Made by a program: the position numbers and the translations under genes
The notes under the pieces: generated by a model
What the model was told of the DNA's origin: nothing
What the model saw: the letters and a program-made list of their open reading frames with translations, nothing else
Database searches by the model: none
Assembly: GCA_934501435.1 (NCBI GenBank)
Contig: CAKSTW010000007.1
Coordinates: 1,347 to 65,346 of the forward strand
Length of the DNA: 64,000 nt
From: an uncultured Eubacteriales bacterium
GTDB taxonomy: Bacteria; Bacillota; Clostridia; Oscillospirales; UBA644
Reading direction: 5' to 3'
Shown: in pieces, positions 1 to 64,000 of the stretch
How the letters are laid out: each line of letters starts with the position of its first letter
Numbering within the stretch: position 1 is the stretch's first letter

Positions 1-60
1 TTTCTTCGAGAAACTGCAGGACCCGGAATATTTTCCTTTTCTGGTTAGAGGCTCTCGGCA

Positions 61-696
61 TTATTTATTCTTTTCCTTGAAATTGTAAAAGGCTTCCATA
101 TAGGCTTCGATCACCTTGACGGCGTCCTCGGAGGAAATTTCGCTGCTGTCGATAATGAGGTCGTAATATTTCATATTTCCCCATTCCCACTCGGTATAGT
201 ATCTGTAATATGCGGCGCGGTTTTTGTCCGCTTTTTTCAGGAGTTTTCTTGCCTCATTCTCGTCGATGTTATAATGCTCCGTCGCTCTTTTGATACGGTA
301 TTCGTCGCTTGATTTTATAAAAACGTGAAAGGCGTTCGGATCGTTTCGGAGAACATAGTTCGAGCATCTTCCTATAAAAATACAGCCGCCCTTTTTCGCT
401 TCTTCTTCGATAAAATCGAACTGCGCCTGCGCGACTCTCATTCCTATCGGATAGAGCAGCTCGGGGTCGGAAACATACTGATAGGAAGAGCCTCCCGGAA
501 TACACCAAAGCGGATTTATAGGCTGTTCTTCATGCTCTTCGACAGCCGTCGTCGTGAGGTTGTTTCCCGCCGCGGTGCCGTCGACTATCTTCTTGTCGTA
601 GTAGTGGAGCCCGAGGTGTTCGGCAAGGAGTTTGCCTATTTCGCTGCCTCCGCTCAAAAACTGCCTGCCGATCGTGATGTTGATTTTGTCTTTCAT
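61..696 (-). CDS. cytidylate kinase-like family protein (P-loop NMP-kinase fold)
   Basis: 211-aa ORF. The N-terminal glycine-rich segment ITIGRQFLSGGSEIGKLLAEHLG and overall layout recall the cytidylate-kinase-like family. Overlapping ORFs look like shadow frames. Confidence 0.6.
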   Translation of the reverse strand: MKDKINITIGRQFLSGGSEIGKLLAEHLGLHYYDKKIVDGTAAGNNLTTTAVEEHEEQPINPLWCIPGGSSYQYVSDPELLYPIGMRVAQAQFDFIEEEAKKGGCIFIGRCSNYVLRNDPNAFHVFIKSSDEYRIKRATEHYNIDENEARKLLKKADKNRAAYYRYYTEWEWGNMKYYDLIIDSSEISSEDAVKVIEAYMEAFYNFKEKNK

Positions 697-883
697 AAGT
701 ATGACCTCGCTTTCTGATTATATTTTACCTGTTTTTTTCGCTGCCGTCAATCGGTTCACAAAAAGTTCACATTTTTCTGCGGGTAAATTTCTGACTGAAA
801 ATTGCCGAATACTGTATCTTGACAGAAAATGCCGTTTATGATAAAATTACTGTGTCGAAATTTATCTTTTTGAGGTATATTTT

Positions 884-2077
884 ATGAACGAAGATAATAT
901 TAAAAGATATAAAAGAAAACTTCTGTCGGTTCTTCTGGAAACGTCCGACTCGATGACTTACGACGAGATAGAGTACAAACTTCGCGATATCGAAGTTCCG
1001 TCGGGTTTTCTTAAAAGAATGCTGGAGTCTCTTGAGACCAAGAACATAATCTGCACCGAACCGCATAACGGTGAGAATACATACATCCTGACCCATTTCG
1101 GCCGCCGCCGTCTTACCGTTATAATGCAGCGCAAAAAGGTTCAGAAAGCAGCGCGCCGCCGCAAGACGGCAGGGGGAATAGTCGCGCTTGTTCTTGTGCT
1201 CGGTCTTCTCGGTTGGTGCATATTCTTTGCGGGCAGAGGTTCAACTCCCGTAAAGCCAGATACGAAAGACCCCGAAACAACGCAGACCGACGGAAATTTT
1301 GAGACCCTGACATTCTCTGACGACGATATTTCGGAAGGGTCTCTTATTCTGGTAAACGCTTCAAACGAATATACCCGCACTCCCGACGACCTTGTTTCGG
1401 TTTCCGAAAACGTAAAGGACGTCACCGTTTCTTCGTCGTCCCTTATGCTCCGCAAAGACGCGGCGACAGCCCTGAGCGAGCTTGCCGCGGCGTATAAAGC
1501 GGAGACGGGCAGAACGGATATCCGCGTATATACGGCGTATGTGAGCCGTGAAAAACAGGCGGAGAACTACAACAATGCGGTGCAGTCGCAGGGAGAAGAA
1601 TACGCGGCGGAAAACTACCAGAAAGCGGGTTTTTCCGATAACGAAACGGGCTTTGCCCTTTCTTTCGTAGTTTATGCCGCGGACGAGGACGGCGATTATT
1701 CCGTCACCGCCTTCAACGGTTCGGAGTTCCAGAAATGGGCTGTCGAAAACGCCGCGAAATTCGGTTTTATTCTCCGTTTCCCCGACGGAAAAGAGGGGGT
1801 AACGGGCTTTACCGCGCATAAGTCGTTCTTCCGCTATGTCGGACCCGTCCATGCGACTTATATCGCCGCAAATAATCTTACGCTCGAAGAATACACGGAA
1901 GAACTCAAAACTTCGCATATCGGCGAGAAAAACGCGCTTTCCGTCACGGTCGGCGGCAAGGAATACGAAGTCTATTACGTTGCGGGGCTTTCCGTTCCCG
2001 TTCCGAAAAACGCCGCGTATACCGTTTCGGGGGATAATTCCGGCGGATTTGTGGTGACCGCCGAAAAAGGCGAATAG
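884..2077 (+). CDS. membrane-anchored protein: N-terminal winged-helix-like domain, one TM helix, C-terminal VanY/M15B-like domain with degenerate active site
   Basis: ATG at 884 follows GAGGT. Residues 1-80 look like a wHTH (LLSVLLETSDSMTYDEIEYKL...NIICTE...YILT). The TM segment is IVALVLVLGLLGWCIFFAG. The C-terminus aligns to the VanY family (LILVNASNEY...FGFILRFP...FRYVG), but the metal and catalytic positions are substituted. Confidence 0.75.
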   Translation: MNEDNIKRYKRKLLSVLLETSDSMTYDEIEYKLRDIEVPSGFLKRMLESLETKNIICTEPHNGENTYILTHFGRRRLTVIMQRKKVQKAARRRKTAGGIVALVLVLGLLGWCIFFAGRGSTPVKPDTKDPETTQTDGNFETLTFSDDDISEGSLILVNASNEYTRTPDDLVSVSENVKDVTVSSSSLMLRKDAATALSELAAAYKAETGRTDIRVYTAYVSREKQAENYNNAVQSQGEEYAAENYQKAGFSDNETGFALSFVVYAADEDGDYSVTAFNGSEFQKWAVENAAKFGFILRFPDGKEGVTGFTAHKSFFRYVGPVHATYIAANNLTLEEYTEELKTSHIGEKNALSVTVGGKEYEVYYVAGLSVPVPKNAAYTVSGDNSGGFVVTAEKGE

Positions 2078-2079
2078 AA

Positions 2080-2388
2080 ATGAATATAACGGAATTCGAC
2101 GAGACCGTATACGATATAGTGCGTTCCGTGCCCGTGGGTAAGGTCGTCAGATACGGAGATATCGCGAAGGCTATCGGAAAAAAGTGCAGCAGAGCGGTCG
2201 GCAATTCTCTGCATAAAAATCCTTATTTCGGAGACGTGCCCTGTCACAGAGTCGTTTCGGGAGAAGGCAGACTTGCCGAAAAATTTTCTTTCGACGGTAT
2301 CAAAAAACAGCAGGAAATGCTTGAAAAAGAGGGCGTCGAAGTCGTCGACGGAAAAGTCGATCTGAAAAAATATCTTTTTGAATTGTAA
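2080..2388 (+). CDS. MGMT-family (methylated-DNA-protein-cysteine methyltransferase DNA-binding domain) protein
   Basis: 102 aa with the VPCHRVV active-site motif. Starts 2 nt after the preceding stop. Confidence 0.75.
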   Translation: MNITEFDETVYDIVRSVPVGKVVRYGDIAKAIGKKCSRAVGNSLHKNPYFGDVPCHRVVSGEGRLAEKFSFDGIKKQQEMLEKEGVEVVDGKVDLKKYLFEL

Positions 2389-2399
2389 TCGGAGGAAAA

Positions 2400-3290
2400 A
2401 TGGTACAGGTTCTATACAATCCGCTGTCAAATAACGGAAAGGGCGGAGAAGCGGTCGAAAAATTGACGCCGCTTTTCCCCGATAAAAAGGTCTCCTTTTC
2501 AGATATCACAAAAATAGACGGCATGAAAAATTTCATTTCGGGGCTTGATAAAGAAGACAAACTCATAATCACGGGCGGCGACGGAACGGTCAATCATTTT
2601 ATAAACGACCTTGACGGAGAATGTCCCGAAAGAGATATTTTTTATTATCCGATGGGCTCCGGAAACGACTTTTTCAACGATATAAAGGAAAAAGCGAAGA
2701 ACGGGTTTGTCCGTCTCAACGAATACCTGAAAGACCTTCCCGTAATAACCGTAAAAGGCAGAACTTCGTTTTTCCTTAACGGAATAGGCTACGGAATAGA
2801 CGGTTACTGCTGCGAAGAGGGGGACAGGCAGCGCGCCCGCTCTTCAAAAAAGATAAACTATACCGCCATCGCGCTCAAAGGCCTGCTGTTTTTTTATCAT
2901 CCGACGAACGCTGTGATAACCGTTGACGGAAAAGAACATAAATTCGGGAGAGTCTTTCTTGCTCCGACAATGAACGGCAGATTTTTCGGAGGCGGAATGA
3001 TGATAGCGCCCGAACAGGACAGACTCAATAAGGAAAGGACCGTCACGGTCTCGGTCGCCCACGATACGAACAAATTCAATATTCTGCGCGTTTTTCCGTC
3101 GATATTCAAGGGCGCGCATGTCAAATATAAGAAGATATTCGCGTCTTTTGTCGGCAAAGACATCACCGTGAAGTTCGACCGTCCGACGGCGCTCCAGATA
3201 GACGGAGAGACCGTTACGGGCGTTTCGGAATATTCCGTAAAAGCGGGAAAACTTATGAAAGAAAGAGAAAAACCGCCCATCCTCGTATGA
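2400..3290 (+). CDS. diacylglycerol/lipid kinase family protein (YegS/BmrU type)
   Basis: 296 aa. Has the GGDGT motif (IITGGDGTVNHFIN) and a downstream GSGNDF motif. Confidence 0.8.
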   Translation: MVQVLYNPLSNNGKGGEAVEKLTPLFPDKKVSFSDITKIDGMKNFISGLDKEDKLIITGGDGTVNHFINDLDGECPERDIFYYPMGSGNDFFNDIKEKAKNGFVRLNEYLKDLPVITVKGRTSFFLNGIGYGIDGYCCEEGDRQRARSSKKINYTAIALKGLLFFYHPTNAVITVDGKEHKFGRVFLAPTMNGRFFGGGMMIAPEQDRLNKERTVTVSVAHDTNKFNILRVFPSIFKGAHVKYKKIFASFVGKDITVKFDRPTALQIDGETVTGVSEYSVKAGKLMKEREKPPILV

Positions 3291-3399
3291 AAACCGCAGT
3301 CCCCGATATTTTTCGGGGTCTTTTTGTTGAAAATCTGCTTGATTTTCGTAGTTTATTATGCTATACTGTTTTCCGAAATAGATAAAAAGGGGATTTGTT

Positions 3400-4758
3400 A
3401 TGCGAATAGTAGTTGCCGGGTGCGGTAAAATAGGCGTTTCGGTCATTGCAAGCCTTGCCGCCGAAGGACACGACGTCGTCGCCGTTGATTCGGACGACGC
3501 GGTGGTCGATGAGATAAACAATATTTACGATGTCATAGGCGTTATAGGAAATTCCGTCGACTGCGACGTTCTTTCGGAGGCGGAAGTGTCGCGCGCCGAG
3601 ATGTTCATTGCGACGACGGGCTCTGACGAACTCAATATGCTCAGTTGTTTTCTTGCAAAAAAAATGGGCGCGAAACATACCGTCGCCCGTATAAGAAACC
3701 CCGAATACAACGAAAAAAGTCTCGGTTTTATGCGTCACGAACTCGGACTTTCGCTTGCCATAAACCCCGAAAGACTTGCGGCGCAGGAACTCTTCAACGT
3801 CCTTAAACTTCCGTATGCCGCAAAGATAGAAACTTTCTCGCGCGGAAATTTCGAAATGGTCGAGATAAAACTGAAAAAAGACAGCCCGCTCTGCGGAAAA
3901 AATCTTGCGGAACTGCGCGGAAGATACAAGTCTCAGTTTATAATCTGCACCGTTCAGCGCGGCAAGGACGTATATATCCCCGACGGAAACTTTACGCTGG
4001 CGGAGGGCGACAAGGTCGGCATTACCGCGTCTCCCGTTGAGATAGGCAGGTTCTTCAAAGAACTCGGAATAATGCAGAAACAGGCGAAAAACATTATTCT
4101 TCTCGGCGGAAGCCGCATTGCGTATTACCTTGCGAAAATGCTTACTTCAAGCGGAAGCAGTGTTAAAATAATAGAACAGGACAAAACCCTATGCGACGAA
4201 ATATGCGAGGGCGTTCCTAAAGCGCTTGTAATAAACGCCGACGGCGCTCAGCAGGAAGTCCTCATGGAAGAGGGGCTCAAAAACTGCGACGCATTCGTCA
4301 CCCTTACGGGAAACGACGAGTCCAATGTTCTGCTTTCGATATTCGCGGCGTCTCAGAACGTCCCGAAAGTCATTGCAAAAATAAGCCGCACGGAACTTGA
4401 GGGAATGGCTGAAAATCTGGGGCTTGACTGCGTTGTCTCCCCGCGCAAAACGGTAGCCGACATAATCGTGAGATATGCCCGCGCGCTTAAAAATTCGCTC
4501 GGAAGCAAGGTCGAAACGCTTTACAAACTTTCCGACGGCGCTGCCGAGGCTCTTGAATTCACCGTCGGTCAGGACTTCCGTTCGGGCGGAATTCCCCTTA
4601 AAAACCTGCATCTGAAATCAAATATTCTTATCGCGGGAATTATCCGCGGAAGAAAGCCCATCGTTCCCGCCGGCGACGACGTCATTCTGCCCGGCGACAG
4701 CGTGGTCGTCATCTCCGCAAAACACCGGCTTGACGATCTTTCCGATATTCTGAAATAA
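3400..4758 (+). CDS. trkA: Trk potassium uptake system protein TrkA (two RCK/NAD-binding repeats)
   Basis: 452 aa. Starts MRIVVAGCGKIG (Rossmann fold) and has a second repeat IILLGGSRIAYYLA. Adjacent to trkH. Confidence 0.9.
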   Translation: MRIVVAGCGKIGVSVIASLAAEGHDVVAVDSDDAVVDEINNIYDVIGVIGNSVDCDVLSEAEVSRAEMFIATTGSDELNMLSCFLAKKMGAKHTVARIRNPEYNEKSLGFMRHELGLSLAINPERLAAQELFNVLKLPYAAKIETFSRGNFEMVEIKLKKDSPLCGKNLAELRGRYKSQFIICTVQRGKDVYIPDGNFTLAEGDKVGITASPVEIGRFFKELGIMQKQAKNIILLGGSRIAYYLAKMLTSSGSSVKIIEQDKTLCDEICEGVPKALVINADGAQQEVLMEEGLKNCDAFVTLTGNDESNVLLSIFAASQNVPKVIAKISRTELEGMAENLGLDCVVSPRKTVADIIVRYARALKNSLGSKVETLYKLSDGAAEALEFTVGQDFRSGGIPLKNLHLKSNILIAGIIRGRKPIVPAGDDVILPGDSVVVISAKHRLDDLSDILK

Positions 4759-4776
4759 TTTCCGAGAGGCTGTTTT

Positions 4777-6222
4777 ATGAATCGCAAAATGATATTTAAT
4801 ACCGTCGGAAAAATCACCGTTCTTGAGGCTCTGCTGCTTCTTCTTCCGGCGCTTGTCTCTCTGCTTTATCGTGAAAGCTGCGTTTTCTCCATTCTTATAG
4901 CAGCGGCGGTTTCGGCGGCTGTCGGGGGTCTTTTGCTTCTGGTCTCAAAACCGAAAGACAGGGAAATATACGCCAAGGACGGTTTTGTCATTACGGCGCT
5001 TGCATGGATAATCCTTTCGGCTGTCGGCGCGCTGCCGTTCTTTATAAGCGGAGAAATTCCGAATTATATCGACGCGTTTTTCGAAACGGTCAGCGGCTTT
5101 ACGACGACGGGCGCGTCTATTCTTACCGACGTCGAAAAAATGAGCCGCGGGCTCCTTTTCTGGAGAAGTTTCACCCACTGGATAGGCGGTATGGGAGTGC
5201 TTGTCCTGATGGTCGCGCTTTTTCCGTCCGATTCGGGGCGAAGCATACATATTTTAAGGGCTGAAATGCCCGGACCTATCGTCGGAAAACTCGTTCCGAA
5301 AGCAAAAAACACTGCGAAGATACTGTATCTTATTTATATAGTGCTTACCGCCGTTCAGATTATCATTCTTTTTGTGGGCGGTATGCCGTTTTTCGACAGC
5401 GTCGTTCTGACGTTCGGGACTGCGGGTACGGGAGGCTTCGGAGTGCGAGCCGACAGTATCGCGTCGTACAGCCCGTATCTTCAGAACGTTATCACCGTGT
5501 TTATGGTGCTTTTCGGCATCAATTTCAATATTTTCTATCTGATTCTTATCCGCCGCGTAAAGTCCGTTTTCAAAAATACCGAACTCTGGTGCTATCTCGG
5601 ACTTTTCGTCTTTGCCTCCGCTCTGATAGCGATAAACATTTATCCGATGTACGGTTCCGTTGAGGAAGCCGTCCGTCTTTCGGCTTTTCAGACCGCGTCC
5701 ATTATGTCGACTACGGGTTATGCGACCGCGAATTTCGATCTGTGGCCGGGACTTTCAAGGGCGGTGCTTCTTTTGCTGATGTTTATAGGCGCGTCGGCGG
5801 GTTCGACTGCGGGAGGGCTTAAAGTTTCCCGCGTTATAATGCTTTTCAAAACGATGCGAAAAGATCTGAAATACCGTCTCCACCCCAAGACCGTAAGCGT
5901 CGTCCGCTATGAGGGAAAAGCCCTCGATAAGGCGACGGTCCTCGGCGTCGGTTCGTATTTTATACTCTACGCAGTTCTTTTCGTTCTTGTATTTTTTATT
6001 CTGTCTTTTGAGCCGTTTTCGATGGAAACGAACATCTCGGCGGCGGCAAGCTGTATAAACAACGTCGGTCCGGGACTCGGAAGCGTAGGTCCCGCATTAA
6101 GTTACGCGGGGTATTCGTGGTTTTCGAAAATAGTTCTTTCCCTTGCAATGCTTTTCGGCCGTCTCGAACTTTACCCGATGCTTTTCCTTCTTACTCCGAC
6201 CGTTTGGAAGAAAAATTCATAA
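4777..6222 (+). CDS. trkH: TrkH-family potassium transporter
   Basis: 481-aa polytopic membrane protein with TrkH-type selectivity loops (TTTGAS, GTGGFG, STTGYAT, STAGGLK). Confidence 0.9.
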   Translation: MNRKMIFNTVGKITVLEALLLLLPALVSLLYRESCVFSILIAAAVSAAVGGLLLLVSKPKDREIYAKDGFVITALAWIILSAVGALPFFISGEIPNYIDAFFETVSGFTTTGASILTDVEKMSRGLLFWRSFTHWIGGMGVLVLMVALFPSDSGRSIHILRAEMPGPIVGKLVPKAKNTAKILYLIYIVLTAVQIIILFVGGMPFFDSVVLTFGTAGTGGFGVRADSIASYSPYLQNVITVFMVLFGINFNIFYLILIRRVKSVFKNTELWCYLGLFVFASALIAINIYPMYGSVEEAVRLSAFQTASIMSTTGYATANFDLWPGLSRAVLLLLMFIGASAGSTAGGLKVSRVIMLFKTMRKDLKYRLHPKTVSVVRYEGKALDKATVLGVGSYFILYAVLFVLVFFILSFEPFSMETNISAAASCINNVGPGLGSVGPALSYAGYSWFSKIVLSLAMLFGRLELYPMLFLLTPTVWKKNS

Positions 6223-6227
6223 AAAAA

Positions 6228-6252
6228 AGACCTCGTTTTGAGGTCTTTTTTT
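6228..6252. terminator. bidirectional intrinsic terminator between convergent trkH and the CDP-alcohol transferase gene
   Basis: Hairpin AGACCTC-gtttt-GAGGTCT, flanked by an A-run on the left and a T-run on the right. Confidence 0.6.
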
Positions 6253-6815
6253 CAGTTTATTTTTTTAATATCAAAAACAGATTTTACTCTTCGGTTGTAT
6301 TCCTTTGTGAAAACGTGGATAATGAGTTCCTCGGTCGATGCAACAAACGCTATTATGCATACGGCGAAAGAATAAGGGGTTCCGAAAGAAAAGGCAAAGG
6401 CATAGGGAAGTCCGAAAACGCCCGCACCGGTAAGTTTGTTGAGCCATGTGTGTATCGCCGCGAAACGTTTGTATTTTATCGCCGCGGTGACGTACGCCGC
6501 AATGCGGATAACAAGGATGGCGGCGACTCCGTACCATATTATACCGGGAAGCGTCTTTATAAGGGTCGGCAGCATTTTTACTATCATTACCCCGTAGAAA
6601 ACAAGGTCGGAAATGCTGTCGAGGGTCGCCCCGAAATCGCTCGACTTTCCGAATTTTCGCGCGATCGTCCCGTCGACGACGTCGGAAATTCCCGCAACCG
6701 TGTAAATTACGAGAAACCATACCGTTTCAAGCGGAATAAATATAAGAATGAGACAGGCGACTATTCTTAAAGAAGTTACCGTATCTGCAAGATTCCATTT
6801 ATGCTTTTCTTTCAA
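6252..6815 (-). CDS. CDP-alcohol phosphatidyltransferase family protein
   Basis: 187 aa. Has the family signature DVVDGTIARKFGKSSDFGATLDSISD (D-G-x2-A-R-x8-G-x3-D-x3-D). Confidence 0.8.
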   Translation of the reverse strand: MKEKHKWNLADTVTSLRIVACLILIFIPLETVWFLVIYTVAGISDVVDGTIARKFGKSSDFGATLDSISDLVFYGVMIVKMLPTLIKTLPGIIWYGVAAILVIRIAAYVTAAIKYKRFAAIHTWLNKLTGAGVFGLPYAFAFSFGTPYSFAVCIIAFVASTEELIIHVFTKEYNRRVKSVFDIKKIN

Positions 6816-7027
6816 GTTTTTTCCTCTTTTTGCGGCTGTTTTTTTTCGAAAACGACCGTCTGTTCTTTCATTGATATTTTTACTGAATATCCCGTCAACT
6901 CCTTTTTATACCGTAAAAAAGAGTGGTCGAGCGGAATTCCGGCGATCTTCCCGATCTCTTCAAAGGTGAGAACAGTTTTATCTTTTCCGTTTTTTTCTAT
7001 ATAATCAAATAAGACCGAATATTTCAT
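6812..7027 (-). CDS. small hypothetical protein, translationally coupled to the downstream transferase
   Basis: 71-aa ORF with a 4-nt overlap with the 6252-6815 gene. No family recognised. Confidence 0.45.
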   Translation of the reverse strand: MKYSVLFDYIEKNGKDKTVLTFEEIGKIAGIPLDHSFLRYKKELTGYSVKISMKEQTVVFEKKQPQKEEKT

Positions 7028-7077
7028 ATTTCGACCTCCACTGTATTATAACCGACGAACAGTAAAATGTCAAGGGG

Positions 7078-7401
7078 TCAGAATACGACCTGAACGAGAA
7101 TCATATAAAGGACCGTTCCCGAAATTATCGAAAGGAACGTGTTATGTTTCCATTTGTGCAGCAGCGCCACCGCCGCTATCGCTGTCGCTTCGGGAATTCC
7201 GTAGGGATATTTGATAAACGAAACGCCTTTAAGACAGTAAACGACGAGCATTCCCATAAGCGCGAAAGGCAGGACTTTTCCGAGATATTCGACGGGTTTC
7301 GGCACTTTTTTCGTAAAAAGCAGGAACGGAAAAAATCGGATGAGCGCCGTGACGACAGCCATTATCGCTATTGTTATGATTATGTAACTATTCGACGGCA
7401 T
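7078..7401 (-). CDS. azlD: AzlD-family branched-chain amino acid transport protein
   Basis: 107-aa hydrophobic protein that overlaps the end of azlC, the usual azlCD arrangement. Confidence 0.75.
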   Translation of the reverse strand: MPSNSYIIITIAIMAVVTALIRFFPFLLFTKKVPKPVEYLGKVLPFALMGMLVVYCLKGVSFIKYPYGIPEATAIAAVALLHKWKHNTFLSIISGTVLYMILVQVVF

Positions 7402-8092
7402 CTTTTTTCTCCTCCTTTATTATGAAACGTTTTTCCGCAAAGAGGAGAACCGCTATCGCGATCATCGACGGGATAAGAAAATTTTCCGAACCGAAAATGA
7501 GCAGACAGACCGCCGTTACCGCAACGCCCGTTATCGCGGGTAGATGATTTTCGGCTTTTTCCCACTGTTCGACGAAGATAATAACGAAAAGCGCCGTCAT
7601 CGAGAACTCGACGCCCGTGGTGTCAAAGGGAAGAGCCGTCCCGATAAGCGCGCCGAGGGTCGAACCGATTATCCAGTAAGACTGATTGAGCGCCGAAAGG
7701 GTGAGAAAATATTTTTTTCTGTCGATATCGTCGGGAAGCCACGGCGAACATACGAGCGAAAACGTTTCGTCGGTAAGGGAAAAAATGAGGTAAGGTTTTG
7801 CCTTTCCCATGCCCTTGTAACGCCGGAGCATCGAAATGCCGTAAAAAAGATGTCTTATATTTACCATTAAGGTCATTATCGCGGTCGTTACAAAAGAAGC
7901 GCCGCCCGAAAGCAGGTCGACCGCGACATACTGCATCGAACCCGCATATATCGTGAGGCTCATAACGGGAGCCCACCACCATGCAAAGCCCTTGCTCTGG
8001 AGCAGTATCCCGAACCCCGCACCGAGAACGAGATATCCCGCCATTATCGGCAGCGAGGCTTTGAACGCCGCCCTGAAAGTTCTGTTTTTCAT
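7388..8092 (-). CDS. azlC: AzlC-family branched-chain amino acid permease component
   Basis: 234-aa membrane protein with an AzlC-like N-terminus (FKASLPIMAGYLVLGAGFGIL). Confidence 0.85.
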   Translation of the reverse strand: MKNRTFRAAFKASLPIMAGYLVLGAGFGILLQSKGFAWWWAPVMSLTIYAGSMQYVAVDLLSGGASFVTTAIMTLMVNIRHLFYGISMLRRYKGMGKAKPYLIFSLTDETFSLVCSPWLPDDIDRKKYFLTLSALNQSYWIIGSTLGALIGTALPFDTTGVEFSMTALFVIIFVEQWEKAENHLPAITGVAVTAVCLLIFGSENFLIPSMIAIAVLLFAEKRFIIKEEKKDAVE

Positions 8093-8103
8093 ATTCTTCT
8101 GTC

Positions 8104-8180
8104 TAAAAAAAACGGGGAAGTATCGGCTGAAGGCTGATAAGGAATTATTGCTCCCTTACCGGTCATCAGTCTTTCCCCGT
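8104..8180 (-). terminator. long-stem intrinsic terminator downstream of typA
   Basis: Outer stem ACGGGGAAG (8112-8120) pairs with CTTTCCCCGT (8171-8180). On the minus strand it is followed by a T-run. Confidence 0.55.
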
Positions 8181-8186
8181 TTTTCT

Positions 8187-10007
8187 TTATTTTTCGTTTC
8201 TCATCAGTATTTTCATTCTTGTTGCGTGGTCGAGAATTTTCTTTCTCAGTCTTATCGTCTTCGGCGTAACTTCGAGAATTTCGTCGTCGGCGAGGAATTC
8301 GAGCGCCTGTTCAAGGCTGAATTTTCTCGGCGGAACAAGCCGCAGGGCGTCGTCGTGACCCGACGAACGGATAGCGGTCATGTGCTTTTTCTTGCAGACG
8401 TTTACCGTTATATCGTTGCTTCTTAAAGATTCTCCGACTATCATTCCCGCATATACTTCGGTCTGCGGATCTATGAACATCGGACCCGAATCCTGCGAAT
8501 TGAAAATTCCGTAGGTCGTCGCCTCACCCGTTTCGTAAGCGACGAGCGACCCGTTTGCGCGGCGCGGAATTTCTCCTCTGAACGGCTGATAACTGTCGAA
8601 GATCGAGTTCATAACGCCCTCGCCCTTGGTATCCGTTAAGAATTCGTTCTTATAACCGAAAAGACCTCTTTCGGGGACGATAAATTCAAGACGCGTACGG
8701 GAACCGATTTTTGACATGTGCTGAAGTTCGCCTTTGCGTATTCCCATTTTGGACATTACGGCGCCCGTCGAGTCGTCGGGAACGTCGACGATAAGTCTTT
8801 CCATAGGTTCGCACATAACGCCGTCTATTTCTTTCATGAGAACTCTCGGCGTGCTTACCTGAAATTCATATCCCTCTCTTCTCATCGTTTCAATGAGAAT
8901 GGAAAGGTGCATTTCGCCTCTGCCCGAAACCTTGAACGCCTCGGTGGTGTCGGTGTCGGAAACGCGGAGCGAAACGTCCTTGAGAATTTCCTTATAAAGT
9001 CTGTCGCGCAGGTTTCTCGAGGTGACGAATTTCCCCTCTCTGCCTGCAAAGGGGCTGTCGTTTACCATAAAGGTCATTTCCATTGTCGGTTCGGAAATTT
9101 TGACGAAAGGCAGCGGTTCGGGGGTCTCGACGTCGCATATAGTATCTCCTATCGTAACGTCTTCAATACCCGAAACGCAGATTATCTCGCCTATCGACGC
9201 CTCAGTGACGGGGACTCTCTGCAGACCTTCGAATTTATAGATGTTTACCGCTTTCGCCTTGTGAAGAGGTCTGTCTTCGTGGTAGTCGGTAAGCATTATT
9301 TCCTGCCCCTGCTTTATCGTTCCTCTTTCGATACGTCCGACGGCGATACGTCCGACATAGTCGTTATAATCTATCGACGAGACGAGCATCTGCAAAGGCG
9401 CGTCGGGGTCTCCTTCGGGGGGATCTATATAGTTTACTATCGTGTCGAAAAGCGGCTGGAGATTTTCGCTGCATTCGGGAGTCAGTCCCGCAATACCCTG
9501 TCTTGCCGAAGCAAAAATGACGGGGGAATCGAGTTGTTCGTCGGTCGCGTCAAGGTCGAGAAGAAGTTCGAGTATTTCGTCAACGACCTCCGTCGGTCTT
9601 GCGTCGGGTCTGTCGATCTTATTTACGACGATTATGACCTTGTGGCCGAGTTCGAGCGCTCTCTGCAGAACGAATCTTGTCTGCGGCATGGGTCCTTCGA
9701 ACGCGTCGACGAGCAGCAGAACTCCGTCGACCATCTTTAAGATACGTTCGACCTCTCCTCCGAAGTCGGCGTGACCCGGGGTGTCGACAATGTTTATTTT
9801 TACGTCTTTATACTGTACCGCGGTGTTCTTTGCAAGGATGGTTATTCCTCTTTCGCGTTCGAGGTCGTTCGAGTCCATAACTCTGTCGTTTACGACCTGA
9901 TTCTCTCTGAAAACGCCGCTCTGTTTGAGCATTTCGTCAACAAGCGTCGTCTTGCCGTGGTCAACGTGCGCGATTATCGCGACGTTCCTTAAATTTTTAC
10001 AGATCAA
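8187..10007 (-). CDS. typA: translational GTPase TypA/BipA
   Basis: 606 aa. Has the G1 motif [23 protein letters not shown] and NKID. Apparent TTG start preceded by GGAAGGA. Confidence 0.95.
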
Positions 10008-10096
10008 GGTGATTTTCCTTCCCTTATACTAAGATTTATCCAACTTAATCATTTTATTACCGCAAAAAGCGACTGTCAAGGTTTTTTTCAATAATT

Positions 10097-10669
10097 TCAA
10101 AGTTCCTTGACCAACTGTTCAAATTCCGCTTTCGTGACCGTCATATTGAGCGCTTCGACAATTTTCGTGTTCGAAAGGCGTAAAGGAAGCGCAAGTCTTT
10201 TTAACAGCGTTCTTTTCTTTTCGACGCAGTTGTCGTTTCCGTAAATACCCGCCGCGTAAAGGTCCGTTTTGGTTATTTTCTCTCCCGAAAATTCGGACGG
10301 GGTCGCCCCTGCCTTTTCGAGAGCCGCGCGAATCGCGTCTTTCGGAACGCCCTCAACGCCGAGAAGCCCTTCCGCCGACGGTTTTTCCTTGCGGCTTTCT
10401 TTCCCCTCAATTGTCGGGATATAAGCGTTCTTTATATATTTTTTGTCGACGAAACTTTCGATATACTGCCGTATCTTAAAGCCCGCGCCGTCGCTGTCGG
10501 TGAGTATTATTATTCCGCGTTTTTTTGCGACTTCCCTTATCCAGAGCCGCAGTTCGGCGTCCCTAAAGATACGGAACCCCCGCGTCGTTATGACGGTCGC
10601 GTCGCAGACCTGCTTTATTGCGGTCTCGTCGTATTTGCCTTCGGCGATTATGACTTCGTTTATCCTCAT
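10097..10669 (-). CDS. rnmV: ribonuclease M5 / Toprim-domain protein
   Basis: I trimmed the start to MRINEVIIAEGKYD (ATG at 10669), which overlaps the holA stop. Has a Toprim-like IILTDSDGAGFKIR motif. Confidence 0.7.
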   Translation of the reverse strand: MRINEVIIAEGKYDETAIKQVCDATVITTRGFRIFRDAELRLWIREVAKKRGIIILTDSDGAGFKIRQYIESFVDKKYIKNAYIPTIEGKESRKEKPSAEGLLGVEGVPKDAIRAALEKAGATPSEFSGEKITKTDLYAAGIYGNDNCVEKKRTLLKRLALPLRLSNTKIVEALNMTVTKAEFEQLVKEL

Positions 10670-11673
10670 AGTTTCGAAACACATTCCGCGATCAGGCGGT
10701 AGACCGAATCCTCCGTTGAAACGGCGGTGCTCTTTGAGGAGATGTCGGCGGCGATACAACATTCGAGCAGCGCGTTTATCTGCCCGTCCGACAGGCGGCG
10801 CGCGATCTCGCAGTTTTTCTGCGTCGGATATTCCTTTGTCCCCATTATTTTGCCTATTTCGCTCTGCGTTTTTCGCTCTTCGAGCAATATTTTTGTTTTT
10901 GCTATCGTCGCGACCGCGTTTTCTATCGAATAAAGCAGAATAAGGGGATAGGTGTTCATCGCAAGCATCTTTTTGCAGATATCATAGGCGGCGTCGCAGT
11001 TTTTAGAGAATATCGCGTTCGTCATCTCATAACTTTTCGCGTCGTAACTTTTCGTCGAAAGCAGGTCGATATCCGCCTGCGAAACGGTTTTTTCATCTTC
11101 TTTATAAAAGATGAGTTTGTCCATTTCGTTTTTCAGAAGAAACATATCGGCGGGCACGTTTTTTACGAAATATTCGGCTGTCTGCCGCGAAACCGTAAAC
11201 CCGTGTTTCGAAAAGTATCCCGATACCCACCGAATAAGTTCGCTTTCCGCGGGAGTGTCGCAGACGACCGAAAGCCCGTTTGCTTTGACGAATTTTTCGA
11301 AAGCCTTATATTCCGCCGTGCGCTTGTCGTATTTTTCGACGTCGCAGTATATAACAAGGCACATTTCGTCCGATAAAAGACCCTCTTCTTCCGAAAGAAG
11401 AGAAACGACCGGCGACGAAACCGGCAGATCGGTTATTATATAGAGTTTTTTTGCCGAAACGAGCGGCAGGGAGCGGACGTTTTCGGTAAACTCTTCCGTC
11501 GAAAGGTCTTTGCCGTCCGCCGTCATCAGGTCGAAATCGTTCCCTTCGGGAAGCACCGCCTTTTTCAGAGAAGAAAGCCAATGCTCCTTAAGGTACGGTT
11601 CGTTTCCCGTTATCAGATATATTTTGCGGAAACTTTTTTCCGCAATGTCGTTTTTTAAGAATTCAAGACTCAT
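10666..11673 (-). CDS. holA: DNA polymerase III delta subunit
   Basis: 335 aa with a HolA-like N-terminus (IYLITGNEPYLKE). Conserved neighbourhood. Confidence 0.8.
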   Translation of the reverse strand: MSLEFLKNDIAEKSFRKIYLITGNEPYLKEHWLSSLKKAVLPEGNDFDLMTADGKDLSTEEFTENVRSLPLVSAKKLYIITDLPVSSPVVSLLSEEEGLLSDEMCLVIYCDVEKYDKRTAEYKAFEKFVKANGLSVVCDTPAESELIRWVSGYFSKHGFTVSRQTAEYFVKNVPADMFLLKNEMDKLIFYKEDEKTVSQADIDLLSTKSYDAKSYEMTNAIFSKNCDAAYDICKKMLAMNTYPLILLYSIENAVATIAKTKILLEERKTQSEIGKIMGTKEYPTQKNCEIARRLSDGQINALLECCIAADISSKSTAVSTEDSVYRLIAECVSKL

Positions 11674-11675
11674 TT

Positions 11676-14030
11676 TTATTTAAGCGTGACTATCGTTACG
11701 CCCGCTTCTCCTTCTCCGAACGTGCCGAGGCGGTACTCTTCGACAAGCGGATTTCTCTTTAACATCGTGTGTACGCCCTGCCGCAAAACTCCCGTGCCTT
11801 TTCCGTGGATAATACTTACAGTTTTAAGCCCCGAAAGGTAGCAGTTGTGTATAAAATCGTCAACGATAGTTTCTGCGTCGAGCAGATTTTCGCCCCGGAT
11901 ATCGAGTTCGCGGGAGACCTGCCTCGAACCTCTTTCGGTCTTCACCGACGGCGTCGGAACAGGCTTGAAATCGGTCTTTACTTTCGGCTTTTCGCAAAGT
12001 TCAAGGTCGGAAAGTTTTACTTTCGTGCGGATTATTCCCGCCTGCAATTCGACATAACCTTTTTTGTCGGCGGGGGAAAGGACGGTCGCTTCTTTTCCGA
12101 GAGAAACGATTTTTACCGTGTCTCCCTTTGCGAGAGGTCTGTCTATCGGTTTTTTCGCCTGCGGCCGCAGTTTTTCTTCTATTTTTGATTTTTCTTCGTA
12201 ATCTTTTCTTGCCTTGTCGAGTTTTTCTTTGAAATTCTTTTTGTCTTTTTCCCGTCTTACTTCTTCGAGTTCGTCGAGGATAAATTCGCTTTCGGTCACG
12301 GTCTTTTCCCAAAGCGCCCGCGCTTTTTTCAGAGCGTTTTCCGCCTCTTTTTCGGCGTTTTTCTTCGACTCTTCGGCGTCAATACGCAGTTTTTCGCAGT
12401 ATTCCTCCGCCTCTTTTAACTTGTTTGCCGCCGTCTTTTCGTTTTCTTCTATTTCTCTGCGGCTTATCTCAAGGTCCGCAAGCACCGTTTCGACCCTTAC
12501 CGTGTCGGAGGATATCTGCTCTTTCGCGTCGGCAATTATCTCTTCGGGCATACCGAGCCTTGAAGCGATGGCAAAGGCGTTCGATTTGCCGGGAAGCCCC
12601 GTAACGAGTTTATAGGTCGGCTTTAATGTCGCAAGGTCGAATTCGCAGGAGGCGTTTTCGACGCCGTCGGTGTGAATGGCAAAAAGTTTGAGTTCGGGAT
12701 AGTGGGTCGTCGCCGCTATTTTCGCCCCTCTGCCCATCAGCGTTTTTATTATCGAAACCGCGAGCGCCGCGCCCTCCGCAGGGTCTGTTCCGCCGCCGAG
12801 TTCGTCGAGAAGAATGAGAGAATTGCCGTCCGCGCCGTCGATTATTTTTATGATGTTCGACATGTGCGAAGAAAAAGTCGAAAGGGACTGTTCTATCGAC
12901 TGTTCGTCGCCGATATCCGCATAAATTTTATCGAAAAACGCAACTGTGCTGCCCTCTTTTGCCGGAATGAAAAGCCCGCATTTCGCCATGAGACAGAGAA
13001 GACCCGCCGTTTTTAACGTTACGGTTTTGCCGCCGGTATTCGGTCCCGTTATCATCAGGACCGAATATTTTTCGCCGAGGGAAATATCGGTCGGGACAAC
13101 GGTGTTTTTGTCTATAAGCGGGTGTCTTGCCCTTGAAAGGCGGATAATTCCGTCTTCGTTTATTTCGGGAAGCACCGCCGACATTTTGTCCGCGAGTTTT
13201 GCCTTTGCGAAAAGCAGGTCGAAATAGACCGCAAGGAAATAACTTTGTCTTATTCCGTCGGCAAAGCCCGAAACCTCCTCCGAAAGGGCAGCCAGAATCG
13301 CCTCTATCTCGTGTTTTTCCTCCGACGCCAAAAGAGAGAGGTCGTTGTTTGCCGAAACGACGCTCACCGGCTCAATAAAGACGGTCGAGCCGCTTGCCGA
13401 GGTGTCGTGGACAAGCCCCGGAATTTCGTTTTTGTTTTCCGCCTTGACGGGGATAACGAATCGGTCGTTTCTTATCGTTACAATGTTGTCCTGCAGATAT
13501 TTCTGATAATTCGGCGATTTGATATAACTTTCAAGCGACGAGCGTATTTTGTTCTTCGCCTGCGCCGTTTTTCTTCTTATTTCGTGAAGCCGCGACGACG
13601 CCCTGTCCGAAACTTCTTCTTCCGACGGGAAATCGGTGAAAATTTTATCTTCGAGATATCTGTTCGACGAAAATTTCGGCAGATAGCCTTTTAACAGACC
13701 TTCTTCGGCATGATTCTGCAGATATTCTTCGAGAAGCCTTGAGGTGCGGAGAAGCCGCGCTGTTTTCAGAAATTCGCCTATTGATAAAACCGCGCCTCTT
13801 TCCGCTTTTTTGACGCTTTCCGAAACGTCGGTTATCCCCGAAAAAGAGGGGGCGGAGTATTTTTTATATAAAACGAACGCTTCGTCGGTTTCGCGAAGCG
13901 CCTGCCTGCATTTTTCCGCCGAATCAAAGGGCTTTGTTTCCTCCGCCGCTTTTTTCGCGGAAGTTGACACGCAGCAGTCGGAAAGCAGCAGCAATATCTT
14001 ATCAAGTTCGAGAGTTTTTATTTCATTCAT
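11676..14030 (-). CDS. mutS2: endonuclease MutS2 (MutS ATPase domain plus C-terminal Smr domain)
   Basis: Walker A motif ITGPNTGGKT, a coiled-coil region, and a C-terminal Smr domain (LDIRGENLLDAE...IIHGKGTGVLR). Start trimmed to MNEIKTLELDKIL at 14030. Confidence 0.9.
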   Translation of the reverse strand: MNEIKTLELDKILLLLSDCCVSTSAKKAAEETKPFDSAEKCRQALRETDEAFVLYKKYSAPSFSGITDVSESVKKAERGAVLSIGEFLKTARLLRTSRLLEEYLQNHAEEGLLKGYLPKFSSNRYLEDKIFTDFPSEEEVSDRASSRLHEIRRKTAQAKNKIRSSLESYIKSPNYQKYLQDNIVTIRNDRFVIPVKAENKNEIPGLVHDTSASGSTVFIEPVSVVSANNDLSLLASEEKHEIEAILAALSEEVSGFADGIRQSYFLAVYFDLLFAKAKLADKMSAVLPEINEDGIIRLSRARHPLIDKNTVVPTDISLGEKYSVLMITGPNTGGKTVTLKTAGLLCLMAKCGLFIPAKEGSTVAFFDKIYADIGDEQSIEQSLSTFSSHMSNIIKIIDGADGNSLILLDELGGGTDPAEGAALAVSIIKTLMGRGAKIAATTHYPELKLFAIHTDGVENASCEFDLATLKPTYKLVTGLPGKSNAFAIASRLGMPEEIIADAKEQISSDTVRVETVLADLEISRREIEENEKTAANKLKEAEEYCEKLRIDAEESKKNAEKEAENALKKARALWEKTVTESEFILDELEEVRREKDKKNFKEKLDKARKDYEEKSKIEEKLRPQAKKPIDRPLAKGDTVKIVSLGKEATVLSPADKKGYVELQAGIIRTKVKLSDLELCEKPKVKTDFKPVPTPSVKTERGSRQVSRELDIRGENLLDAETIVDDFIHNCYLSGLKTVSIIHGKGTGVLRQGVHTMLKRNPLVEEYRLGTFGEGEAGVTIVTLK

Positions 14031-14808
14031 TATTTTTGTCGTTTCCTTTCGAGACAAGAGCCTCAATGTCCCTTATCTGCCTGAAACAGTCGAGGGACTG
14101 ATAACTGCGCTCGGTCACGAACGCAAGGTATTTTTCGGTCAGACCGCCGACGTAAGAGAGAATTTTATCGTCGGCAAAAACGGCATAAGCGCCGAGATTG
14201 TCGGTCGAGAGAATGTGGGTGACTATCTTCCGTATCGTGTCGTTTATCTTATAGCCGGGACGGTCTTTTCCGCAGTCTTTACAGTATATCCCGCGGTCGA
14301 AGACCCAGATGTCGCCCTCGTCTTTGCCGCAGGCGCAGCATTCCGAAAAGTCGGGCTCAAAGCCCTGATATTTCGCGAATTTGAGTTCAAAGACCATTTT
14401 TACGGCGAGAGGGGAGATGTCCTTTTTTTTGCAGAGAACGTAAATTGAGTTTAAGAGCAGCCGCAGAAACATGAATTCGTCGCCCGAAAGCGATTCTTTC
14501 GGAAGATACATACAGACTTCCGCGAAATATTGGGCAAGCGAAAGCGCCGAAAGGTCTTCCCTGAGTTCGTAGAAGTTCTCTTTCGGTTCTGCCGTGTCTA
14601 CGATATACAGCCCCTGTTTTCCGGAACGGTAAAGATCGAATTCCGAATAGGAAAACGGCTGCGTGAAAATAACCGAACGGCGGCTTTTTTTCACGCCCCT
14701 GACCAGCGCATCAATCCTCCCCGAATTTGAAGAAAGAAGGGAGAGGATAAGGTCGTTTTCCTTGTACGGAGCGGTTTTCAATACGATTGCGTCAATTTTA
14801 CTGTTCAT
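14023..14808 (-). CDS. recO: DNA repair protein RecO
   Basis: 261 aa. Has an N-terminal OB-fold region (AIVLKTAPYKENDLIL) and a Cys-rich zinc motif (CCACGK...CKDCG). Sits downstream of era. Confidence 0.85.
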   Translation of the reverse strand: MNSKIDAIVLKTAPYKENDLILSLLSSNSGRIDALVRGVKKSRRSVIFTQPFSYSEFDLYRSGKQGLYIVDTAEPKENFYELREDLSALSLAQYFAEVCMYLPKESLSGDEFMFLRLLLNSIYVLCKKKDISPLAVKMVFELKFAKYQGFEPDFSECCACGKDEGDIWVFDRGIYCKDCGKDRPGYKINDTIRKIVTHILSTDNLGAYAVFADDKILSYVGGLTEKYLAFVTERSYQSLDCFRQIRDIEALVSKGNDKNNE

Positions 14809-15673
14809 TTTCGGCGATGTATTTTTCGTCGTCCCTCCAGCCTTCTTTTACTTTGACAAAACATTCAAGATATACTTTTTTACCGAGAAGTTTTTCCATG
14901 TCTTCTCTTGCGGCGGTCGCGGCTTTTTTGATGCCTTCGCCGTTTTTGCCTATGATTATGCCTTTGTGGGAGGCTCTTTCGCAGACGACCGTCGCCATTA
15001 TTTCGACGAGAGGTTTGTCCTCCCTTTCCTTAAAGGAGTCTATTTCGATATTTATTCCGTGCGGAACTTCGTCGTCGAGCCTGCGGATAAGTTTTTCCCT
15101 GAGAATTTCGGAAACAAGCTGACGTTCGGTTCTGTCGGTCGAAATATCGTCGGGGTAATATGCGGTGTCTCCGTGCGCGAATTTTGTTATTTCGTCGATA
15201 AGCGGCGAAATATTGTCTTTTTTCAAAGCGCTTAAAGGAACAACCGCCGCAAAATCGGCAAGTTCGGAATATTCCATGATCGCTTTTGCGACGTAGTCTT
15301 TTTTTACCGAATCGGTCTTATTTATAACGAGAATGAGGGGAACTCCGTCGTTTTTGAAACGCGTTATAAGTTCCTTTTCCGTTTTGCCGGGGCTTCTCGG
15401 TTCGACGACGAGGACCGCGCAGTCGACTCCGTCCACCGCCTCGTTTATGTCCCTTATCATCTTTTCCCCGAGTTTGTTTTTCGGCTTATGTACGCCGGGG
15501 GTGTCTATAAAAACAAGCTGTAAATTTTCGCGGTTGTAAATTCCGGTAATTTTCCCGCGCGTCGTTTGCGGCTTCGAAGAAACTATCGAAATTTTTTCGC
15601 CGATTATCGCGTTGAGAAGAGTGCTTTTCCCGACGTTCGGTCTGCCTATGATGGTTATAAATCCTGATTTCAT
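14798..15673 (-). CDS. era: GTPase Era
   Basis: 291 aa. Has GRPNVGKST, DTPG and NKTD motifs and a C-terminal KH domain. Confidence 0.95.
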   Translation of the reverse strand: MKSGFITIIGRPNVGKSTLLNAIIGEKISIVSSKPQTTRGKITGIYNRENLQLVFIDTPGVHKPKNKLGEKMIRDINEAVDGVDCAVLVVEPRSPGKTEKELITRFKNDGVPLILVINKTDSVKKDYVAKAIMEYSELADFAAVVPLSALKKDNISPLIDEITKFAHGDTAYYPDDISTDRTERQLVSEILREKLIRRLDDEVPHGINIEIDSFKEREDKPLVEIMATVVCERASHKGIIIGKNGEGIKKAATAAREDMEKLLGKKVYLECFVKVKEGWRDDEKYIAENEQ

Positions 15674-15677
15674 CTAT

Positions 15678-16133
15678 TTATTTCCTTTTCTTTTTTTCGG
15701 GTAAAAATATAAAAAGTATCGCGGCGGCAATGAATATCGCCGTCAGAATAAGCCCTGTCGGCGCCAGAATTGCCGAAAAAGCACGTCCGAGTTTTTCAGC
15801 GTCCGAAAAAATGAAGATCGCCGAAAGAACCGCGAACAAAGCCTTTATAAGGACGGCTCCCGCCGCAAGATCTTTTGCTTTTCTTATTCCCTCGCAATTT
15901 TCTTTCGTCACCGTGTCGCAAAGCCTTTCGAGCGAGGTGTTGAAACTTTCGGCGGAAAGCACCGCGGCAAAAATAATGAACAAAACGACCCATTCGGTTT
16001 TCGAAACGCCGTAAAGACAGGCGAAAACCGAGACGGCGACCGCGGCGACAACGTCAATTCTGAAATTCCGCTCGGCAAACGCCGAAAATATGCCGCGGAA
16101 AGCGTATCCGAAACTTTTTATCAGCGCTTTCAT
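15678..16133 (-). CDS. dgkA: diacylglycerol kinase / undecaprenol kinase family membrane protein
   Basis: 151 aa with three TM segments. Occupies the position between ybeY and era that is typical of Firmicutes. Confidence 0.8.
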   Translation of the reverse strand: MKALIKSFGYAFRGIFSAFAERNFRIDVVAAVAVSVFACLYGVSKTEWVVLFIIFAAVLSAESFNTSLERLCDTVTKENCEGIRKAKDLAAGAVLIKALFAVLSAIFIFSDAEKLGRAFSAILAPTGLILTAIFIAAAILFIFLPEKKKRK

Positions 16134-16600
16134 CTTGTTATTCCCATGTCGTTAAGAACTTTTTCCTGTTTTGCAAACATCTCTTTTTCCTCTTCGGGGA
16201 CTATGTGGTCGTACCCCAAAAGGTGGAGGACCGAATGTGCGGTCAGAAACGCGACTTCCCTTCTGAAAGAGTGTCCGTATTCTTCGCTCTGCGTTTTCGC
16301 TCTTTCAAGGGAAAGCGCAATATCTCCGAGAAAACGTCCCTTGCCCTCAACGACGGGCTCGTCCGCAGGAAAAGAAAGAACGTCGGTCGCCCTGTCGATA
16401 TTTCTGAATTCGCGGTTGAGTTCCCGTATTCTCGCGTTGTCGACAAACGTCACGCTTACCGATGCTCCGTCATTTTCGTGTTCGCTTTCGAGAACCGCCG
16501 AAACGACTTTTCTCACGGTCTTTTTCGTCTCGTTTATAACGCCTTTTATTTCGGTCTGCTCATTTATTATTTCTATAATATCTTTTCTTTTCATCGGCAA
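16130..16600 (-). CDS. ybeY: rRNA maturation RNase YbeY
   Basis: 156 aa with the zinc motif HSVLHLLGYDH. Confidence 0.9.
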   Translation of the reverse strand: MPMKRKDIIEIINEQTEIKGVINETKKTVRKVVSAVLESEHENDGASVSVTFVDNARIRELNREFRNIDRATDVLSFPADEPVVEGKGRFLGDIALSLERAKTQSEEYGHSFRREVAFLTAHSVLHLLGYDHIVPEEEKEMFAKQEKVLNDMGITR

Positions 16601-17564
16601 GTTTCGCTTCCTTTTTCGCCTCTGCTTTTTCGTAAGCCTGAATTATTTTCTGAACGAGCTGGTGTCTTACGACGTCCTTGTGCGTGAGGTTGCATATCTT
16701 TATATCGTCGATTCCCTGTAAGATCGAGATCGCGTCCTTAAGCCCGCTTTTTTTATCGGCCGGCAGGTCTATCTGGGTTATGTCGCCCGTGACGACTATT
16801 TTCGAGCGGAACCCCATTCGGGTAAGGAACATCTTCATCTGTTCGACGGTGGTGTTCTGCGCTTCGTCAAGGATTATGAAGGAATCGTCGAGCGTCCGCC
16901 CTCTCATATACGCAAGGGGCGCCACTTCGATAACGTTCTTTTCGACGTATCTCTGATATGTCTCCGTTCCGAGCATATCGAAAAGCGCGTCGTGCAAAGG
17001 TCTTAAATAAGGGTCGACTTTGTTCTGCAGGTCTCCCGGAAGAAAGCCGAGTTTTTCGCCCGCTTCGACCGCCGGACGCGTTATGACTATACGGCTCACC
17101 TGCTTGTTTCTCAACGACGTGACTGCCATCGCGACCGCAAGATAGGTTTTTCCCGTTCCCGCGGGCCCTACCCCTACCGTCACCGAGTTTTCGCGGATAT
17201 TCTTTATATATTCCTTCTGTCCCAGCGTTTTCGGTTTTATCGGTTTTCCTTTTGCGGTAATGCAGATGCAGTCGCTGTCTATCTCGTCAATTTTGTCTCC
17301 GTTTCCCTCTGCGACAAGAGAAATAAAATACGAAACGTTCTGTTCCGTTATCGCGTCTCCTCTTTTCGCGCGGCGCAGAAGCCCCTCGACGACTTGCCGC
17401 GCTTTTTCGACGCTTTCTTCGTCGTCTCCGCTTATTTTAACGGCGGAATCGCGGGTTATCACCTTTACGCCGAATTCTTCTTCGACGGCTTTCATGTTTC
17501 CGTCGTATTCCCCGAAGACCGCTCCGAGAGACTGTGTGTCGCTTACGTCTATGAGTTTTTCCAT
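16560..17564 (-). CDS. phoH: PhoH-family ATPase
   Basis: 334 aa. Has Walker A GPAGTGKTYLA and an ILDEAQN box. Confidence 0.9.
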   Translation of the reverse strand: MEKLIDVSDTQSLGAVFGEYDGNMKAVEEEFGVKVITRDSAVKISGDDEESVEKARQVVEGLLRRAKRGDAITEQNVSYFISLVAEGNGDKIDEIDSDCICITAKGKPIKPKTLGQKEYIKNIRENSVTVGVGPAGTGKTYLAVAMAVTSLRNKQVSRIVITRPAVEAGEKLGFLPGDLQNKVDPYLRPLHDALFDMLGTETYQRYVEKNVIEVAPLAYMRGRTLDDSFIILDEAQNTTVEQMKMFLTRMGFRSKIVVTGDITQIDLPADKKSGLKDAISILQGIDDIKICNLTHKDVVRHQLVQKIIQAYEKAEAKKEAKLADEKKRYYRNNK

Positions 17565-17574
17565 ATATTCTCCT

Positions 17575-18735
17575 TTAATTTCTGAAAATTTCCTTTTCCG
17601 CCGCGATATCCGAAATTACGGTACAGTAATATTTTACCGTAACGCCCTTCGAATCGCGTATTATTTCGGTGTTTACCTCTTCTGCAAAATTTGTTTCGTT
17701 GAAGACCCTGAATTTTTCCTCCGCCTCGGCGACGGCTTCCTTTTCCGCCTCTTCGGGAGTTCTTGCCGCTTTGCTTTTTTCGGTTTTATAAAAGACCGTT
17801 TTCTCAACGGAGAACGGCAGATATCCGTTTTCTCCGATCTTAAGATGTTTTATGTCGTTTTCTTCTTCGCAAATTTCAAACGGACAACTTCCGACCGAAA
17901 ACGAAAGTCCGAAAATATTGAAAGTATACGCCGTCTTCTTTTCGCCCGTTCTTTCTTCTTTTTCATATTCGTAAGGGCGGTATGCCGTTATTTCTTTTTC
18001 GGTCCGCGCGATAATTTCCGCCTTTGCGTGAACCGTTCGGAAACCGACGTATTTGCTGTCGAAAACGCCGCTTACCAGAAGATCTCCCTTTGCGACGACG
18101 TCGTTTTCTTTGCAGAGAGTGACCCCCGAATATACTTTTGCCGAAATGATTATTCCGGGTGAAGACGCAACGATGTTGCAGGGAGAATACTGATCGACCG
18201 TCTCAGGCGGCAGCCTTCGTTCGGTCACTTCGACTTTTGCAAAACTGCCTTTAATATTCACCGCGACAAACGCAACGTCGGGAAAATCCCGCAAAAGCAA
18301 GAGCTGCAGGTCGTTTATGTCGCCGCGGTGCGACGGTCCTCCGACTTTTACTCCGTATTCCGCAAGTTTTTCCTCGAATTTTTTTATGTCGGTGTTTTCG
18401 CAGCCCGTTATTTCTATTTTCCACAAAAACCGCGACGATATGAAAACAAAAGCGAAAAGGAGGAGCGCTCCGGCAAGTATCCCGTATCTGAAACGGTATT
18501 TTTTAACGGTGTGCGAAAGTCCGCTTTGCGAAATTTCGGTATATACAAGCCTGCATTTTTTTGCGATCTCCCTGACGTCGCCCGTCTGCCACGGACGGGT
18601 TTTCGCCGAAAAAACGTCTCCGTTTCTTTTAATATCCCAGAGTTCGACGCCTTCTGCGGCGGCAAGGGTCAGAAAATCTTCGGGAAAGTCTCCCCACAGT
18701 TCAAAGCGGACGGAACCGAAAAGCCTGTCGGTCAT
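17575..18735 (-). CDS. yqfD: sporulation protein YqfD
   Basis: 386 aa with one central TM segment. Sits immediately downstream of the yqfC-like gene in the conserved sporulation block. Confidence 0.8.
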   Translation of the reverse strand: MTDRLFGSVRFELWGDFPEDFLTLAAAEGVELWDIKRNGDVFSAKTRPWQTGDVREIAKKCRLVYTEISQSGLSHTVKKYRFRYGILAGALLLFAFVFISSRFLWKIEITGCENTDIKKFEEKLAEYGVKVGGPSHRGDINDLQLLLLRDFPDVAFVAVNIKGSFAKVEVTERRLPPETVDQYSPCNIVASSPGIIISAKVYSGVTLCKENDVVAKGDLLVSGVFDSKYVGFRTVHAKAEIIARTEKEITAYRPYEYEKEERTGEKKTAYTFNIFGLSFSVGSCPFEICEEENDIKHLKIGENGYLPFSVEKTVFYKTEKSKAARTPEEAEKEAVAEAEEKFRVFNETNFAEEVNTEIIRDSKGVTVKYYCTVISDIAAEKEIFRN

Positions 18736-18744
18736 AAAATCCTC

Positions 18745-18972
18745 CTAATCCGTGTAGTCAAGGGTGAAAATTCTGCCCGTGACGACGACGGCTCTGCTTT
18801 TAATATCGGATAAAGTAAGATTTTCTCCGATAATCCGCAGGCGGAAGTTTTTATATTTCAGTTTGACTGTCTCGCTCTGATATTCTTCGATTTTTACGAA
18901 ACCTTCCGCGAAAACGGTGTCTCTTCCGAAAATTTCGACGGACGCTTCGGGATAACGGTCGCTTTTGCTCAT
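18745..18972 (-). CDS. yqfC: YabP/YqfC-family sporulation protein
   Basis: 75 aa. Called from its size and its position ahead of yqfD. Confidence 0.7.
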   Translation of the reverse strand: MSKSDRYPEASVEIFGRDTVFAEGFVKIEEYQSETVKLKYKNFRLRIIGENLTLSDIKSRAVVVTGRIFTLDYTD

Positions 18973-19030
18973 TTTTCTCCCTCACAGATATGTTCTCGGA
19001 AATATCTATGCGGGAAAAACAGCGAAAATT

Positions 19031-19954
19031 CTATTCTTCGCCCTTTATAAAGGCAAGGAGTATATTTCTGTAATTGTAATCGTTCTTCACCATTCCGTAA
19101 AGATGCTCGCAGTCGGGAATGAGCCACAGTTTTACGTCGTTCTGCTTTTCGGCGGCGGATTTCACCGTCTGAAAAGTGTCCGACGGCAGAATGCCGTCCT
19201 CCTGTCCGTAAATGAGAAGAATTTTCTTTCCCGACGTTTTTTCAAGAGTTTCGACGGGGGACGGGTAGGAATAATCGACGGGAGAGACCGCCGGCAAAAA
19301 GAGTTTTACGGCGGAATTGAAAAATCCGTTTTGAACGCCCGTGAAATAAGACATACTCTGCGAAAGCAGAGCAGACAGATCGGCGTAAAGACTGTCCGCG
19401 ATTATCTTTTCAATGCCCTTTTTATTTGCCGTTTCGATGACGGGGGCGGCTCCGAAACCGAGCCCGTAAAGGATTATTTCGCCGTCCGGAATAAGTTCTT
19501 TTATCTTATCCGTCACCGCGCAGAGTTCTTCCGTCTCTTCCTTCTGACCGAAAGAATAGCCTTTGCCGTCGGACGAGCCGCTGCCCGTATAGTCGAACAT
19601 TACGACGTTAAGTCCGTTCCTGCATAAAAATTTTACCGTATGTAAGAGAGAAATATCGTTCATTTCCCTGTTGTCGGAATAGTTGTGGGAAACTATGACG
19701 GTCTGCATACTTTCCGAAACGCTGTCCTTATCTTCCTGAGCGGGAATAAACCATGCGGAAATCTTTCCGTTTTCCGTCGGAATTTCAAGACCGTCGAAAT
19801 AAAGTCCGAGTTCGTTGGGAGTGGAACGCAGCATTTTGCGTTCGGGGTCGTAGACCTTTTTTGCCGCGATCACAGCCGAGACGGTAAAGACCGCCGCCGA
19901 CAGGAAAAGAAGCGCCGCAAGAATTATACATACCGTTCTGACGATTTTTTTCAT
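19031..19954 (-). CDS. membrane-anchored alpha/beta hydrolase
   Basis: 307 aa with an N-terminal TM segment. Has a nucleophile-elbow-like GLGFGA motif and a C-terminal CEH (His) motif. Confidence 0.7.
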   Translation of the reverse strand: MKKIVRTVCIILAALLFLSAAVFTVSAVIAAKKVYDPERKMLRSTPNELGLYFDGLEIPTENGKISAWFIPAQEDKDSVSESMQTVIVSHNYSDNREMNDISLLHTVKFLCRNGLNVVMFDYTGSGSSDGKGYSFGQKEETEELCAVTDKIKELIPDGEIILYGLGFGAAPVIETANKKGIEKIIADSLYADLSALLSQSMSYFTGVQNGFFNSAVKLFLPAVSPVDYSYPSPVETLEKTSGKKILLIYGQEDGILPSDTFQTVKSAAEKQNDVKLWLIPDCEHLYGMVKNDYNYRNILLAFIKGEE

Positions 19955-20128
19955 ATCTTCTTCCTTTCACTATTTCAATATACATTATACTATATATTAC
20001 AGCCGAAATCAATAAGGAAAAAGGAAAAATTTTGACAAAATTCTATGCTCTGTCTCTTGACAAAGCACCATCTGATATTATATAATTACAGATAATGTTT
20101 ATAAAAGGGAAAAGGGAAAAAAAGGGAT

Positions 20129-21607
20129 ATGAAAAAGATCGGATTCGATAACGAGAAGTATCTGAAAATGCAATCGGCGCATATAAAAGAACGTATAGAA
20201 AAATTCGACGGCAAACTTTATCTTGAACTCGGAGGAAAACTTTTCGACGATTATCATGCGTCGCGCGTTCTTCCGGGATTTGAACCCGACAGCAAGATGA
20301 AAATGCTTCTCAAACTCAAGGATTCGACCGAAGTCATAATCGCGATAAACGCCTGCGACATCGAAAAAAACAAGATAAGGGGTGACCTCGGAATTTCCTA
20401 CGACGCCGACGTTCTCCGTCTTATCGACGCTTTCAGGGATCTCGGACTTTACGTTTCGAGCGTCGTTCTCACCCAGTTTTCGGGTCAGTATTCCGCCGAA
20501 CTTTTCAAAAAGAAACTTGCAAACCTCGGCATAAAAGTTTATCTGCACTATCCCATCGAGGGGTACCCGAACAATATCCCCCTTATCGTTTCGGAAGCGG
20601 GCTACGGCAGAAACGAATATATCGAAACGACCCGCCCCCTTGTTATCGTCACCGCCCCCGGTCCCGGAAGCGGAAAACTCGCGACCTGCCTTTCCCAGTT
20701 ATATCACGAACATGAACGCGGAATTTCCGCGGGATATGCGAAATTCGAGACTTTCCCGATATGGAATATCCCCCTCAAACACCCCGTGAATTTGGCGTAC
20801 GAGGCGGCGACCGCCGACCTCAACGACCTTAATATGATAGACCCGTTCCACCTTGAGGCATACGGCGAAATGACCGTAAACTACAACCGCGACGTCGAGG
20901 CTTTCCCGCTACTGAAGGCGCTCCTTGAAAGAATTCTGGGCGAAAGCCCGTATAATTCCCCGACCGATATGGGGGTAAATATGGCGGGCAACTGCATTTT
21001 CGACGACGAGGCGGTCTGCGAAGCCTCCAAAGAGGAGATCATCCGCCGCTATTTCAAGGTCTGCTGCGATAAGGTGATGGGCAACGTTTCGGAAAGCGCC
21101 GTGATCAAGGTCGAAAGTATCATGAAACAGGCGGGAGTCTGTCCCGAAGACCGCAAAGTGGTTCGCCCCGCAGTCGAAAAGGCGGAAAAAACGGGCGCAC
21201 ATTCCGTCGCGATAGAACTTGACGACGGAAAGATAGTCACGGGTAAAACAAGCAATCTTTTGGGCTCGGTATCAGCGGCGCTCTTAAACGCGATGAAAGA
21301 AATGGCGGGTATCGACGACGACGTCCCCCTTATTGCGGAAACCTTTATCCAGCCGATAGTAAAATTAAAAAGAGAGATTCTCCGTTCGGTGACGAGCCAC
21401 CTCAATTCAAACGAAATGCTGATCGCCCTTTCGAGCAGCGCTACGGTAAACCCTCAGGCGCAGAAAGCCCTCGGTCAGATCGGACGTCTCCGCGGCTCGG
21501 AACTTCATTCCTCGGTCATGCTCTGCGAAGCGGACGAGAGAATTCTTAACAAACTCGGAGTGAACTACACCTGCGAACCCGTCAGACGAACAAAGAAACA
21601 TTACTGA
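20129..21607 (+). CDS. DUF1846 (UPF0371) family protein
   Basis: 492 aa. The N-terminus IGFDNEKYLKMQSAHIKERI...DDYHASRVLPGFEPD matches my recollection of this family. Confidence 0.75.
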   Translation: MKKIGFDNEKYLKMQSAHIKERIEKFDGKLYLELGGKLFDDYHASRVLPGFEPDSKMKMLLKLKDSTEVIIAINACDIEKNKIRGDLGISYDADVLRLIDAFRDLGLYVSSVVLTQFSGQYSAELFKKKLANLGIKVYLHYPIEGYPNNIPLIVSEAGYGRNEYIETTRPLVIVTAPGPGSGKLATCLSQLYHEHERGISAGYAKFETFPIWNIPLKHPVNLAYEAATADLNDLNMIDPFHLEAYGEMTVNYNRDVEAFPLLKALLERILGESPYNSPTDMGVNMAGNCIFDDEAVCEASKEEIIRRYFKVCCDKVMGNVSESAVIKVESIMKQAGVCPEDRKVVRPAVEKAEKTGAHSVAIELDDGKIVTGKTSNLLGSVSAALLNAMKEMAGIDDDVPLIAETFIQPIVKLKREILRSVTSHLNSNEMLIALSSSATVNPQAQKALGQIGRLRGSELHSSVMLCEADERILNKLGVNYTCEPVRRTKKHY

Positions 21608-21648
21608 TAAAAACGCACAACGAATCGAAGATCGTTGTGCGTTTCTTT
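21608..21648. terminator. bidirectional terminator between convergent genes
   Basis: 11-bp stem ACGCACAACGA/TCGTTGTGCGT (21613-21642), flanked by an A-run and a T-run. Confidence 0.65.
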
Positions 21649-21649
21649 A

Positions 21650-22954
21650 TCAGAGTTTTCCGTGAACTCTTCTTTTTTTCTTTATCTTGTCGTCCTTGTT
21701 TCTTTTCCGCCGCGAAGCGCTCGCAAGGAAAAGGTATGTTGCGAGCAGGACAAGCACCGCGACTATCGCTATCCACAGAAGCGGATTTTTGAAAAGTCCC
21801 GCTATTTCGTCGGTGTAGTGCGCGATAAGATCGACCGAAATATTCGTGCGGGAAATGAGTTTTGTCCGTCCGATCTCGACGCCGTTATAGCGGTAAAATA
21901 CGTAACCGAACGCGTCGCCCGCGTTTATCGGCGCTTTTATGTCGTCGGGAATTTCTTCGTATCCGACCTCTATATCCTCCGCTTTCGCTGTTTTCGGAAG
22001 GGAAACTTTTACCCCTTCTTCGGCATATAAAACCATGAAATCGGAGTCTTTTCCGAGCCTTACGGAAACTTCGGTGACAGGAGCGTTTTTCTTTACGAGT
22101 TCCCGCACTTCGTAAGCCTCAAGCGAGTATTTGAGCAGTTTTACGGTATCGGTAAAGGCGTTTGAAAGACTGTTTTTCGAATAGTTCACCGCGAGAAAAC
22201 GCGAATTGTTGTTTAATACCGTCGAGACGGCGACAAACCCGCTGTTCGCGTCTCCCGAAACGGCAAGTCCCGTTGCTCTTTTGTAGTAATATGCCGAAGA
22301 CGATTCGACCATGGAGTTTTTAGTATACAGCGGTCGGGTTATGCCGTTTACCGTGAGCAGGGTATAGGCGATGTCCGATCTGTCGAGAATACCGTCGACT
22401 GTAAGGGCGTAAGTGCATATCTTAACAACGTCGCGCAGTGTGGTCTTTGCGGGGCTCTGCCTGTCGTTATAGCCCGTAACGTTTGTAAATACCGTATTTT
22501 CCGCGCCTACCGTCTTGGCTTTTTCGTTCATTTGTGCTATAATGGAAGAGAGGTTCCCGTCGGACATATATAAAGCCGCCGCGACCGCCGCCTCCTGCGA
22601 GTTTCCTATAAGCATTGCGCTTATCAGGTCTCCGAGGGATACTTTGTCGCCGTCTTTAAGGTCTGCCGAACTGAACTGCGGGGTCCGGGCTCTCGTTCCC
22701 GACGGAATAACTATAACCTCTTCGAGATCGGCTTTTGATTCGGTGAGCATTATCGCAAGCATGAGCCTTGGGAGAAAACCGCAGAATATTTCGTCGTCGG
22801 CGTTTTTTTCAACAAGAAAAGTCTGCGTCTGGACGTTGTAAAGGACGGAGCCGTCGCTTGCCGTTTCCCCGGAAAGTTCTTCCGCCGAAACCGGGAGAGT
22901 GAAAAGACAGACCGTCAACATGAGCGCGAGAAAAAACGCTGAAACCTTTTTCAA
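21650..22954 (-). CDS. PBP5/DacB-like D-alanyl-D-alanine carboxypeptidase homologue with substituted catalytic motifs
   Basis: 434 aa with a signal peptide (MKKVSAFFLALMLTVCLFTLPVSA) and a C-terminal TM anchor. Shows S11-family similarity, but FLPR replaces SxxK. Apparent TTG start after GGGAG. Confidence 0.7.
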   Translation of the reverse strand: MKKVSAFFLALMLTVCLFTLPVSAEELSGETASDGSVLYNVQTQTFLVEKNADDEIFCGFLPRLMLAIMLTESKADLEEVIVIPSGTRARTPQFSSADLKDGDKVSLGDLISAMLIGNSQEAAVAAALYMSDGNLSSIIAQMNEKAKTVGAENTVFTNVTGYNDRQSPAKTTLRDVVKICTYALTVDGILDRSDIAYTLLTVNGITRPLYTKNSMVESSSAYYYKRATGLAVSGDANSGFVAVSTVLNNNSRFLAVNYSKNSLSNAFTDTVKLLKYSLEAYEVRELVKKNAPVTEVSVRLGKDSDFMVLYAEEGVKVSLPKTAKAEDIEVGYEEIPDDIKAPINAGDAFGYVFYRYNGVEIGRTKLISRTNISVDLIAHYTDEIAGLFKNPLLWIAIVAVLVLLATYLFLASASRRKRNKDDKIKKKRRVHGKL

Positions 22955-22985
22955 TTTTCTTCTCCCTTCCCTTTATTGTACTAAG

Positions 22986-23014
22986 AGTATAGCACATTTT
23001 TAAGATTTTAGCAA
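22986..23014 (-). promoter_or_regulatory. sigma-A type promoter for the PBP5-like gene
   Basis: The minus strand reads TTGCTA-17 nt-TATACT with an extended TGTGC upstream of the -10. Confidence 0.45.
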
Positions 23015-23062
23015 TAGTTCGGCGCGGAAAAAGTAAACTTTTATCAGTGTAAGGAGCCGTTT

Positions 23063-23539
23063 ATGGAAACAGAAAGAAAATTTTTGCTTGCGTCGTTCCC
23101 CGAGGGACTTACCGTGACGGAAGAAAGCACCGTATATCAGTATTTTCTCTCGGTAGAACCGTACGTCAGAATACGCGAAAAACAGAAAAACGGAAGATCG
23201 TCCTATAAACTCACGATAAAGGGCGGCGGCACACTGTCGCGCGAAGAAGTCGAACTTGACCTTGACGCCGATAAATTCAGCCGCCTGAAGGCGCTTTGCG
23301 GCAAAAAGCCCGTCGAAAAGATCTTTAAGGCGTACCGTCTTCCCGACGGACATACCCTTGAATGCAGTCTCGTCGACCGCGATTTTTACTACGCCGAAGT
23401 GGAGTTCGAAAGCGAAAGCGAGGCGGCGGCGTTCGTTCCGACATTTGACTTTTTAAGGGAAACAACGTACGAGAAAAATTTCAAAATGAACGAATACTGG
23501 AAAGTGACAAGACTTGACGGCGATAAATTTCAAACTTAA
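23063..23539 (+). CDS. CYTH-domain (triphosphate tunnel metalloenzyme) protein
   Basis: 158 aa with an N-terminal ExExK signature (METERKFLL). Confidence 0.75.
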   Translation: METERKFLLASFPEGLTVTEESTVYQYFLSVEPYVRIREKQKNGRSSYKLTIKGGGTLSREEVELDLDADKFSRLKALCGKKPVEKIFKAYRLPDGHTLECSLVDRDFYYAEVEFESESEAAAFVPTFDFLRETTYEKNFKMNEYWKVTRLDGDKFQT

Positions 23540-23649
23540 TATAACAAAAACCGAAAACCGTTGACGGAACGGACGGGTTGTGATATGATTATATGGTACG
23601 GCAGAGACCGGATTTTTCTGCCGGAGGAAAGAAAAAAAGGAGGAGCATT

Positions 23650-24924
23650 ATGGTTAAAGCGATAGTCGGCGGCAACTGGGGCGACGAAGGAAAGGGTAAA
23701 ATTACCGACCTTCTTGCCGAGGACGCGGACGTGGTTGTCCGTTTCCAGGGAGGGGCAAACGCCGGACATACGATCATAAACGATTACGGTAAATTTGCGT
23801 TGCATATTCTGCCTTCCGGGGTTTTCAGAAAGGGAGTGACGAACGTCATAGGTCAGGGGGTGGCCCTCAATCTTGACAATCTCTTTTCCGAACTCGAAAA
23901 TCTTGAGAAAAACGGCGTTCCGAAGCCCGATATAAGAATTTCGGACAGGGCGCAGGTGGTCATGCCGTATCATATCCTTTTCGACGAACTTGAAGAAAAA
24001 AGACTCGGCAAAAACAGTTACGGTTCGACGAAATCGGGAATTGCTCCCTTTTACGCCGATAAGGCGATGAAAATAGGCGTTCAGGTCTGCGAACTTTTCG
24101 ACGACGAGACCCTTAAAAACCGTCTTGAAAAGGTCGTCGAAATAAAAAACGCGACCCTCGTTTCCCTTTACGGCGCGGAAAAACTCGACGCGCAAAAGAT
24201 TTTCGAAAAAATGGTTTCTTACCGCGAAAAACTCGAACCGATGGTCGAGGACGTCGCAAGATTTCTCAATAATGCGATAGCCGACGGGAAAACCGTCCTT
24301 CTGGAGGGACAGCTCGGAACGCTCAAGGATACCGACAACGGAATTTATCCGTTCGTCACTTCCTCGTCTCCTCTCGCGGGCTTTGCCGCTGTCGGCGCGG
24401 GAATTCCTCCTTACGAAATAAAGAAAATATATACCGTCGTCAAATCTTATTCCTCGGCTGTCGGCGCAGGCGCTTTCGTCTCCGAAATATTCGGCGAAGA
24501 GGCGGAAGAACTCAGAAAAAGAGGCGGCGACAAGGGCGAATACGGGGCAACGACCGGAAGACCGAGAAGAATGGGCTGGTTCGACTGCGTTGCGACAAAA
24601 TACGGCTGTATGCTTCAGGGCACGACCGACGTCGTCCTTTCTCTCATAGACGTTCTCGGGTATCTCGATAAAATTCCCGTCTGCGTCGCTTACGATATCG
24701 ACGGAGACAAGACGACCGATTTCCCGAACACCCCGAAACTCAACCGCGCAAAACCCGTCCTTGAGTATCTCGACGGCTGGAAATGCGATATACGCGGCAC
24801 GAAAAACTATGCCGAACTTCCGGAAAACGCGAAAAAATACGTCGAATTCGTCGAAAAGCATATCGGAAGAAAAATCACGATGATCTCCACGGGACCTAAC
24901 AGAAACGATTTTATAATAAGATAG
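23650..24924 (+). CDS. purA: adenylosuccinate synthase
   Basis: Start trimmed to MVKAIVGGNWGDEGKGK, with ATG at 23650 after AGGAGG. Classic PurA P-loop. Confidence 0.95.
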   Translation: MVKAIVGGNWGDEGKGKITDLLAEDADVVVRFQGGANAGHTIINDYGKFALHILPSGVFRKGVTNVIGQGVALNLDNLFSELENLEKNGVPKPDIRISDRAQVVMPYHILFDELEEKRLGKNSYGSTKSGIAPFYADKAMKIGVQVCELFDDETLKNRLEKVVEIKNATLVSLYGAEKLDAQKIFEKMVSYREKLEPMVEDVARFLNNAIADGKTVLLEGQLGTLKDTDNGIYPFVTSSSPLAGFAAVGAGIPPYEIKKIYTVVKSYSSAVGAGAFVSEIFGEEAEELRKRGGDKGEYGATTGRPRRMGWFDCVATKYGCMLQGTTDVVLSLIDVLGYLDKIPVCVAYDIDGDKTTDFPNTPKLNRAKPVLEYLDGWKCDIRGTKNYAELPENAKKYVEFVEKHIGRKITMISTGPNRNDFIIR

Positions 24925-25038
24925 AGCCTTGTCGGGAAATAATTTTGTTTCCCGACGGTTTTTTATCAAATTTACTTGTTTTTTCTTTATATTTGTGATA
25001 TACTGATAATGATAGATAAATGCGGAAAGGAGCGGAAT

Positions 25039-26247
25039 ATGGATAAGAAATTATTCAAAAGTCTGATGTGGCTTATAACCGCGGCGGTCGTTATCGTCGT
25101 CTGCGTTCTGCGTTTCAATCGGATAGGCACGGCGCTGTCGCTTGTCTTTTCGCTTCTGTCCCCCCTTATCGTCGGGCTTATAATCGCGTTTATCCTGAAT
25201 CCCGCTTACGAGTTTTTCCGTAAACTTTACAGCGGTGAATCAAAGCCGAAACTGTTTATAAAACTCGGAAAACTCTTCCGCAGAAAGAAAGCGCCGAAAC
25301 CCGCGCCCGTGAAAAAAACGAAGAAAAAGGGACTTCCGAAAAACTTTTTCCCGACGGTCTTTGCGCTTGTAACGACTTATTTTATATTTCTGCTTATAAT
25401 CATTCTGCTTTTTGCGCTTCTCATTCCGCAGCTTGCCGAGTCGTTTTCTCTTTTCTCTTCGAATATCGAGACGTATCTTTCAAACCTCAAAACGTTCCTC
25501 GATTCTCTTGCGAAGAGCCTGAATATGGAGGACACCCTTTATCCCGCTATCGAAAATATGGTGAAAGGTCTCCTCGGAAACCTCTCGAATATTGTCGTCG
25601 GAATAGTTCCGAGAATATTCGACGTGACCGTGAGCATTGCTCTGTGGACGGCGAATATCATTATCGGATTTGTCCTTTCGGTCTATATTCTTGCCGGAAA
25701 AAAGACCCTTTCGGAAAGGATAAGAAATTTTACCGAAGCGGTGTTCGACGAAAAAACGAACGACCGTATTTATTCCGTTTCGTCCCTTACCTACAAAACT
25801 TTCAGCGGATTTATAACAGGCAGACTTCTCGACGCCTCCTGCGTCGGCGTTCTCTGCTTTATCGGAATGTTGATATTCGGGTTCGACTACCCGCTCCTTA
25901 TCAGCGTTATTATCGGCGTTACCAATATCATCCCGTTTTTCGGACCGTTTATCGGCGGCGTTCCGGCGGCGTTCATTCTTCTGATGATAGACCCGTGGGA
26001 GGCTGTCTGGTTCGTCGTTTTCCTCGTTGTCCTGCAGCAGCTTGACGGAAACATCATCGGCGTGCGCATCGTCGGCGATTCCGTCGGACTTCCGCCCTTA
26101 TGGTCGCTTGTGGCAATTCTTGTCGGCGGCGGGCTTTTCGGCTTTGCCGGAATGATTCTCGGAACTCCCGCTTTCGGCGTTTTGTATACACTTCTCAACC
26201 GTTCCGCAGAGAAAAATCTGCAGAAAAAACATATTATTTCGAAATAG
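25039..26247 (+). CDS. AI-2E family transporter (PerM-like)
   Basis: Start trimmed to MDKKLF after AAAGGAG. Polytopic protein with the conserved C-terminal stretch IPFFGPFIGGVPA. Confidence 0.85.
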   Translation: MDKKLFKSLMWLITAAVVIVVCVLRFNRIGTALSLVFSLLSPLIVGLIIAFILNPAYEFFRKLYSGESKPKLFIKLGKLFRRKKAPKPAPVKKTKKKGLPKNFFPTVFALVTTYFIFLLIIILLFALLIPQLAESFSLFSSNIETYLSNLKTFLDSLAKSLNMEDTLYPAIENMVKGLLGNLSNIVVGIVPRIFDVTVSIALWTANIIIGFVLSVYILAGKKTLSERIRNFTEAVFDEKTNDRIYSVSSLTYKTFSGFITGRLLDASCVGVLCFIGMLIFGFDYPLLISVIIGVTNIIPFFGPFIGGVPAAFILLMIDPWEAVWFVVFLVVLQQLDGNIIGVRIVGDSVGLPPLWSLVAILVGGGLFGFAGMILGTPAFGVLYTLLNRSAEKNLQKKHIISK

Positions 26248-26263
26248 TTTTCGAGGTGCTGTT

Positions 26264-27250
26264 ATGAAAAAGAAAAATACTTTTCTCAAGAAAAATGTAC
26301 TGATGCTTGCAGTTGCGTTCGTCTTTCTTGCGGCGGCTGCCGTTGCGGCGGTCTTTATCTGCAAATCAATGTTTACCGACGATAAAATACAGATATCGTC
26401 TCCGGTAAACGCCGAAACGACGGCGGCATATCTTACCGAACAAAAGGCAGAAGAAAAACGCATCGCCGAAGAAAAGGCGGCAAAGGAAGCCGAAGAAAAG
26501 CGCCTTGCGGAAGAAGCGGCAAAGAAAGCCGAGGAAGAAAAAAAGGCTGCCGAAGAAAAAGCGCAGCAGGCGGCAAAGGAATCGTCAAACAAGACGACCG
26601 ACAGCGCGACTTATAAAGAATACCTTGAATGTATGGAAAAGGTAAACGAACTTGAAAAAACGCTGTCGTCCGACCCGTCGGCGTGGAATATGATACTCTG
26701 CAATCCGACTCACCCTCTGCCCGACGGTTATATCGAAAACGTCAAACTCAAGAGCATTTTCCAGACGAAATACAAAGTCGACGAAAGGATATGGTATAAC
26801 GTCAAGGCGATGTTCCTTGCGGCAAAAATGGACGGAATAAACCTTACCATGGTCTCTGCGTTCAGAGATATCGCGCTCCAGACAAGAAACTTCAACAATA
26901 AGAAAAATTCGTATATAAACAGCGGAATGAGCGAGGATGCGGCTTATGCGAAGACCGCGACGATAATCGCCGTTCCGGGAACGAGCGAACATCATACCGG
27001 GCTTGCTCTCGATATCCTCTGTTCGTCTTACGGTTCTTTAACTTCCGGGTTTGATCAGACAAAAGCGTATAAGTGGCTTCGCGAACACTGCACCGAATAC
27101 GGGTTTATAATGCGTTACGCAAAGGATAAACAATCTGTTACCAAAATAATCTACGAGCCGTGGCACTACCGTTTCGTCGGAATAGAAAACGCGAAAAAGA
27201 TAGCTGCGTCGGGGCTCTGCTACGAGGAATACCTCGGAATAACAGACTGA
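26264..27250 (+). CDS. VanY/M15B D-alanyl-D-alanine carboxypeptidase with intact zinc site, N-terminal anchor and K/A/E-rich coiled region
   Basis: 328 aa. Carries SAFRD..Q, SEHHTGLALDI and EPWHYRFVG motifs. Has a KAEEKRIAEEKAAKEAEEKR low-complexity stretch. Confidence 0.8.
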   Translation: MKKKNTFLKKNVLMLAVAFVFLAAAAVAAVFICKSMFTDDKIQISSPVNAETTAAYLTEQKAEEKRIAEEKAAKEAEEKRLAEEAAKKAEEEKKAAEEKAQQAAKESSNKTTDSATYKEYLECMEKVNELEKTLSSDPSAWNMILCNPTHPLPDGYIENVKLKSIFQTKYKVDERIWYNVKAMFLAAKMDGINLTMVSAFRDIALQTRNFNNKKNSYINSGMSEDAAYAKTATIIAVPGTSEHHTGLALDILCSSYGSLTSGFDQTKAYKWLREHCTEYGFIMRYAKDKQSVTKIIYEPWHYRFVGIENAKKIAASGLCYEEYLGITD

Positions 27251-27262
27251 CAGGAGTAAAAA

Positions 27263-27643
27263 ATGAGATTACAGGAATCGGGTGAAATGTACCTGGAAAC
27301 AATATACGTGCTTTCACAAAGGAATCCGTCGGTGAGGGCTATCGACGTCGGAGAGTATATGGGATATTCGAAACCGAGCGTCAGCCGCGCAATGTCGATA
27401 CTTAAAAAGGGCGGCTTTGTCAAAACGGATGATTTCGGGATACTTTCTCTTACCGACGCGGGAAGGGAAGTCGCGGAAACGATGTATGAAAGACATACGC
27501 TGCTTTCCGCTTTTCTGTCGTCGATAGGCGTTTCTTCCGAAACCGCGGCAGAGGACGCCTGCAAGATAGAGCATTATATCTCGACGGAAACTTTTGACGC
27601 CATAAAAGAATTTGTGCAAAAAATGGAGAAAGAAGGAAAATAA
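27263..27643 (+). CDS. DtxR/MntR-family metal-dependent transcriptional regulator
   Basis: 126 aa. The N-terminus ESGEMYLETIYVL...VRAIDVGEYMGYSKPSVSRAM is typical of the iron-dependent repressor HTH. Confidence 0.8.
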   Translation: MRLQESGEMYLETIYVLSQRNPSVRAIDVGEYMGYSKPSVSRAMSILKKGGFVKTDDFGILSLTDAGREVAETMYERHTLLSAFLSSIGVSSETAAEDACKIEHYISTETFDAIKEFVQKMEKEGK

Positions 27644-28477
27644 ATGAGCGAATGCAGTCATGACTGCGAGAGTTGCGCGAGCAAATGCTCCGAAGCTCCC
27701 GAAAGTCTGCTTGAAAAAACAAACGACCTTTCGCATGTAAAAAAGGTCATTGCCGTAATGAGCGGAAAGGGCGGCGTCGGAAAATCTCTTGTTACTTCGA
27801 AACTTGCCGTGACCGCGCGCAGGGCGGGATACAAAACAGCGATCCTCGACGCGGATATAACGGGACCGTCAATTCCGAAAGCGTTCGGACTTGAGGGAAA
27901 AAGAGCCGCCGCAAGCGACCTCGGTCTTTTCCCCGTTCAGACCTCCACAGGTATCTCGGTAATGTCTCTTAATCTTCTTATAGAAGATTCCTCCGACCCC
28001 GTCGTCTGGAGAGGTCCCGTTATCGCGGGCGCCGTAAAGCAGTTCTGGACGGACGTGGTGTGGGGCGACGTAGACTATATGTTCGTCGATATGCCTCCGG
28101 GAACGGGCGACGTTCCCCTGACCGTTTTCCAGTCTCTTCCCGTCGACGGGATAGTCGTTGTGACAACTCCGCAGTCCCTTGTTTCGATGATAGTCGAAAA
28201 AGCGGTCAAAATGGCGGAACTTATGAACGTTCCGATACTCGGTATCGTTGAAAATATGTCCTATTTCGAATGTCCCGACTGCAAAAAACGCCACTATATC
28301 TTCGGCGAAAGCAATCTTGAAAGCGAAGCGGCAAAACACGGAATAAAAACTACCGCGCGCCTTCCGATAGACGAAAAAGCCGCCGCCGCATGCGACAGCG
28401 GAACCGTCGAACTTTTCGACGGGAACGAACTTGACGGTATTTTTGCCGAAATCGAAAAAACGGGAGAAAAGAAATGA
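27644..28477 (+). CDS. Mrp/NBP35-family Fe-S cluster carrier ATPase
   Basis: 277 aa. Has the deviant Walker A SGKGGVGKS, a CPDC motif and a Cys-rich N-terminus (CSHDCESCASKC). Confidence 0.85.
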   Translation: MSECSHDCESCASKCSEAPESLLEKTNDLSHVKKVIAVMSGKGGVGKSLVTSKLAVTARRAGYKTAILDADITGPSIPKAFGLEGKRAAASDLGLFPVQTSTGISVMSLNLLIEDSSDPVVWRGPVIAGAVKQFWTDVVWGDVDYMFVDMPPGTGDVPLTVFQSLPVDGIVVVTTPQSLVSMIVEKAVKMAELMNVPILGIVENMSYFECPDCKKRHYIFGESNLESEAAKHGIKTTARLPIDEKAAAACDSGTVELFDGNELDGIFAEIEKTGEKK

Positions 28478-28917
28478 CGAGGGGAGAACGCGCCGAAGCC
28501 CTTTTCAAGGAGGGCTATAACTGCTCTCAGGCGGTGCTTTTGGCGTTTTCCGACGTCACGGGTCTTGACGAAAAGACCGCGGCTCTCCTTTCCTCTTCTT
28601 TCGGGGGAGGCATGGGCAGGCTCCGCGAAGTCTGCGGCTCTCTTTCGGGAGCGTTTGCCGCCGTCGGAATGATTTGCGGATATTCCGACCCGAAGGACAC
28701 CGAAAAGAAAAAAGAATTATACGCGCTTATTCAGGATATTGCCGCAGAGTTCAAAAAAGAGAACGGCTCGATAATCTGCCGCGAACTTTTGGGACTTTCC
28801 GACAAATCGGAGCCCGTTCCCGAACCGAGAACGGAGGGGTATTATAAGAAACGCCCCTGCGCCGAACTTTGCAGGCTTTCGGCGGATATAACGGCAAAAA
28901 AACTCAATATGGAATAA
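28474..28917 (+). CDS. C_GCAxxG_C_C family protein
   Basis: 147 aa. Has YNCSQAVL, GGGMG...CGSLSGA and C-terminal CxxLC features. 4-nt overlap with the mrp-like gene. Confidence 0.75.
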   Translation: MTRGERAEALFKEGYNCSQAVLLAFSDVTGLDEKTAALLSSSFGGGMGRLREVCGSLSGAFAAVGMICGYSDPKDTEKKKELYALIQDIAAEFKKENGSIICRELLGLSDKSEPVPEPRTEGYYKKRPCAELCRLSADITAKKLNME

Positions 28918-28923
28918 AAAACA

Positions 28924-29003
28924 GGACCGGATTTTTTATCCGGTCCGTTTGTCTGAGGGCTGATAGGAAAGCACGACTTCCTTATCAGTCCTCAACCTTT
29001 TTT
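28924..29003. terminator. pair of hairpins forming convergent terminators
   Basis: Hairpin 1 is GGACCGGA/TCCGGTCC (28924-28946), with a T-run on the minus-strand side. Hairpin 2 spans 28955-28993 and is followed by TTTTTT on the plus strand. Confidence 0.6.
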
Positions 29004-29008
29004 GCCAC

Positions 29009-29545
29009 TTAATAATTTTCGGGCTTTACCTGGAAATAAGCCTGCGGATGATTGCAGACGGGGCATACGTCGGGAGCCTTTGTTCCGACGACGATATGAC
29101 CGCAGTTTCTGCACTGCCAGATAACTACGCTGCCTTTTTCGAAAACTTCGCCCGCTTTGACGTTTGCAAGCAGCTTTCTGTATCTTTCCTCGTGCTCTTT
29201 TTCTATCGCCGCAACTCCTCTGAAGAGTTCGGCGATCCTGTCAAAGCCCTCTTCTGCGGCTTCCTTTGCGAAACGGTCGTACATATCGGTCCATTCGTAA
29301 TTTTCGCCCTCAGCCGCCGAAAGCAGATTTTCTGCGGTCGTTCCGAGTCCGCCGAGTTCCTTGAACCACATTTTTGCGTGTTCCTTCTCGTTTGCAGCGG
29401 TCTCTTCGAAAATTGCCGCTATCTGCTGATAGCCCTCTTTTTTTGCGACCGAAGCGAAATAGGTGTATTTGTTTCTTGCTTCGCTTTCTCCCGAAAATGC
29501 TGTTTTGAGGTTTGCTTCTGTTCTGGATCCTTTGAGTTCTTTCAT
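29009..29545 (-). CDS. rbr: rubrerythrin
   Basis: 178 aa. Ferritin-like ExxH motifs ([16 protein letters not shown]) plus a C-terminal rubredoxin-like CRNCG...CPVC. Confidence 0.9.
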
Positions 29546-30312
29546 TCCTTGTCTCCTCCTTTTATTTTATCGGCTTTATCGCCGTTTGCCGTCGCGTCGC
29601 CTTTATAATAATCGTAGACCATACCCCTTTTGTTCACAAGCGAAAGTCTGCCTAAAAGAGAGGCGGTGAGCGCGCCGATACAGTCGACGATTATATCTTT
29701 CATCGTATCGGTAAGCGCCGCGCGCCCGACGAGATCGGCGCCTCCCTCAAGACGGAATTTCTGCATATTGAGTCCTAAAATGCCGTCGCCCGTAAATTCG
29801 TAAATTTCCCATACCGCGCCTATCGTTACCGAGAAGCAGAACGCGAAAAGCGCGACAAACCACGGCGACATCTTTACCTTGACGTTTTCGTGACCGTTGA
29901 GGATGGAAACTACCATGAATCCCAAAAATCCGGTCATCATACTGCTGAAGAAGTGGAGAATGTCGTCCCAGTGGGGAATTCTGTAATAGAAGTTCGCGAC
30001 TTCACCCAAAAAGATCGCGCAGTAAAGGAAAATAAGGAACATCAGCGCCAAGAAACGCGGAATTCTGATGTTGAGTTTTTTGGAAAGAAAACTCGGAAGA
30101 TTTATTGCGATCGCTCCCAGAATACACTGCAGGAGCATTAAGATATAGTCCGAATCCGATCTTCCCGTACCTTTTATAAGATCCGGGAAACAAAGCCTTA
30201 AAATAAGATATATTATCGGAAGAATAAAGCTTATCAGGACTACGGAATAAATTATTTTAGAAGTTCTTTCCGCCCTTTCTTCCTTTGTTCTGACGCGTTT
30301 TTCTCTTTTCAT
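29542..30312 (-). CDS. multi-pass membrane protein (family uncertain; possibly DUF2238/YjdF-like)
   Basis: 256 aa with about 6 hydrophobic segments. Overlaps the rbr start by 4 nt. Confidence 0.55.
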
Positions 30313-30335
30313 TATTATCCTCCGTCCGTGTTTTT

Positions 30336-33260
30336 TTATTCGGTCCGCAGCGCCGTTACTGGATCTTTTTTCGCCGCGATTTTCGACGGTATAAGCCCCG
30401 CGATAAACGTTAGGAACATACTTATCGCAACGAGAATTGCCGCCGATATCGGCGGAAGAGACGCATTGAGCGTTTCTATTCCGGTGAGCGAATGCAGAAT
30501 TATGTTTACTATAAAGTCAAGTCCGAGAGTAAGCAATATTCCTATGACCCCTGCCGCAAAGCCCACAATGAGCGTTTCGGCGTTGAAAACTCTCGAAATA
30601 TCTTTTTTCGACGCTCCGACAGAACGCAGAATTCCGATCTCCTTTGTTCTTTCGAGAACCGAAATATAGGTGATTATTCCTATCATTATCGACGAAACGA
30701 CAAGCGAAATGGTGACAAATGCGATTAGAACATAGGATATCGCGTCGATTATCGTCGTTATTGAGGACATCAGCAAAGCGACATAGTCGGTATAGTTTAT
30801 TTTGTCGTCTTCGGTGACGGTTTCATTATATTTCGAAATGAGAGAAGATATGTTATCCTTGTTTTCGAAACTGTCGGCGTATATCTCCATCGTCCAAGGG
30901 TCTTCTCTGTCAATATATCCGAGTTTCTTTATATTTTCGTCGTAGGTGGCTTCCGAAACTATCTCCGACTCAAAATCGGTGTAGAACGCTTTATAATCGT
31001 TGTCGGAAAACTCTTCGGCGTCAAGGAGGGCGGCTGCCCTGTCGGTCGGGAGAGACGCGAACTGCGCCTTTACCCCTGCCGCATACTGCTCTTTGACCGA
31101 AGAAGTTGCCATCTCTTCGATATATCCGCGGAGAGTTTTTTCGTCAAGCCCCGAAACGTATTCGTCAATGCTCTTTTCGTCAAGCATCATTTTTTGGCTC
31201 ATCGCCTGCTTGAACATTTCTCTCATTGCCGCGTCGTCGAGGTTCGCGGTATACTGCGCTACTGCGGTCTTAACGTATTCGTCGGTCGGTTTCGACTTTA
31301 TTTCAATATAAATTCTTGCTTTGTCTTCGGCCGAAAGCGACGAAAACCAATTTTTTACCGTTTCCGCCTCTTCGTCGTCTGAAATCTCCGATTTGAAAGG
31401 CAGTCCCGTCAGAATATCGGTCTTTTTGTTTTCAAGCTGCTCTTTCAGCAGATCGCTTTTACTGTCGAGAGAGATTATCCTGTCGGTCAAAAGCGAGGTG
31501 TAGCCTATCGTTCCGCCCGACGACATCATATTCGAATCTTCGTTAGGACGGACAATCCCGACTATTTTAAGTTCCGTCTCGGAGTTGTCGTAAAGATAGG
31601 AAAGCCCCGCCTCGGTTGCTGTCAGGTCTTCATAGTCTCCGTCGGCGTTCTTTTTATAGATGTCCGACGAAAGGATGACCCTGAAAGTCCTGCCGAGAAT
31701 TTCGTCGTATCCGTGCTTTGAGGTTTCGGTATCGACGACTTCTCCCGTTGCCGCTTTTTCCATATCCGAAAGAATTTCGGCTTTCGTTTTGAGCCCGAGC
31801 GCATAAAGTGTAAGGTCGCTCACTTCGTTGCGTTCGTTTACGATAAGCACCGTTTCGTCGTAGTTTTCGGGCCATTTGCCGTTGACAAGGGTATATTTTT
31901 CTTTCGTCGCGTCTCCGACCGCTTCGCCGTTTTTCCCGGAGAGAAGTTCTTCCCAGACGTCAAAACCCGATGACGACATAAACATCGACGAACCCTGAGC
32001 GTAAATGCTGTCGCCGCCCATAACTTCGGTTATGAGCTCCATCGCGTCGCTTTTTACGGTTTTACCGTCTCCGTCTTTCGTGTAGATATTCATATTTACG
32101 TCGTAGCCGTAACGGACAGCCGACGCGTATTTCGCGAATTCTTCGTTATTTTCGATATATTTTTTGAACGCCTTGAGGTTGTTTTCGGTCGTTTCCGCCT
32201 GCGAAAGAGAGTTCGAAAGTTCGTACATCATCTTATTTTCGTAAACGCCGTCGAGGTCGTGCTCGGCTTTGCCGTCGGTTTTGCCGGAAAGGGCGGAAAT
32301 TATCGACGAAAGGTCTTTCGACTCTCTCTGAATCTCTATCGGATAGTTCGAAAGAGTGTCTTTCTGAACGTCGTCAATATAGTTTTTGACGCCCGTCGAG
32401 ACCGAAAGGATAAGGGCGATACCGATAATTCCTATCGACCCCGCGAAACTTGTAAGAAAGGTCCTGCCTTTTTTTGTCATCAGGTTGTTTTTCGAAAGGG
32501 AAAGGGCGGTGAAGAAAGACATCGACGGTTTCTTTTTGCGGCTCTTTTTTATTTCCTCGTCGGTCTTGTCGGGGATTTCCGAAAGGTAAGGCGAAGAATC
32601 GTCCTTTACCTCTCCGTCGAAAAGTTTTACGGTGCGCGTCGCGTATCTTTCGGCAAGTTCGGGGTTATGGGTGACCATTATAATAAGGCGGTCTTTGGAT
32701 ATTTCCTTTAAGATATCCATGACCTGCACGCTCGTCTGCGAGTCGAGAGCGCCGGTCGGTTCGTCGGCAAGCAGAATTTCGGGGTCGTTTACGATAGCTC
32801 GCGCAATGGCGACTCTCTGCATCTGTCCGCCCGACATCTGATTCGGCTTCTTGTTAAGTTGGTCGCCGAGCCCGACTTTTTCAAGCGCTTCCTTCGCTCT
32901 TTTCCGTCTTTCTTTTTTGTTTACGCCCGAAAGAGTGAGGGCGAGTTCGACGTTTGAAAGCACCGTCTGGTGCGGTATGAGGTTGTAACTCTGGAAAACG
33001 AAACCGACCGAATGATTGCGGTAAGTGTCCCAGTCTCTGTCGTTATATTTTTTAGTGGAAACGCCGTTTATTACAAGGTCTCCCTCTGTATATTTGTCAA
33101 GGCCGCCGATGATATTGAGAAGCGTCGTTTTTCCGCAGCCCGACGGTCCCAAAATCGCGACAAATTCGCTTTTTCTGAAATCGAGACTGATACCTTTGAG
33201 GGCGGCGACTTTTTGGTCGGCGACTTCATAATCCTTTTTTATGTTTCTTAAAGAAAGCAT
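30336..33260 (-). CDS. fused ABC transporter ATP-binding/permease protein (MacB/FtsX-like) with a large extracytoplasmic domain
   Basis: 974 aa. Has Walker A GPSGCGKTT, the signature LSGGQMQR, Walker B LLADEPT and C-terminal FtsX-like TM helices. Confidence 0.85.
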   Translation of the reverse strand: MLSLRNIKKDYEVADQKVAALKGISLDFRKSEFVAILGPSGCGKTTLLNIIGGLDKYTEGDLVINGVSTKKYNDRDWDTYRNHSVGFVFQSYNLIPHQTVLSNVELALTLSGVNKKERRKRAKEALEKVGLGDQLNKKPNQMSGGQMQRVAIARAIVNDPEILLADEPTGALDSQTSVQVMDILKEISKDRLIIMVTHNPELAERYATRTVKLFDGEVKDDSSPYLSEIPDKTDEEIKKSRKKKPSMSFFTALSLSKNNLMTKKGRTFLTSFAGSIGIIGIALILSVSTGVKNYIDDVQKDTLSNYPIEIQRESKDLSSIISALSGKTDGKAEHDLDGVYENKMMYELSNSLSQAETTENNLKAFKKYIENNEEFAKYASAVRYGYDVNMNIYTKDGDGKTVKSDAMELITEVMGGDSIYAQGSSMFMSSSGFDVWEELLSGKNGEAVGDATKEKYTLVNGKWPENYDETVLIVNERNEVSDLTLYALGLKTKAEILSDMEKAATGEVVDTETSKHGYDEILGRTFRVILSSDIYKKNADGDYEDLTATEAGLSYLYDNSETELKIVGIVRPNEDSNMMSSGGTIGYTSLLTDRIISLDSKSDLLKEQLENKKTDILTGLPFKSEISDDEEAETVKNWFSSLSAEDKARIYIEIKSKPTDEYVKTAVAQYTANLDDAAMREMFKQAMSQKMMLDEKSIDEYVSGLDEKTLRGYIEEMATSSVKEQYAAGVKAQFASLPTDRAAALLDAEEFSDNDYKAFYTDFESEIVSEATYDENIKKLGYIDREDPWTMEIYADSFENKDNISSLISKYNETVTEDDKINYTDYVALLMSSITTIIDAISYVLIAFVTISLVVSSIMIGIITYISVLERTKEIGILRSVGASKKDISRVFNAETLIVGFAAGVIGILLTLGLDFIVNIILHSLTGIETLNASLPPISAAILVAISMFLTFIAGLIPSKIAAKKDPVTALRTE

Positions 33261-33358
33261 TATTTCTCCTTTGCGTTCAATGTATCAAATAAATTCTATT
33301 ATATAAAAATATTATTGTCAAGAGTTTTTGTTTTTTACCGAAGAAAAGTCGAAAATTG

Positions 33359-33385
33359 CAAAAAATACCGCCGAAGTCTCGGCGG
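33359..33385 (-). terminator. intrinsic terminator after alr
   Basis: Stem CCGCCGA/TCGGCGG with a 4-nt loop, followed by a T-run on the minus strand. Confidence 0.6.
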
Positions 33386-33391
33386 CACAGT

Positions 33392-34558
33392 TTATTTATT
33401 ATAGATAGTTCCCGTAATATCAACGATTTTTCCGTCTTTTATATATACTCTCGGAACGCGTCTGTTTATGTCGCAGACGACTTCGTATCCTATCGTTCCC
33501 GCAAGAAACGCTATATCGTCGGCTGTCGCGGCTCCCGTTGCGGCGTCCCCGAAAATTGTAACTTCGTCGTATTTTTTGACGTCGGGAATATCGGTAACGT
33601 CGACCATGAACTGGTCCATGCAGACTCTTCCGATTATCGGTGCGAGTTTCCCGTTTATAAGCACCTTGCCGCGGTTCGAGATCATTCTCGGAACGCCGTC
33701 CGCATATCCCGCTCCGACGGTCGCTATTTTCGTTTCCTTGTCGGTGACGTAGGTGCCGCCGTAACTTACCGCAATTCCCTCGGGGGAAGTTTTAAGGTGC
33801 ATTATGCGGCTTTTGAAAGTCATTGCCGCTCTGATATCTCCGAGTTTTTTTATGTTGACTTCGGGGGAGGGCAAAAGTCCGTAAAGAGTTATTCCGTCGC
33901 GCGCCATGCCGTATTTTGGTTCAAGGTCGGTGATCGCTGCGCTGTTGTAAAGGTGAAGAAGCGGCTTTATCCCTCTTTTTGCAAGAGCATCGGTCATTTT
34001 GTCAAACGCCGCTATCTGCATTTCGGCGTAACTTTTGTCGGTGCAGTCGGCTTTTGCAAAATGGCTGAAAATACCCGTTATTTCAATCCCTGCAAGGTTT
34101 GATACCGCAACTATATCTTCGACCGATTTTTCGTTGCAGATAAATCCGATACGCCCCATTCCGGTGTCGAGGGCAATGTGTATTTTCGCGGTTTTGCCGA
34201 GTTTTTCACAGACGGAAGAAAGCAGTTTTGCCTCTTCGATATCCGAGACCGAAAGAGTGACGTCTCGCGTTATCATTTTTTCGAAATCGTCGGGGAGGAC
34301 GTGTCCTAAAATCAGAATCGGATTTTTTATTCCCGCAAGGCGGAGTTCCGACGCTTCGTCGGCAGTCGCGACCGCGAAATAATCCGCGTCGTTTTCAAGG
34401 AGTTTTGCTGCTTTTACGGCTCCGTGGCCGTAGGCGTCCGCCTTTATGACGGCGGCTGCCTTCATACCGGGCGACAGTCTCTTTTTCGCAAGCAAAAAGT
34501 TGTTTTTCATTGCGTCAAGGTCTATTTCCGCCCAGCATCTTAATTCTTTTCTTTCCAT
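33392..34558 (-). CDS. alr: alanine racemase
   Basis: 388 aa. PLP-lysine motif AVIKADAYGHGAV and typical length. Confidence 0.9.
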   Translation of the reverse strand: MERKELRCWAEIDLDAMKNNFLLAKKRLSPGMKAAAVIKADAYGHGAVKAAKLLENDADYFAVATADEASELRLAGIKNPILILGHVLPDDFEKMITRDVTLSVSDIEEAKLLSSVCEKLGKTAKIHIALDTGMGRIGFICNEKSVEDIVAVSNLAGIEITGIFSHFAKADCTDKSYAEMQIAAFDKMTDALAKRGIKPLLHLYNSAAITDLEPKYGMARDGITLYGLLPSPEVNIKKLGDIRAAMTFKSRIMHLKTSPEGIAVSYGGTYVTDKETKIATVGAGYADGVPRMISNRGKVLINGKLAPIIGRVCMDQFMVDVTDIPDVKKYDEVTIFGDAATGAATADDIAFLAGTIGYEVVCDINRRVPRVYIKDGKIVDITGTIYNK

Positions 34559-34568
34559 AATTTACCTC

Positions 34569-35333
34569 TCAAAAATTGCGAAGCGAGGTTATCTCAATTC
34601 CGTTTTCCGAAAGCGCTTTCCTTATCTTCTCAACGAATAAAAGCGCGTGTTCGTTGTCGCCGTGAACGCAGACCGAATCGGCTTTTATTTCTATCTTTTT
34701 GCCCGTTACCGCGGTGACGGTCGAATTCTTTACCATTTCGACAACACGTAAAACCGCTTCGTTTTCGTCGGTTATCACGGCTCCGGGTTTTGTCCGTGCG
34801 ACAAGACTTCCGTCTTCTTCATACGCTCTGTCCGCAAAAACTTCGGACGCAAAGCGAAGTCCGTATTTCTCTGCCGAACGCTGCATTTCGCTTCCCGAAA
34901 GTCCCATTAAAATAAGACTTTCGTCTACCTTTGCAATGCCTTCGCATATCGCGTCGGCAAGTTTTGCGTCTTTTGCCGCCATATTATACATCGCGCCGTG
35001 CGGTTTGACGTGCTGCATCTTTATTCCCTCGGCTTTGCAGAAGGCGTTGAGAGCGCCGACCTGATACATTATGTATGTTTTCATGTCGGCGGGCGAAACG
35101 TTCATGTTTCTTCTTCCGAAACCGACAAGGTCGGGGTATCCTGGGTGCGCGCCTGCCGCGATTCCCGCTTCCGCCGCAAGACGGACGGTCTTTGCCATAA
35201 CGCCGCTGTCTCCCGCGTGCCAGCCGCAGGCGATGTTTGCCGACGAAATAAGGGGAATGACTTTATCGTCGCAGCCTATTTTATACGCCCCGAAACTTTC
35301 GCCGAGGTCGCTGTTTATATCTATCTTTTTCAT
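34569..35333 (-). CDS. pxpA: 5-oxoprolinase subunit PxpA (LamB/YcsF family)
   Basis: 254 aa with N-terminal DINSDLGESFG and ACGWHAGD motifs. Confidence 0.85.
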   Translation of the reverse strand: MKKIDINSDLGESFGAYKIGCDDKVIPLISSANIACGWHAGDSGVMAKTVRLAAEAGIAAGAHPGYPDLVGFGRRNMNVSPADMKTYIMYQVGALNAFCKAEGIKMQHVKPHGAMYNMAAKDAKLADAICEGIAKVDESLILMGLSGSEMQRSAEKYGLRFASEVFADRAYEEDGSLVARTKPGAVITDENEAVLRVVEMVKNSTVTAVTGKKIEIKADSVCVHGDNEHALLFVEKIRKALSENGIEITSLRNF

Positions 35334-35345
35334 ATTTTGCCTCCG

Positions 35346-36131
35346 TCAGTTTTTGAGCGAACTGTTTTTGATGTCGGTTATGAACATGTGTCCCGGCGAA
35401 TGGGTTATCGCAAAAGCGGGTTTTGCCGCCATCAGCGCCGCCTGAGGGGTAACTCCGCAGGGCCAGAAAACGGGAATTTCGCCGTCTTTTATCGTTACGC
35501 TGTCGCCGTAGTCGGGCTTCGTTATGTCTTTTATGCCTATTTTTTCGGGCGAACCGAAATGCACGGGTTTTCCGTGAACGCGGGGCATCGAAGCAGTGAC
35601 TACCGTCGCTCTTATCGCGTCCGCTTCGGTCATCGGTCTCATCGAAACGACCATGTTTCCGTGGAAAATCCCGGCGGGAGTGCAGGGAATATTCGTGTTG
35701 AACATCGGTACATTGCGTTTTTCTTCGATATGTCTTACGGGAATGTCGGAAGAAAGCAGTTCCGCTTCAAAGGAAAAACTGCAGCCGATAAGGAACGAAA
35801 CGAGGTCGTCGCGCCAGAAAGCCGAAACGTCGGTATATTCGCCCTCAAGATTTCCGTTTTTCCATATTCTGTATTTCGGAATGTCGGTTGCGATGTCGGC
35901 ATCTTTTGCTATATATGAAAGAGTGCGCGAACCTGCGTCCGAAACTTCGAGCAGCGGACACGACGTCGGGTTCCTCTGCGCGAACAGAAGGAAATCGTAT
36001 GCTTCTTTCTGCGGCAGTATCACAAGGTTTGCCTGAGCGTAACCGTTGCACATTCCCGATGTATTATAATCAATTTTGCCCTCTCTTATGAGTTTTCTTA
36101 CTTCGGCGGGAGAGGTGTTCGAATAATCCAT
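35346..36131 (-). CDS. DUF1445/UPF0317 putative hydro-lyase (D-glutamate cyclase-like domain)
   Basis: 261 aa. EVRKLIREGKIDYNTSGMCNGYAQANLVILP...RNPTSCPLLEV matches the UPF0317 signature as I remember it. Confidence 0.75.
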   Translation of the reverse strand: MDYSNTSPAEVRKLIREGKIDYNTSGMCNGYAQANLVILPQKEAYDFLLFAQRNPTSCPLLEVSDAGSRTLSYIAKDADIATDIPKYRIWKNGNLEGEYTDVSAFWRDDLVSFLIGCSFSFEAELLSSDIPVRHIEEKRNVPMFNTNIPCTPAGIFHGNMVVSMRPMTEADAIRATVVTASMPRVHGKPVHFGSPEKIGIKDITKPDYGDSVTIKDGEIPVFWPCGVTPQAALMAAKPAFAITHSPGHMFITDIKNSSLKN

Positions 36132-36146
36132 ATCTTCTTCAACTCC

Positions 36147-37088
36147 TTATTTCATTTTCTTTTTAAGAACCGTGAAATATTTTTCTTTTTCTTTTTTAAT
36201 CTTCTGCGCGGTCTCAACGTCCGTCTTCTCAAAACGGACTTTCTGACCCGGCAAAAGTCTTCCGCATTTCGGCATATCCGAAGAAATTACCGTTACGGGT
36301 TTTGCGTATCCGCCCGTTGTCTGCCTGTCGGCGCAGAGAATTATCGGCTGACCGTTTTTCGGGATCTGGACCGAGCCCGAAACTATTCCGTCGGAAATGA
36401 TGTCCGAGCCGTTAAGCGCTTTTACGGGTTCGTCGCCCGAAAGGCGTATGCCCATTCTGTCCGACGCGGGAAGGACCTTATATTCTCTTGAAAAGAATTT
36501 GTCGAGTTCTTCTGCCGAAAACATATCGTCCTGCGGCCCGGGAATTGCGCGGAGTAAAGCCGTCTCTTCTTTTTTTGGGGGCGTTATTTTCCGGTTTTTG
36601 ATATTTTTAAGGGGTAACGTCTCTTCTGTCGGAAGTTCGTCGCCCGTCTGCAGTTTTCTGCCTTCAAAACCGCCCATTCCTATTTTTAAGAAAGTAGAGC
36701 GGCTGCCCGAAATTTCGGGGACGGCTATTCCGCCTCTTACGGCAAGATACGCGCGGCACCCCTCGGTTATGTTTCCGACGGTTATATAGTCGCCTTTTTT
36801 CAGAGAAACGGTCTCATAAGCCGAAAACTTTTCGCCGTTTACGAAAACTTCCCGCGCGCCGCCCGTTACGGCGACGTAAAGATTGCAGAGCGCCTCGGCG
36901 GAAATTCCGGTAAGCGTCATTTCGAGAACCGCGTCGAAATCGTCGTTTCCGACAAGGATATTCGCTTCTCTCATCGAGTCTTCGTCCATTGCGCCGCACT
37001 GCGAAAAGCCGAGAGCGGCGTTTCCCGTTCTGCCGCCGTCCTGAACGGTGGTCAGAAGTCCGGGGATTATTATTCGGAGAGCTTTCAT
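36147..37088 (-). CDS. pxpC: 5-oxoprolinase subunit PxpC (KipA / allophanate hydrolase subunit 2 family)
   Basis: 313 aa. N-terminus IIIPGLLTTVQDGGRTG. 4-nt overlap with pxpB. Confidence 0.85.
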   Translation of the reverse strand: MKALRIIIPGLLTTVQDGGRTGNAALGFSQCGAMDEDSMREANILVGNDDFDAVLEMTLTGISAEALCNLYVAVTGGAREVFVNGEKFSAYETVSLKKGDYITVGNITEGCRAYLAVRGGIAVPEISGSRSTFLKIGMGGFEGRKLQTGDELPTEETLPLKNIKNRKITPPKKEETALLRAIPGPQDDMFSAEELDKFFSREYKVLPASDRMGIRLSGDEPVKALNGSDIISDGIVSGSVQIPKNGQPIILCADRQTTGGYAKPVTVISSDMPKCGRLLPGQKVRFEKTDVETAQKIKKEKEKYFTVLKKKMK

Positions 37089-37822
37089 TTCGAACCCTCC
37101 TTTATTATGCGGTGTTCGTATTTCCCGCTTTTTACGAGTCCGTCGATTCTGTCGAACTCTTCTCTTGTTATTTTTTCAAAACGGATATATTCTCCGCTTT
37201 TGTATAAGATCGGTTCTTCTCTTTCGGGGTCGAACGGTAAAAGCGGCGTTTTGCCGATAAGCCGCCACCCTCCGGGAGAGGCAAGCGGGTAAATTCCCGT
37301 CTGGTTTCCGCCTATCCCTACGCTTCCCGCGGGAATTTTCGTTCTCGGGCTGTCGAGTCTCGGCGTTTCTATCCTTTTGTCAAGTCCGCCGAGATACGCA
37401 AAGCCGGGAAGAAAGCCTATCATATAGATAAGATAATCCGTACCCGTGTGAATGTTGACGACCTCTTCTTCGGTAAGTCCGTTAAGTCTTGCAACGTCGG
37501 GGAGGTCTTCGGCAAATTCTCCGTCGTAGCAAACGGGGATTATATGTATCGTTTTTTCTTCCTTTCCGCCGCTTGCTTTTTCCGATCTTTCAATAGCCGT
37601 TCCGAGGTATGATATCAGTTTTTTATGAGAAATCACGGTCGGGGAATAAACGACGGTAAGGGAGCGGAAAGTCGGAATTGTTTCGGTTATTCCATTTTTC
37701 GCGTCCGCTTTTATTACGTCGTCGAGTTTCTTTACCGCTTTTCCCGTCTCCGGTGAAATTTCGTTTCCGAATTCGACCGTTACGGCGCAATCTCCGCAGT
37801 CGAGTATCCTTACTTTCGGCAT
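37085..37822 (-). CDS. pxpB: 5-oxoprolinase subunit PxpB (KipI / allophanate hydrolase subunit 1 family)
   Basis: 245 aa. Has ILDCGDCAVTVEFG and GFLPGFAYLGGLD motifs. Confidence 0.85.
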   Translation of the reverse strand: MPKVRILDCGDCAVTVEFGNEISPETGKAVKKLDDVIKADAKNGITETIPTFRSLTVVYSPTVISHKKLISYLGTAIERSEKASGGKEEKTIHIIPVCYDGEFAEDLPDVARLNGLTEEEVVNIHTGTDYLIYMIGFLPGFAYLGGLDKRIETPRLDSPRTKIPAGSVGIGGNQTGIYPLASPGGWRLIGKTPLLPFDPEREEPILYKSGEYIRFEKITREEFDRIDGLVKSGKYEHRIIKEGSK

Positions 37823-37874
37823 TTGTACTCCTTTTAATAAGTTTTCCGGTACATTTCTGTACCGGAAAAACGTC

Positions 37875-38945
37875 TTATTTCCTGTCTTCGAAGAAACCGA
37901 GTTTCAAGGTCCTGTTAAACCACTCTTTGCAGGTAGTAACAAGCGAAAGAGAATTTTCAACGCAGCTTCTCATCAGTTTTACGACGGCACAGCATATCGT
38001 GTAGTCCTGACCGTCGATCGCGGGATTGAGCCAGCCGTACATATCTATCATGCCTGCTCTCGACGCGGCAAATATTGCCTCTTTTTCCATTTCGGGAGTG
38101 TGCATGAGGTTGATATCCTTTTTATACCACGCGATCGCGGCGATAATTCCGTAAACGCCCCAGTCGGAAACGGTTGCGGTAAGGAGGGTGTCGGCTTTGG
38201 TTTCCGCCATAATTCCTCCGTTGCAGCCGCAGCGGCAGGTGTCGGCGTCGGCGGCGTAAGGAATATATTTCGTTATCTGCTCTTCGATAGCACCCATTCC
38301 TATCTCGTTGCCGAGGTCTCCTATCGAAAAAGTCGGGATCTTTCTTTCTTTTGCAAGCCTGAACATTACGTCGGCTTTTGCCTGCATATCCGAAACGTCA
38401 AGCCCCGTTGCGTTGTGGTAAATTCCGTTTTTGTTTGCTCCGGGCGCTTCGTTCGTTATAACGGCGGCGGGCTTTTTGTCAAGAAGGGTTTTTGCCTGCT
38501 TTGCCGCTTCGTTTACGTCCTTTGTAAAGGGCACGACAGCCATTGCCGCGGGAAGATTCATAATTTCTTCGGGCGAATTGTAAAGGTGAAGTCCGACAAC
38601 GGGCGCCATCGCCTTTACTGCGGGAAGATTTCCGTCGGGACAAACGACGACGGGCTTGATTCCGAGAAGAACGAGCGTTCTGCAAAGAAGCACGGTGCTT
38701 ATTATGCCGTCCGTTTCGGGAACGCCGAACGGGGGCAGGACGAAGCCCGAAATAATATAAACGAGGTCGCCCTCTTTAACGGTTTCAAGAAGTTTTTTTG
38801 CAAAATTAGTGGAAAGGGGACCTCCTGCATATTCCCTTGCCGCGGGGTAGAGAATACGGCAGACGCCGTAACCTCTCGGATCAAGGTTCATCAAGGAGTC
38901 GAGGTCTTCCCCTATATTGTATTCCGTAAGAGTATACTGATCCAT
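37875..38945 (-). CDS. DUF4392-like protein (C-terminal-type domain of D-glutamate cyclase)
   Basis: 356 aa. The N-terminal LDSLMNLDPRGYGV motif and the size fit my recollection of DUF4392. The family call needs an HMM check. Confidence 0.55.
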   Translation of the reverse strand: MDQYTLTEYNIGEDLDSLMNLDPRGYGVCRILYPAAREYAGGPLSTNFAKKLLETVKEGDLVYIISGFVLPPFGVPETDGIISTVLLCRTLVLLGIKPVVVCPDGNLPAVKAMAPVVGLHLYNSPEEIMNLPAAMAVVPFTKDVNEAAKQAKTLLDKKPAAVITNEAPGANKNGIYHNATGLDVSDMQAKADVMFRLAKERKIPTFSIGDLGNEIGMGAIEEQITKYIPYAADADTCRCGCNGGIMAETKADTLLTATVSDWGVYGIIAAIAWYKKDINLMHTPEMEKEAIFAASRAGMIDMYGWLNPAIDGQDYTICCAVVKLMRSCVENSLSLVTTCKEWFNRTLKLGFFEDRK

Positions 38946-38957
38946 TTCCGTCGCCTC

Positions 38958-39803
38958 TTATCTTCCGCCGGTCTTTTCGATGAAGTCTTCGACGAGAGCG
39001 TCCTGGATCTTTTTGAGCATTTCGGGAGCCTTGCCGCCTACCGGAGTTCCGTCAACGTCGGAGACCTGGAGACAGAAAGAACCGGAGGACGAAACGATAA
39101 CTTCGTCGGCGTCCATAAGTTCGGACATCGTGAACGGTCTTTCGTCAACGCCGTAGCCGAGAGCCTTGCAGGTCTTGATAAGATGCGCGCGGGCAATTCC
39201 GGGGAGAATGAAGTGGTCTGCGGGGTGGGTTATAAAAATTCCGTCTTTGATTATATGAACGTTGGAGTGAGCGCATTCGGTAACGACGTCTCCTCTGTGG
39301 AAGATACATTCCGCAACGCCTTTTTCCTCCGACTTCTGAGCGGCAAGAACGCTCGGAATGAGGTTAAGGGTCTTGATGTTGCAATACTGGAAACGGTAAT
39401 CCTCGGTGTGGGTCACCGAAATCTTTTCGTATGTATTCTTTACGGGCGCGTGTTTGAGGGTTATCCAGAGGTTTGCCTTGCCTTCGGTCGGGAACGCGTG
39501 ATTTCTCATTCCCGTGCCTCTTGTTATCTGCCAGTAAACGAACTGATCGCCGCTGTCGACCTTGTTTACCATTTCATTGAGAATGTCAGCCATTTCTTTT
39601 TTGGAGCAGGGAGGAACGATTCCGAGAAGCGCGGCGGAATTGTAAATTCTGTCGATATGTTCGTCGAGCGCGTAGATAATGTGATTGCGGCTGTAAGTCG
39701 CGTCGTAAACGCCGTCTCCGAACCAGCATACGCGGTCGTTCATCGGTATTGTCATGTTTTCGATCTCATCGAATTTTCCGTTGTAGTAGCCAAGTGTTTT
39801 CAT
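38958..39803 (-). CDS. dat: D-amino-acid (D-alanine) aminotransferase, fold-type IV PLP enzyme
   Basis: 281 aa. N-terminus YYNGKF...DRVCWFGDGVYD, and a catalytic-lysine context NIKTLNLIPSVLAAQ like Bacillus Dat. Confidence 0.85.
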   Translation of the reverse strand: MKTLGYYNGKFDEIENMTIPMNDRVCWFGDGVYDATYSRNHIIYALDEHIDRIYNSAALLGIVPPCSKKEMADILNEMVNKVDSGDQFVYWQITRGTGMRNHAFPTEGKANLWITLKHAPVKNTYEKISVTHTEDYRFQYCNIKTLNLIPSVLAAQKSEEKGVAECIFHRGDVVTECAHSNVHIIKDGIFITHPADHFILPGIARAHLIKTCKALGYGVDERPFTMSELMDADEVIVSSSGSFCLQVSDVDGTPVGGKAPEMLKKIQDALVEDFIEKTGGR

Positions 39804-39842
39804 CTTAATTCTTTCCCTTTCTCAATAATGATTTATAAGGTA

Positions 39843-39871
39843 AGTATAGCACACATTTTTACAATAATCAA
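39843..39871 (-). promoter_or_regulatory. sigma-A type promoter of the dat...alr operon
   Basis: The minus strand reads TTGATT-17 nt-TATACT with TGTGC just upstream of the -10. About 35 nt upstream of the dat ATG. Confidence 0.5.
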
Positions 39872-39954
39872 TGAAGAAAATGTTAATTATGTGTTGCTTT
39901 GTAAACAGTTTTTGTCAATAGTTGAGCAAACCTCGCTTTTTTTGTGAAATATTA

Positions 39955-39983
39955 TTGACATTCCGAGTAAAAACAGTTATAAT
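39955..39983 (+). promoter_or_regulatory. consensus sigma-A promoter for the alcohol dehydrogenase gene
   Basis: TTGACA-17 nt-TATAAT exactly, about 35 nt upstream of the ATG at 40018. Confidence 0.6.
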
Positions 39984-40017
39984 TAAGACAAATAAAACCC
40001 GAAAAGGAGATACAGAA

Positions 40018-41163
40018 ATGAACAGATTTGTTTTGAACGAAACTTCTTATCACGGTTCCGGTGCGATAAAAGAAATTGCAACCGAAATCAAAGCGAGAGC
40101 TTTTAAGAAAGCGCTTGTCGCTTCCGACCCCGATCTTATCAAATTCGGAGTCACCAAAAAAGTTACCGACATTCTCGATAAAGAAAATATCCCTTACGAG
40201 ATATTCTCCGATATAAAACCCAACCCGACCATAGACAACGTTCAGCACGGCGTTAAAGTTTTCAAGGAATGCGGCGCCGACTGTATCGTCGCTATCGGCG
40301 GAGGAAGCTCGATGGATACCGCAAAGGCTATCGGAATTATCATAAATAACCCCGAATTCTCCGATGTCAAGAGCCTTGAGGGCGTTGCTCCGACAAAGAA
40401 TAAGGCAGTTCCCATCATCGCAGTTCCGACAACCGCGGGAACCGCCGCCGAAGTCACGATAAACTACGTTATAACCGACGCCGAAAATAACAGAAAAATG
40501 GTTTGCGTAGACGTTCACGATATCCCCGTCGTCGCAGTCGTCGACCCCGATATGATGTCCACAATGCCGAAAGGTCTTACCGCCGCAACGGGTATGGACG
40601 CTCTTACCCACGCGATCGAAGGATATATCACGAAAGGCGCATGGGCGCTTTCCGATATGTTCCATCTTAAAGCGATCGAAATAATTTCGCAGTCTCTCCG
40701 CGGTGCCGTTGAAAACACCAAAGAGGGCAGAGAAGGCATGGCTCTCGGACAGTATGTCGCAGGTATGGGATTTTCGAACGTCGGTCTCGGTATCGTCCAC
40801 TCGATGGCTCACCCCCTCGGAGCGCTTTACGATACTCCCCACGGCGTTGCAAACGCCATAATCCTTCCGACCGTTATGGAATATAACGCTCCCGCAACGG
40901 GCGATAAGTATAAGTATATCGCAAAGGCAATGGGCGTTGAAGGTACCGAAAACATGACCGTCGAAGAATACAGAAAAGCCGCTATCGACGCCGTAAAGAA
41001 ACTTTCGAAAGACGTCGGAATCCCGGCAGACCTCAAGGAAATAGTCAAGAGAGAAGACCTCGACTTCCTTTCCGAATCCGCTTTTGCCGACGCCTGCCGT
41101 CCCGGAAACCCGAGAGACACCTCGGTCGCAGAGATCAAAGCTCTTTATGAGTCACTTCTCTAA
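40018..41163 (+). CDS. iron-containing (group III) alcohol dehydrogenase, lactaldehyde/propanediol reductase-like
   Basis: Start trimmed to MNRFVLNETSYHG after AAAGGAGA. Has GGGSSMDTAKA and HSMAHPLG motifs. Confidence 0.85.
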   Translation: MNRFVLNETSYHGSGAIKEIATEIKARAFKKALVASDPDLIKFGVTKKVTDILDKENIPYEIFSDIKPNPTIDNVQHGVKVFKECGADCIVAIGGGSSMDTAKAIGIIINNPEFSDVKSLEGVAPTKNKAVPIIAVPTTAGTAAEVTINYVITDAENNRKMVCVDVHDIPVVAVVDPDMMSTMPKGLTAATGMDALTHAIEGYITKGAWALSDMFHLKAIEIISQSLRGAVENTKEGREGMALGQYVAGMGFSNVGLGIVHSMAHPLGALYDTPHGVANAIILPTVMEYNAPATGDKYKYIAKAMGVEGTENMTVEEYRKAAIDAVKKLSKDVGIPADLKEIVKREDLDFLSESAFADACRPGNPRDTSVAEIKALYESLL

Positions 41164-41182
41164 TCCTATAAAATAAAAACCG

Positions 41183-41214
41183 AGCCTTTCCCGATTTTTC
41201 GGGAAAGGCTTTTT
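41183..41214 (+). terminator. intrinsic terminator after the adh gene
   Basis: 12-bp stem AGCCTTTCCCGA/TCGGGAAAGGCT with a TTTT loop and a trailing T-run. Confidence 0.7.
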
Positions 41215-41228
41215 ACCCCGGAGGAAAA

Positions 41229-42032
41229 ATGGACATAAAACAACTTTTCACCGAATACGCCGTAAAATACGGGCTTCGGATAATCGTCGCCGTTTTAATT
41301 CTGTTTATCGGCTTCAAAATGGTAAACGTCCTGACGAACGCGATAAGAAAAAAGAAAAAACTTCACTTAAAAGACGAAACGACCTACAAGTTCCTTTTGA
41401 ATATCCTGTCAATATCTCTTAAAGTCGTCGTCTTTATCATAACCGCGTCGATCGTCGGGATCCCGTCGGCGTCCCTTGTAGCGCTGCTCGGCTCTGTCGG
41501 CGTCGCCGTCGGTCTTGCGCTGCAGGGCGGACTTTCAAACCTTGCGGGCGGCGCTATGCTCGTCTTTTTCAGACCTTATGCAATAGGCGATTATATCGTC
41601 GTCGGAAGTCAGGAGGGGACAGTCGCCGATATCGGAATTTTCTATACGACCCTCATTTCAATGGAAAACCGAAAAATAGTAATTCCGAACAGCCTTGTGA
41701 TAGGCAATTCCGTAAAGAACTGCACCTGCGTGGAAGAACTGCGGATAATTCTCGATATTACCGCGTCTTATAACGACAAAATTCCCGAAGTCAAAAAAGT
41801 GCTCGCGGAAGTCGCCGCCGCGGAACCTCTCGTCTTAAAGGAAAAGCCCGTCGATATTCTTGTAACGGAACATTCCGAAAGCAGTATAAAATACTCGTTC
41901 CGCTGCTGGTGCAAAACTCCTGATTTCTGGGAATGCCGCAGCAGACTTCTCGAAAGCGTGAAACGCCGTTTCGACGAAGAGGGAATCGAAATTCCGTATA
42001 ACAAACTTGACGTAAACATTCTGAATAAATGA
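41229..42032 (+). CDS. small-conductance mechanosensitive channel (MscS family)
   Basis: 267 aa with three N-terminal TM helices. Has the conserved FRPYAIGDYIVVGSQEGTVADIGIFYT beta-domain segment. Confidence 0.8.
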   Translation: MDIKQLFTEYAVKYGLRIIVAVLILFIGFKMVNVLTNAIRKKKKLHLKDETTYKFLLNILSISLKVVVFIITASIVGIPSASLVALLGSVGVAVGLALQGGLSNLAGGAMLVFFRPYAIGDYIVVGSQEGTVADIGIFYTTLISMENRKIVIPNSLVIGNSVKNCTCVEELRIILDITASYNDKIPEVKKVLAEVAAAEPLVLKEKPVDILVTEHSESSIKYSFRCWCKTPDFWECRSRLLESVKRRFDEEGIEIPYNKLDVNILNK

Positions 42033-42057
42033 AAAGATGCCCGTTGGGGCATCTTTT

Positions 42058-42540
42058 TTACTTTTTGAACACTTTGTATTTATCGACTGCGAAATAAAGT
42101 ATCATTCCCAGAATTCCGCAGGAAATTATCTCTCCCGCGCCGACCGTTCCGACCATGAAAAGATATGCGTCGGGCGCTCCGTAGACATAGCGTAAAACAA
42201 GCGGCACAACGATCACGTTTGAAATTATCGGCGGCAGAGAAACGAGCCATTTCCTTTTTCTTAAAAGATACGTTCCGACAGCCCCGATAAGGGTCGCGAG
42301 ACTTCCGAAAACGACGTCGAGAAAAAGTCCTCCCGAAAGCAGATTCGAAAGAATACAGCCGATAAACAGCCCCGGGATCGCCGCAGGGGTGAATGCCGGC
42401 AAAACTGTCAGCGCTTCGGAGATCCTTACCTGAATTACGCCGCTTGAAAGTCCGAACATACTCGAAACAAGCGTCAGAACGACATAAAGAGCCGCAACAG
42501 ACGCGGCGGTCGCGACATAGACCGCTTTTGATTTTTTCAT
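42058..42540 (-). CDS. queT: QueT-family queuosine-precursor transporter
   Basis: 160-aa membrane protein. The segment VIQVRISEALTVLPAFTPAAIPGLFIGCILSNL is characteristic of QueT as I recall it. Confidence 0.75.
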   Translation of the reverse strand: MKKSKAVYVATAASVAALYVVLTLVSSMFGLSSGVIQVRISEALTVLPAFTPAAIPGLFIGCILSNLLSGGLFLDVVFGSLATLIGAVGTYLLRKRKWLVSLPPIISNVIVVPLVLRYVYGAPDAYLFMVGTVGAGEIISCGILGMILYFAVDKYKVFKK

Positions 42541-42600
42541 AAAATCATTCCTTTATATGATATTTTGCGGTTTTCTATGTCACCTTGAAAATCCGTCTGT

Positions 42601-42629
42601 ATTGTAGCACATTTTTTTATTAAAATCAA
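42601..42629 (-). promoter_or_regulatory. sigma-A type promoter of queT
   Basis: The minus strand reads TTGATT-17 nt-TACAAT with TGTGC upstream of the -10. This predicts a 5' UTR of about 54 nt. Confidence 0.5.
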
Positions 42630-42694
42630 TGTTTTTTTTGAAAACTGTATATCGGTTTTTATTTTCGGCAATATTATGAGCGAAAGGTGATGTT

Positions 42695-43351
42695 ATGAAA
42701 AACAAAATTTTCGCTCTTATTCTTGTGATATTTAACGTTCTGGCTCTCTTTTCTCTGCCGACGGTCTGCGAAACGGAGGACCCGACTTTTGAAAACAACG
42801 GCATGTTTTTACGCCTCCATGTCCGCGCCGACAGCGACGGCGAATTCGCGCAGGCGGTAAAATTAAAGGTCAGGGACTCGGTGCTTTCCGTTACTTCCGA
42901 ACTTCTGAAAGATTGCAAAACAAAAGACGAAGCGATGAAGATAATTTCGGAAAATACCTATAATATAAAGAAAGCAGCGTCAAAAACGCTCGAAGAAAAC
43001 GAATGTTATCTTCCCGTTTCTGTCGAAATAAAAAAGGAACGTTTCGAATACAGGGAATACGACGGGTTTTTTCTTCCCGAAGACGTTTACGACAGCCTTA
43101 TCGTCTCGATAGGCAGCGGAGAAGGGCATAACTGGTGGTGCGTGGTCTTCCCGGCGGTCTGCCTTTCGGGTTCTTCCGCCGAAGAAAAGGTCGAAAAGAA
43201 AACGGACGGAGATTCCGTTCCCGCGTCGGTCGAAGTCGATATTTCGGCTGTCCCCGAAGAATACCGCCTTGCAAAAGACCCCGTTCCCGAAAAGGTCGTT
43301 TACGATTTCTGGATAGTCCGCTTTTTCAAAAACCTGTTCGGAATAAAATAA
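42695..43351 (+). CDS. spoIIR: stage II sporulation protein R
   Basis: 218 aa with a signal/anchor segment. Has LRLHVRADSD and GEGHNWWCVVFP motifs typical of SpoIIR. Confidence 0.85.
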   Translation: MKNKIFALILVIFNVLALFSLPTVCETEDPTFENNGMFLRLHVRADSDGEFAQAVKLKVRDSVLSVTSELLKDCKTKDEAMKIISENTYNIKKAASKTLEENECYLPVSVEIKKERFEYREYDGFFLPEDVYDSLIVSIGSGEGHNWWCVVFPAVCLSGSSAEEKVEKKTDGDSVPASVEVDISAVPEEYRLAKDPVPEKVVYDFWIVRFFKNLFGIK

Positions 43352-43842
43352 TATATGTAGACAGAAGAAACAGACTTTGTCCGACAATGCCTTTTTTACG
43401 GCGGCAGTCCTGCTGTGTGCAAAGGTTGTTTCTGTTCCTATACAGCCTGTGCGGAGAGGCAACGCTCCGCGTTGCGGTCGCCCTCGTCTTCGCCGGGGGC
43501 GACCGTTTTTCGCCTGCGAAAAATCCGCTCCGCACAACATCAGACTGAATTCCCTGATTTTAACCCCGATTATCAACCGAACGCCCAATCGAAGACCGCT
43601 CGTCCCGATTGCCGCCATATTTATCCGCCGCTCACATAGACTAGCCTGAAAACCCGATTTTATTTCTTCTTGTCCGCCGCGCCGTCGAACCCAAAGCGGA
43701 AATCTCTGAATATAAACCCCTCCCGCCGCTCCTGACCCGGGACCGAAAATCCGGCTTGCCCCCTCACCGCCGCGCCGTCCCCTATATTTCTCTCCGATTT
43801 GCTCTCTTCTCAAAAAAATAAAAAAAATTTTTCAAAAACCTC

Positions 43843-43895
43843 TTGACAAATAAAAATTTTGTGATATAATATCAATAACGATAATCATTATCGTT
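43843..43895 (+). promoter_or_regulatory. promoter plus perfect 9-1-9 inverted repeat (Fur/PerR-type box) ahead of the Fur-family gene
   Basis: TTGACA (43843-43848), a 16-nt spacer, then TGaTATAAT (-10 at 43865-43870). This is followed by AACGATAAT-c-ATTATCGTT at 43877-43895, which contains the GATAATnATTATC core. Confidence 0.65.
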
Positions 43896-43911
43896 TTATT
43901 TGGAGGAGCAA

Positions 43912-44280
43912 ATGAAAAAACACTCAAGACAAAGGGACTCTGTCTATGCGGCGGTCTGCCGTACGGTCCTTCACCCGACAGCAGCAACCGTCTTCCGTGA
44001 AGTGTCCGGGGAAATTCCGAATATAAGCCTTGCGACGGTCTACCGAAATCTTTCCGATCTGTGCGACGACGGCAAACTTATAAGAATAGTTTCGGACGAC
44101 GGTGTAACGCATTATGACGCGAATGTCGAAAGACACCACCACCTGACCTGCAGCGAATGCGGAACGGTCGTCGATGTCCCGATACAGCTCAATATTGATA
44201 TCTCTTCGGTCACCGACTGTAAAATTACCGATTATGAGGTCATGTTTTACGGAAAATGTCCGAATTGCTCAAAAAAATAA
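43912..44280 (+). CDS. Fur-family transcriptional regulator, likely peroxide-responsive (PerR-like)
   Basis: Start trimmed to MKKHSRQRDSV (GGAGGAG lies 4 nt upstream). Has an HHHLTCSECG...CPNC structural-zinc pattern. The PerR assignment rests on operon context with rubrerythrin and rubredoxin. Confidence 0.8.
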   Translation: MKKHSRQRDSVYAAVCRTVLHPTAATVFREVSGEIPNISLATVYRNLSDLCDDGKLIRIVSDDGVTHYDANVERHHHLTCSECGTVVDVPIQLNIDISSVTDCKITDYEVMFYGKCPNCSKK

Positions 44281-44307
44281 TATATTTACTTTATGGAGGT
44301 TTTGAAA

Positions 44308-44886
44308 ATGAAAAAATTTGTATGTCCTGTTTGCGGTTATGTCCACGAGGGAGACACCCCTCCCGAATTCTGCCCGGTATGTAAAGTTCCCGGTTCGAAA
44401 TTCATCGAAGTCACAGGCGAAATGAAACTTGCCGCAGAGCACGTTTTCGGGGTCGGAACAAAACTCGACGGCGTTCCCGAAGAAGATAAGGCGTATATCC
44501 TCGAGCAGCTCAAAGCGAACTTCGCGGGTGAGTGCAGCGAAGTCGGAATGTACCTTTGCATGGCGCGTATCGCTCACAGAGAAGGCTATCCCGAAATAGG
44601 TCTTTACTGGGAAAAAGCCGCTTACGAAGAGGCTGAACACGCCGCAAAATTTGCGGAACTTCTCGGTTCCGATCTTGAACCGAATATGACGACGTCCACC
44701 GAAAAGAACCTTAAATGGAGAGTTGACTGCGAATACGGCGCAACTCAGGGTAAATTCGACCTTGCGGCGTGCGCAAAGAAAAACGGACTTGACGCAATTC
44801 ACGATACCGTTCACGAAATGGCTCGCGACGAAGCCCGCCACGGAAAAGCGTTCGAAGGTCTTCTCAAGAGATATTTCGGTAAATAA
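44308..44886 (+). CDS. reverse rubrerythrin (N-terminal rubredoxin-like CxxC pairs, C-terminal ferritin-like domain)
   Basis: Start MKKFVCPVCGY after GGAGG. Has CPVCG...CPVCK followed by EAEHAAKF and EARHGKAF di-iron motifs. Confidence 0.85.
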   Translation: MKKFVCPVCGYVHEGDTPPEFCPVCKVPGSKFIEVTGEMKLAAEHVFGVGTKLDGVPEEDKAYILEQLKANFAGECSEVGMYLCMARIAHREGYPEIGLYWEKAAYEEAEHAAKFAELLGSDLEPNMTTSTEKNLKWRVDCEYGATQGKFDLAACAKKNGLDAIHDTVHEMARDEARHGKAFEGLLKRYFGK

Positions 44887-44888
44887 TT

Positions 44889-45086
44889 ATGGAAAACTAC
44901 ACCGTTTGTCATTGCAAAAAAGTGACTTATGCCGATATTGAGAACGCGCTTGTCACCGAAACGCATTTTGAAAATGTCGAAAAGGCATTTGAAGATGTTC
45001 AGAAAATAACTCATTGCTCGACAGGCTGCGGCGGCTGCCACGGTAAGATCCTTGATATAATCTCACAGATAATGATGAATAAATAA
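44889..45086 (+). CDS. BFD-like [2Fe-2S]-binding domain protein
   Basis: 65 aa with the CHC...CSTGCGGC cysteine pattern. Confidence 0.7.
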
Positions 45087-45097
45087 GGAGAAAAACT

Positions 45098-45250
45098 ATG
45101 AAATACATTTGTCCCTGCGGATATGAATACGACCCTGCGGTCGGAGATCCCGAAAACGGAATCGCTCCCGGAACTGCCTGGGAAGACGTTCCCGAAGATT
45201 GGGTCTGCCCCGTCTGCGGTCTCGGAAAAGACGCATTCGACGCCGAATAA
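45098..45250 (+). CDS. rubredoxin (50 aa, below the ORF-track length cut-off)
   Basis: ATG at 45098 lies 7 nt after AAGGAGA. Translation: [50 protein letters not shown]. Followed by hairpin GGACAGGCACCGCATGTGTCTGTCC plus a T-run. Confidence 0.8.
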
Positions 45251-45291
45251 AACATAAAACAAAGGACAGGCACCGCATGTGTCTGTCCTTT
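45161..45291 (+). repeat. direct repeat copy A (3' 90 nt of rubredoxin plus its terminator)
   Basis: My hand alignment gives 126 of 131 identical positions with 46826-46956. Confidence 0.9.
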
Positions 45292-46825
45292 TTCTGTCAG
45301 TCGAATATGTTATCTTCAAGCAATTCTCTTGCGAACACCAAGAGGGTGGGAATATAGCGCGGAGCTTTAGCCTCGCGCCGTATAGTTTTTATTCTTCAAA
45401 GATATAGTCCAAATCGTTAATATAATCACGCGCTTTGTTCTTATAATCATTGATTGTACCTTTTACCTGCTCAAAAGACCCTGTCGGATTTTGACAGAAA
45501 TCAAAGAACGAACTCGTTGTAGTGTAATATCCCTTTAAGTTCGGATAATGTTCATAGTCAGAATATTTTTCACTCAGTTCCTTCATCTGTGCCTTTGCTG
45601 CGTCTAAGGCTGTTTGTGCTTTTTCAGCTTTACCATTAACGATATAAGCACCATTAACTACCATTATACAAAATGAAAAAAGGTTATCTTCCATCATACC
45701 AAAAATTATGTTTGTATTCTCAGTAATTGTCTTTTTATCCTCGTCAGATATTTCAGACCAATCTCTGCCTTTCGATTTTGCTATCACATAGCCAACGCCC
45801 TCTTTGAGTTCATTTTTACTCAAAGAAAGTTTCGTAGCAAGATGTGCAACACCATCTTTAAGGATTTTATCATCATCATAAATGCCTAACCGCCATGCTT
45901 CGTAAATATCACTGCCATATTGTTCTGTGATTTCGTATGCAATATCAATATTAACATACGCAGCTTTTGAAGCTTCAAAAGCCTTTTTGTTTCCACCACC
46001 GCAAGCAGTCATAGAAACACACATTACTAATACCAAAATGATTGCTGTTAGTTTTTTCATTGTCTTTCATCTCCCTATGTATTGTTCTGTATTAAATTGT
46101 TGACCGCAAGCCGCACATCTGAGGAACGCCTTTCATTTGCACCTACTTTGATTCTGTGCTTGTGCCACGTCATACGCTGTGACCACCAATGGCATAGTTT
46201 CCAAGTTGAGCATACAAGCGGTGATTTGCACGATTTCTTGCGGCGTTACACGCGTGTGCCTATTATTTCTTGCAGGAACGGCAGCAGGATAGGATCAGCG
46301 GGAGTGGCAACAGGCGTATCAGTAGCCTTTCTTGCACGAGTGCTGGTCTTTGCGTTTGTCAGTGTCAGTAAACGGTTGCCGGTGTCGGCTATTGCTTTTC
46401 TTAGGAATGCTTGATACAGTCAAGCATTTTCACAGATTCAGCACAATACTTCTGCAATTTTTTGTTTTCCTCTGCAACTTCTTAAAGAAGTTGTCGGGAA
46501 TAATGATAATGTCTCTGTCAAGGTCGATAGTAACGCGCGTATCGTTTTTTTCTCCTGTAAATAAAAAATGTGCGAATTGTGTCTTAATAACGTGAAATTG
46601 TGTACCCGACTATATTATATATATATTCTGTCAATAGTTTTTGCACAATTTATCAAAATAAATCTTAAAACACCTATTTTAGTGGAAATACATCTTATTT
46701 TGTTGAATTAAGCTGTATTATGACCGATTAACGCTTATTCCCAAGAACCAAGACAAAATAAGTCCTGCGGCAGCGGGAACGGCGGAAATAAGATTTCGTT
46801 TAACGGGAGGAATTCCCCCGCACGC
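45292..46825. other. low-GC insert bounded by the 131-bp direct repeats (possible remnant of an integrated element)
   Basis: Composition shift: 15/60 G+C by hand count in 45661-45720, versus 31/60 in flanking 44401-44460. Contains one intact lipoprotein gene and about 0.7 kb with no intact ORF. No recombinase gene is visible. Confidence 0.5.
45389..46060 (-). CDS. hypothetical lipoprotein
   Basis: 223 aa. Signal peptide with a lipobox (MKKLTAIILVLVMCVSMTAC-GG). A/T-rich codon usage unlike the neighbouring genes. Confidence 0.7.
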   Translation of the reverse strand: MKKLTAIILVLVMCVSMTACGGGNKKAFEASKAAYVNIDIAYEITEQYGSDIYEAWRLGIYDDDKILKDGVAHLATKLSLSKNELKEGVGYVIAKSKGRDWSEISDEDKKTITENTNIIFGMMEDNLFSFCIMVVNGAYIVNGKAEKAQTALDAAKAQMKELSEKYSDYEHYPNLKGYYTTTSSFFDFCQNPTGSFEQVKGTINDYKNKARDYINDLDYIFEE

Positions 46826-46915
46826 ATCGCTCCCGGAACTGCATGGGAAGACGTCCCCGAAGATTGGGTCTGCCCCGTCTGCGGTCTCGGAAAAGATGCA
46901 TTTGACGCCGAATAA
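46826..46915 (+). pseudogene. orphan 3' fragment of a rubredoxin gene
   Basis: Encodes [29 protein letters not shown] in frame. The upstream in-frame sequence has no start codon and no first CxxC knuckle. Similarity to the intact gene stops abruptly at 46826. Confidence 0.65.
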
Positions 46916-46956
46916 AACATAAAACAAAGGACAGGCACCGTATGTGTCTGTCCTTT
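46826..46956 (+). repeat. direct repeat copy B
   Basis: See copy A. The five mismatches are all single substitutions. Confidence 0.9.
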
Positions 46957-47006
46957 CGTATTTCCCGTAAAATTGTAAATTTATCATTAAATCTTGAAAC
47001 AAACGA

Positions 47007-47035
47007 TTGACACTTTGTTTTTTATGGGTTATACT
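47007..47035 (+). promoter_or_regulatory. sigma-A type promoter upstream of the EamA transporter leader
   Basis: TTGACA-17 nt-TATACT. Confidence 0.55.
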
Positions 47036-47057
47036 GAAGAAAAACGGGTGAGTACCT

Positions 47058-47094
47058 ACCGTATGTAAGGCTGTCTTGCATACGGTTTTGTTTT
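47058..47094 (+). terminator. intrinsic terminator inside the 5' leader of the EamA gene (attenuator candidate)
   Basis: Stem ACCGTATG(TAAG)/(CTTG)CATACGGT followed by TTTTGTTTT. It lies about 15 nt after the predicted TSS region and 19 nt before the ATG at 47113. Confidence 0.6.
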
Positions 47095-47112
47095 AAGAAG
47101 AGAGGAAAAAAT

Positions 47113-48063
47113 ATGAAAAACCTGAAAGGGACTCTGATACTTCTGCTTACCGCGATGATCTGGGGTATTGCGTTTGTCGCGCAGGATGCGGCGGCGGGAA
47201 ATATCGGCTCCTTCACCTTTAACGGAACGCGTGCTGTTCTTGCGGCGGTTTTCCTGCTTGTCGTGATCATTGTAAAAGACGGTTCGAAAAAGCGGAAAAT
47301 CATTCCCGAAAAAACGGAAGCAAAAAAAATTCTCAAAGCGGGGATCATCTGCGGCGTTTTTTTGAGCATTGCGGTGAATTTGCAGCAACTCGGAATTGAA
47401 GCGTATCCCGACGGAGTCGCCGTATCGGGGAGATCGGGTTTCCTTACCGCCACTTATGTCGTAATGGTCGCCGTCGTTTCGCTCTTCTTCGGAAAAAAAC
47501 TCAACGTTTCCCTTGTCGTCGCAGTCGTCGGCTGCATGGCGGGAATGTATCTTCTCTGTCTTTCGGGCGGGCTTTCCGGAATTTATACCGGAGACATTCT
47601 CATTTTCTGTTGTGCGATAGCCTTTACCTGCCATATTCTCGCGGCGGACAGATTTTCCGCTCTCGACACGGTAAAAGTCTCCTTTATACAGTTTGTTGTA
47701 GTATCTGTCCTGTCATTTATCCCCGCAATTATTTTTGAAAAGATAGAGTGGCAGACGCTTGTTTCGGCATGGCTCCCGATAGTATACGCGGGCGTATGTT
47801 CGAGCGGTATAGGCTACACTTTGCAGATGATAGGTCAGAAATATACCGAACCCGCCGTTGCGTCTATCGTTACGAGTTTCGAATCGGTGTTTGCGGCTCT
47901 TGCAGGCTGGGTGATTTTGGGACAGAGCCTTTCGGGAAAAGAACTTCTCGGCTGTTCGCTTGTCTTTGTAGCGATAATCGCCGCGCAGATCCCCGATCTC
48001 ATAAAGGAAGTAAAGAAAAGAAAATCGGTAGATATAAACAAAGAACCCCGTTTTCCGAACTGA
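47113..48063 (+). CDS. DMT-superfamily (EamA-type) transporter
   Basis: 316 aa with ten hydrophobic segments. The N-terminus LLLTAMIWGIAFVAQ is typical of EamA repeats. Confidence 0.85.
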   Translation: MKNLKGTLILLLTAMIWGIAFVAQDAAAGNIGSFTFNGTRAVLAAVFLLVVIIVKDGSKKRKIIPEKTEAKKILKAGIICGVFLSIAVNLQQLGIEAYPDGVAVSGRSGFLTATYVVMVAVVSLFFGKKLNVSLVVAVVGCMAGMYLLCLSGGLSGIYTGDILIFCCAIAFTCHILAADRFSALDTVKVSFIQFVVVSVLSFIPAIIFEKIEWQTLVSAWLPIVYAGVCSSGIGYTLQMIGQKYTEPAVASIVTSFESVFAALAGWVILGQSLSGKELLGCSLVFVAIIAAQIPDLIKEVKKRKSVDINKEPRFPN

Positions 48064-48098
48064 ACAAGTCCTTAAAAAAGGACAATAGAAAAAACTTT

Positions 48099-48127
48099 TT
48101 GAGGCAGTCCACATTGGACTGCCTCAA
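48099..48127. terminator. hairpin terminator between convergent genes
   Basis: 13-bp stem TTGAGGCAGTCCA/TGGACTGCCTCAA. On the minus strand it is followed by AAAGTTTTTT. Confidence 0.6.
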
Positions 48128-48130
48128 GAA

Positions 48131-49816
48131 TTATTTATTTTGAGATTTGAAATCCATGACAGCCATCGACAGTCCGAAGCCGACGAACCCGATCATGAAG
48201 AATAAAAGCCACGGCATCTGAGCCAGCATCTCGGGAATGTCTCCGACACCTACCAATATCGCCGTAACAAGACAGGTAAGGATAACGGCAATTACGGTCA
48301 TCGAAACGGCGAATAACCCTCCCGTAAATAAAAACATAAAAAAGAAATATCCGAAACTGTAATTCTTTCCGAGCCAGAGTTTTTCGTCTTTCGTGAGTTT
48401 TATACATTCGGCTCGCTTTGCGGCGATTTCCGTAAACGGAATTACGGCGTTTTCGTTGTCGTTATCCCACATTTCGGTTTTGAACAGCCGCTTGCCGTTT
48501 TTGTTGAAGCAGCAGGAATATATATCCGCCGCAGTCTCTCCTTTTTTCAAAAGAGCCGTTCCGCATATAAACTGAACCGCAACCGTTCCGAAAAGAACCG
48601 TTTCTTTACATTCGACAATAAATTCGGCGTGTTTTTCGTTACATAAAAAGTAACTTATCCCATAGTTGGATTCAAGTTTTACTCCTTTGATTTGCCCCCG
48701 CTTTCTGAAAGTCGGATATTCTCCCTCATAGCCGATTTCGTGAAACCGTTTTTCGATTTTCTTTCTGATTTTCGAAAGTCTTTCGGATTTTGAAAAATCG
48801 ACTTTGGCGGAATATTCTTCCTGCGAGGCTTTTATTTTTTCATATATTTCCCGCCATAATTCTTCGCATTTCGAGTCGTTCAGTTTGTTCAGAAGCTCGT
48901 TAATTGCGAACGTCTGTGAAATCTGCTTTTTTCTTCGCTTTATAACCTTGTCGAAAAACGGAATCAAACGTGTAAAGCCGTATTTCCGCATATATTCTTT
49001 AAGTATTCTGAAGTCCGAGATTTTTTCGCTTTCGGGCGTGTAAACAAAAAGATCCCGCAATTCCGTTAACAGAGGAATAAGCTCTTTTTCTTTTTCATTG
49101 AAATATTTTTCTCCGAGTTCTTTCTTCTCCAGAATCATATTTGCGACGGAGAAAAGGTATTCCCATGGGCTGCTGCCAAAAGAAACGGCGTCGATGTTGT
49201 AAATTTCGACTTCCGTTTCGGCGGAACCGAACGGGATTTCAATGGGATCGCCTGCGGTTTCTTCGTCATAATCATTAGCCTTGCAGATCAAAACATAACC
49301 GGAATCCGATTTTTTTAATTCGGCATCGCAAAAAAAGAGGTCTCCGTTATCGGGAATCCGAATATCCGCCGAGGTGTTCAATACCAGTTTCCGCTTGTAA
49401 ACATCGGTTTCGTCAAACGATATTATGAACTTATTTCCCTGTTTTTCAATATTCCGACAATCCACAGACAGGATTTTGTTGTAAAGATACGCAAACGCCT
49501 GTTGTGTGTCTTCGGGAAAAACTTTTGTCGCTTGTTCGAAAAGACGTCTTTTTAATTCATGCTGTCCGTTAATATATTCGGCACATTCCGCCGCAAATTC
49601 AAAAAATTCGGCGTCCGATTGAGTGTCGGAAACAAGCGACGAAACCTCTTCGGAAAATGAGTCTTCCGAAAAAGCAAATTTTTTAATGAATTTTCTGATT
49701 TTCTTCTGCATTGTCGGTGACGCGGCCGACGGGCCTTTTGAAAAGAGGCTTTTTGCAAAAAGATATGCGGAGCCGACTCTCTCGACGTCTTGTGAATCAA
49801 GTTTTGCTATATCCAT
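48131..49816 (-). CDS. hypothetical protein with C-terminal transmembrane helices
   Basis: 561-aa ORF with protein-like composition. The last ~75 aa are hydrophobic (FFFMFLFTGGLFAVSMTVIAVILTCLVTAILVG...LLFFMIGFVGFGLSMAV). No family recognised. Confidence 0.6.
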   Translation of the reverse strand: MDIAKLDSQDVERVGSAYLFAKSLFSKGPSAASPTMQKKIRKFIKKFAFSEDSFSEEVSSLVSDTQSDAEFFEFAAECAEYINGQHELKRRLFEQATKVFPEDTQQAFAYLYNKILSVDCRNIEKQGNKFIISFDETDVYKRKLVLNTSADIRIPDNGDLFFCDAELKKSDSGYVLICKANDYDEETAGDPIEIPFGSAETEVEIYNIDAVSFGSSPWEYLFSVANMILEKKELGEKYFNEKEKELIPLLTELRDLFVYTPESEKISDFRILKEYMRKYGFTRLIPFFDKVIKRRKKQISQTFAINELLNKLNDSKCEELWREIYEKIKASQEEYSAKVDFSKSERLSKIRKKIEKRFHEIGYEGEYPTFRKRGQIKGVKLESNYGISYFLCNEKHAEFIVECKETVLFGTVAVQFICGTALLKKGETAADIYSCCFNKNGKRLFKTEMWDNDNENAVIPFTEIAAKRAECIKLTKDEKLWLGKNYSFGYFFFMFLFTGGLFAVSMTVIAVILTCLVTAILVGVGDIPEMLAQMPWLLFFMIGFVGFGLSMAVMDFKSQNK

Positions 49817-49887
49817 AATAACCTCTTGAATTTTTTTATCTTTATGAAATTATAACATATCCGCCCCGCCAAAGCAATACTTTTACA

Positions 49888-49923
49888 AATAAAAGGAACT
49901 CCCCATTCAAACGAATGAGGAGT
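49888..49923 (-). terminator. intrinsic terminator after the NSS transporter gene
   Basis: Stem ACTCCCCATTC/GAATGAGGAGT (one mismatch), followed on the minus strand by TCCTTTTATTT. Confidence 0.5.
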
Positions 49924-49929
49924 ATTTCA

Positions 49930-51261
49930 TCAGAACGCGACCTGCATAAAGAGGGCGACAAGGCACAAAATTATCGCCAGCGGAACATAAATATATCGGC
50001 CCGTGAAGTACCACAGTTTTCCGCGCTGTTTTCTGCTTCCGGTGTTTACCGCCGTCAGAAGTTCGTCCTTTTTCATTACATAGAACCACGAAACGGCGCC
50101 GATACATGCTCCGATCGGGATAATGTATATCGAGACGAGATCCATCCACGGTCCCCATGCGGAGATAGTTTCCATTCCTATTCCGAAGCCGAGACACAGA
50201 ACGCCGAGAATTATAAGGGTGGCGGTTCTGTTGAGGCGGGGGAATTTGTTCTGCAGAGATTCCGCGACCGCCTCAAACATGTTTTGCAGAGAACTCACGC
50301 CCGCAAAAATCATGGCAATGTATAATATGACCGCGAAAAGCTGCCCCAGAGGAATATCCTGCAAAATCGTCGGCAGGGTTACAAACAGAAGTCCGGGACC
50401 CGCTCCGACGTCAAGGTTATAGGAAAAGCACGCCGGAACGATGACAAGCGCCGCAACGACCGCCGCTATCGTATCGAAAAGGGCGGTGTGGCGGGAAACT
50501 CCGACGACGTCTTCTTCGGGAGAAAGATACGCTCCGTAGACTATCATTCCGCTTCCCGTGACCGAAAGCGAGAAAAATGCCTGTCCCATCGCCCATATCC
50601 ATACCATCGGGTCGGTGAGAGCCTCCCAGCGGGGCGTGAACATGAAAATATATCCTTCCGCCGAACCCGGTAAAAACAGAACCCTTACCGCTAAAATAAG
50701 GAAGATGATAAAGAAGACGGGCATCATTATTTTATTCGATTTTTCGATGCTGCGCGCACCGAGGAAAAGAGTGAGGAGCGTGCCGACGACAACGATTATA
50801 TGATACGGAATAACGGAAAAAGGCTGCGAAGAAAAGCCCGAAAACCAAGCGGAGGCGTCGGTATTCATCAAAGTTCCCGTGAGCGAATCGACCAACGCTT
50901 TAAGCGTATAGGTAACGATGACCGCATAGCCTATCGCGATACATAAAGACCCCGCAAGCGGCAGCCAGCCGACAACTCCGCCGACCTTTTCGGCTTTTTT
51001 GCCGCGGGTCGCCCAAGCCTTTCGGTAGGCGCCCAAAGTACCCGTCGAAGCGTAACGCCCCATTGCAAATTCCGCGGGAAGCCCGACATAACTGAAAATG
51101 ATAATGAACAGCAGATAGATCAGAAGGAAAGCCCCTCCGCCGTTGCTGCCCAATTTGTTCGGAAATCCCCAGACGTTCGCCATTCCGACAGCGGAACCGA
51201 CCGAGGCTAAAATAAACCCCCACCTGCCGGTAAAACTCTTTGTACTTTTGTGATGTGACAT
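49930..51261 (-). CDS. sodium-dependent transporter (neurotransmitter:sodium symporter / SNF family)
   Basis: 443 aa. N-terminal signature RWGFILASVGSAVGMANVWGFP. Confidence 0.9.
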   Translation of the reverse strand: MSHHKSTKSFTGRWGFILASVGSAVGMANVWGFPNKLGSNGGGAFLLIYLLFIIIFSYVGLPAEFAMGRYASTGTLGAYRKAWATRGKKAEKVGGVVGWLPLAGSLCIAIGYAVIVTYTLKALVDSLTGTLMNTDASAWFSGFSSQPFSVIPYHIIVVVGTLLTLFLGARSIEKSNKIMMPVFFIIFLILAVRVLFLPGSAEGYIFMFTPRWEALTDPMVWIWAMGQAFFSLSVTGSGMIVYGAYLSPEEDVVGVSRHTALFDTIAAVVAALVIVPACFSYNLDVGAGPGLLFVTLPTILQDIPLGQLFAVILYIAMIFAGVSSLQNMFEAVAESLQNKFPRLNRTATLIILGVLCLGFGIGMETISAWGPWMDLVSIYIIPIGACIGAVSWFYVMKKDELLTAVNTGSRKQRGKLWYFTGRYIYVPLAIILCLVALFMQVAF

Positions 51262-51368
51262 TTTTTTCTCCGATCCGTGAAAACCGTATTCACCCGCCGC
51301 AGAGAAGTTTCCGAGTGGTTTTTTGAGATGCGGTCGGGCGATAAAAGTTCGATTTTCTCTGTCTGACT

Positions 51369-51397
51369 ATTTTAACACTTTATCACAAAAAAGTCAA
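51369..51397 (-). promoter_or_regulatory. sigma-A type promoter of the NSS transporter gene
   Basis: The minus strand reads TTGACT-17 nt-TAAAAT. This predicts a leader of about 100 nt. Confidence 0.45.
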
Positions 51398-51406
51398 TAT
51401 TTGCCG

Positions 51407-51443
51407 AAAAAATAACGGCGGTTCGGAATATCCCGACCGCCGT
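51407..51443 (-). terminator. intrinsic terminator after the 124-aa gene
   Basis: Stem ACGGCGGTTCGG/CCCGACCGCCGT, followed by a T-run on the minus strand. Confidence 0.55.
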
Positions 51444-51452
51444 CACTATATG

Positions 51453-51827
51453 TCAGTCTTTTTTTGTGTACCCCCAACAATTCCCGTCAAGACACAACTT
51501 GTCGCGATGATTCTCAAGCCCACCGTCTTCATAATGTATGCAATCAATACATTTCTTTTCCATTACTTTTTTCAGCCTGTCGTCATATTCCCTGCGGGAA
51601 AGCACCGTAACCTCAATTTCATTTATTTTGCATATGCCCGAAATATTGAGATATGTTTCTTTTGTATCTTCTTCGATAAAATAAGGGAAAACACAATTTT
51701 CCGTATCAAGCATTTTCAGCCCGATAAAAGAGTTGAAATGTCTGTTCAGATATGAAATAAAACTTTCAATATCCGAAAACCCGTCGGGATAGTAATAATA
51801 ATCGTTGTCAATTTCAAGTATTTTCAT
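51453..51827 (-). CDS. hypothetical small acidic protein with a Cys-rich C-terminus, immediately downstream of the CRISPR array
   Basis: 124 aa with GGAGG 5 nt upstream of the ATG. C-terminus CIDCIHYEDGGLENHRDKLCLDGNC. A/T-rich relative to core genes. No family recognised. Confidence 0.6.
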   Translation of the reverse strand: MKILEIDNDYYYYPDGFSDIESFISYLNRHFNSFIGLKMLDTENCVFPYFIEEDTKETYLNISGICKINEIEVTVLSRREYDDRLKKVMEKKCIDCIHYEDGGLENHRDKLCLDGNCWGYTKKD

Positions 51828-51874
51828 TTGTCCTCCGAAATATCGTCGTTTGCTATATAAAAATTGTTTTTGCG

Positions 51875-52499
51875 GATCGATTACCCTATGAAGTTACTCT
51901 ACGCTCAAATTCCAATCACTTTTTGGATTTCTTTTTCGGTTTGATTACCCTATGGAATTACACGACACTCAAACACGGTGTCTCGAAAGCATTTCGGCAG
52001 AAGGTTTGATTACCCTATGGAATTACACGACACTCAAACTAATCAAGGTCTTCCGAAGTGGATAATTGAGTTTGATTACCCTATGGAATTACACGACACT
52101 CAAACTAGTTGATTATGAAATAAAAATATGTTATAGTTTGATTACCCTATGGAATTACACGACACTCAAACAAAGACGCAAGCAAGGCAAAAGCAAGCAA
52201 GTTTGATTACCCTATGGAATTACACGACACTCAAACGAACAACACAGGGAATTATTCCGCAGTATGTTTGATTACCCTATGGAATTACACGACACTCAAA
52301 CCCGCAAAGGTCAATCGCTTTCATTCTCTTCGTTTGATTACCCTATGGAATTACACGACACTCAAACCTTTTGGATATAAAGAAAAAGATATGGATAGTT
52401 TGATTACCCTATGGAATTACACGACACTCAAACCCAGAAACGCTGTAACCCGGTTTTACACCCGTTTGATTACCCTATGGAATTACACGACACTCAAAC
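51875..52499 (-). CRISPR. CRISPR array: 9 identical 36-bp repeats plus 1 degenerate terminal repeat, 9 spacers
   Basis: The repeat on the plus strand is GTTTGATTACCCTATGGAATTACACGACACTCAAAC. Copies start at 51939, 52004, 52070, 52136, 52201, 52266, 52332, 52398 and 52464. The degenerate copy at 51875-51910 has 8 mismatches. The spacers are unique, 28-30 bp. Polarity was set by the leader side, the degenerate distal repeat and tracrRNA complementarity. Confidence 0.97.
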
Positions 52500-52618
52500 C
52501 TCAAATCCGAGTATTCCCGCTGCGAACGGGTCGTTATTCCAAAGGGCATATCGTGCTTAAAAGCCTGAAAAACAAGGCTTTCTGCCTATATTTTAACAGA
52601 AAAACGTATCAATGTCAA
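52500..52618 (-). promoter_or_regulatory. CRISPR leader between csn2 and the first repeat
   Basis: 119-bp A/T-rich non-coding segment. Read on the minus strand it ends ...CGGATTTGAG directly abutting repeat 1. Confidence 0.7.
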
Positions 52619-53284
52619 CTAAAATTCGCAAAGATCGGAATCAACGGTCAGTCTTTTGACCCCGTTTATACGGGTTCTTGCGGTATTTTCAAGAAAAAGA
52701 AGCCGAAGCTGCCGAGTTTCGGCTTCTTTTACGATTTCCGTTATTTCTCCGTCGGTAAAAAAGCAACGCATATTTACCGTGATAAAAAGCCTGCTTTTAT
52801 CAAGTTCCGTAAGAGCCGTCATATAATTGACGACGGTTTCCGCGGAATTTTTTCCGTCGTCGGCAATAAATACCGACGCGGCTTTTATCACGGATGAAAT
52901 ATTGAGTTTTCTGCACTCCGTCCTGAAAGGAAAAGAAAAGGAAAGCTCATACATATAATTTTCAATTTCCGCAATAAGGGCAGAGGTCTGAAGCAAATGC
53001 TCTTCGTCGACCGCCGTTTTTTCCATAAAAGACGAAATTTTTGAAAGCATTGTCTTGGTATTTATATCAAACGGGGCAAAATTATCCAGAATATCGACGT
53101 TTTTACTTATCGTAACAGGCGTATTGTCGACTGAAAGAACGGTTTTTCCGTCTCCGCCCTCATGCTGAAACCTCATATCTTCGAGAAACGAACGAAAAAG
53201 GTTTTGGTTTTCGAGGACGAGTTCAAAAGCCGTCCCTTCCGGAATTTCGATAACTTCCGAAAAATACGGAGATGCAATTTTCAT
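52619..53284 (-). CDS. csn2: type II-A CRISPR-associated protein Csn2
   Basis: 221 aa in the last position of the cas operon. Has Csn2-like landmarks (FELVLENQ...; LRLLFLEN near the C-terminus). 4-nt overlap with cas2. Confidence 0.85.
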   Translation of the reverse strand: MKIASPYFSEVIEIPEGTAFELVLENQNLFRSFLEDMRFQHEGGDGKTVLSVDNTPVTISKNVDILDNFAPFDINTKTMLSKISSFMEKTAVDEEHLLQTSALIAEIENYMYELSFSFPFRTECRKLNISSVIKAASVFIADDGKNSAETVVNYMTALTELDKSRLFITVNMRCFFTDGEITEIVKEAETRQLRLLFLENTARTRINGVKRLTVDSDLCEF

Positions 53285-53601
53285 AGAAATACCAGCCTTT
53301 CGTCGCTGTCAACGATATCGCTCTGATTTTTGCCGGTGATATATGTTATCCCGGCAAATTGTCTTTCCGTAACGGTAAGAAGCTGAACGATTCCGCTGCC
53401 CGGCTTTTCTCGGCGTATAAGGTCGGCGACCGATTTTTCGACGGAAGCGTTAAGAACCATTCTGCAATAAACCGATTCCTGCATCATGATAAAGCCGTTT
53501 TTGACGAGCATTCGGTGAAATCTTCGGTATTCGCGTCTGTTCTGTTCCGTTTCGGTCGGCAGGTCGAAAAAAACAAGAATTCTCATAAATCTGTAACTCA
53601 T
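53281..53601 (-). CDS. cas2: CRISPR-associated endoribonuclease Cas2
   Basis: 106 aa. N-terminus MRILVFFDLPTET...YRRFHRMLVKNGFIMMQESVY is typical of type II Cas2. Confidence 0.9.
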   Translation of the reverse strand: MSYRFMRILVFFDLPTETEQNRREYRRFHRMLVKNGFIMMQESVYCRMVLNASVEKSVADLIRREKPGSGIVQLLTVTERQFAGITYITGKNQSDIVDSDERLVFL

Positions 53602-54467
53602 ATTTCCGCAAATTTTATCAGCGAAACGTCTCCGTCGCCGATAGCGTCAAAAACGCTTTTTGTATAGATTTTTACGGCGTTGAGCAAAGTCTGCCCGCAG
53701 CCGCCTATATTTAGCGGGGCGCTTAAAAGCGATATGATCTCCGCTTTTTCGGGTTTTCCGAATTCGGAAACTTCCATTGAAACGACAAGTCTGTCGACGG
53801 CAACACGAAAAGGTTCCATCAGATCGCAGGAAAGGTTGTAAGGATTGAACATGTTGTCGTGGAAAATTCCGAGATGGGGGAGAAAACCCGCAAGTGTGAC
53901 CTCTCTGTTAAATGCGGAAAGCAAAATTCCGTATCCGTAGTTGAGGGCGGCGTTTATCGGGTTTTCCTGCCCGCGGGAAAAGTCCATTCCGAAAAGAGCG
54001 TTGAAATAGACTTTCGCCGCGTGTCCCTCTCTGTTCGTTTCGTCTCCGAAGGTGATTTCCGACACATAGTCGTTTAACATTCCGCTTTCTTTTGAAAGTC
54101 CGCGTTCTTTAAGAAATTTCGCCTGATTTCTGATTTTTTCCGCGACGATCTCCGTCCATACGGAAGACTTTATATCGTCGCTCCACGCCGCCTGTAATTT
54201 GATTTTCCGCGAACAGTCGTGAGAGCCGTTATACGGCTGCAGTTCGGCATAAGGGCTCCTCTTTTCGTCGCAGAAAATTATTCTGACTTTATGCCTTGTC
54301 AGTTCGGCGAGAAGGCAGCCCGTCATCGAGACGGCGGGATTTTCAATCATAAGAACCGAAATTTCGTCGAGAAAAACTCTTTTCGTATCTTCCCCGCGAA
54401 CAACCATAAACCCCATAGAAAGGTCGAGTTTGCAGCGGCTGGAGATCACGACCGTACGCCAACTCAC
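53598..54467 (-). CDS. cas1: CRISPR-associated endonuclease Cas1 (type II)
   Basis: 289 aa. Has WRTVVISSRCKLDL...CDEKRSP...NAALNYGYGIL motifs. 4-nt overlaps on both sides. Confidence 0.92.
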   Translation of the reverse strand: MSWRTVVISSRCKLDLSMGFMVVRGEDTKRVFLDEISVLMIENPAVSMTGCLLAELTRHKVRIIFCDEKRSPYAELQPYNGSHDCSRKIKLQAAWSDDIKSSVWTEIVAEKIRNQAKFLKERGLSKESGMLNDYVSEITFGDETNREGHAAKVYFNALFGMDFSRGQENPINAALNYGYGILLSAFNREVTLAGFLPHLGIFHDNMFNPYNLSCDLMEPFRVAVDRLVVSMEVSEFGKPEKAEIISLLSAPLNIGGCGQTLLNAVKIYTKSVFDAIGDGDVSLIKFAEI

Positions 54468-57400
54468 AACAGTTCCTTCTTAAGGTTTTTCGAACGCTTT
54501 TCGAAAAGCCCGGATGCGGAGCGGTCAACGATGCGGACATCGTTATATTTCCAGTTGCTTAAATTACCGCTAAGCAGAATGATTCCCTCTCCTTTACTTC
54601 CTCCGACAACAGACATATCACAACTGCCTGCTCGGTTTGTTTTCAGATAAAGTATCATACTTTCAAGGCATTTAATTTGTTCATCGACAGTCTTATACTC
54701 AAAGACGTCCGCTTTTCCTGTAACAACGCAGGGTTTTGCTCCGGGAAGCCTATCAAAAGTTTTGTTTTTCATCTTTGAAACCAAACTTTCGTAAAGACGG
54801 AGATTTTCTTCGTGCGATATGCCGTCGTATCTTTCGTCTATGGTATAATCTCTGTTTTTTTCTCTCTTTTTTGCTATATTCTCTATCTTTTTTATGTACC
54901 GTACTTCTTCGGGCGTGTAATACGGAGTCATAAGCGAACGGAAAATAACAGAACTCCCGTTTTTACCTGCAATACATACATCAAATCCGTCAAGAGAAAA
55001 AACAGTGTTTATTTTAATTATTCTTCCGTTCAACAAAGGTTCAATATCAAAAGCGTCTTCCGGCAAAGCCTTCTTTATACAGTCGAGAGCGCAGTCTCCT
55101 CCTTTTTTGAATTTTTCCGCGTCGAGGAGATTTATTCCGATTATCGCTATGTCGGATTTCTTTCCCTTTTTATATTTTGCAAGTACGAAGAAAGACGCCG
55201 TCGGTTTATTGTAACCGCCGTACTTTTCCGCGGGAAGATCCTTTTTTCTGTTGATAAGATTTTCCGTTTTCTCTCCGGACTGTTTTGGCAGAATATCGAA
55301 AAACCCACCTTTCTTTTCCGTCTGATATTTTGTCAGGCGGATAAAGTTTGTAGCCATTGTTTTGTCGATTGCCGCAAGATGCTTTTCGGACTGCCAATAT
55401 CCGCCGCGCGGGAACCCGAACAACGTTTTAATGTTGAGGGAATATTTGTCGGTCGAAACGTCAAACTTCTTCCGTGCTATCGGTTTGGTGAAACGCTCGT
55501 CGTAAACGTTTCCGACAACAATATTGAGGTAAGCGTCGTGAGCGTGGTGAGCGTCGTTTGCGGTACGGCTCTTGACAAGTTCGAGTTTTTTCTTTTCATC
55601 GTCCGTCAGAGAAAGATTTGAGACCCTATTCTTGATTTCACCGTATCCGTGTCTGAAATCGCTTACAAGCCCTGCTTTTGAATAAACGATCCCGGTTTCG
55701 GGATATTTTTCTTTCAGCAGTTCCGCGACCGCCTTTGTCGATTGCCTTGTTTCGACAAGCTGCCTGTTTATAAAGCCGAGTTTCTCTTCTTCCGTAAACG
55801 CGGTGTTCCTTGTGAGCCGGCTGAATTTCGCTTTGCTTATTGCTCCGCCTGAAAGAAGGCTCGTCCAGAAGCCCGTCATTCTCTCCCGCCAATTCGCGCG
55901 TATCGGGTATTCGTCTTTTTTTGACTTGTTTTCTTCTTCGCAGACAAGAACTTTATTGTCAAGGCTGTCGTCTTTGACAAGAGACTGCGGGCGGATATGG
56001 TCGACGTCGTATTTTCCCGATTTTATATCGTTTATCTCTATTCTTTTTCCGCAGTACATACATTTCCCGTGCTGCATAAAGTAAAGATACAGTTTTTCGC
56101 TTTGCAGACGTTTGTCTTTATCCGCGCCGAGTCCGTCAAGTTCTTTTTCGAGTTCCGAACGGTCTTCTTTTGCGGCTTTGATGATTTCTTTTATCCTTTC
56201 GCTGCGGGAAGCGGTTCTCTTTCCCTTCCTGTCGGGTTCTTCGCCCCTTGCCGTTTCGATAAAGATTTTGTCGGGCGGACACCCCTTTGCCTTAACGATA
56301 TCGGAAATAATATCGAGAGAACGGAATATCGGGCGCTTTACGGCGTTCGATACCCCCATTTCGTCAAGCCTGTCGTTGATTTTGTGCGGGTGTTCCGAAT
56401 AATATTCGGCGACGGCATCGTCGATCTTCTCCGTGAAATCGTATCTGTCCGACAGAATCTGCATAAGGTTGTCGTTCGTATCCCACAGAAAGTGCATAAC
56501 GGTCCCGACTTCTCCGGTTTCTTTGCACATTCCGACCGTTCCGTTAAGGAACTTTGCGGAAAGTCTTCCGAAATCGGAATATCTGAGTTTTGAAACATAT
56601 TTGATATCCTCGTCGGAAAGCGGGAAATTATCCTTCAGATATCTCTCAAAACGCCCCTTGTCCTCGGTGCAGGTCCTGTAAAGTATTATTTTTTCAACGT
56701 CGTCGTCGGATAAGACTTTGTCGGACAGCAGTCTTTTGAAATCAATATATGAGTCAAAAGACGCTTTTATCTTTTCGTCGATTCCCGATATCACGTCGTC
56801 TTTTGCCAGCAGTCCGTTTGCCCGCATACAGTCTTCGAGTTTTTTGCGGGTCACTTTGCGGCAGGACTTAAAGAGTTCTTCGAAAACTTTTTGTTTTGCT
56901 TCGACGGTTATCGGCTTCTCGTTTATTTTTATATTGTTTATTTCGTTAAGCACCGTAAATTTGCCGTAAAGGAGCGATTTTTTCGGCAAAACGTCTTCTC
57001 CCGGCAGATAAGTGCATTTGTTTGTCATTCTTCTTATGAATTCTCTCTCGCAGGCGTCGCCGTCGACGATATCTTCGAAATTCCACGGCAGGATTTTTTC
57101 GTCTGACTTCTTTTTGATCCAGGCGAAATTACTTTTTTCATTTAACGGACCGACGTAATAGGGGATTCTGAAAGAAAATATCGACAGCAGCTTTTGAGAT
57201 ACGGTCAAGCCGTCGCCGTCTTTTTCCAGAAGAAACGGGAATTCTTCCGCCGCGTTTTCAAGAATTTTTTTGAGTTCCGCATAATAAAGCTGTTGGGGAA
57301 TAAGGCGGTTGTCTCCGTCGACCTGTTTCGGCATATATTCGCCGGAATCTATGCGTTTTAATATCTCTTCAATCGCGGGATCTTCGGTGTTTATTTTCTT

Positions 57401-58501
57401 GAGAAGTTTCTTTACTTCGTCATAGAAATCGGATTTTTTAGCACTCTTTTCTCCCTTGTGCTTTTTATGATATTTTGCGACGTACGAAGAGTATTTGGAG
57501 GTGATGTCTTTTCTGAAAAAATCCTTGTAATCATCTTTGGGAAGATATTTTTTTACAAGATATTTCAGATTTTTAAGGTCTTCTTTATGCGTATTGTATT
57601 CCCCGACTTTAACCTCGGATATCCACTTTTTGTCGCCGAGCATGCGTTTTAACGACGCTCCGTTATACATATTTGCCGCAAGTTGCAGAAGTTCGCCTTT
57701 GTCTCCGAGTTCTGGTAGCGCCGCTTCGACCGTTTCTTCGTTTTCAAGGCATATCTTTTCGGTATATTCGCCGCCGAAAACGTCGTTTGCCGAAATCTTT
57801 CCGCCGGATATCAGCGTTATGAAATTCTTGCGGACTATCGGATAATCTTCTTCGTCCGCAGGAAATTTCCCGCCGAAAAGAAGTTTTTTCAGCTCTTCCT
57901 TTTTCTTGGTTATACCGAGAGGCTTTGCAAGAACTTCTTTGAAACTTTCAATGTCGCAGTCCCACGGTTGTTCAAAGCCGTTATCGGAGAAATAAGCCGT
58001 AAAGGCTCCGTAAAATTCCTCAATGTCGGTCAGTTTTTCAACATCGTCGCCGTCCGTCGAATTGAGAAAATGCCCCCTGTGCGCAACAAGCCAGGCGACA
58101 GCGGAATAAAGTTCTCTTATATCGTGTTTTCTGTCGTTGTTTATAAACGACATTATAAGGTGATGTATGGTCGGGTCGGAGATATTGTACGCCGAAACGG
58201 TTTTGTCTTCGGGGTATAAAGCGCTTTCTTTGAGACGGGTAAAGAAATCGGGATCGACTTTCGCCGTTTCTGCGGCAAAGAGTTCTCTTACAAGTTGAAT
58301 TCTTTGCTTTTTTCTTTCATTTCTCCGTCTCGAAGTTCTTGCCGTTCGACGATCCGCGCATTGTTTTCCCTCGTCAAAGAGGGTAACTCCCCACATCGGT
58401 TTCCTTTTGTATTCACAAAGATTGTAGTCGGTATCGGTAACTGCATACCCCACCGACTCTGTTCCTATATCGACTCCGATGTAATAAGAATTTTTTTTCA
58501 T
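54464..58501 (-). CDS. cas9: type II-A CRISPR-associated endonuclease Cas9
   Basis: 1345 aa. RuvC-I is YYIGVDIGTESVGYAV, followed by an Arg-rich bridge helix (RRTARTSRRRNERKKQR). HNH is YDVDHIRPQSLVKDDSLDNKVLV and RuvC-III is NDAHHAHDAYLNIVVG. Confidence 0.97.
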   Translation of the reverse strand: MKKNSYYIGVDIGTESVGYAVTDTDYNLCEYKRKPMWGVTLFDEGKQCADRRTARTSRRRNERKKQRIQLVRELFAAETAKVDPDFFTRLKESALYPEDKTVSAYNISDPTIHHLIMSFINNDRKHDIRELYSAVAWLVAHRGHFLNSTDGDDVEKLTDIEEFYGAFTAYFSDNGFEQPWDCDIESFKEVLAKPLGITKKKEELKKLLFGGKFPADEEDYPIVRKNFITLISGGKISANDVFGGEYTEKICLENEETVEAALPELGDKGELLQLAANMYNGASLKRMLGDKKWISEVKVGEYNTHKEDLKNLKYLVKKYLPKDDYKDFFRKDITSKYSSYVAKYHKKHKGEKSAKKSDFYDEVKKLLKKINTEDPAIEEILKRIDSGEYMPKQVDGDNRLIPQQLYYAELKKILENAAEEFPFLLEKDGDGLTVSQKLLSIFSFRIPYYVGPLNEKSNFAWIKKKSDEKILPWNFEDIVDGDACEREFIRRMTNKCTYLPGEDVLPKKSLLYGKFTVLNEINNIKINEKPITVEAKQKVFEELFKSCRKVTRKKLEDCMRANGLLAKDDVISGIDEKIKASFDSYIDFKRLLSDKVLSDDDVEKIILYRTCTEDKGRFERYLKDNFPLSDEDIKYVSKLRYSDFGRLSAKFLNGTVGMCKETGEVGTVMHFLWDTNDNLMQILSDRYDFTEKIDDAVAEYYSEHPHKINDRLDEMGVSNAVKRPIFRSLDIISDIVKAKGCPPDKIFIETARGEEPDRKGKRTASRSERIKEIIKAAKEDRSELEKELDGLGADKDKRLQSEKLYLYFMQHGKCMYCGKRIEINDIKSGKYDVDHIRPQSLVKDDSLDNKVLVCEEENKSKKDEYPIRANWRERMTGFWTSLLSGGAISKAKFSRLTRNTAFTEEEKLGFINRQLVETRQSTKAVAELLKEKYPETGIVYSKAGLVSDFRHGYGEIKNRVSNLSLTDDEKKKLELVKSRTANDAHHAHDAYLNIVVGNVYDERFTKPIARKKFDVSTDKYSLNIKTLFGFPRGGYWQSEKHLAAIDKTMATNFIRLTKYQTEKKGGFFDILPKQSGEKTENLINRKKDLPAEKYGGYNKPTASFFVLAKYKKGKKSDIAIIGINLLDAEKFKKGGDCALDCIKKALPEDAFDIEPLLNGRIIKINTVFSLDGFDVCIAGKNGSSVIFRSLMTPYYTPEEVRYIKKIENIAKKREKNRDYTIDERYDGISHEENLRLYESLVSKMKNKTFDRLPGAKPCVVTGKADVFEYKTVDEQIKCLESMILYLKTNRAGSCDMSVVGGSKGEGIILLSGNLSNWKYNDVRIVDRSASGLFEKRSKNLKKELL

Positions 58502-58509
58502 GACTCATA

Positions 58510-58538
58510 TTGACAACCTCCCTTTTTTATGTTATTAT
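58510..58538 (+). promoter_or_regulatory. tracrRNA promoter
   Basis: TTGACA (58510-58515), 17 nt, then TATTAT (58533-58538). It is divergent from and abuts the cas9 start codon. Confidence 0.7.
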
Positions 58539-58544
58539 ACAGGT

Positions 58545-58653
58545 GTAAGTTACCCTATGGACTTACACGCGAGTTCAAATAAGGATTTTCCGAAATCGTC
58601 GGCTTTGCCGACAGCGCAGCGGCGCCACGCTTTCCTTTGGGAAAGCGTTTTTT
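58545..58653 (+). ncRNA. tracrRNA: tracrRNA
   Basis: The anti-repeat at about 58549-58580 (AGTTACCCTATGGACTTACACGCGAGTTCAAAT) is collinear with the plus-strand repeat, so it is complementary to minus-strand crRNA. It is followed by AATAAGG, hairpins GTCGGC/GCCGAC and GCGC/GCGC, and terminator ACGCTTTCC-tttg-GGAAAGCGT plus TTTTTT (58627-58653). The ends are approximate. Confidence 0.85.
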
Positions 58654-58665
58654 CTTTATGACGGA

Positions 58666-58694
58666 AGTATAACATATTTATAACAGAATTGCAA
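58666..58694 (-). promoter_or_regulatory. candidate distal cas9 operon promoter
   Basis: The minus strand reads TTGCAA-17 nt-TATACT, just downstream of the terminator of the preceding minus-strand gene. Transcripts from here would run antisense across the whole tracrRNA gene. Confidence 0.45.
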
Positions 58695-58705
58695 TACATT
58701 CTTCA

Positions 58706-58735
58706 CAAAAAAGACCATTCCGCGAGGAATGGTCT
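58706..58735 (-). terminator. intrinsic terminator after the M48/YgjP-like gene
   Basis: 10-bp stem AGACCATTCC/GGAATGGTCT with a GCGA loop, followed by a T-run on the minus strand. Confidence 0.7.
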
Positions 58736-59439
58736 TATGTTATGGGATATTTTGAAAGTTTCTTTCGCAGGGGTTTCCATTCGGGGACAAATTTTGCGAC
58801 TTCGTCGTAGAACGCCGTCGAATGGTTCGGAATTTTCAGGTGAGAAAACTCGTGGGCGACGACGTAGTAAACGCAGTCGTCGGGAACAAACGCCAAAGCG
58901 GTCGAAAAGGTGATTATCCGTTTTTTCGGTTGGCAGGAGCCCCACCGCGAACGCATTTTCCGAAACTTTATTTCGGGGAACTTTTCGCCCGGAATTCTTG
59001 ATTTTTCAAAGATTTCTTCGCATATCGGCAAGATTTTTTGCGTGCAGTATTCCCTGAAAAACCGTTCGAGAATTTTTCTTTTTGCCTCTTCGTTTTCGGG
59101 GTCTTTTGCGAAAACGACAATTTCGTTTTCCGAAAGGGCGACCGTGTCGTTCCCTTTTTTCAGGCGGACGGTAAGTCTTTTTCCCGAAAGCAGAACGGAG
59201 TTTCCGTCTTCGATTTTTTCGGGAACGGCTCTTTCTCTTTTCTCAAAGCCGTCGAGCGTTTTCAGAATAAAATCCGATTTTGAAAGAATAAACCGCTCGA
59301 TTTCCGCTTCGGGAACGCCGCGGCGGACCGAAACATAAATCCCTTTATCGGGACTTATCCTCAGGTTCAGATTCTTCACCCGTTTACGCTCAAGCGTATA
59401 TTCCAAGCGCCTGCCGCCGAGATACAGAGTCTTCGTCAT
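58735..59439 (-). CDS. YgjP-like (DUF45/M48 family) metal-dependent hydrolase
   Basis: 234 aa. Has an HEFSHL (HExxH) motif near the C-terminus and the N-terminal pattern YTLERKRVKNLNLRI typical of DUF45. Confidence 0.8.
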   Translation of the reverse strand: MTKTLYLGGRRLEYTLERKRVKNLNLRISPDKGIYVSVRRGVPEAEIERFILSKSDFILKTLDGFEKRERAVPEKIEDGNSVLLSGKRLTVRLKKGNDTVALSENEIVVFAKDPENEEAKRKILERFFREYCTQKILPICEEIFEKSRIPGEKFPEIKFRKMRSRWGSCQPKKRIITFSTALAFVPDDCVYYVVAHEFSHLKIPNHSTAFYDEVAKFVPEWKPLRKKLSKYPIT

Positions 59440-59440
59440 G

Positions 59441-59833
59441 TCAGAATTTCACCGTTTCTTCGGGTTTCGCAAAGGACGAAAAAACTGCGGTCGCGTTTTT
59501 GAAATACCAGACCTGCGTATTGCCGTCGTCGGCGGAATAGAGGCTTTGAAGTTCGGGGTACGCTTCAAGCATCGAAACTCTCGCTTCTCTTCTGTCGTCT
59601 TCGGCGAGTTCGCCCGAAACCCGGAGCCAGTCGCCGCCCGACATCGCGCATATCTCGACGTTCGGGTTTGCCGCAAGCTGCTTTGCGACGGCTTTCTTTT
59701 TCCCCGTCTGGATATAAAGCCGTCCCTCGAAAATATGAGCGGTGCCGAAAGGTCTTACTTTCGGTTTGTTTCCGTCGACGGTCGCAAGATAATATGTTCC
59801 CGCGTCTTTTAAGAATTTACATACTCTTTCCAT
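59441..59833 (-). CDS. pyridoxamine 5'-phosphate oxidase family (FMN-binding split barrel) protein
   Basis: 130 aa. YYLATVDGNKPKVRPFG...LYIQTGKKKAVAKQLAANPNVEICAM is typical of the family. Confidence 0.75.
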   Translation of the reverse strand: MERVCKFLKDAGTYYLATVDGNKPKVRPFGTAHIFEGRLYIQTGKKKAVAKQLAANPNVEICAMSGGDWLRVSGELAEDDRREARVSMLEAYPELQSLYSADDGNTQVWYFKNATAVFSSFAKPEETVKF

Positions 59834-59843
59834 AATTTATACC

Positions 59844-60380
59844 TCACTTAATGCTTTTCCCGAGTTCGTATGCCTTTTGAAGTCCCGCGTTTCCCTTTAT
59901 ATCGCCCGGGGCGTTTACTCCGCCGACAAAGACCGTTCCCGCAAGACGCGCGCGCTCAAAACAGTCAATCCAGCCGCAGATACCCTCTTCGGCGCGCTTC
60001 GGAACATATTCCCCGTCTTCCGCCGCCGTCGAAAGGACGTAAACGTCTTTGAAACGGTAATCGGAACCGTAAAGCGGGTTTGCGCGGTCGAGCACGGTCT
60101 TCAGCTGACCGCTCATTTCATAATAATATATGGGCGTTGCGAAAACGAGGACTTCCGCATCGTGAATTTTTTCGTTGATTTCGGCGCAGTCGTCCTTTAT
60201 TACGCATCTGCCCGTTTTCCGGCAGGAAAGACAGCCTATGCAGAAATTTATTTTCTTGCCGCCGAGAGTTATTTTTTCGGCTTCGTTTCCGCTTTCCTTT
60301 GCTCCGCGGATAAATTCGTCGGCGAGCGTTTCGGAATTGCTGTTTCTTCTTAAACTTGAACTTATAACCGTGATCCTCAT
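59844..60380 (-). CDS. flavodoxin-like NAD(P)H-dependent FMN reductase / iron-sulfur flavoprotein
   Basis: Start trimmed to MRITVISSSLRRNSNSE after AGGAG. Has a CIGCLSC...GRC cysteine cluster. Confidence 0.75.
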   Translation of the reverse strand: MRITVISSSLRRNSNSETLADEFIRGAKESGNEAEKITLGGKKINFCIGCLSCRKTGRCVIKDDCAEINEKIHDAEVLVFATPIYYYEMSGQLKTVLDRANPLYGSDYRFKDVYVLSTAAEDGEYVPKRAEEGICGWIDCFERARLAGTVFVGGVNAPGDIKGNAGLQKAYELGKSIK

Positions 60381-60437
60381 AAAAAATCTCCTTTCATACG
60401 CCCTAATTATATCACGCTTTTTTCGGCTTTGCAACTC

Positions 60438-60466
60438 TTGAAAAACATTTTCAGCCGTGATATAAT
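60438..60466 (+). promoter_or_regulatory. sigma-A type promoter of the methyltransferase gene
   Basis: TTGAAA-17 nt-TGaTATAAT. Confidence 0.5.
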
Positions 60467-60488
60467 CTTAAGCATGGAAGGTGATAAT

Positions 60489-61253
60489 ATGTCGGACTGG
60501 AATTTGGCTCAATATCTGAAATTTGAAAAGGAAAGAACTCAGCCCGCGGCGGATCTGCTGTCGCGTGTTTCCGATTTTTCGCCCGAAAAGATTCTTGACG
60601 CGGGCTGCGGTCCCGGAAACAGCACCGTTCTGCTTGCAAAAAAGTTCGGGACGGAAAAGGTTATCGGCGTTGACGCGTCGGACGATATGCTTAAAAAGGC
60701 GAGGGAAAAGCACCCCGATATCCGTTTCGAAAAAACGTTTTTGCCCGACGGCATTTCAGAATTCGGGAAATTCGACCTTATCTTTTCAAACGCCTGTATC
60801 CATTGGATCCCCGACCACAAAACGCTTATTCCGTCGCTCTTTTCTCATCTTTCGGAGAACGGCAGGCTTGCGGTTCAGATTCCGTATAAAAAGAAATCCG
60901 TTTTTTACGGACTGCTTTTTTCACTGCTTGACTCAAAATGGAAAAGACTAAAGGAAGTGCGGCTGTTTAACGAACTTTCGCCGGAGGAATATTACGATAT
61001 TCTTTCGTCGCTTTCACAGGATTTCTCGATCTGGGAAACGGAATATTACCATACGGTAAATTCTTTCGACGATGTTATCGGATGGTATGAGGGGAGCGGT
61101 CTGCGTCCGTATTACGACGTTCTTTCTCCGACCGAAAAAGAAGAGTTTGTCTCCGACTTAAAGAAACTCATTTCGGAAAATTTCAGAATACAGCAGAACG
61201 GCAGGATCATCTTGAAAATGCCGCGACTGTTTTTTACCGTTACAAAAAACTGA
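60489..61253 (+). CDS. tam: SAM-dependent methyltransferase, trans-aconitate 2-methyltransferase (Tam)-like
   Basis: Start trimmed to MSDWNLAQYLKFEKERTQPAADLLSRV, a Tam-type N-terminus. SAM motif ILDAGCGPGNST. Confidence 0.7.
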   Translation: MSDWNLAQYLKFEKERTQPAADLLSRVSDFSPEKILDAGCGPGNSTVLLAKKFGTEKVIGVDASDDMLKKAREKHPDIRFEKTFLPDGISEFGKFDLIFSNACIHWIPDHKTLIPSLFSHLSENGRLAVQIPYKKKSVFYGLLFSLLDSKWKRLKEVRLFNELSPEEYYDILSSLSQDFSIWETEYYHTVNSFDDVIGWYEGSGLRPYYDVLSPTEKEEFVSDLKKLISENFRIQQNGRIILKMPRLFFTVTKN

Positions 61254-61276
61254 AAAAACCCCCGAATCGGGGGATT

Positions 61277-61627
61277 TTAATATTCTGTTTTTATCCATGC
61301 CATAAGAAGATTTACTATCTTTTCCTGCTCTGTTTCGGAAAGAGGACGTCCTTTCGGGACTTTATACCACTTTTCAAGACAGCCGCGGCAGCAGCAGGCG
61401 CAGGCGTGCTGTGCGATAAACACGGGGTGTCCCCGCATCGGCGTTTGTCTGCCGTCGTTTTTCGGAATTGCGGGGGCGAGCCTTTCTTTTATAAACTTTT
61501 CGGCGTGCTTCTTTATTTCGTCAAGCCCCTTTTCGGCAATATAGGCTTTGTCTTTTGCCGAAAGCCGAAATTTTGCACGGAACGGCGACTTTTTCAGCTT
61601 TTCGAGGGCGGCGTCTATCGTCTGCAT
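61277..61627 (-). CDS. DUF4186 family protein
   Basis: 116 aa with HPVFIAQHACACCCRGCLEKWY, the hallmark as I recall it. Confidence 0.7.
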   Translation of the reverse strand: MQTIDAALEKLKKSPFRAKFRLSAKDKAYIAEKGLDEIKKHAEKFIKERLAPAIPKNDGRQTPMRGHPVFIAQHACACCCRGCLEKWYKVPKGRPLSETEQEKIVNLLMAWIKTEY

Positions 61628-62955
61628 TGCATATACCCGTATTTCTTTCTTTTTGCAAAGAGGAAGACCGCGGTTGCGGCGACGGCGGCGGCTTCGGCGG
61701 CGACAAGAGAAAACCAGATACCGTCAACGCCCCACAGGAGCGGGAAAATTATAACTGCGGAGACCTGAAAAACGAGCGTTCTCAAAAAGGAAATGAGGGC
61801 GGAAGTCAGACCGTCGTTTAATGCCGTAAAAAACGACGAGCCGTAAATTGCAAACCCCGAAAACAGGAAAGAAAAGGAAAAAATTCCGAAAGCGTGCGTC
61901 GTGATCTCAAGGAGTTCGGGGTCGTATCCGACAAATATCGCGGACATCGGTCTCCCGAAAAATATCCCCGCGGCAAACATTGAGATCGCGCATATAAGGG
62001 TGATGACAAGGCTTTTTTTAAGGATGTTCTTCAGTTCGCCGGTATTTTTTGCGCCGAAGTTGAACCCGACGATGGGCGCGCTCCCGACGGAATATCCGAT
62101 AAAGAGCGATTGGAAAATCATTCCGACATACATCAGAACGCCGTAGGCGGCTATCCCGTTTTCACCTGCGTAATGCATCAGTCTCGCATTGTAAAGCATG
62201 CTGACAAGCGACATGGAAACGTTGCTCATAAATTCGGAAGAGCCGTTCGCGCAGGTCTTTCCTATTGCCCTTATGTCGAACCTGCATTTTGAAAGACGGA
62301 GAACGCTGCTGTTTTTTTTCGCAAAATATATAACGGGAATGATCCCGCCGACAAACTGGCTTAACGCCGTTGCGACCGCGGCGCCGACAAGACCCCACTC
62401 AAAAACCGCGACAAACAGGGCGTCAAGCGCCATATTCGTACAGCCCGAAGCGACCGTTACGGCAAGTCCGAGTGCCGGTTTTTCAGCAGTCGCAAAAAGG
62501 CACTGAAATTCATACTGCAGGATATAAAAAGGCAGCGCGGCAAGAATTATTCTGCCGTAAATCACGCTGTCTTCAAGTATCTGTCCCTCCGCTCCGAGCA
62601 GAACGGCTATGGGACGCAGAAAAATTATGCCGAGAACGGCTATTATAACGCCGAGCGCCGCAGCGACGAAAACGACAAGCGAAAAAATTTCATTCGCTTT
62701 CTTTTCGTTTCCTTCGCCTCTGGTTTTGGAAATAAGAGCGCCTCCGCCTGTTCCGAACATAAAGCCTACGCAGCCTAACATCAAAAGAACCGGTATTATG
62801 AAATTCACTGCGGCAAAAGCCGTTTTCCCGACGAAATTCGAAACGAAAAAGCCGTCGACAATCCCGTATATCGAAGTGAAGACCAGCATTATTATCGAGG
62901 GCAGGGTAAAGCGCAGCAGCCGTCCGTATGTGAAATGGCTTGCAAGTCCCGTCAC
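61615..62955 (-). CDS. MATE-family efflux transporter
   Basis: 446 aa with 12 predicted TM helices. N-terminus LLRFTLPSIIMLVFTSIYGIVDGFFVSNFVG. Confidence 0.9.
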   Translation of the reverse strand: MTGLASHFTYGRLLRFTLPSIIMLVFTSIYGIVDGFFVSNFVGKTAFAAVNFIIPVLLMLGCVGFMFGTGGGALISKTRGEGNEKKANEIFSLVVFVAAALGVIIAVLGIIFLRPIAVLLGAEGQILEDSVIYGRIILAALPFYILQYEFQCLFATAEKPALGLAVTVASGCTNMALDALFVAVFEWGLVGAAVATALSQFVGGIIPVIYFAKKNSSVLRLSKCRFDIRAIGKTCANGSSEFMSNVSMSLVSMLYNARLMHYAGENGIAAYGVLMYVGMIFQSLFIGYSVGSAPIVGFNFGAKNTGELKNILKKSLVITLICAISMFAAGIFFGRPMSAIFVGYDPELLEITTHAFGIFSFSFLFSGFAIYGSSFFTALNDGLTSALISFLRTLVFQVSAVIIFPLLWGVDGIWFSLVAAEAAAVAATAVFLFAKRKKYGYMQCRR

Positions 62956-63395
62956 TGTTTTTTCTCCTTTTTCATTCTCGAACGGAAATCCTCAAGATAT
63001 TTTTCGGTAAGTCTGAAATAGTTTTCTACGTCTTCCTCTTCCCATGAAGAGAAAATGTCGTTTTCCGCTTCGATAATTTTTTTTACCGTGGTTTCGGCAA
63101 GCGTTTTTCCTTTTCCGGTAAGTTTTATCCGTTTGGTTCTGCCTTCGCTCAATATCCGCAGAAATCCGCTTTTTTCAAGATTTCTTACGGCTGATCCCGC
63201 GGTCTGCTTGGTCATACCCGAATATTCCCGTATGTCTTTGATAAGACATTCCCCGTCGTTTTCGTAAAGAGTGTAAAGAATTACGGAAACGCTGTCCGAG
63301 AGCCCGTATTTGACCGAAGCCCCGTGATATGCGGCGTCTATTTCGTTAAGAAGATAATTGTATCTGCGAAGTTCGTTTGAAACTATATTTTTCAT
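62952..63395 (-). CDS. MarR-family transcriptional regulator
   Basis: Start trimmed to MKNIVSNELRRYN (GAGGTG lies 5 nt upstream and TATAAT further up). This removes the overlap with the tfoX-like gene. 4-nt overlap with the MATE gene. Confidence 0.75.
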   Translation of the reverse strand: MKNIVSNELRRYNYLLNEIDAAYHGASVKYGLSDSVSVILYTLYENDGECLIKDIREYSGMTKQTAGSAVRNLEKSGFLRILSEGRTKRIKLTGKGKTLAETTVKKIIEAENDIFSSWEEEDVENYFRLTEKYLEDFRSRMKKEKKQ

Positions 63396-63454
63396 AAACA
63401 CCTCAAAAAGTCCGAAATCGTACATTTCTATTATAGTACGGTTTCGGACTTTTG

Positions 63455-63766
63455 TCAAGCCTTTTTCTTCTTCGGAAGAGGTGTTTTCTTTATCAAAATC
63501 GGTAAGATTTTTTGACAAAGCGTTTCGTCCTCTATATCAAGAATGTAACAGTCCTTTGCCGACGGATACGGCTTTCCCGTCTCCGCGTCTTTCATCAGAT
63601 ATACAAGTTCCGGAAACATTTTCACGAATACGGTGTTGTCGCAGACCGTTATAACGGGCTTGTCCTCAATATAGATCGTATATTCGCCGAACATCTTTTT
63701 ATATCGGACGTCGTAAAACGCCGACAGTTTTTCGGCGACGAATTCAATATATTCGGGGGAGGTCAT
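63455..63766 (-). CDS. TfoX/Sxy N-terminal domain family protein
   Basis: 103 aa. EFVAEKLSAFYDVRYKKMFGEYTIYIEDKPV is typical of TfoX_N. Confidence 0.7.
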   Translation of the reverse strand: MTSPEYIEFVAEKLSAFYDVRYKKMFGEYTIYIEDKPVITVCDNTVFVKMFPELVYLMKDAETGKPYPSAKDCYILDIEDETLCQKILPILIKKTPLPKKKKA

Positions 63767-63866
63767 TTTCTCACCGCCTTTCGGATAATTTTAGCATATA
63801 TAAAGATGAATTTCAACCCTTGACTTTGAGCCTCATTTTATTTATAATATCGGCGGAGGGATCATT

Positions 63867-64000
63867 ATGGCGGATATTTTCGATTATCTTTACTGGCGCG
63901 GCGACCTGACTTTTTCAAAAGCGCCGTTCTGCGAGGTCGACGGAGTTATTTTAGCGAGACTTTCCTATCAGCTTTTTGAAAAAATCCTTGAAAAGGGTGA
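63867..64000 (+). CDS. Mbeg1-like/DUF2974 protein, 5' part only (runs off the window)
   Basis: ATG at 63867 follows GGAGGG. The N-terminus MADIFDYLYWRGDLTFSKAPFCEVDGVILARLSY resembles the conserved DUF2974 start. Confidence 0.55.
   Translation, partial: MADIFDYLYWRGDLTFSKAPFCEVDGVILARLSYQLFEKILEKG

Follow-up and report, generated by a model that had tools for sequence, protein, structure and literature searches.

A type II-A CRISPR-Cas9 locus with guide RNAs of the 'GTTTGAG' class and a sequence-divergent Cas9 in an uncultured gut Clostridia bacterium

The DNA analysed here, a window of 64,000 nucleotides from an uncultured human-gut bacterium of the Clostridia/Eubacteriales, contains a cas9 operon lying between a CRISPR array and a tracrRNA gene. 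Such a locus raises the question of whether its repeat and tracrRNA form a guide of a new kind or of a known one, and whether the system is functional. A first-pass annotation had described a complete, apparently active type II-A system with a non-canonical repeat/tracrRNA pair, from which neither guide architecture nor PAM could be inferred by analogy. The analysis indicates that the locus is very probably a complete canonical type II-A CRISPR-Cas9 adaptive immune system, with guide RNAs of the 'GTTTGAG' class, as in TdCas9 and FrCas9. From sequence comparison, the guide-RNA class is already characterised and widespread, and what is new in sequence is the Cas9 protein.

Direct evidence comes from the gene set, the intact motifs, consensus sites for promoters and terminator, the RNA duplex, covariation in the tracrRNA fold and spacer turnover at the strain level; expression, processing, cleavage and PAM-dependent targeting are expected by analogy. 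By homology, the leader promoter would drive transcription of a pre-crRNA from the minus strand, and the anti-repeat of a divergent tracrRNA of ~110 nt would pair with each of its repeats. Processing of the repeat:anti-repeat duplex by host RNase III and Cas9 would be expected to yield mature crRNAs in which ~20-22 nt of spacer precede about 20 nt from the start of the repeat, matching the measurements on FrCas9. Cas9 would then cleave spacer-matching DNA with a 3′ flanking PAM, using the HNH (H835) and RuvC (D11, E749, H986, D989) cutting sites, and new spacers would be inserted at the ATTTGAG/GTTT leader-repeat junction by Cas1-Cas2-Csn2 together with Cas9.

The cas operon, the array and its leader

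All the components of a type II-A system are present, namely a Cas9 with RuvC-like and HNH domains, cas1 and cas2, csn2, an adjacent array, a tracrRNA gene and a Group 1 leader-repeat junction. The four cas genes are intact on the minus strand, with family scores that far exceed the curated cut-offs, and each of the cas9/cas1/cas2/csn2 junctions is a 4-nt GTGA/ATGA overlap, which bears out the completeness and the gene overlaps described at first pass. The cas9 gene (54464..58501) encodes a protein of 1345 aa with bridge helix, REC lobe, HNH, RuvC and PI domain (TIGR01865, 865 bits, cut-off 100), and its Pfam matches PF16593, PF16592, PF13395, PF22702 and PF16595 cover the REC, BH, HNH_4, RuvC and PI domains. 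Its catalytic motifs are intact, as initially reported: IGVDIGT (D11), IFIETARG (E749), DVDHIRPQS (H835) and HHAHDAYL (H986, D989), and these five catalytic residues are invariant across 13 homologues. H835 aligns with H877 of FrCas9, the residue changed in dead FrCas9 (H877A). Among solved structures the top match is FrCas9 9JWK (E = 7e-194), which extends over the full length, PI domain included.

The cas1 gene (53598..54467, 289 aa) matches the type II Cas1 model TIGR03639 at 294 bits, aligned from model position 1. It starts with a GTG overlapping the cas9 stop codon; this GTG is kept in the species cluster and is replaced by ATG in the relative L125, with the N-terminus SWRTVVIS in both. 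The start of cas2 (53281..53601; TIGR01573, 65.6 bits), an ambiguity overlooked at first pass, may be M1 (106 aa) or M6 (101 aa); the 106-aa form with its 4-nt overlap is likewise called in L125, whose Cas9 is 53% identical. The type II-A signature gene csn2 (52619..53284, 221 aa) reaches 152.8 bits with TIGR01866 (cut-off 35) over residues 2-220 and also matches PF09711. GC content gave no genomic-island signal.

The array (51875..52499, minus strand) consists of nine perfect 36-nt repeats, GTTTGAGTGTCGTGTAATTCCATAGGGTAATCAAAC in minus-strand sense, and a terminal degenerate repeat with 8/36 mismatches (51875-51910), separated by nine unique spacers of 28-30 nt, in agreement with the initial count. 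It is transcribed from the leader (52500) toward 51875, an orientation supported by the degenerate copy at the trailer end, the promoter in the leader, the ATTTGAG/GTTT junction and, in sister strains, spacer turnover at the leader end. The leader, whose length of 119 nt was correctly reported (52500..52618, minus strand), contains a sigma-70-like promoter that matches the consensus (TTGACA-17-TAAAAT, with TG, at 52618-52590) and ends in ATTTGAG (52506-52500), which abuts the first repeat (...CGGATTTGAG|GTTTGAG). Counting the window, 21 of 30 examined locus rows have this leader end. Van Orden et al. 2017 define ATTTGAG/GTTT as the Group 1 leader-end motif, and S. thermophilus CRISPR1 cannot adapt without it (PMC5382924).

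The translation start of cas9 and strain-level dynamics

The lineage, one of uncultured human-gut Clostridia, occurs in Hadza and other cohorts, and eight of its strain arrays hold 41 distinct spacers, in which the trailer spacer is common and the leader ends differ. Because this turnover in sister strains is polarised, the locus is plausibly active, or has been so recently, and the same turnover is the indirect evidence that bears on the putative PAM-dependent, crRNA:tracrRNA-guided dsDNA cleavage and on spacer acquisition. The arrays of L207 and L208 carry a 1.17-kb insert that had no Pfam or phage match.

The part of the activity claim that calls for qualification concerns the translation-start region of cas9 (58413..58522, minus strand). 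Here the Shine-Dalgarno (SD) sequence GGGAGG (58522-58517) is followed by an ATG at 58508 that is out of frame with cas9 and opens a 31-codon uORF extending to 58413, and by an A8 tract (58498-58491). In six sister-strain loci (L001, L207, L208, L210-L212) the tract is A7 and cas9 begins with MSHEKN... at an ATG farther upstream, 8 nt away from GGGAGG. With A8, as in the window and in contigs with identical Cas9, the well-positioned ancestral ATG is no longer in frame, and the one start left, another ATG, lies 15 nt from the SD. Initiation at this codon, behind the uORF, may lower the level of Cas9. The out-of-frame, SD-proximal ATG had been overlooked at first pass, where missed inactivating frameshifts were named as a threat to functionality; the reading frame itself is open.

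This raises the possibility, which we consider unlikely, that the locus is structurally complete yet attenuated or silent in this strain, the change from A7 to A8 at ancestral cas9 codons 4-6 having frameshifted the start so that ribosomes translate mostly the uORF and make little Cas9. The contrast between the start used in the A7 loci and that left in the A8 contigs speaks for such an effect. Nevertheless, the cas9 ORF is open from the in-frame ATG 7 nt downstream, just the variable N-terminal tail is changed (MKKNSYY vs MSHEKNSYY), with D11 onward intact, and the A8 lineage is seen on 22 contigs from several samples. Spacer acquisition in type II-A systems requires Cas9, and within the A8 lineage arrays differ at the leader end (L004 vs L002). 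A bolder and still more doubtful proposal is that the homopolymer acts as a slipped-strand switch, with a strong SD in the A7 state and a uORF and poor start in the A8 state, that would toggle the dosage of a Cas9 which, in addition, may read an uncatalogued PAM. Such a switch, if real, would let lineages adjust how immunity is weighed against autoimmunity or tolerance of mobile elements.

In related lineages the cas operon has been lost or the array has shrunk, which could suggest that the locus is a decaying remnant heading for loss. In the sister species L056 (86% identical) the cas genes are deleted and merely the tracrRNA and a mini-array are kept, the arrays of L001, L210 and L211 have collapsed to one ancestral spacer, and cas1 is split in L212. 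Such a fate is very improbable for the window itself, where none of the four cas genes is truncated and their motifs are intact, the nine repeats are perfect, and the promoters and terminator are near-consensus. The locus illustrates CRISPR dynamics at the strain level, its relatives showing spacer turnover at the leader end, collapsed arrays, a sister species that has lost the cas operon, and a frameshifted start codon.

The tracrRNA and the guide class

The tracrRNA gene (58545..58654, plus strand; ~110 nt between predicted ends) lies upstream of cas9 and divergent from it, as first annotated, and comprises an anti-repeat, an GAGUUCAAAU motif, a nexus-like hairpin, two further hairpins and a terminator. 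Its anti-repeat (58549-58580, plus strand) is the sole one in the window, and its terminator hairpin (58627-58648) is followed by T6. A promoter with an 11/12 match (TTGACA-17-TATTAT, with TG) occupies 58510..58538 on the plus strand. On the opposite strand, a candidate cas-operon promoter (58666..58694; TTGCAA-17-TATACT), identified by consensus match alone, directly follows the terminator of the upstream gene (58736-58711); transcription from it would make the cas9 5′ UTR antisense to the tracrRNA.

Pairing and folding of these RNAs are supported by comparison. The repeat:anti-repeat duplex has a predicted energy of -35 kcal/mol, versus -12.2 ± 2.8 for shuffled sequences, and in 28 loci cognate pairs average -34.9 kcal/mol versus -22.6 for non-cognate ones. 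Homologous RNAs are found upstream of cas9 in ~30 loci. For the 3′ structure, in the 28 loci, 95.1% of cells are paired, against 22-47% in slid controls, with compensatory changes at 9 of 11 pairs, and two of the tracrRNA hairpins are supported by covariation. Rfam at gathering thresholds gave no match, its tracrRNA model, which derives mostly from streptococcal-type sequences, scoring 15.7 bits where gathering requires 70.

The repeat fits a widespread form, GTTTGAG.GT.GTGTAA... with a TCAAAC 3′ end. A pattern scan for this class (GTTTGAG.GT.GTGTAATT...TCAAAC) located it in at least 119 stretches of species-representative genomes, whose hosts include Oscillospiraceae, Ruminococcus, Faecalibacterium, Veillonella and Treponema putidum. 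The window repeat is identical at 31-32 of 36 positions (86-89%) to the commonest gut-Clostridia II-A repeats, at 27/36 (75%) to that of T. denticola and at 19/36 (53%) to that of S. pyogenes. It is 80% identical to the FrCas9 handle, with the same first 11 nt (GUUUGAGUGUC), and the GAGUUCAAAU motif that follows the anti-repeat is that of the FrCas9 sgRNA and is conserved in ~30 loci. The tracrRNA stretch AGUUCAAAUAAGGAUUUUCCGA also matches AGUUAAAAUAAGGCUAGUCCGU of S. pyogenes at 17 of 22 positions.

The initial view of an unprecedented, non-canonical repeat/tracrRNA pair, with a guide design not derivable from known systems, could appeal to the distance from the S. pyogenes repeat and to the Rfam score, but hardly any credence can be given to it in the face of the breadth of the repeat class, the T. 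denticola repeat, the handle and tracrRNA motif identical to those of FrCas9, the 17/22 match and the fold conserved in 28 loci. Assignment to the S. pyogenes-like guide class (repeat GTTTTAGAGCTATGCTGTTTTG...) was also rejected, with 19/36 repeat positions shared and a different leader end: that of S. pyogenes, ACGAG, resembles the Group 2 motif CTRCGAG, whereas the window has the Group 1 ATTTGAG (PMC5382924). A literature search for repeat strings returned no characterised system closer than FrCas9 and T. denticola. Taken together, the shared repeat class, the motifs identical to those of FrCas9, the conserved tracrRNA fold and the Group 1 leader end make the guide architecture of the canonical type II-A locus predictable by analogy. 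The initial claim that neither guide nor PAM could be inferred in this way thus falls for the guide and stands for the PAM. The scaffold is designable directly from the FrCas9 template, so that a PAM screen is simple to prepare.

Relatives of the Cas9 and its PAM

Systems with characterised Cas9 enzymes resemble the window locus to varying degrees. FrCas9 of Faecalibaculum rodentium belongs to a type II-A system known from structures 9JWK and 9JWN, and its sgRNA has been characterised by small-RNA-seq, editing and cryo-EM (PMC8931148, PMC12926199). Gene order and the divergent tracrRNA upstream of cas9 are alike and the proteins are of similar size (1372 aa vs 1345 aa); in contrast, the guides diverge in the sequence of their upper stem and 3′ hairpins. 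No exact match was found to the tracr sequence of the FrCas9 sgRNA, sought to find the F. rodentium locus, and identity was therefore counted from HMMER alignments: ~39% from the N-terminus up to and including HNH, ~26% over the C-terminal/PI region and roughly 35% overall. The TdCas9 system of Treponema denticola shares a 36-nt repeat of the same class (GTTTGAGAGTTGTGTAATTTAAGATGGATCTCAAAC) and a csn2 of ~224 aa, and the Cas9 of a Treponema homologue (L197) is ~36% identical to that of the window. The TdCas9 PAM is NAAAAC (PMC4197953), and nothing supports carrying it over to this locus. SpCas9 is alike in domain architecture (E about 1e-139, residues 5-1006), and the S. pyogenes crRNA:tracrRNA logic of lower stem, bulge, upper stem, nexus and hairpins is the one seen here, but its PI domain is alignable over a stretch of roughly 100 residues at most.

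The proposal of a new Cas9 orthologue is upheld in that near-identity to a characterised orthologue is absent and the best match beyond its own 90% species cluster reaches 53% identity. A single-protein scan of GTDB gave no match for the Cas9, plausibly because the nearest species representative found, L056, is without cas genes. The locus adds one orthologue to the FrCas9/TdCas9-like branch and leaves current understanding unchallenged; metagenomes hold thousands of comparable II-A loci.

The PAM alone truly defies inference by analogy, since the FrCas9 PAM contacts are not retained and the searches turned up no credible protospacer. The FrCas9 contacts N1137, Y1198, R1213, T1214, K1321 and Q1334 align with K1099, N1165, K1180, N1181, A1291 and G1304, so that none of the six is identical and one is a conservative R-to-K change. 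An FrCas9 orthologue with an NNTA/NRTA PAM was therefore rejected, in view also of the ~26% identity of the PI region, and the PAM of FrCas9 is not transferable.

Deriving the PAM from the spacers, as suggested at first pass, was unsuccessful. The window spacers had no credible protospacer among INPHARED phages and PLSDB plasmids (best E 0.2), and 32 further sister-strain spacers had no phage match and plasmid matches at chance level. Exact 19-20-mers of eight spacers were absent from IMG/VR, as was the S1 20-mer from JGI metagenomes, and all 41 spacers, compared with the window and all fetched loci, matched arrays alone, in keeping with the initial reading that the window holds no protospacer. 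Two GTDB genome matches to the S3 20-mer were set aside as chance hits without extension. The S7 20-mer gave one match in JGI metagenomes (25/30, 22 contiguous) adjoining a serine integrase, a weak lead because about one 20-mer match is expected by chance.

The nearest Cas9 relatives, at 49-53% identity, are encoded in II-A loci of uncultured gut Clostridia, Ruminococcus and Oscillospiraceae (e.g. P0002/L125, L127-L130). These loci and the window have in common their operon structure, their tracrRNA layout and a leader ending in ATTTGAG, whereas repeat positions 8 and 11 differ, the anti-repeat carrying a compensatory change and a bulge 1 nt shorter. Among these relatives, the hairpin that reads the PAM is hypervariable, and the divergent hairpin of the window Cas9 could broaden the range of available PAMs.

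Composition of the CRISPR-Cas9 locus

The four cas genes occupy the minus strand in the order cas9 (54464-58501; 1345 aa), cas1 (53598-54467; GTG start), cas2 (53281-53601) and csn2 (52619-53284), each neighbouring pair overlapping by 4 nt (GTGA or ATGA). With the curated NCBIfam cut-offs used for family assignment, their products are recognized as Cas9 (TIGR01865, 865 bits for a cut-off of 100), type II Cas1 (TIGR03639, 294 bits for 120), Cas2 (TIGR01573, 66 bits for 24.5) and Csn2 (TIGR01866, 153 bits for 35). Cas9 displays the Pfam bridge helix, REC lobe, HNH, RuvC and PI domains. Its catalytic residues D11, E749, H835, H986 and D989 are found in the usual motifs and do not vary across an alignment with 12 homologues, H835 being aligned with the H877A position of the catalytically dead Cas9 from Faecalibaculum rodentium (FrCas9). 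Since the scores of all four proteins exceed the cut-offs by a wide margin and the catalytic residues are in place, the locus is, by these family criteria, a complete type II-A CRISPR-Cas9 system, as proposed in the first-pass annotation, whose gene list, overlaps and catalytic motifs all stand. The GTG start of cas1 is kept throughout the species cluster; in a 53% relative it is replaced by ATG, with the same N-terminal sequence.

The 119-nt leader (52500-52618) and the array after csn2 are exactly as annotated, with nine perfect copies of the repeat GTTTGAGTGTCGTGTAATTCCATAGGGTAATCAAAC, one terminal degenerate copy (51875-51910; 8/36 mismatches) and nine spacers of 28-30 nt, all unique. Directly after the csn2 stop lies a predicted leader promoter (11/12 sigma-70 match, TTGACA-17-TAAAAT with extended TG), and the leader ends in ATTTGAG, which abuts the GTTT of repeat 1 and is shared by 21 of 30 examined locus rows, the window being one of them. 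A 124-aa ORF (51453-51827, minus strand) without Pfam match comes immediately downstream of the array trailer, and most sister-strain loci have it there too.

The divergent tracrRNA gene announced upstream of cas9 is also borne out by the sequence. Its 32-nt anti-repeat (58549-58580, plus strand), just upstream of cas9 and pointing away from it, is the only repeat-like sequence outside the array in the 64-kb window. A promoter (58510-58538; 11/12 match) would start transcription near 58545, and a 9-bp GC-rich hairpin followed by T6 forms the terminator (58627-58654). The repeat:anti-repeat duplex is predicted at -35 kcal/mol, versus -12.2 +/- 2.8 when the anti-repeat is shuffled. A full-length match to the Rfam tracrRNA model, at the expected position and strand, reaches only 15.7 bits and was not counted as evidence. 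The sole promoter-like site for the cas operon, a consensus match at 58694-58666 (minus strand), is situated on the far side of the tracrRNA gene; if consensus matches are a guide, the two promoters would face each other ∼115 nt apart and the cas9 5′ UTR would run antisense over the entire tracrRNA.

Guide RNA architecture

The repeat/tracrRNA pair had been described as non-canonical, sharing only its ends with the S. pyogenes class; this view is rejected. Searching species-representative genomes, one for each species, with the pattern GTTTGAG.GT.GTGTAATT(N11)TCAAAC retrieved the repeat class in at least 119 stretches, and the matches listed include Oscillospiraceae, Ruminococcus, Faecalibacterium, Anaerovoracaceae, Veillonella and Treponema putidum. 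The commonest repeat among these listed matches, GTTTGAGAGTAGTGTAATTTCATATGGTAGTCAAAC, is identical to the window repeat at 31 of 36 positions, some others at 32. Identity is 27/36 with the Treponema denticola repeat (PMC4607530) and still 19/36 with that of S. pyogenes. Moreover, the published FrCas9 sgRNA starts with GUUUGAGUGUC, the first 11 nt of the window repeat, and its tracr part holds GAGUUCAAAU, identical in the window tracrRNA.

Homologous divergent tracrRNAs lie upstream of cas9 in ∼30 related loci and are all built alike, with the anti-repeat first, then GAGUUCAAAU, a nexus-like hairpin of small size, two further hairpins and lastly the terminator. In an alignment of 28 loci, 95.1% of the cells in the three helices are paired, versus 22-47% when the partners are slid by 1-3 columns, and 9 of the 11 base pairs show compensatory changes; RNAalifold recovered the two hairpins independently. 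One pair of hairpin 2, A-U in most relatives, is G-C in the window, a compensatory change. The repeat itself has two differences from the common class, A8U and A11C, both matched in the anti-repeat, and cognate repeat:anti-repeat duplexes average -34.9 kcal/mol versus -22.6 for non-cognate ones.

Given the spread of the repeat class, the identities with the FrCas9 guide and the conserved, covarying tracrRNA, the guide architecture, previously held not to be deducible by analogy, can be predicted in that way. The mature crRNA of FrCas9, determined by small-RNA-seq, consists of a 21-22 nt spacer and 20 nt of repeat (PMC8931148), and a crRNA of this type is a reasonable expectation here. A candidate sgRNA would be N20-22 + GUUUGAGUGUCGUGUAAUUC-GAAA-GGACUUACACGCGAGUUCAAAUAAGGAUUUUCCGAAAUCGUCGGCUUUGCCGACAGCGCAGCGGCGCCACGCUUUCCUUUGGGAAAGCGUUUUUU. 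In its repeat, tracrRNA, leader and operon layout the locus is a textbook case of the branch around T. denticola Cas9 and FrCas9.

Sequence novelty of Cas9; PAM and spacer targets

The exact Cas9 sequence is present on 22 contigs, which derive, where the sample is identifiable, from human-gut metagenomes, Hadza cohorts among them, and a variant at 95%, found in MAG GCA_964311725.1, belongs to its 90% cluster. The next best match in a database of 5.8 billion protein sequences falls to 53% identity. In species-representative genomes the best match reaches 52%, and the top matches all belong to MAGs of uncultured gut Clostridia or Ruminococcus. The closest solved structure is that of FrCas9 (9JWK), with an identity, counted from the printed HMMER alignments, of 38.6% over residues 3 to ∼905, 25.6% over 1011-1339 and ∼35% overall. 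By these identities the window Cas9 is a new orthologue, as the first reading had anticipated.

That reading was also right that the PAM does not follow by analogy. Six FrCas9 residues contact its NRTA PAM (PMC12926199); the corresponding positions of the window Cas9, K1099, N1165, K1180, N1181, A1291 and G1304, include no identical residue, and the hairpin corresponding to the PAM-contact region is hypervariable even among 50% relatives. For these reasons the PAM cannot be predicted from FrCas9. The locus is of interest mainly for its candidate nuclease.

The spacer search proposed for deriving the PAM gave no credible protospacer in cultured phages or plasmids, IMG/VR (eight spacers, as exact 19-20-mers), JGI metagenomes (20-mers of spacers 1 and 7), GTDB genomes (a 20-mer of spacer 3), or the window and the related loci compared with it; the earlier observation that no spacer matches elsewhere in the 64 kb holds. 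One lead emerged for spacer 7, which matches a JGI metagenome contig (SDBV01039404.1, reverse strand, 2694-2723 of locus L213) at 25 of 30 positions, 22 of them contiguous, with the 3′ flank ATGCTTTGAT. The match lies where an 81-aa ORF begins, next to a large serine recombinase/integrase (phrog_95, E = 2e-74), and may represent a protospacer that has diverged within a mobile element, but it does not exceed chance, which is expected to give about one 20-mer seed match.

Array turnover and variation among related strains

Across eight arrays from strains of the species cluster, 41 different spacers are present. Wherever the trailer end of an array was recovered, its last spacer is one common ancestral sequence (CGAAAAAGAAATCC..., carrying a single substitution in L207); variation is at the leader end. 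A common trailer spacer with differing leader ends is typical of polarised acquisition that is still under way. The annotation of the system as complete and apparently active is borne out for completeness, and leader-end turnover among strains is good indirect evidence of activity; the locus is probably functional.

The start of cas9 differs between strains. In six sister-strain loci (L001, L207, L208, L210-L212), which have a tract of seven A, cas9 starts at an ATG 8 nt from the Shine-Dalgarno sequence GGGAGG (protein MSHEKNSYYIG...). The window and all contigs encoding the identical Cas9 have eight A (start region 58413-58522, minus strand), so that the ATG at 58508 is no longer in frame with cas9 and starts a uORF of 31 codons instead; the cas9 ORF itself begins at 58501 (MKKNSYYIG...), 7 nt downstream of that ATG and at a distance of 15 nt from the Shine-Dalgarno sequence. 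Only the variable N-terminal tail of the protein is affected. Translation of cas9 may be weaker with eight A, and the tract could act as an attenuator or a phase-variation switch. Leader-end turnover within this lineage argues against full inactivation: in L004, a locus with identical Cas9, the spacer next to the leader is another one and two internal spacers are missing.

Related loci differ in other ways too. An AT-rich insert of 1169 nt lies like a giant spacer between two intact array repeats of L207 (10504-11672); it carries ORFs of 212 and 94 aa and yielded neither Pfam domain nor phage match. In L208 the array is followed at once by what is, judged from these ORFs, the same insert (∼10900-12041). 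In L212, cas1 is split into ORFs of 68 and 160 aa (8050-8919), likely by a frameshift, despite which this strain has the longest array seen (15 spacers). Three arrays (L001, 12840-12939; L210, 10003-10102; L211, 8248-8347) are collapsed to the single ancestral spacer, which has a well-preserved repeat on one side and the degenerate terminal one on the other; the cas genes of these strains are intact. In a sister species represented by the GTDB representative MAG CAKSPP010000053.1 (Hadza; 86% nucleotide identity to window 58549-63183), the cas9-cas1-cas2-csn2 operon is wholly deleted. At this site (4500-4830 of locus L056), the junction connects the sequence right after the tracrRNA -10 box with a repeat, and there remains an orphan tracrRNA gene adjoining a mini-array of 2-3 repeats identical to that of the window.
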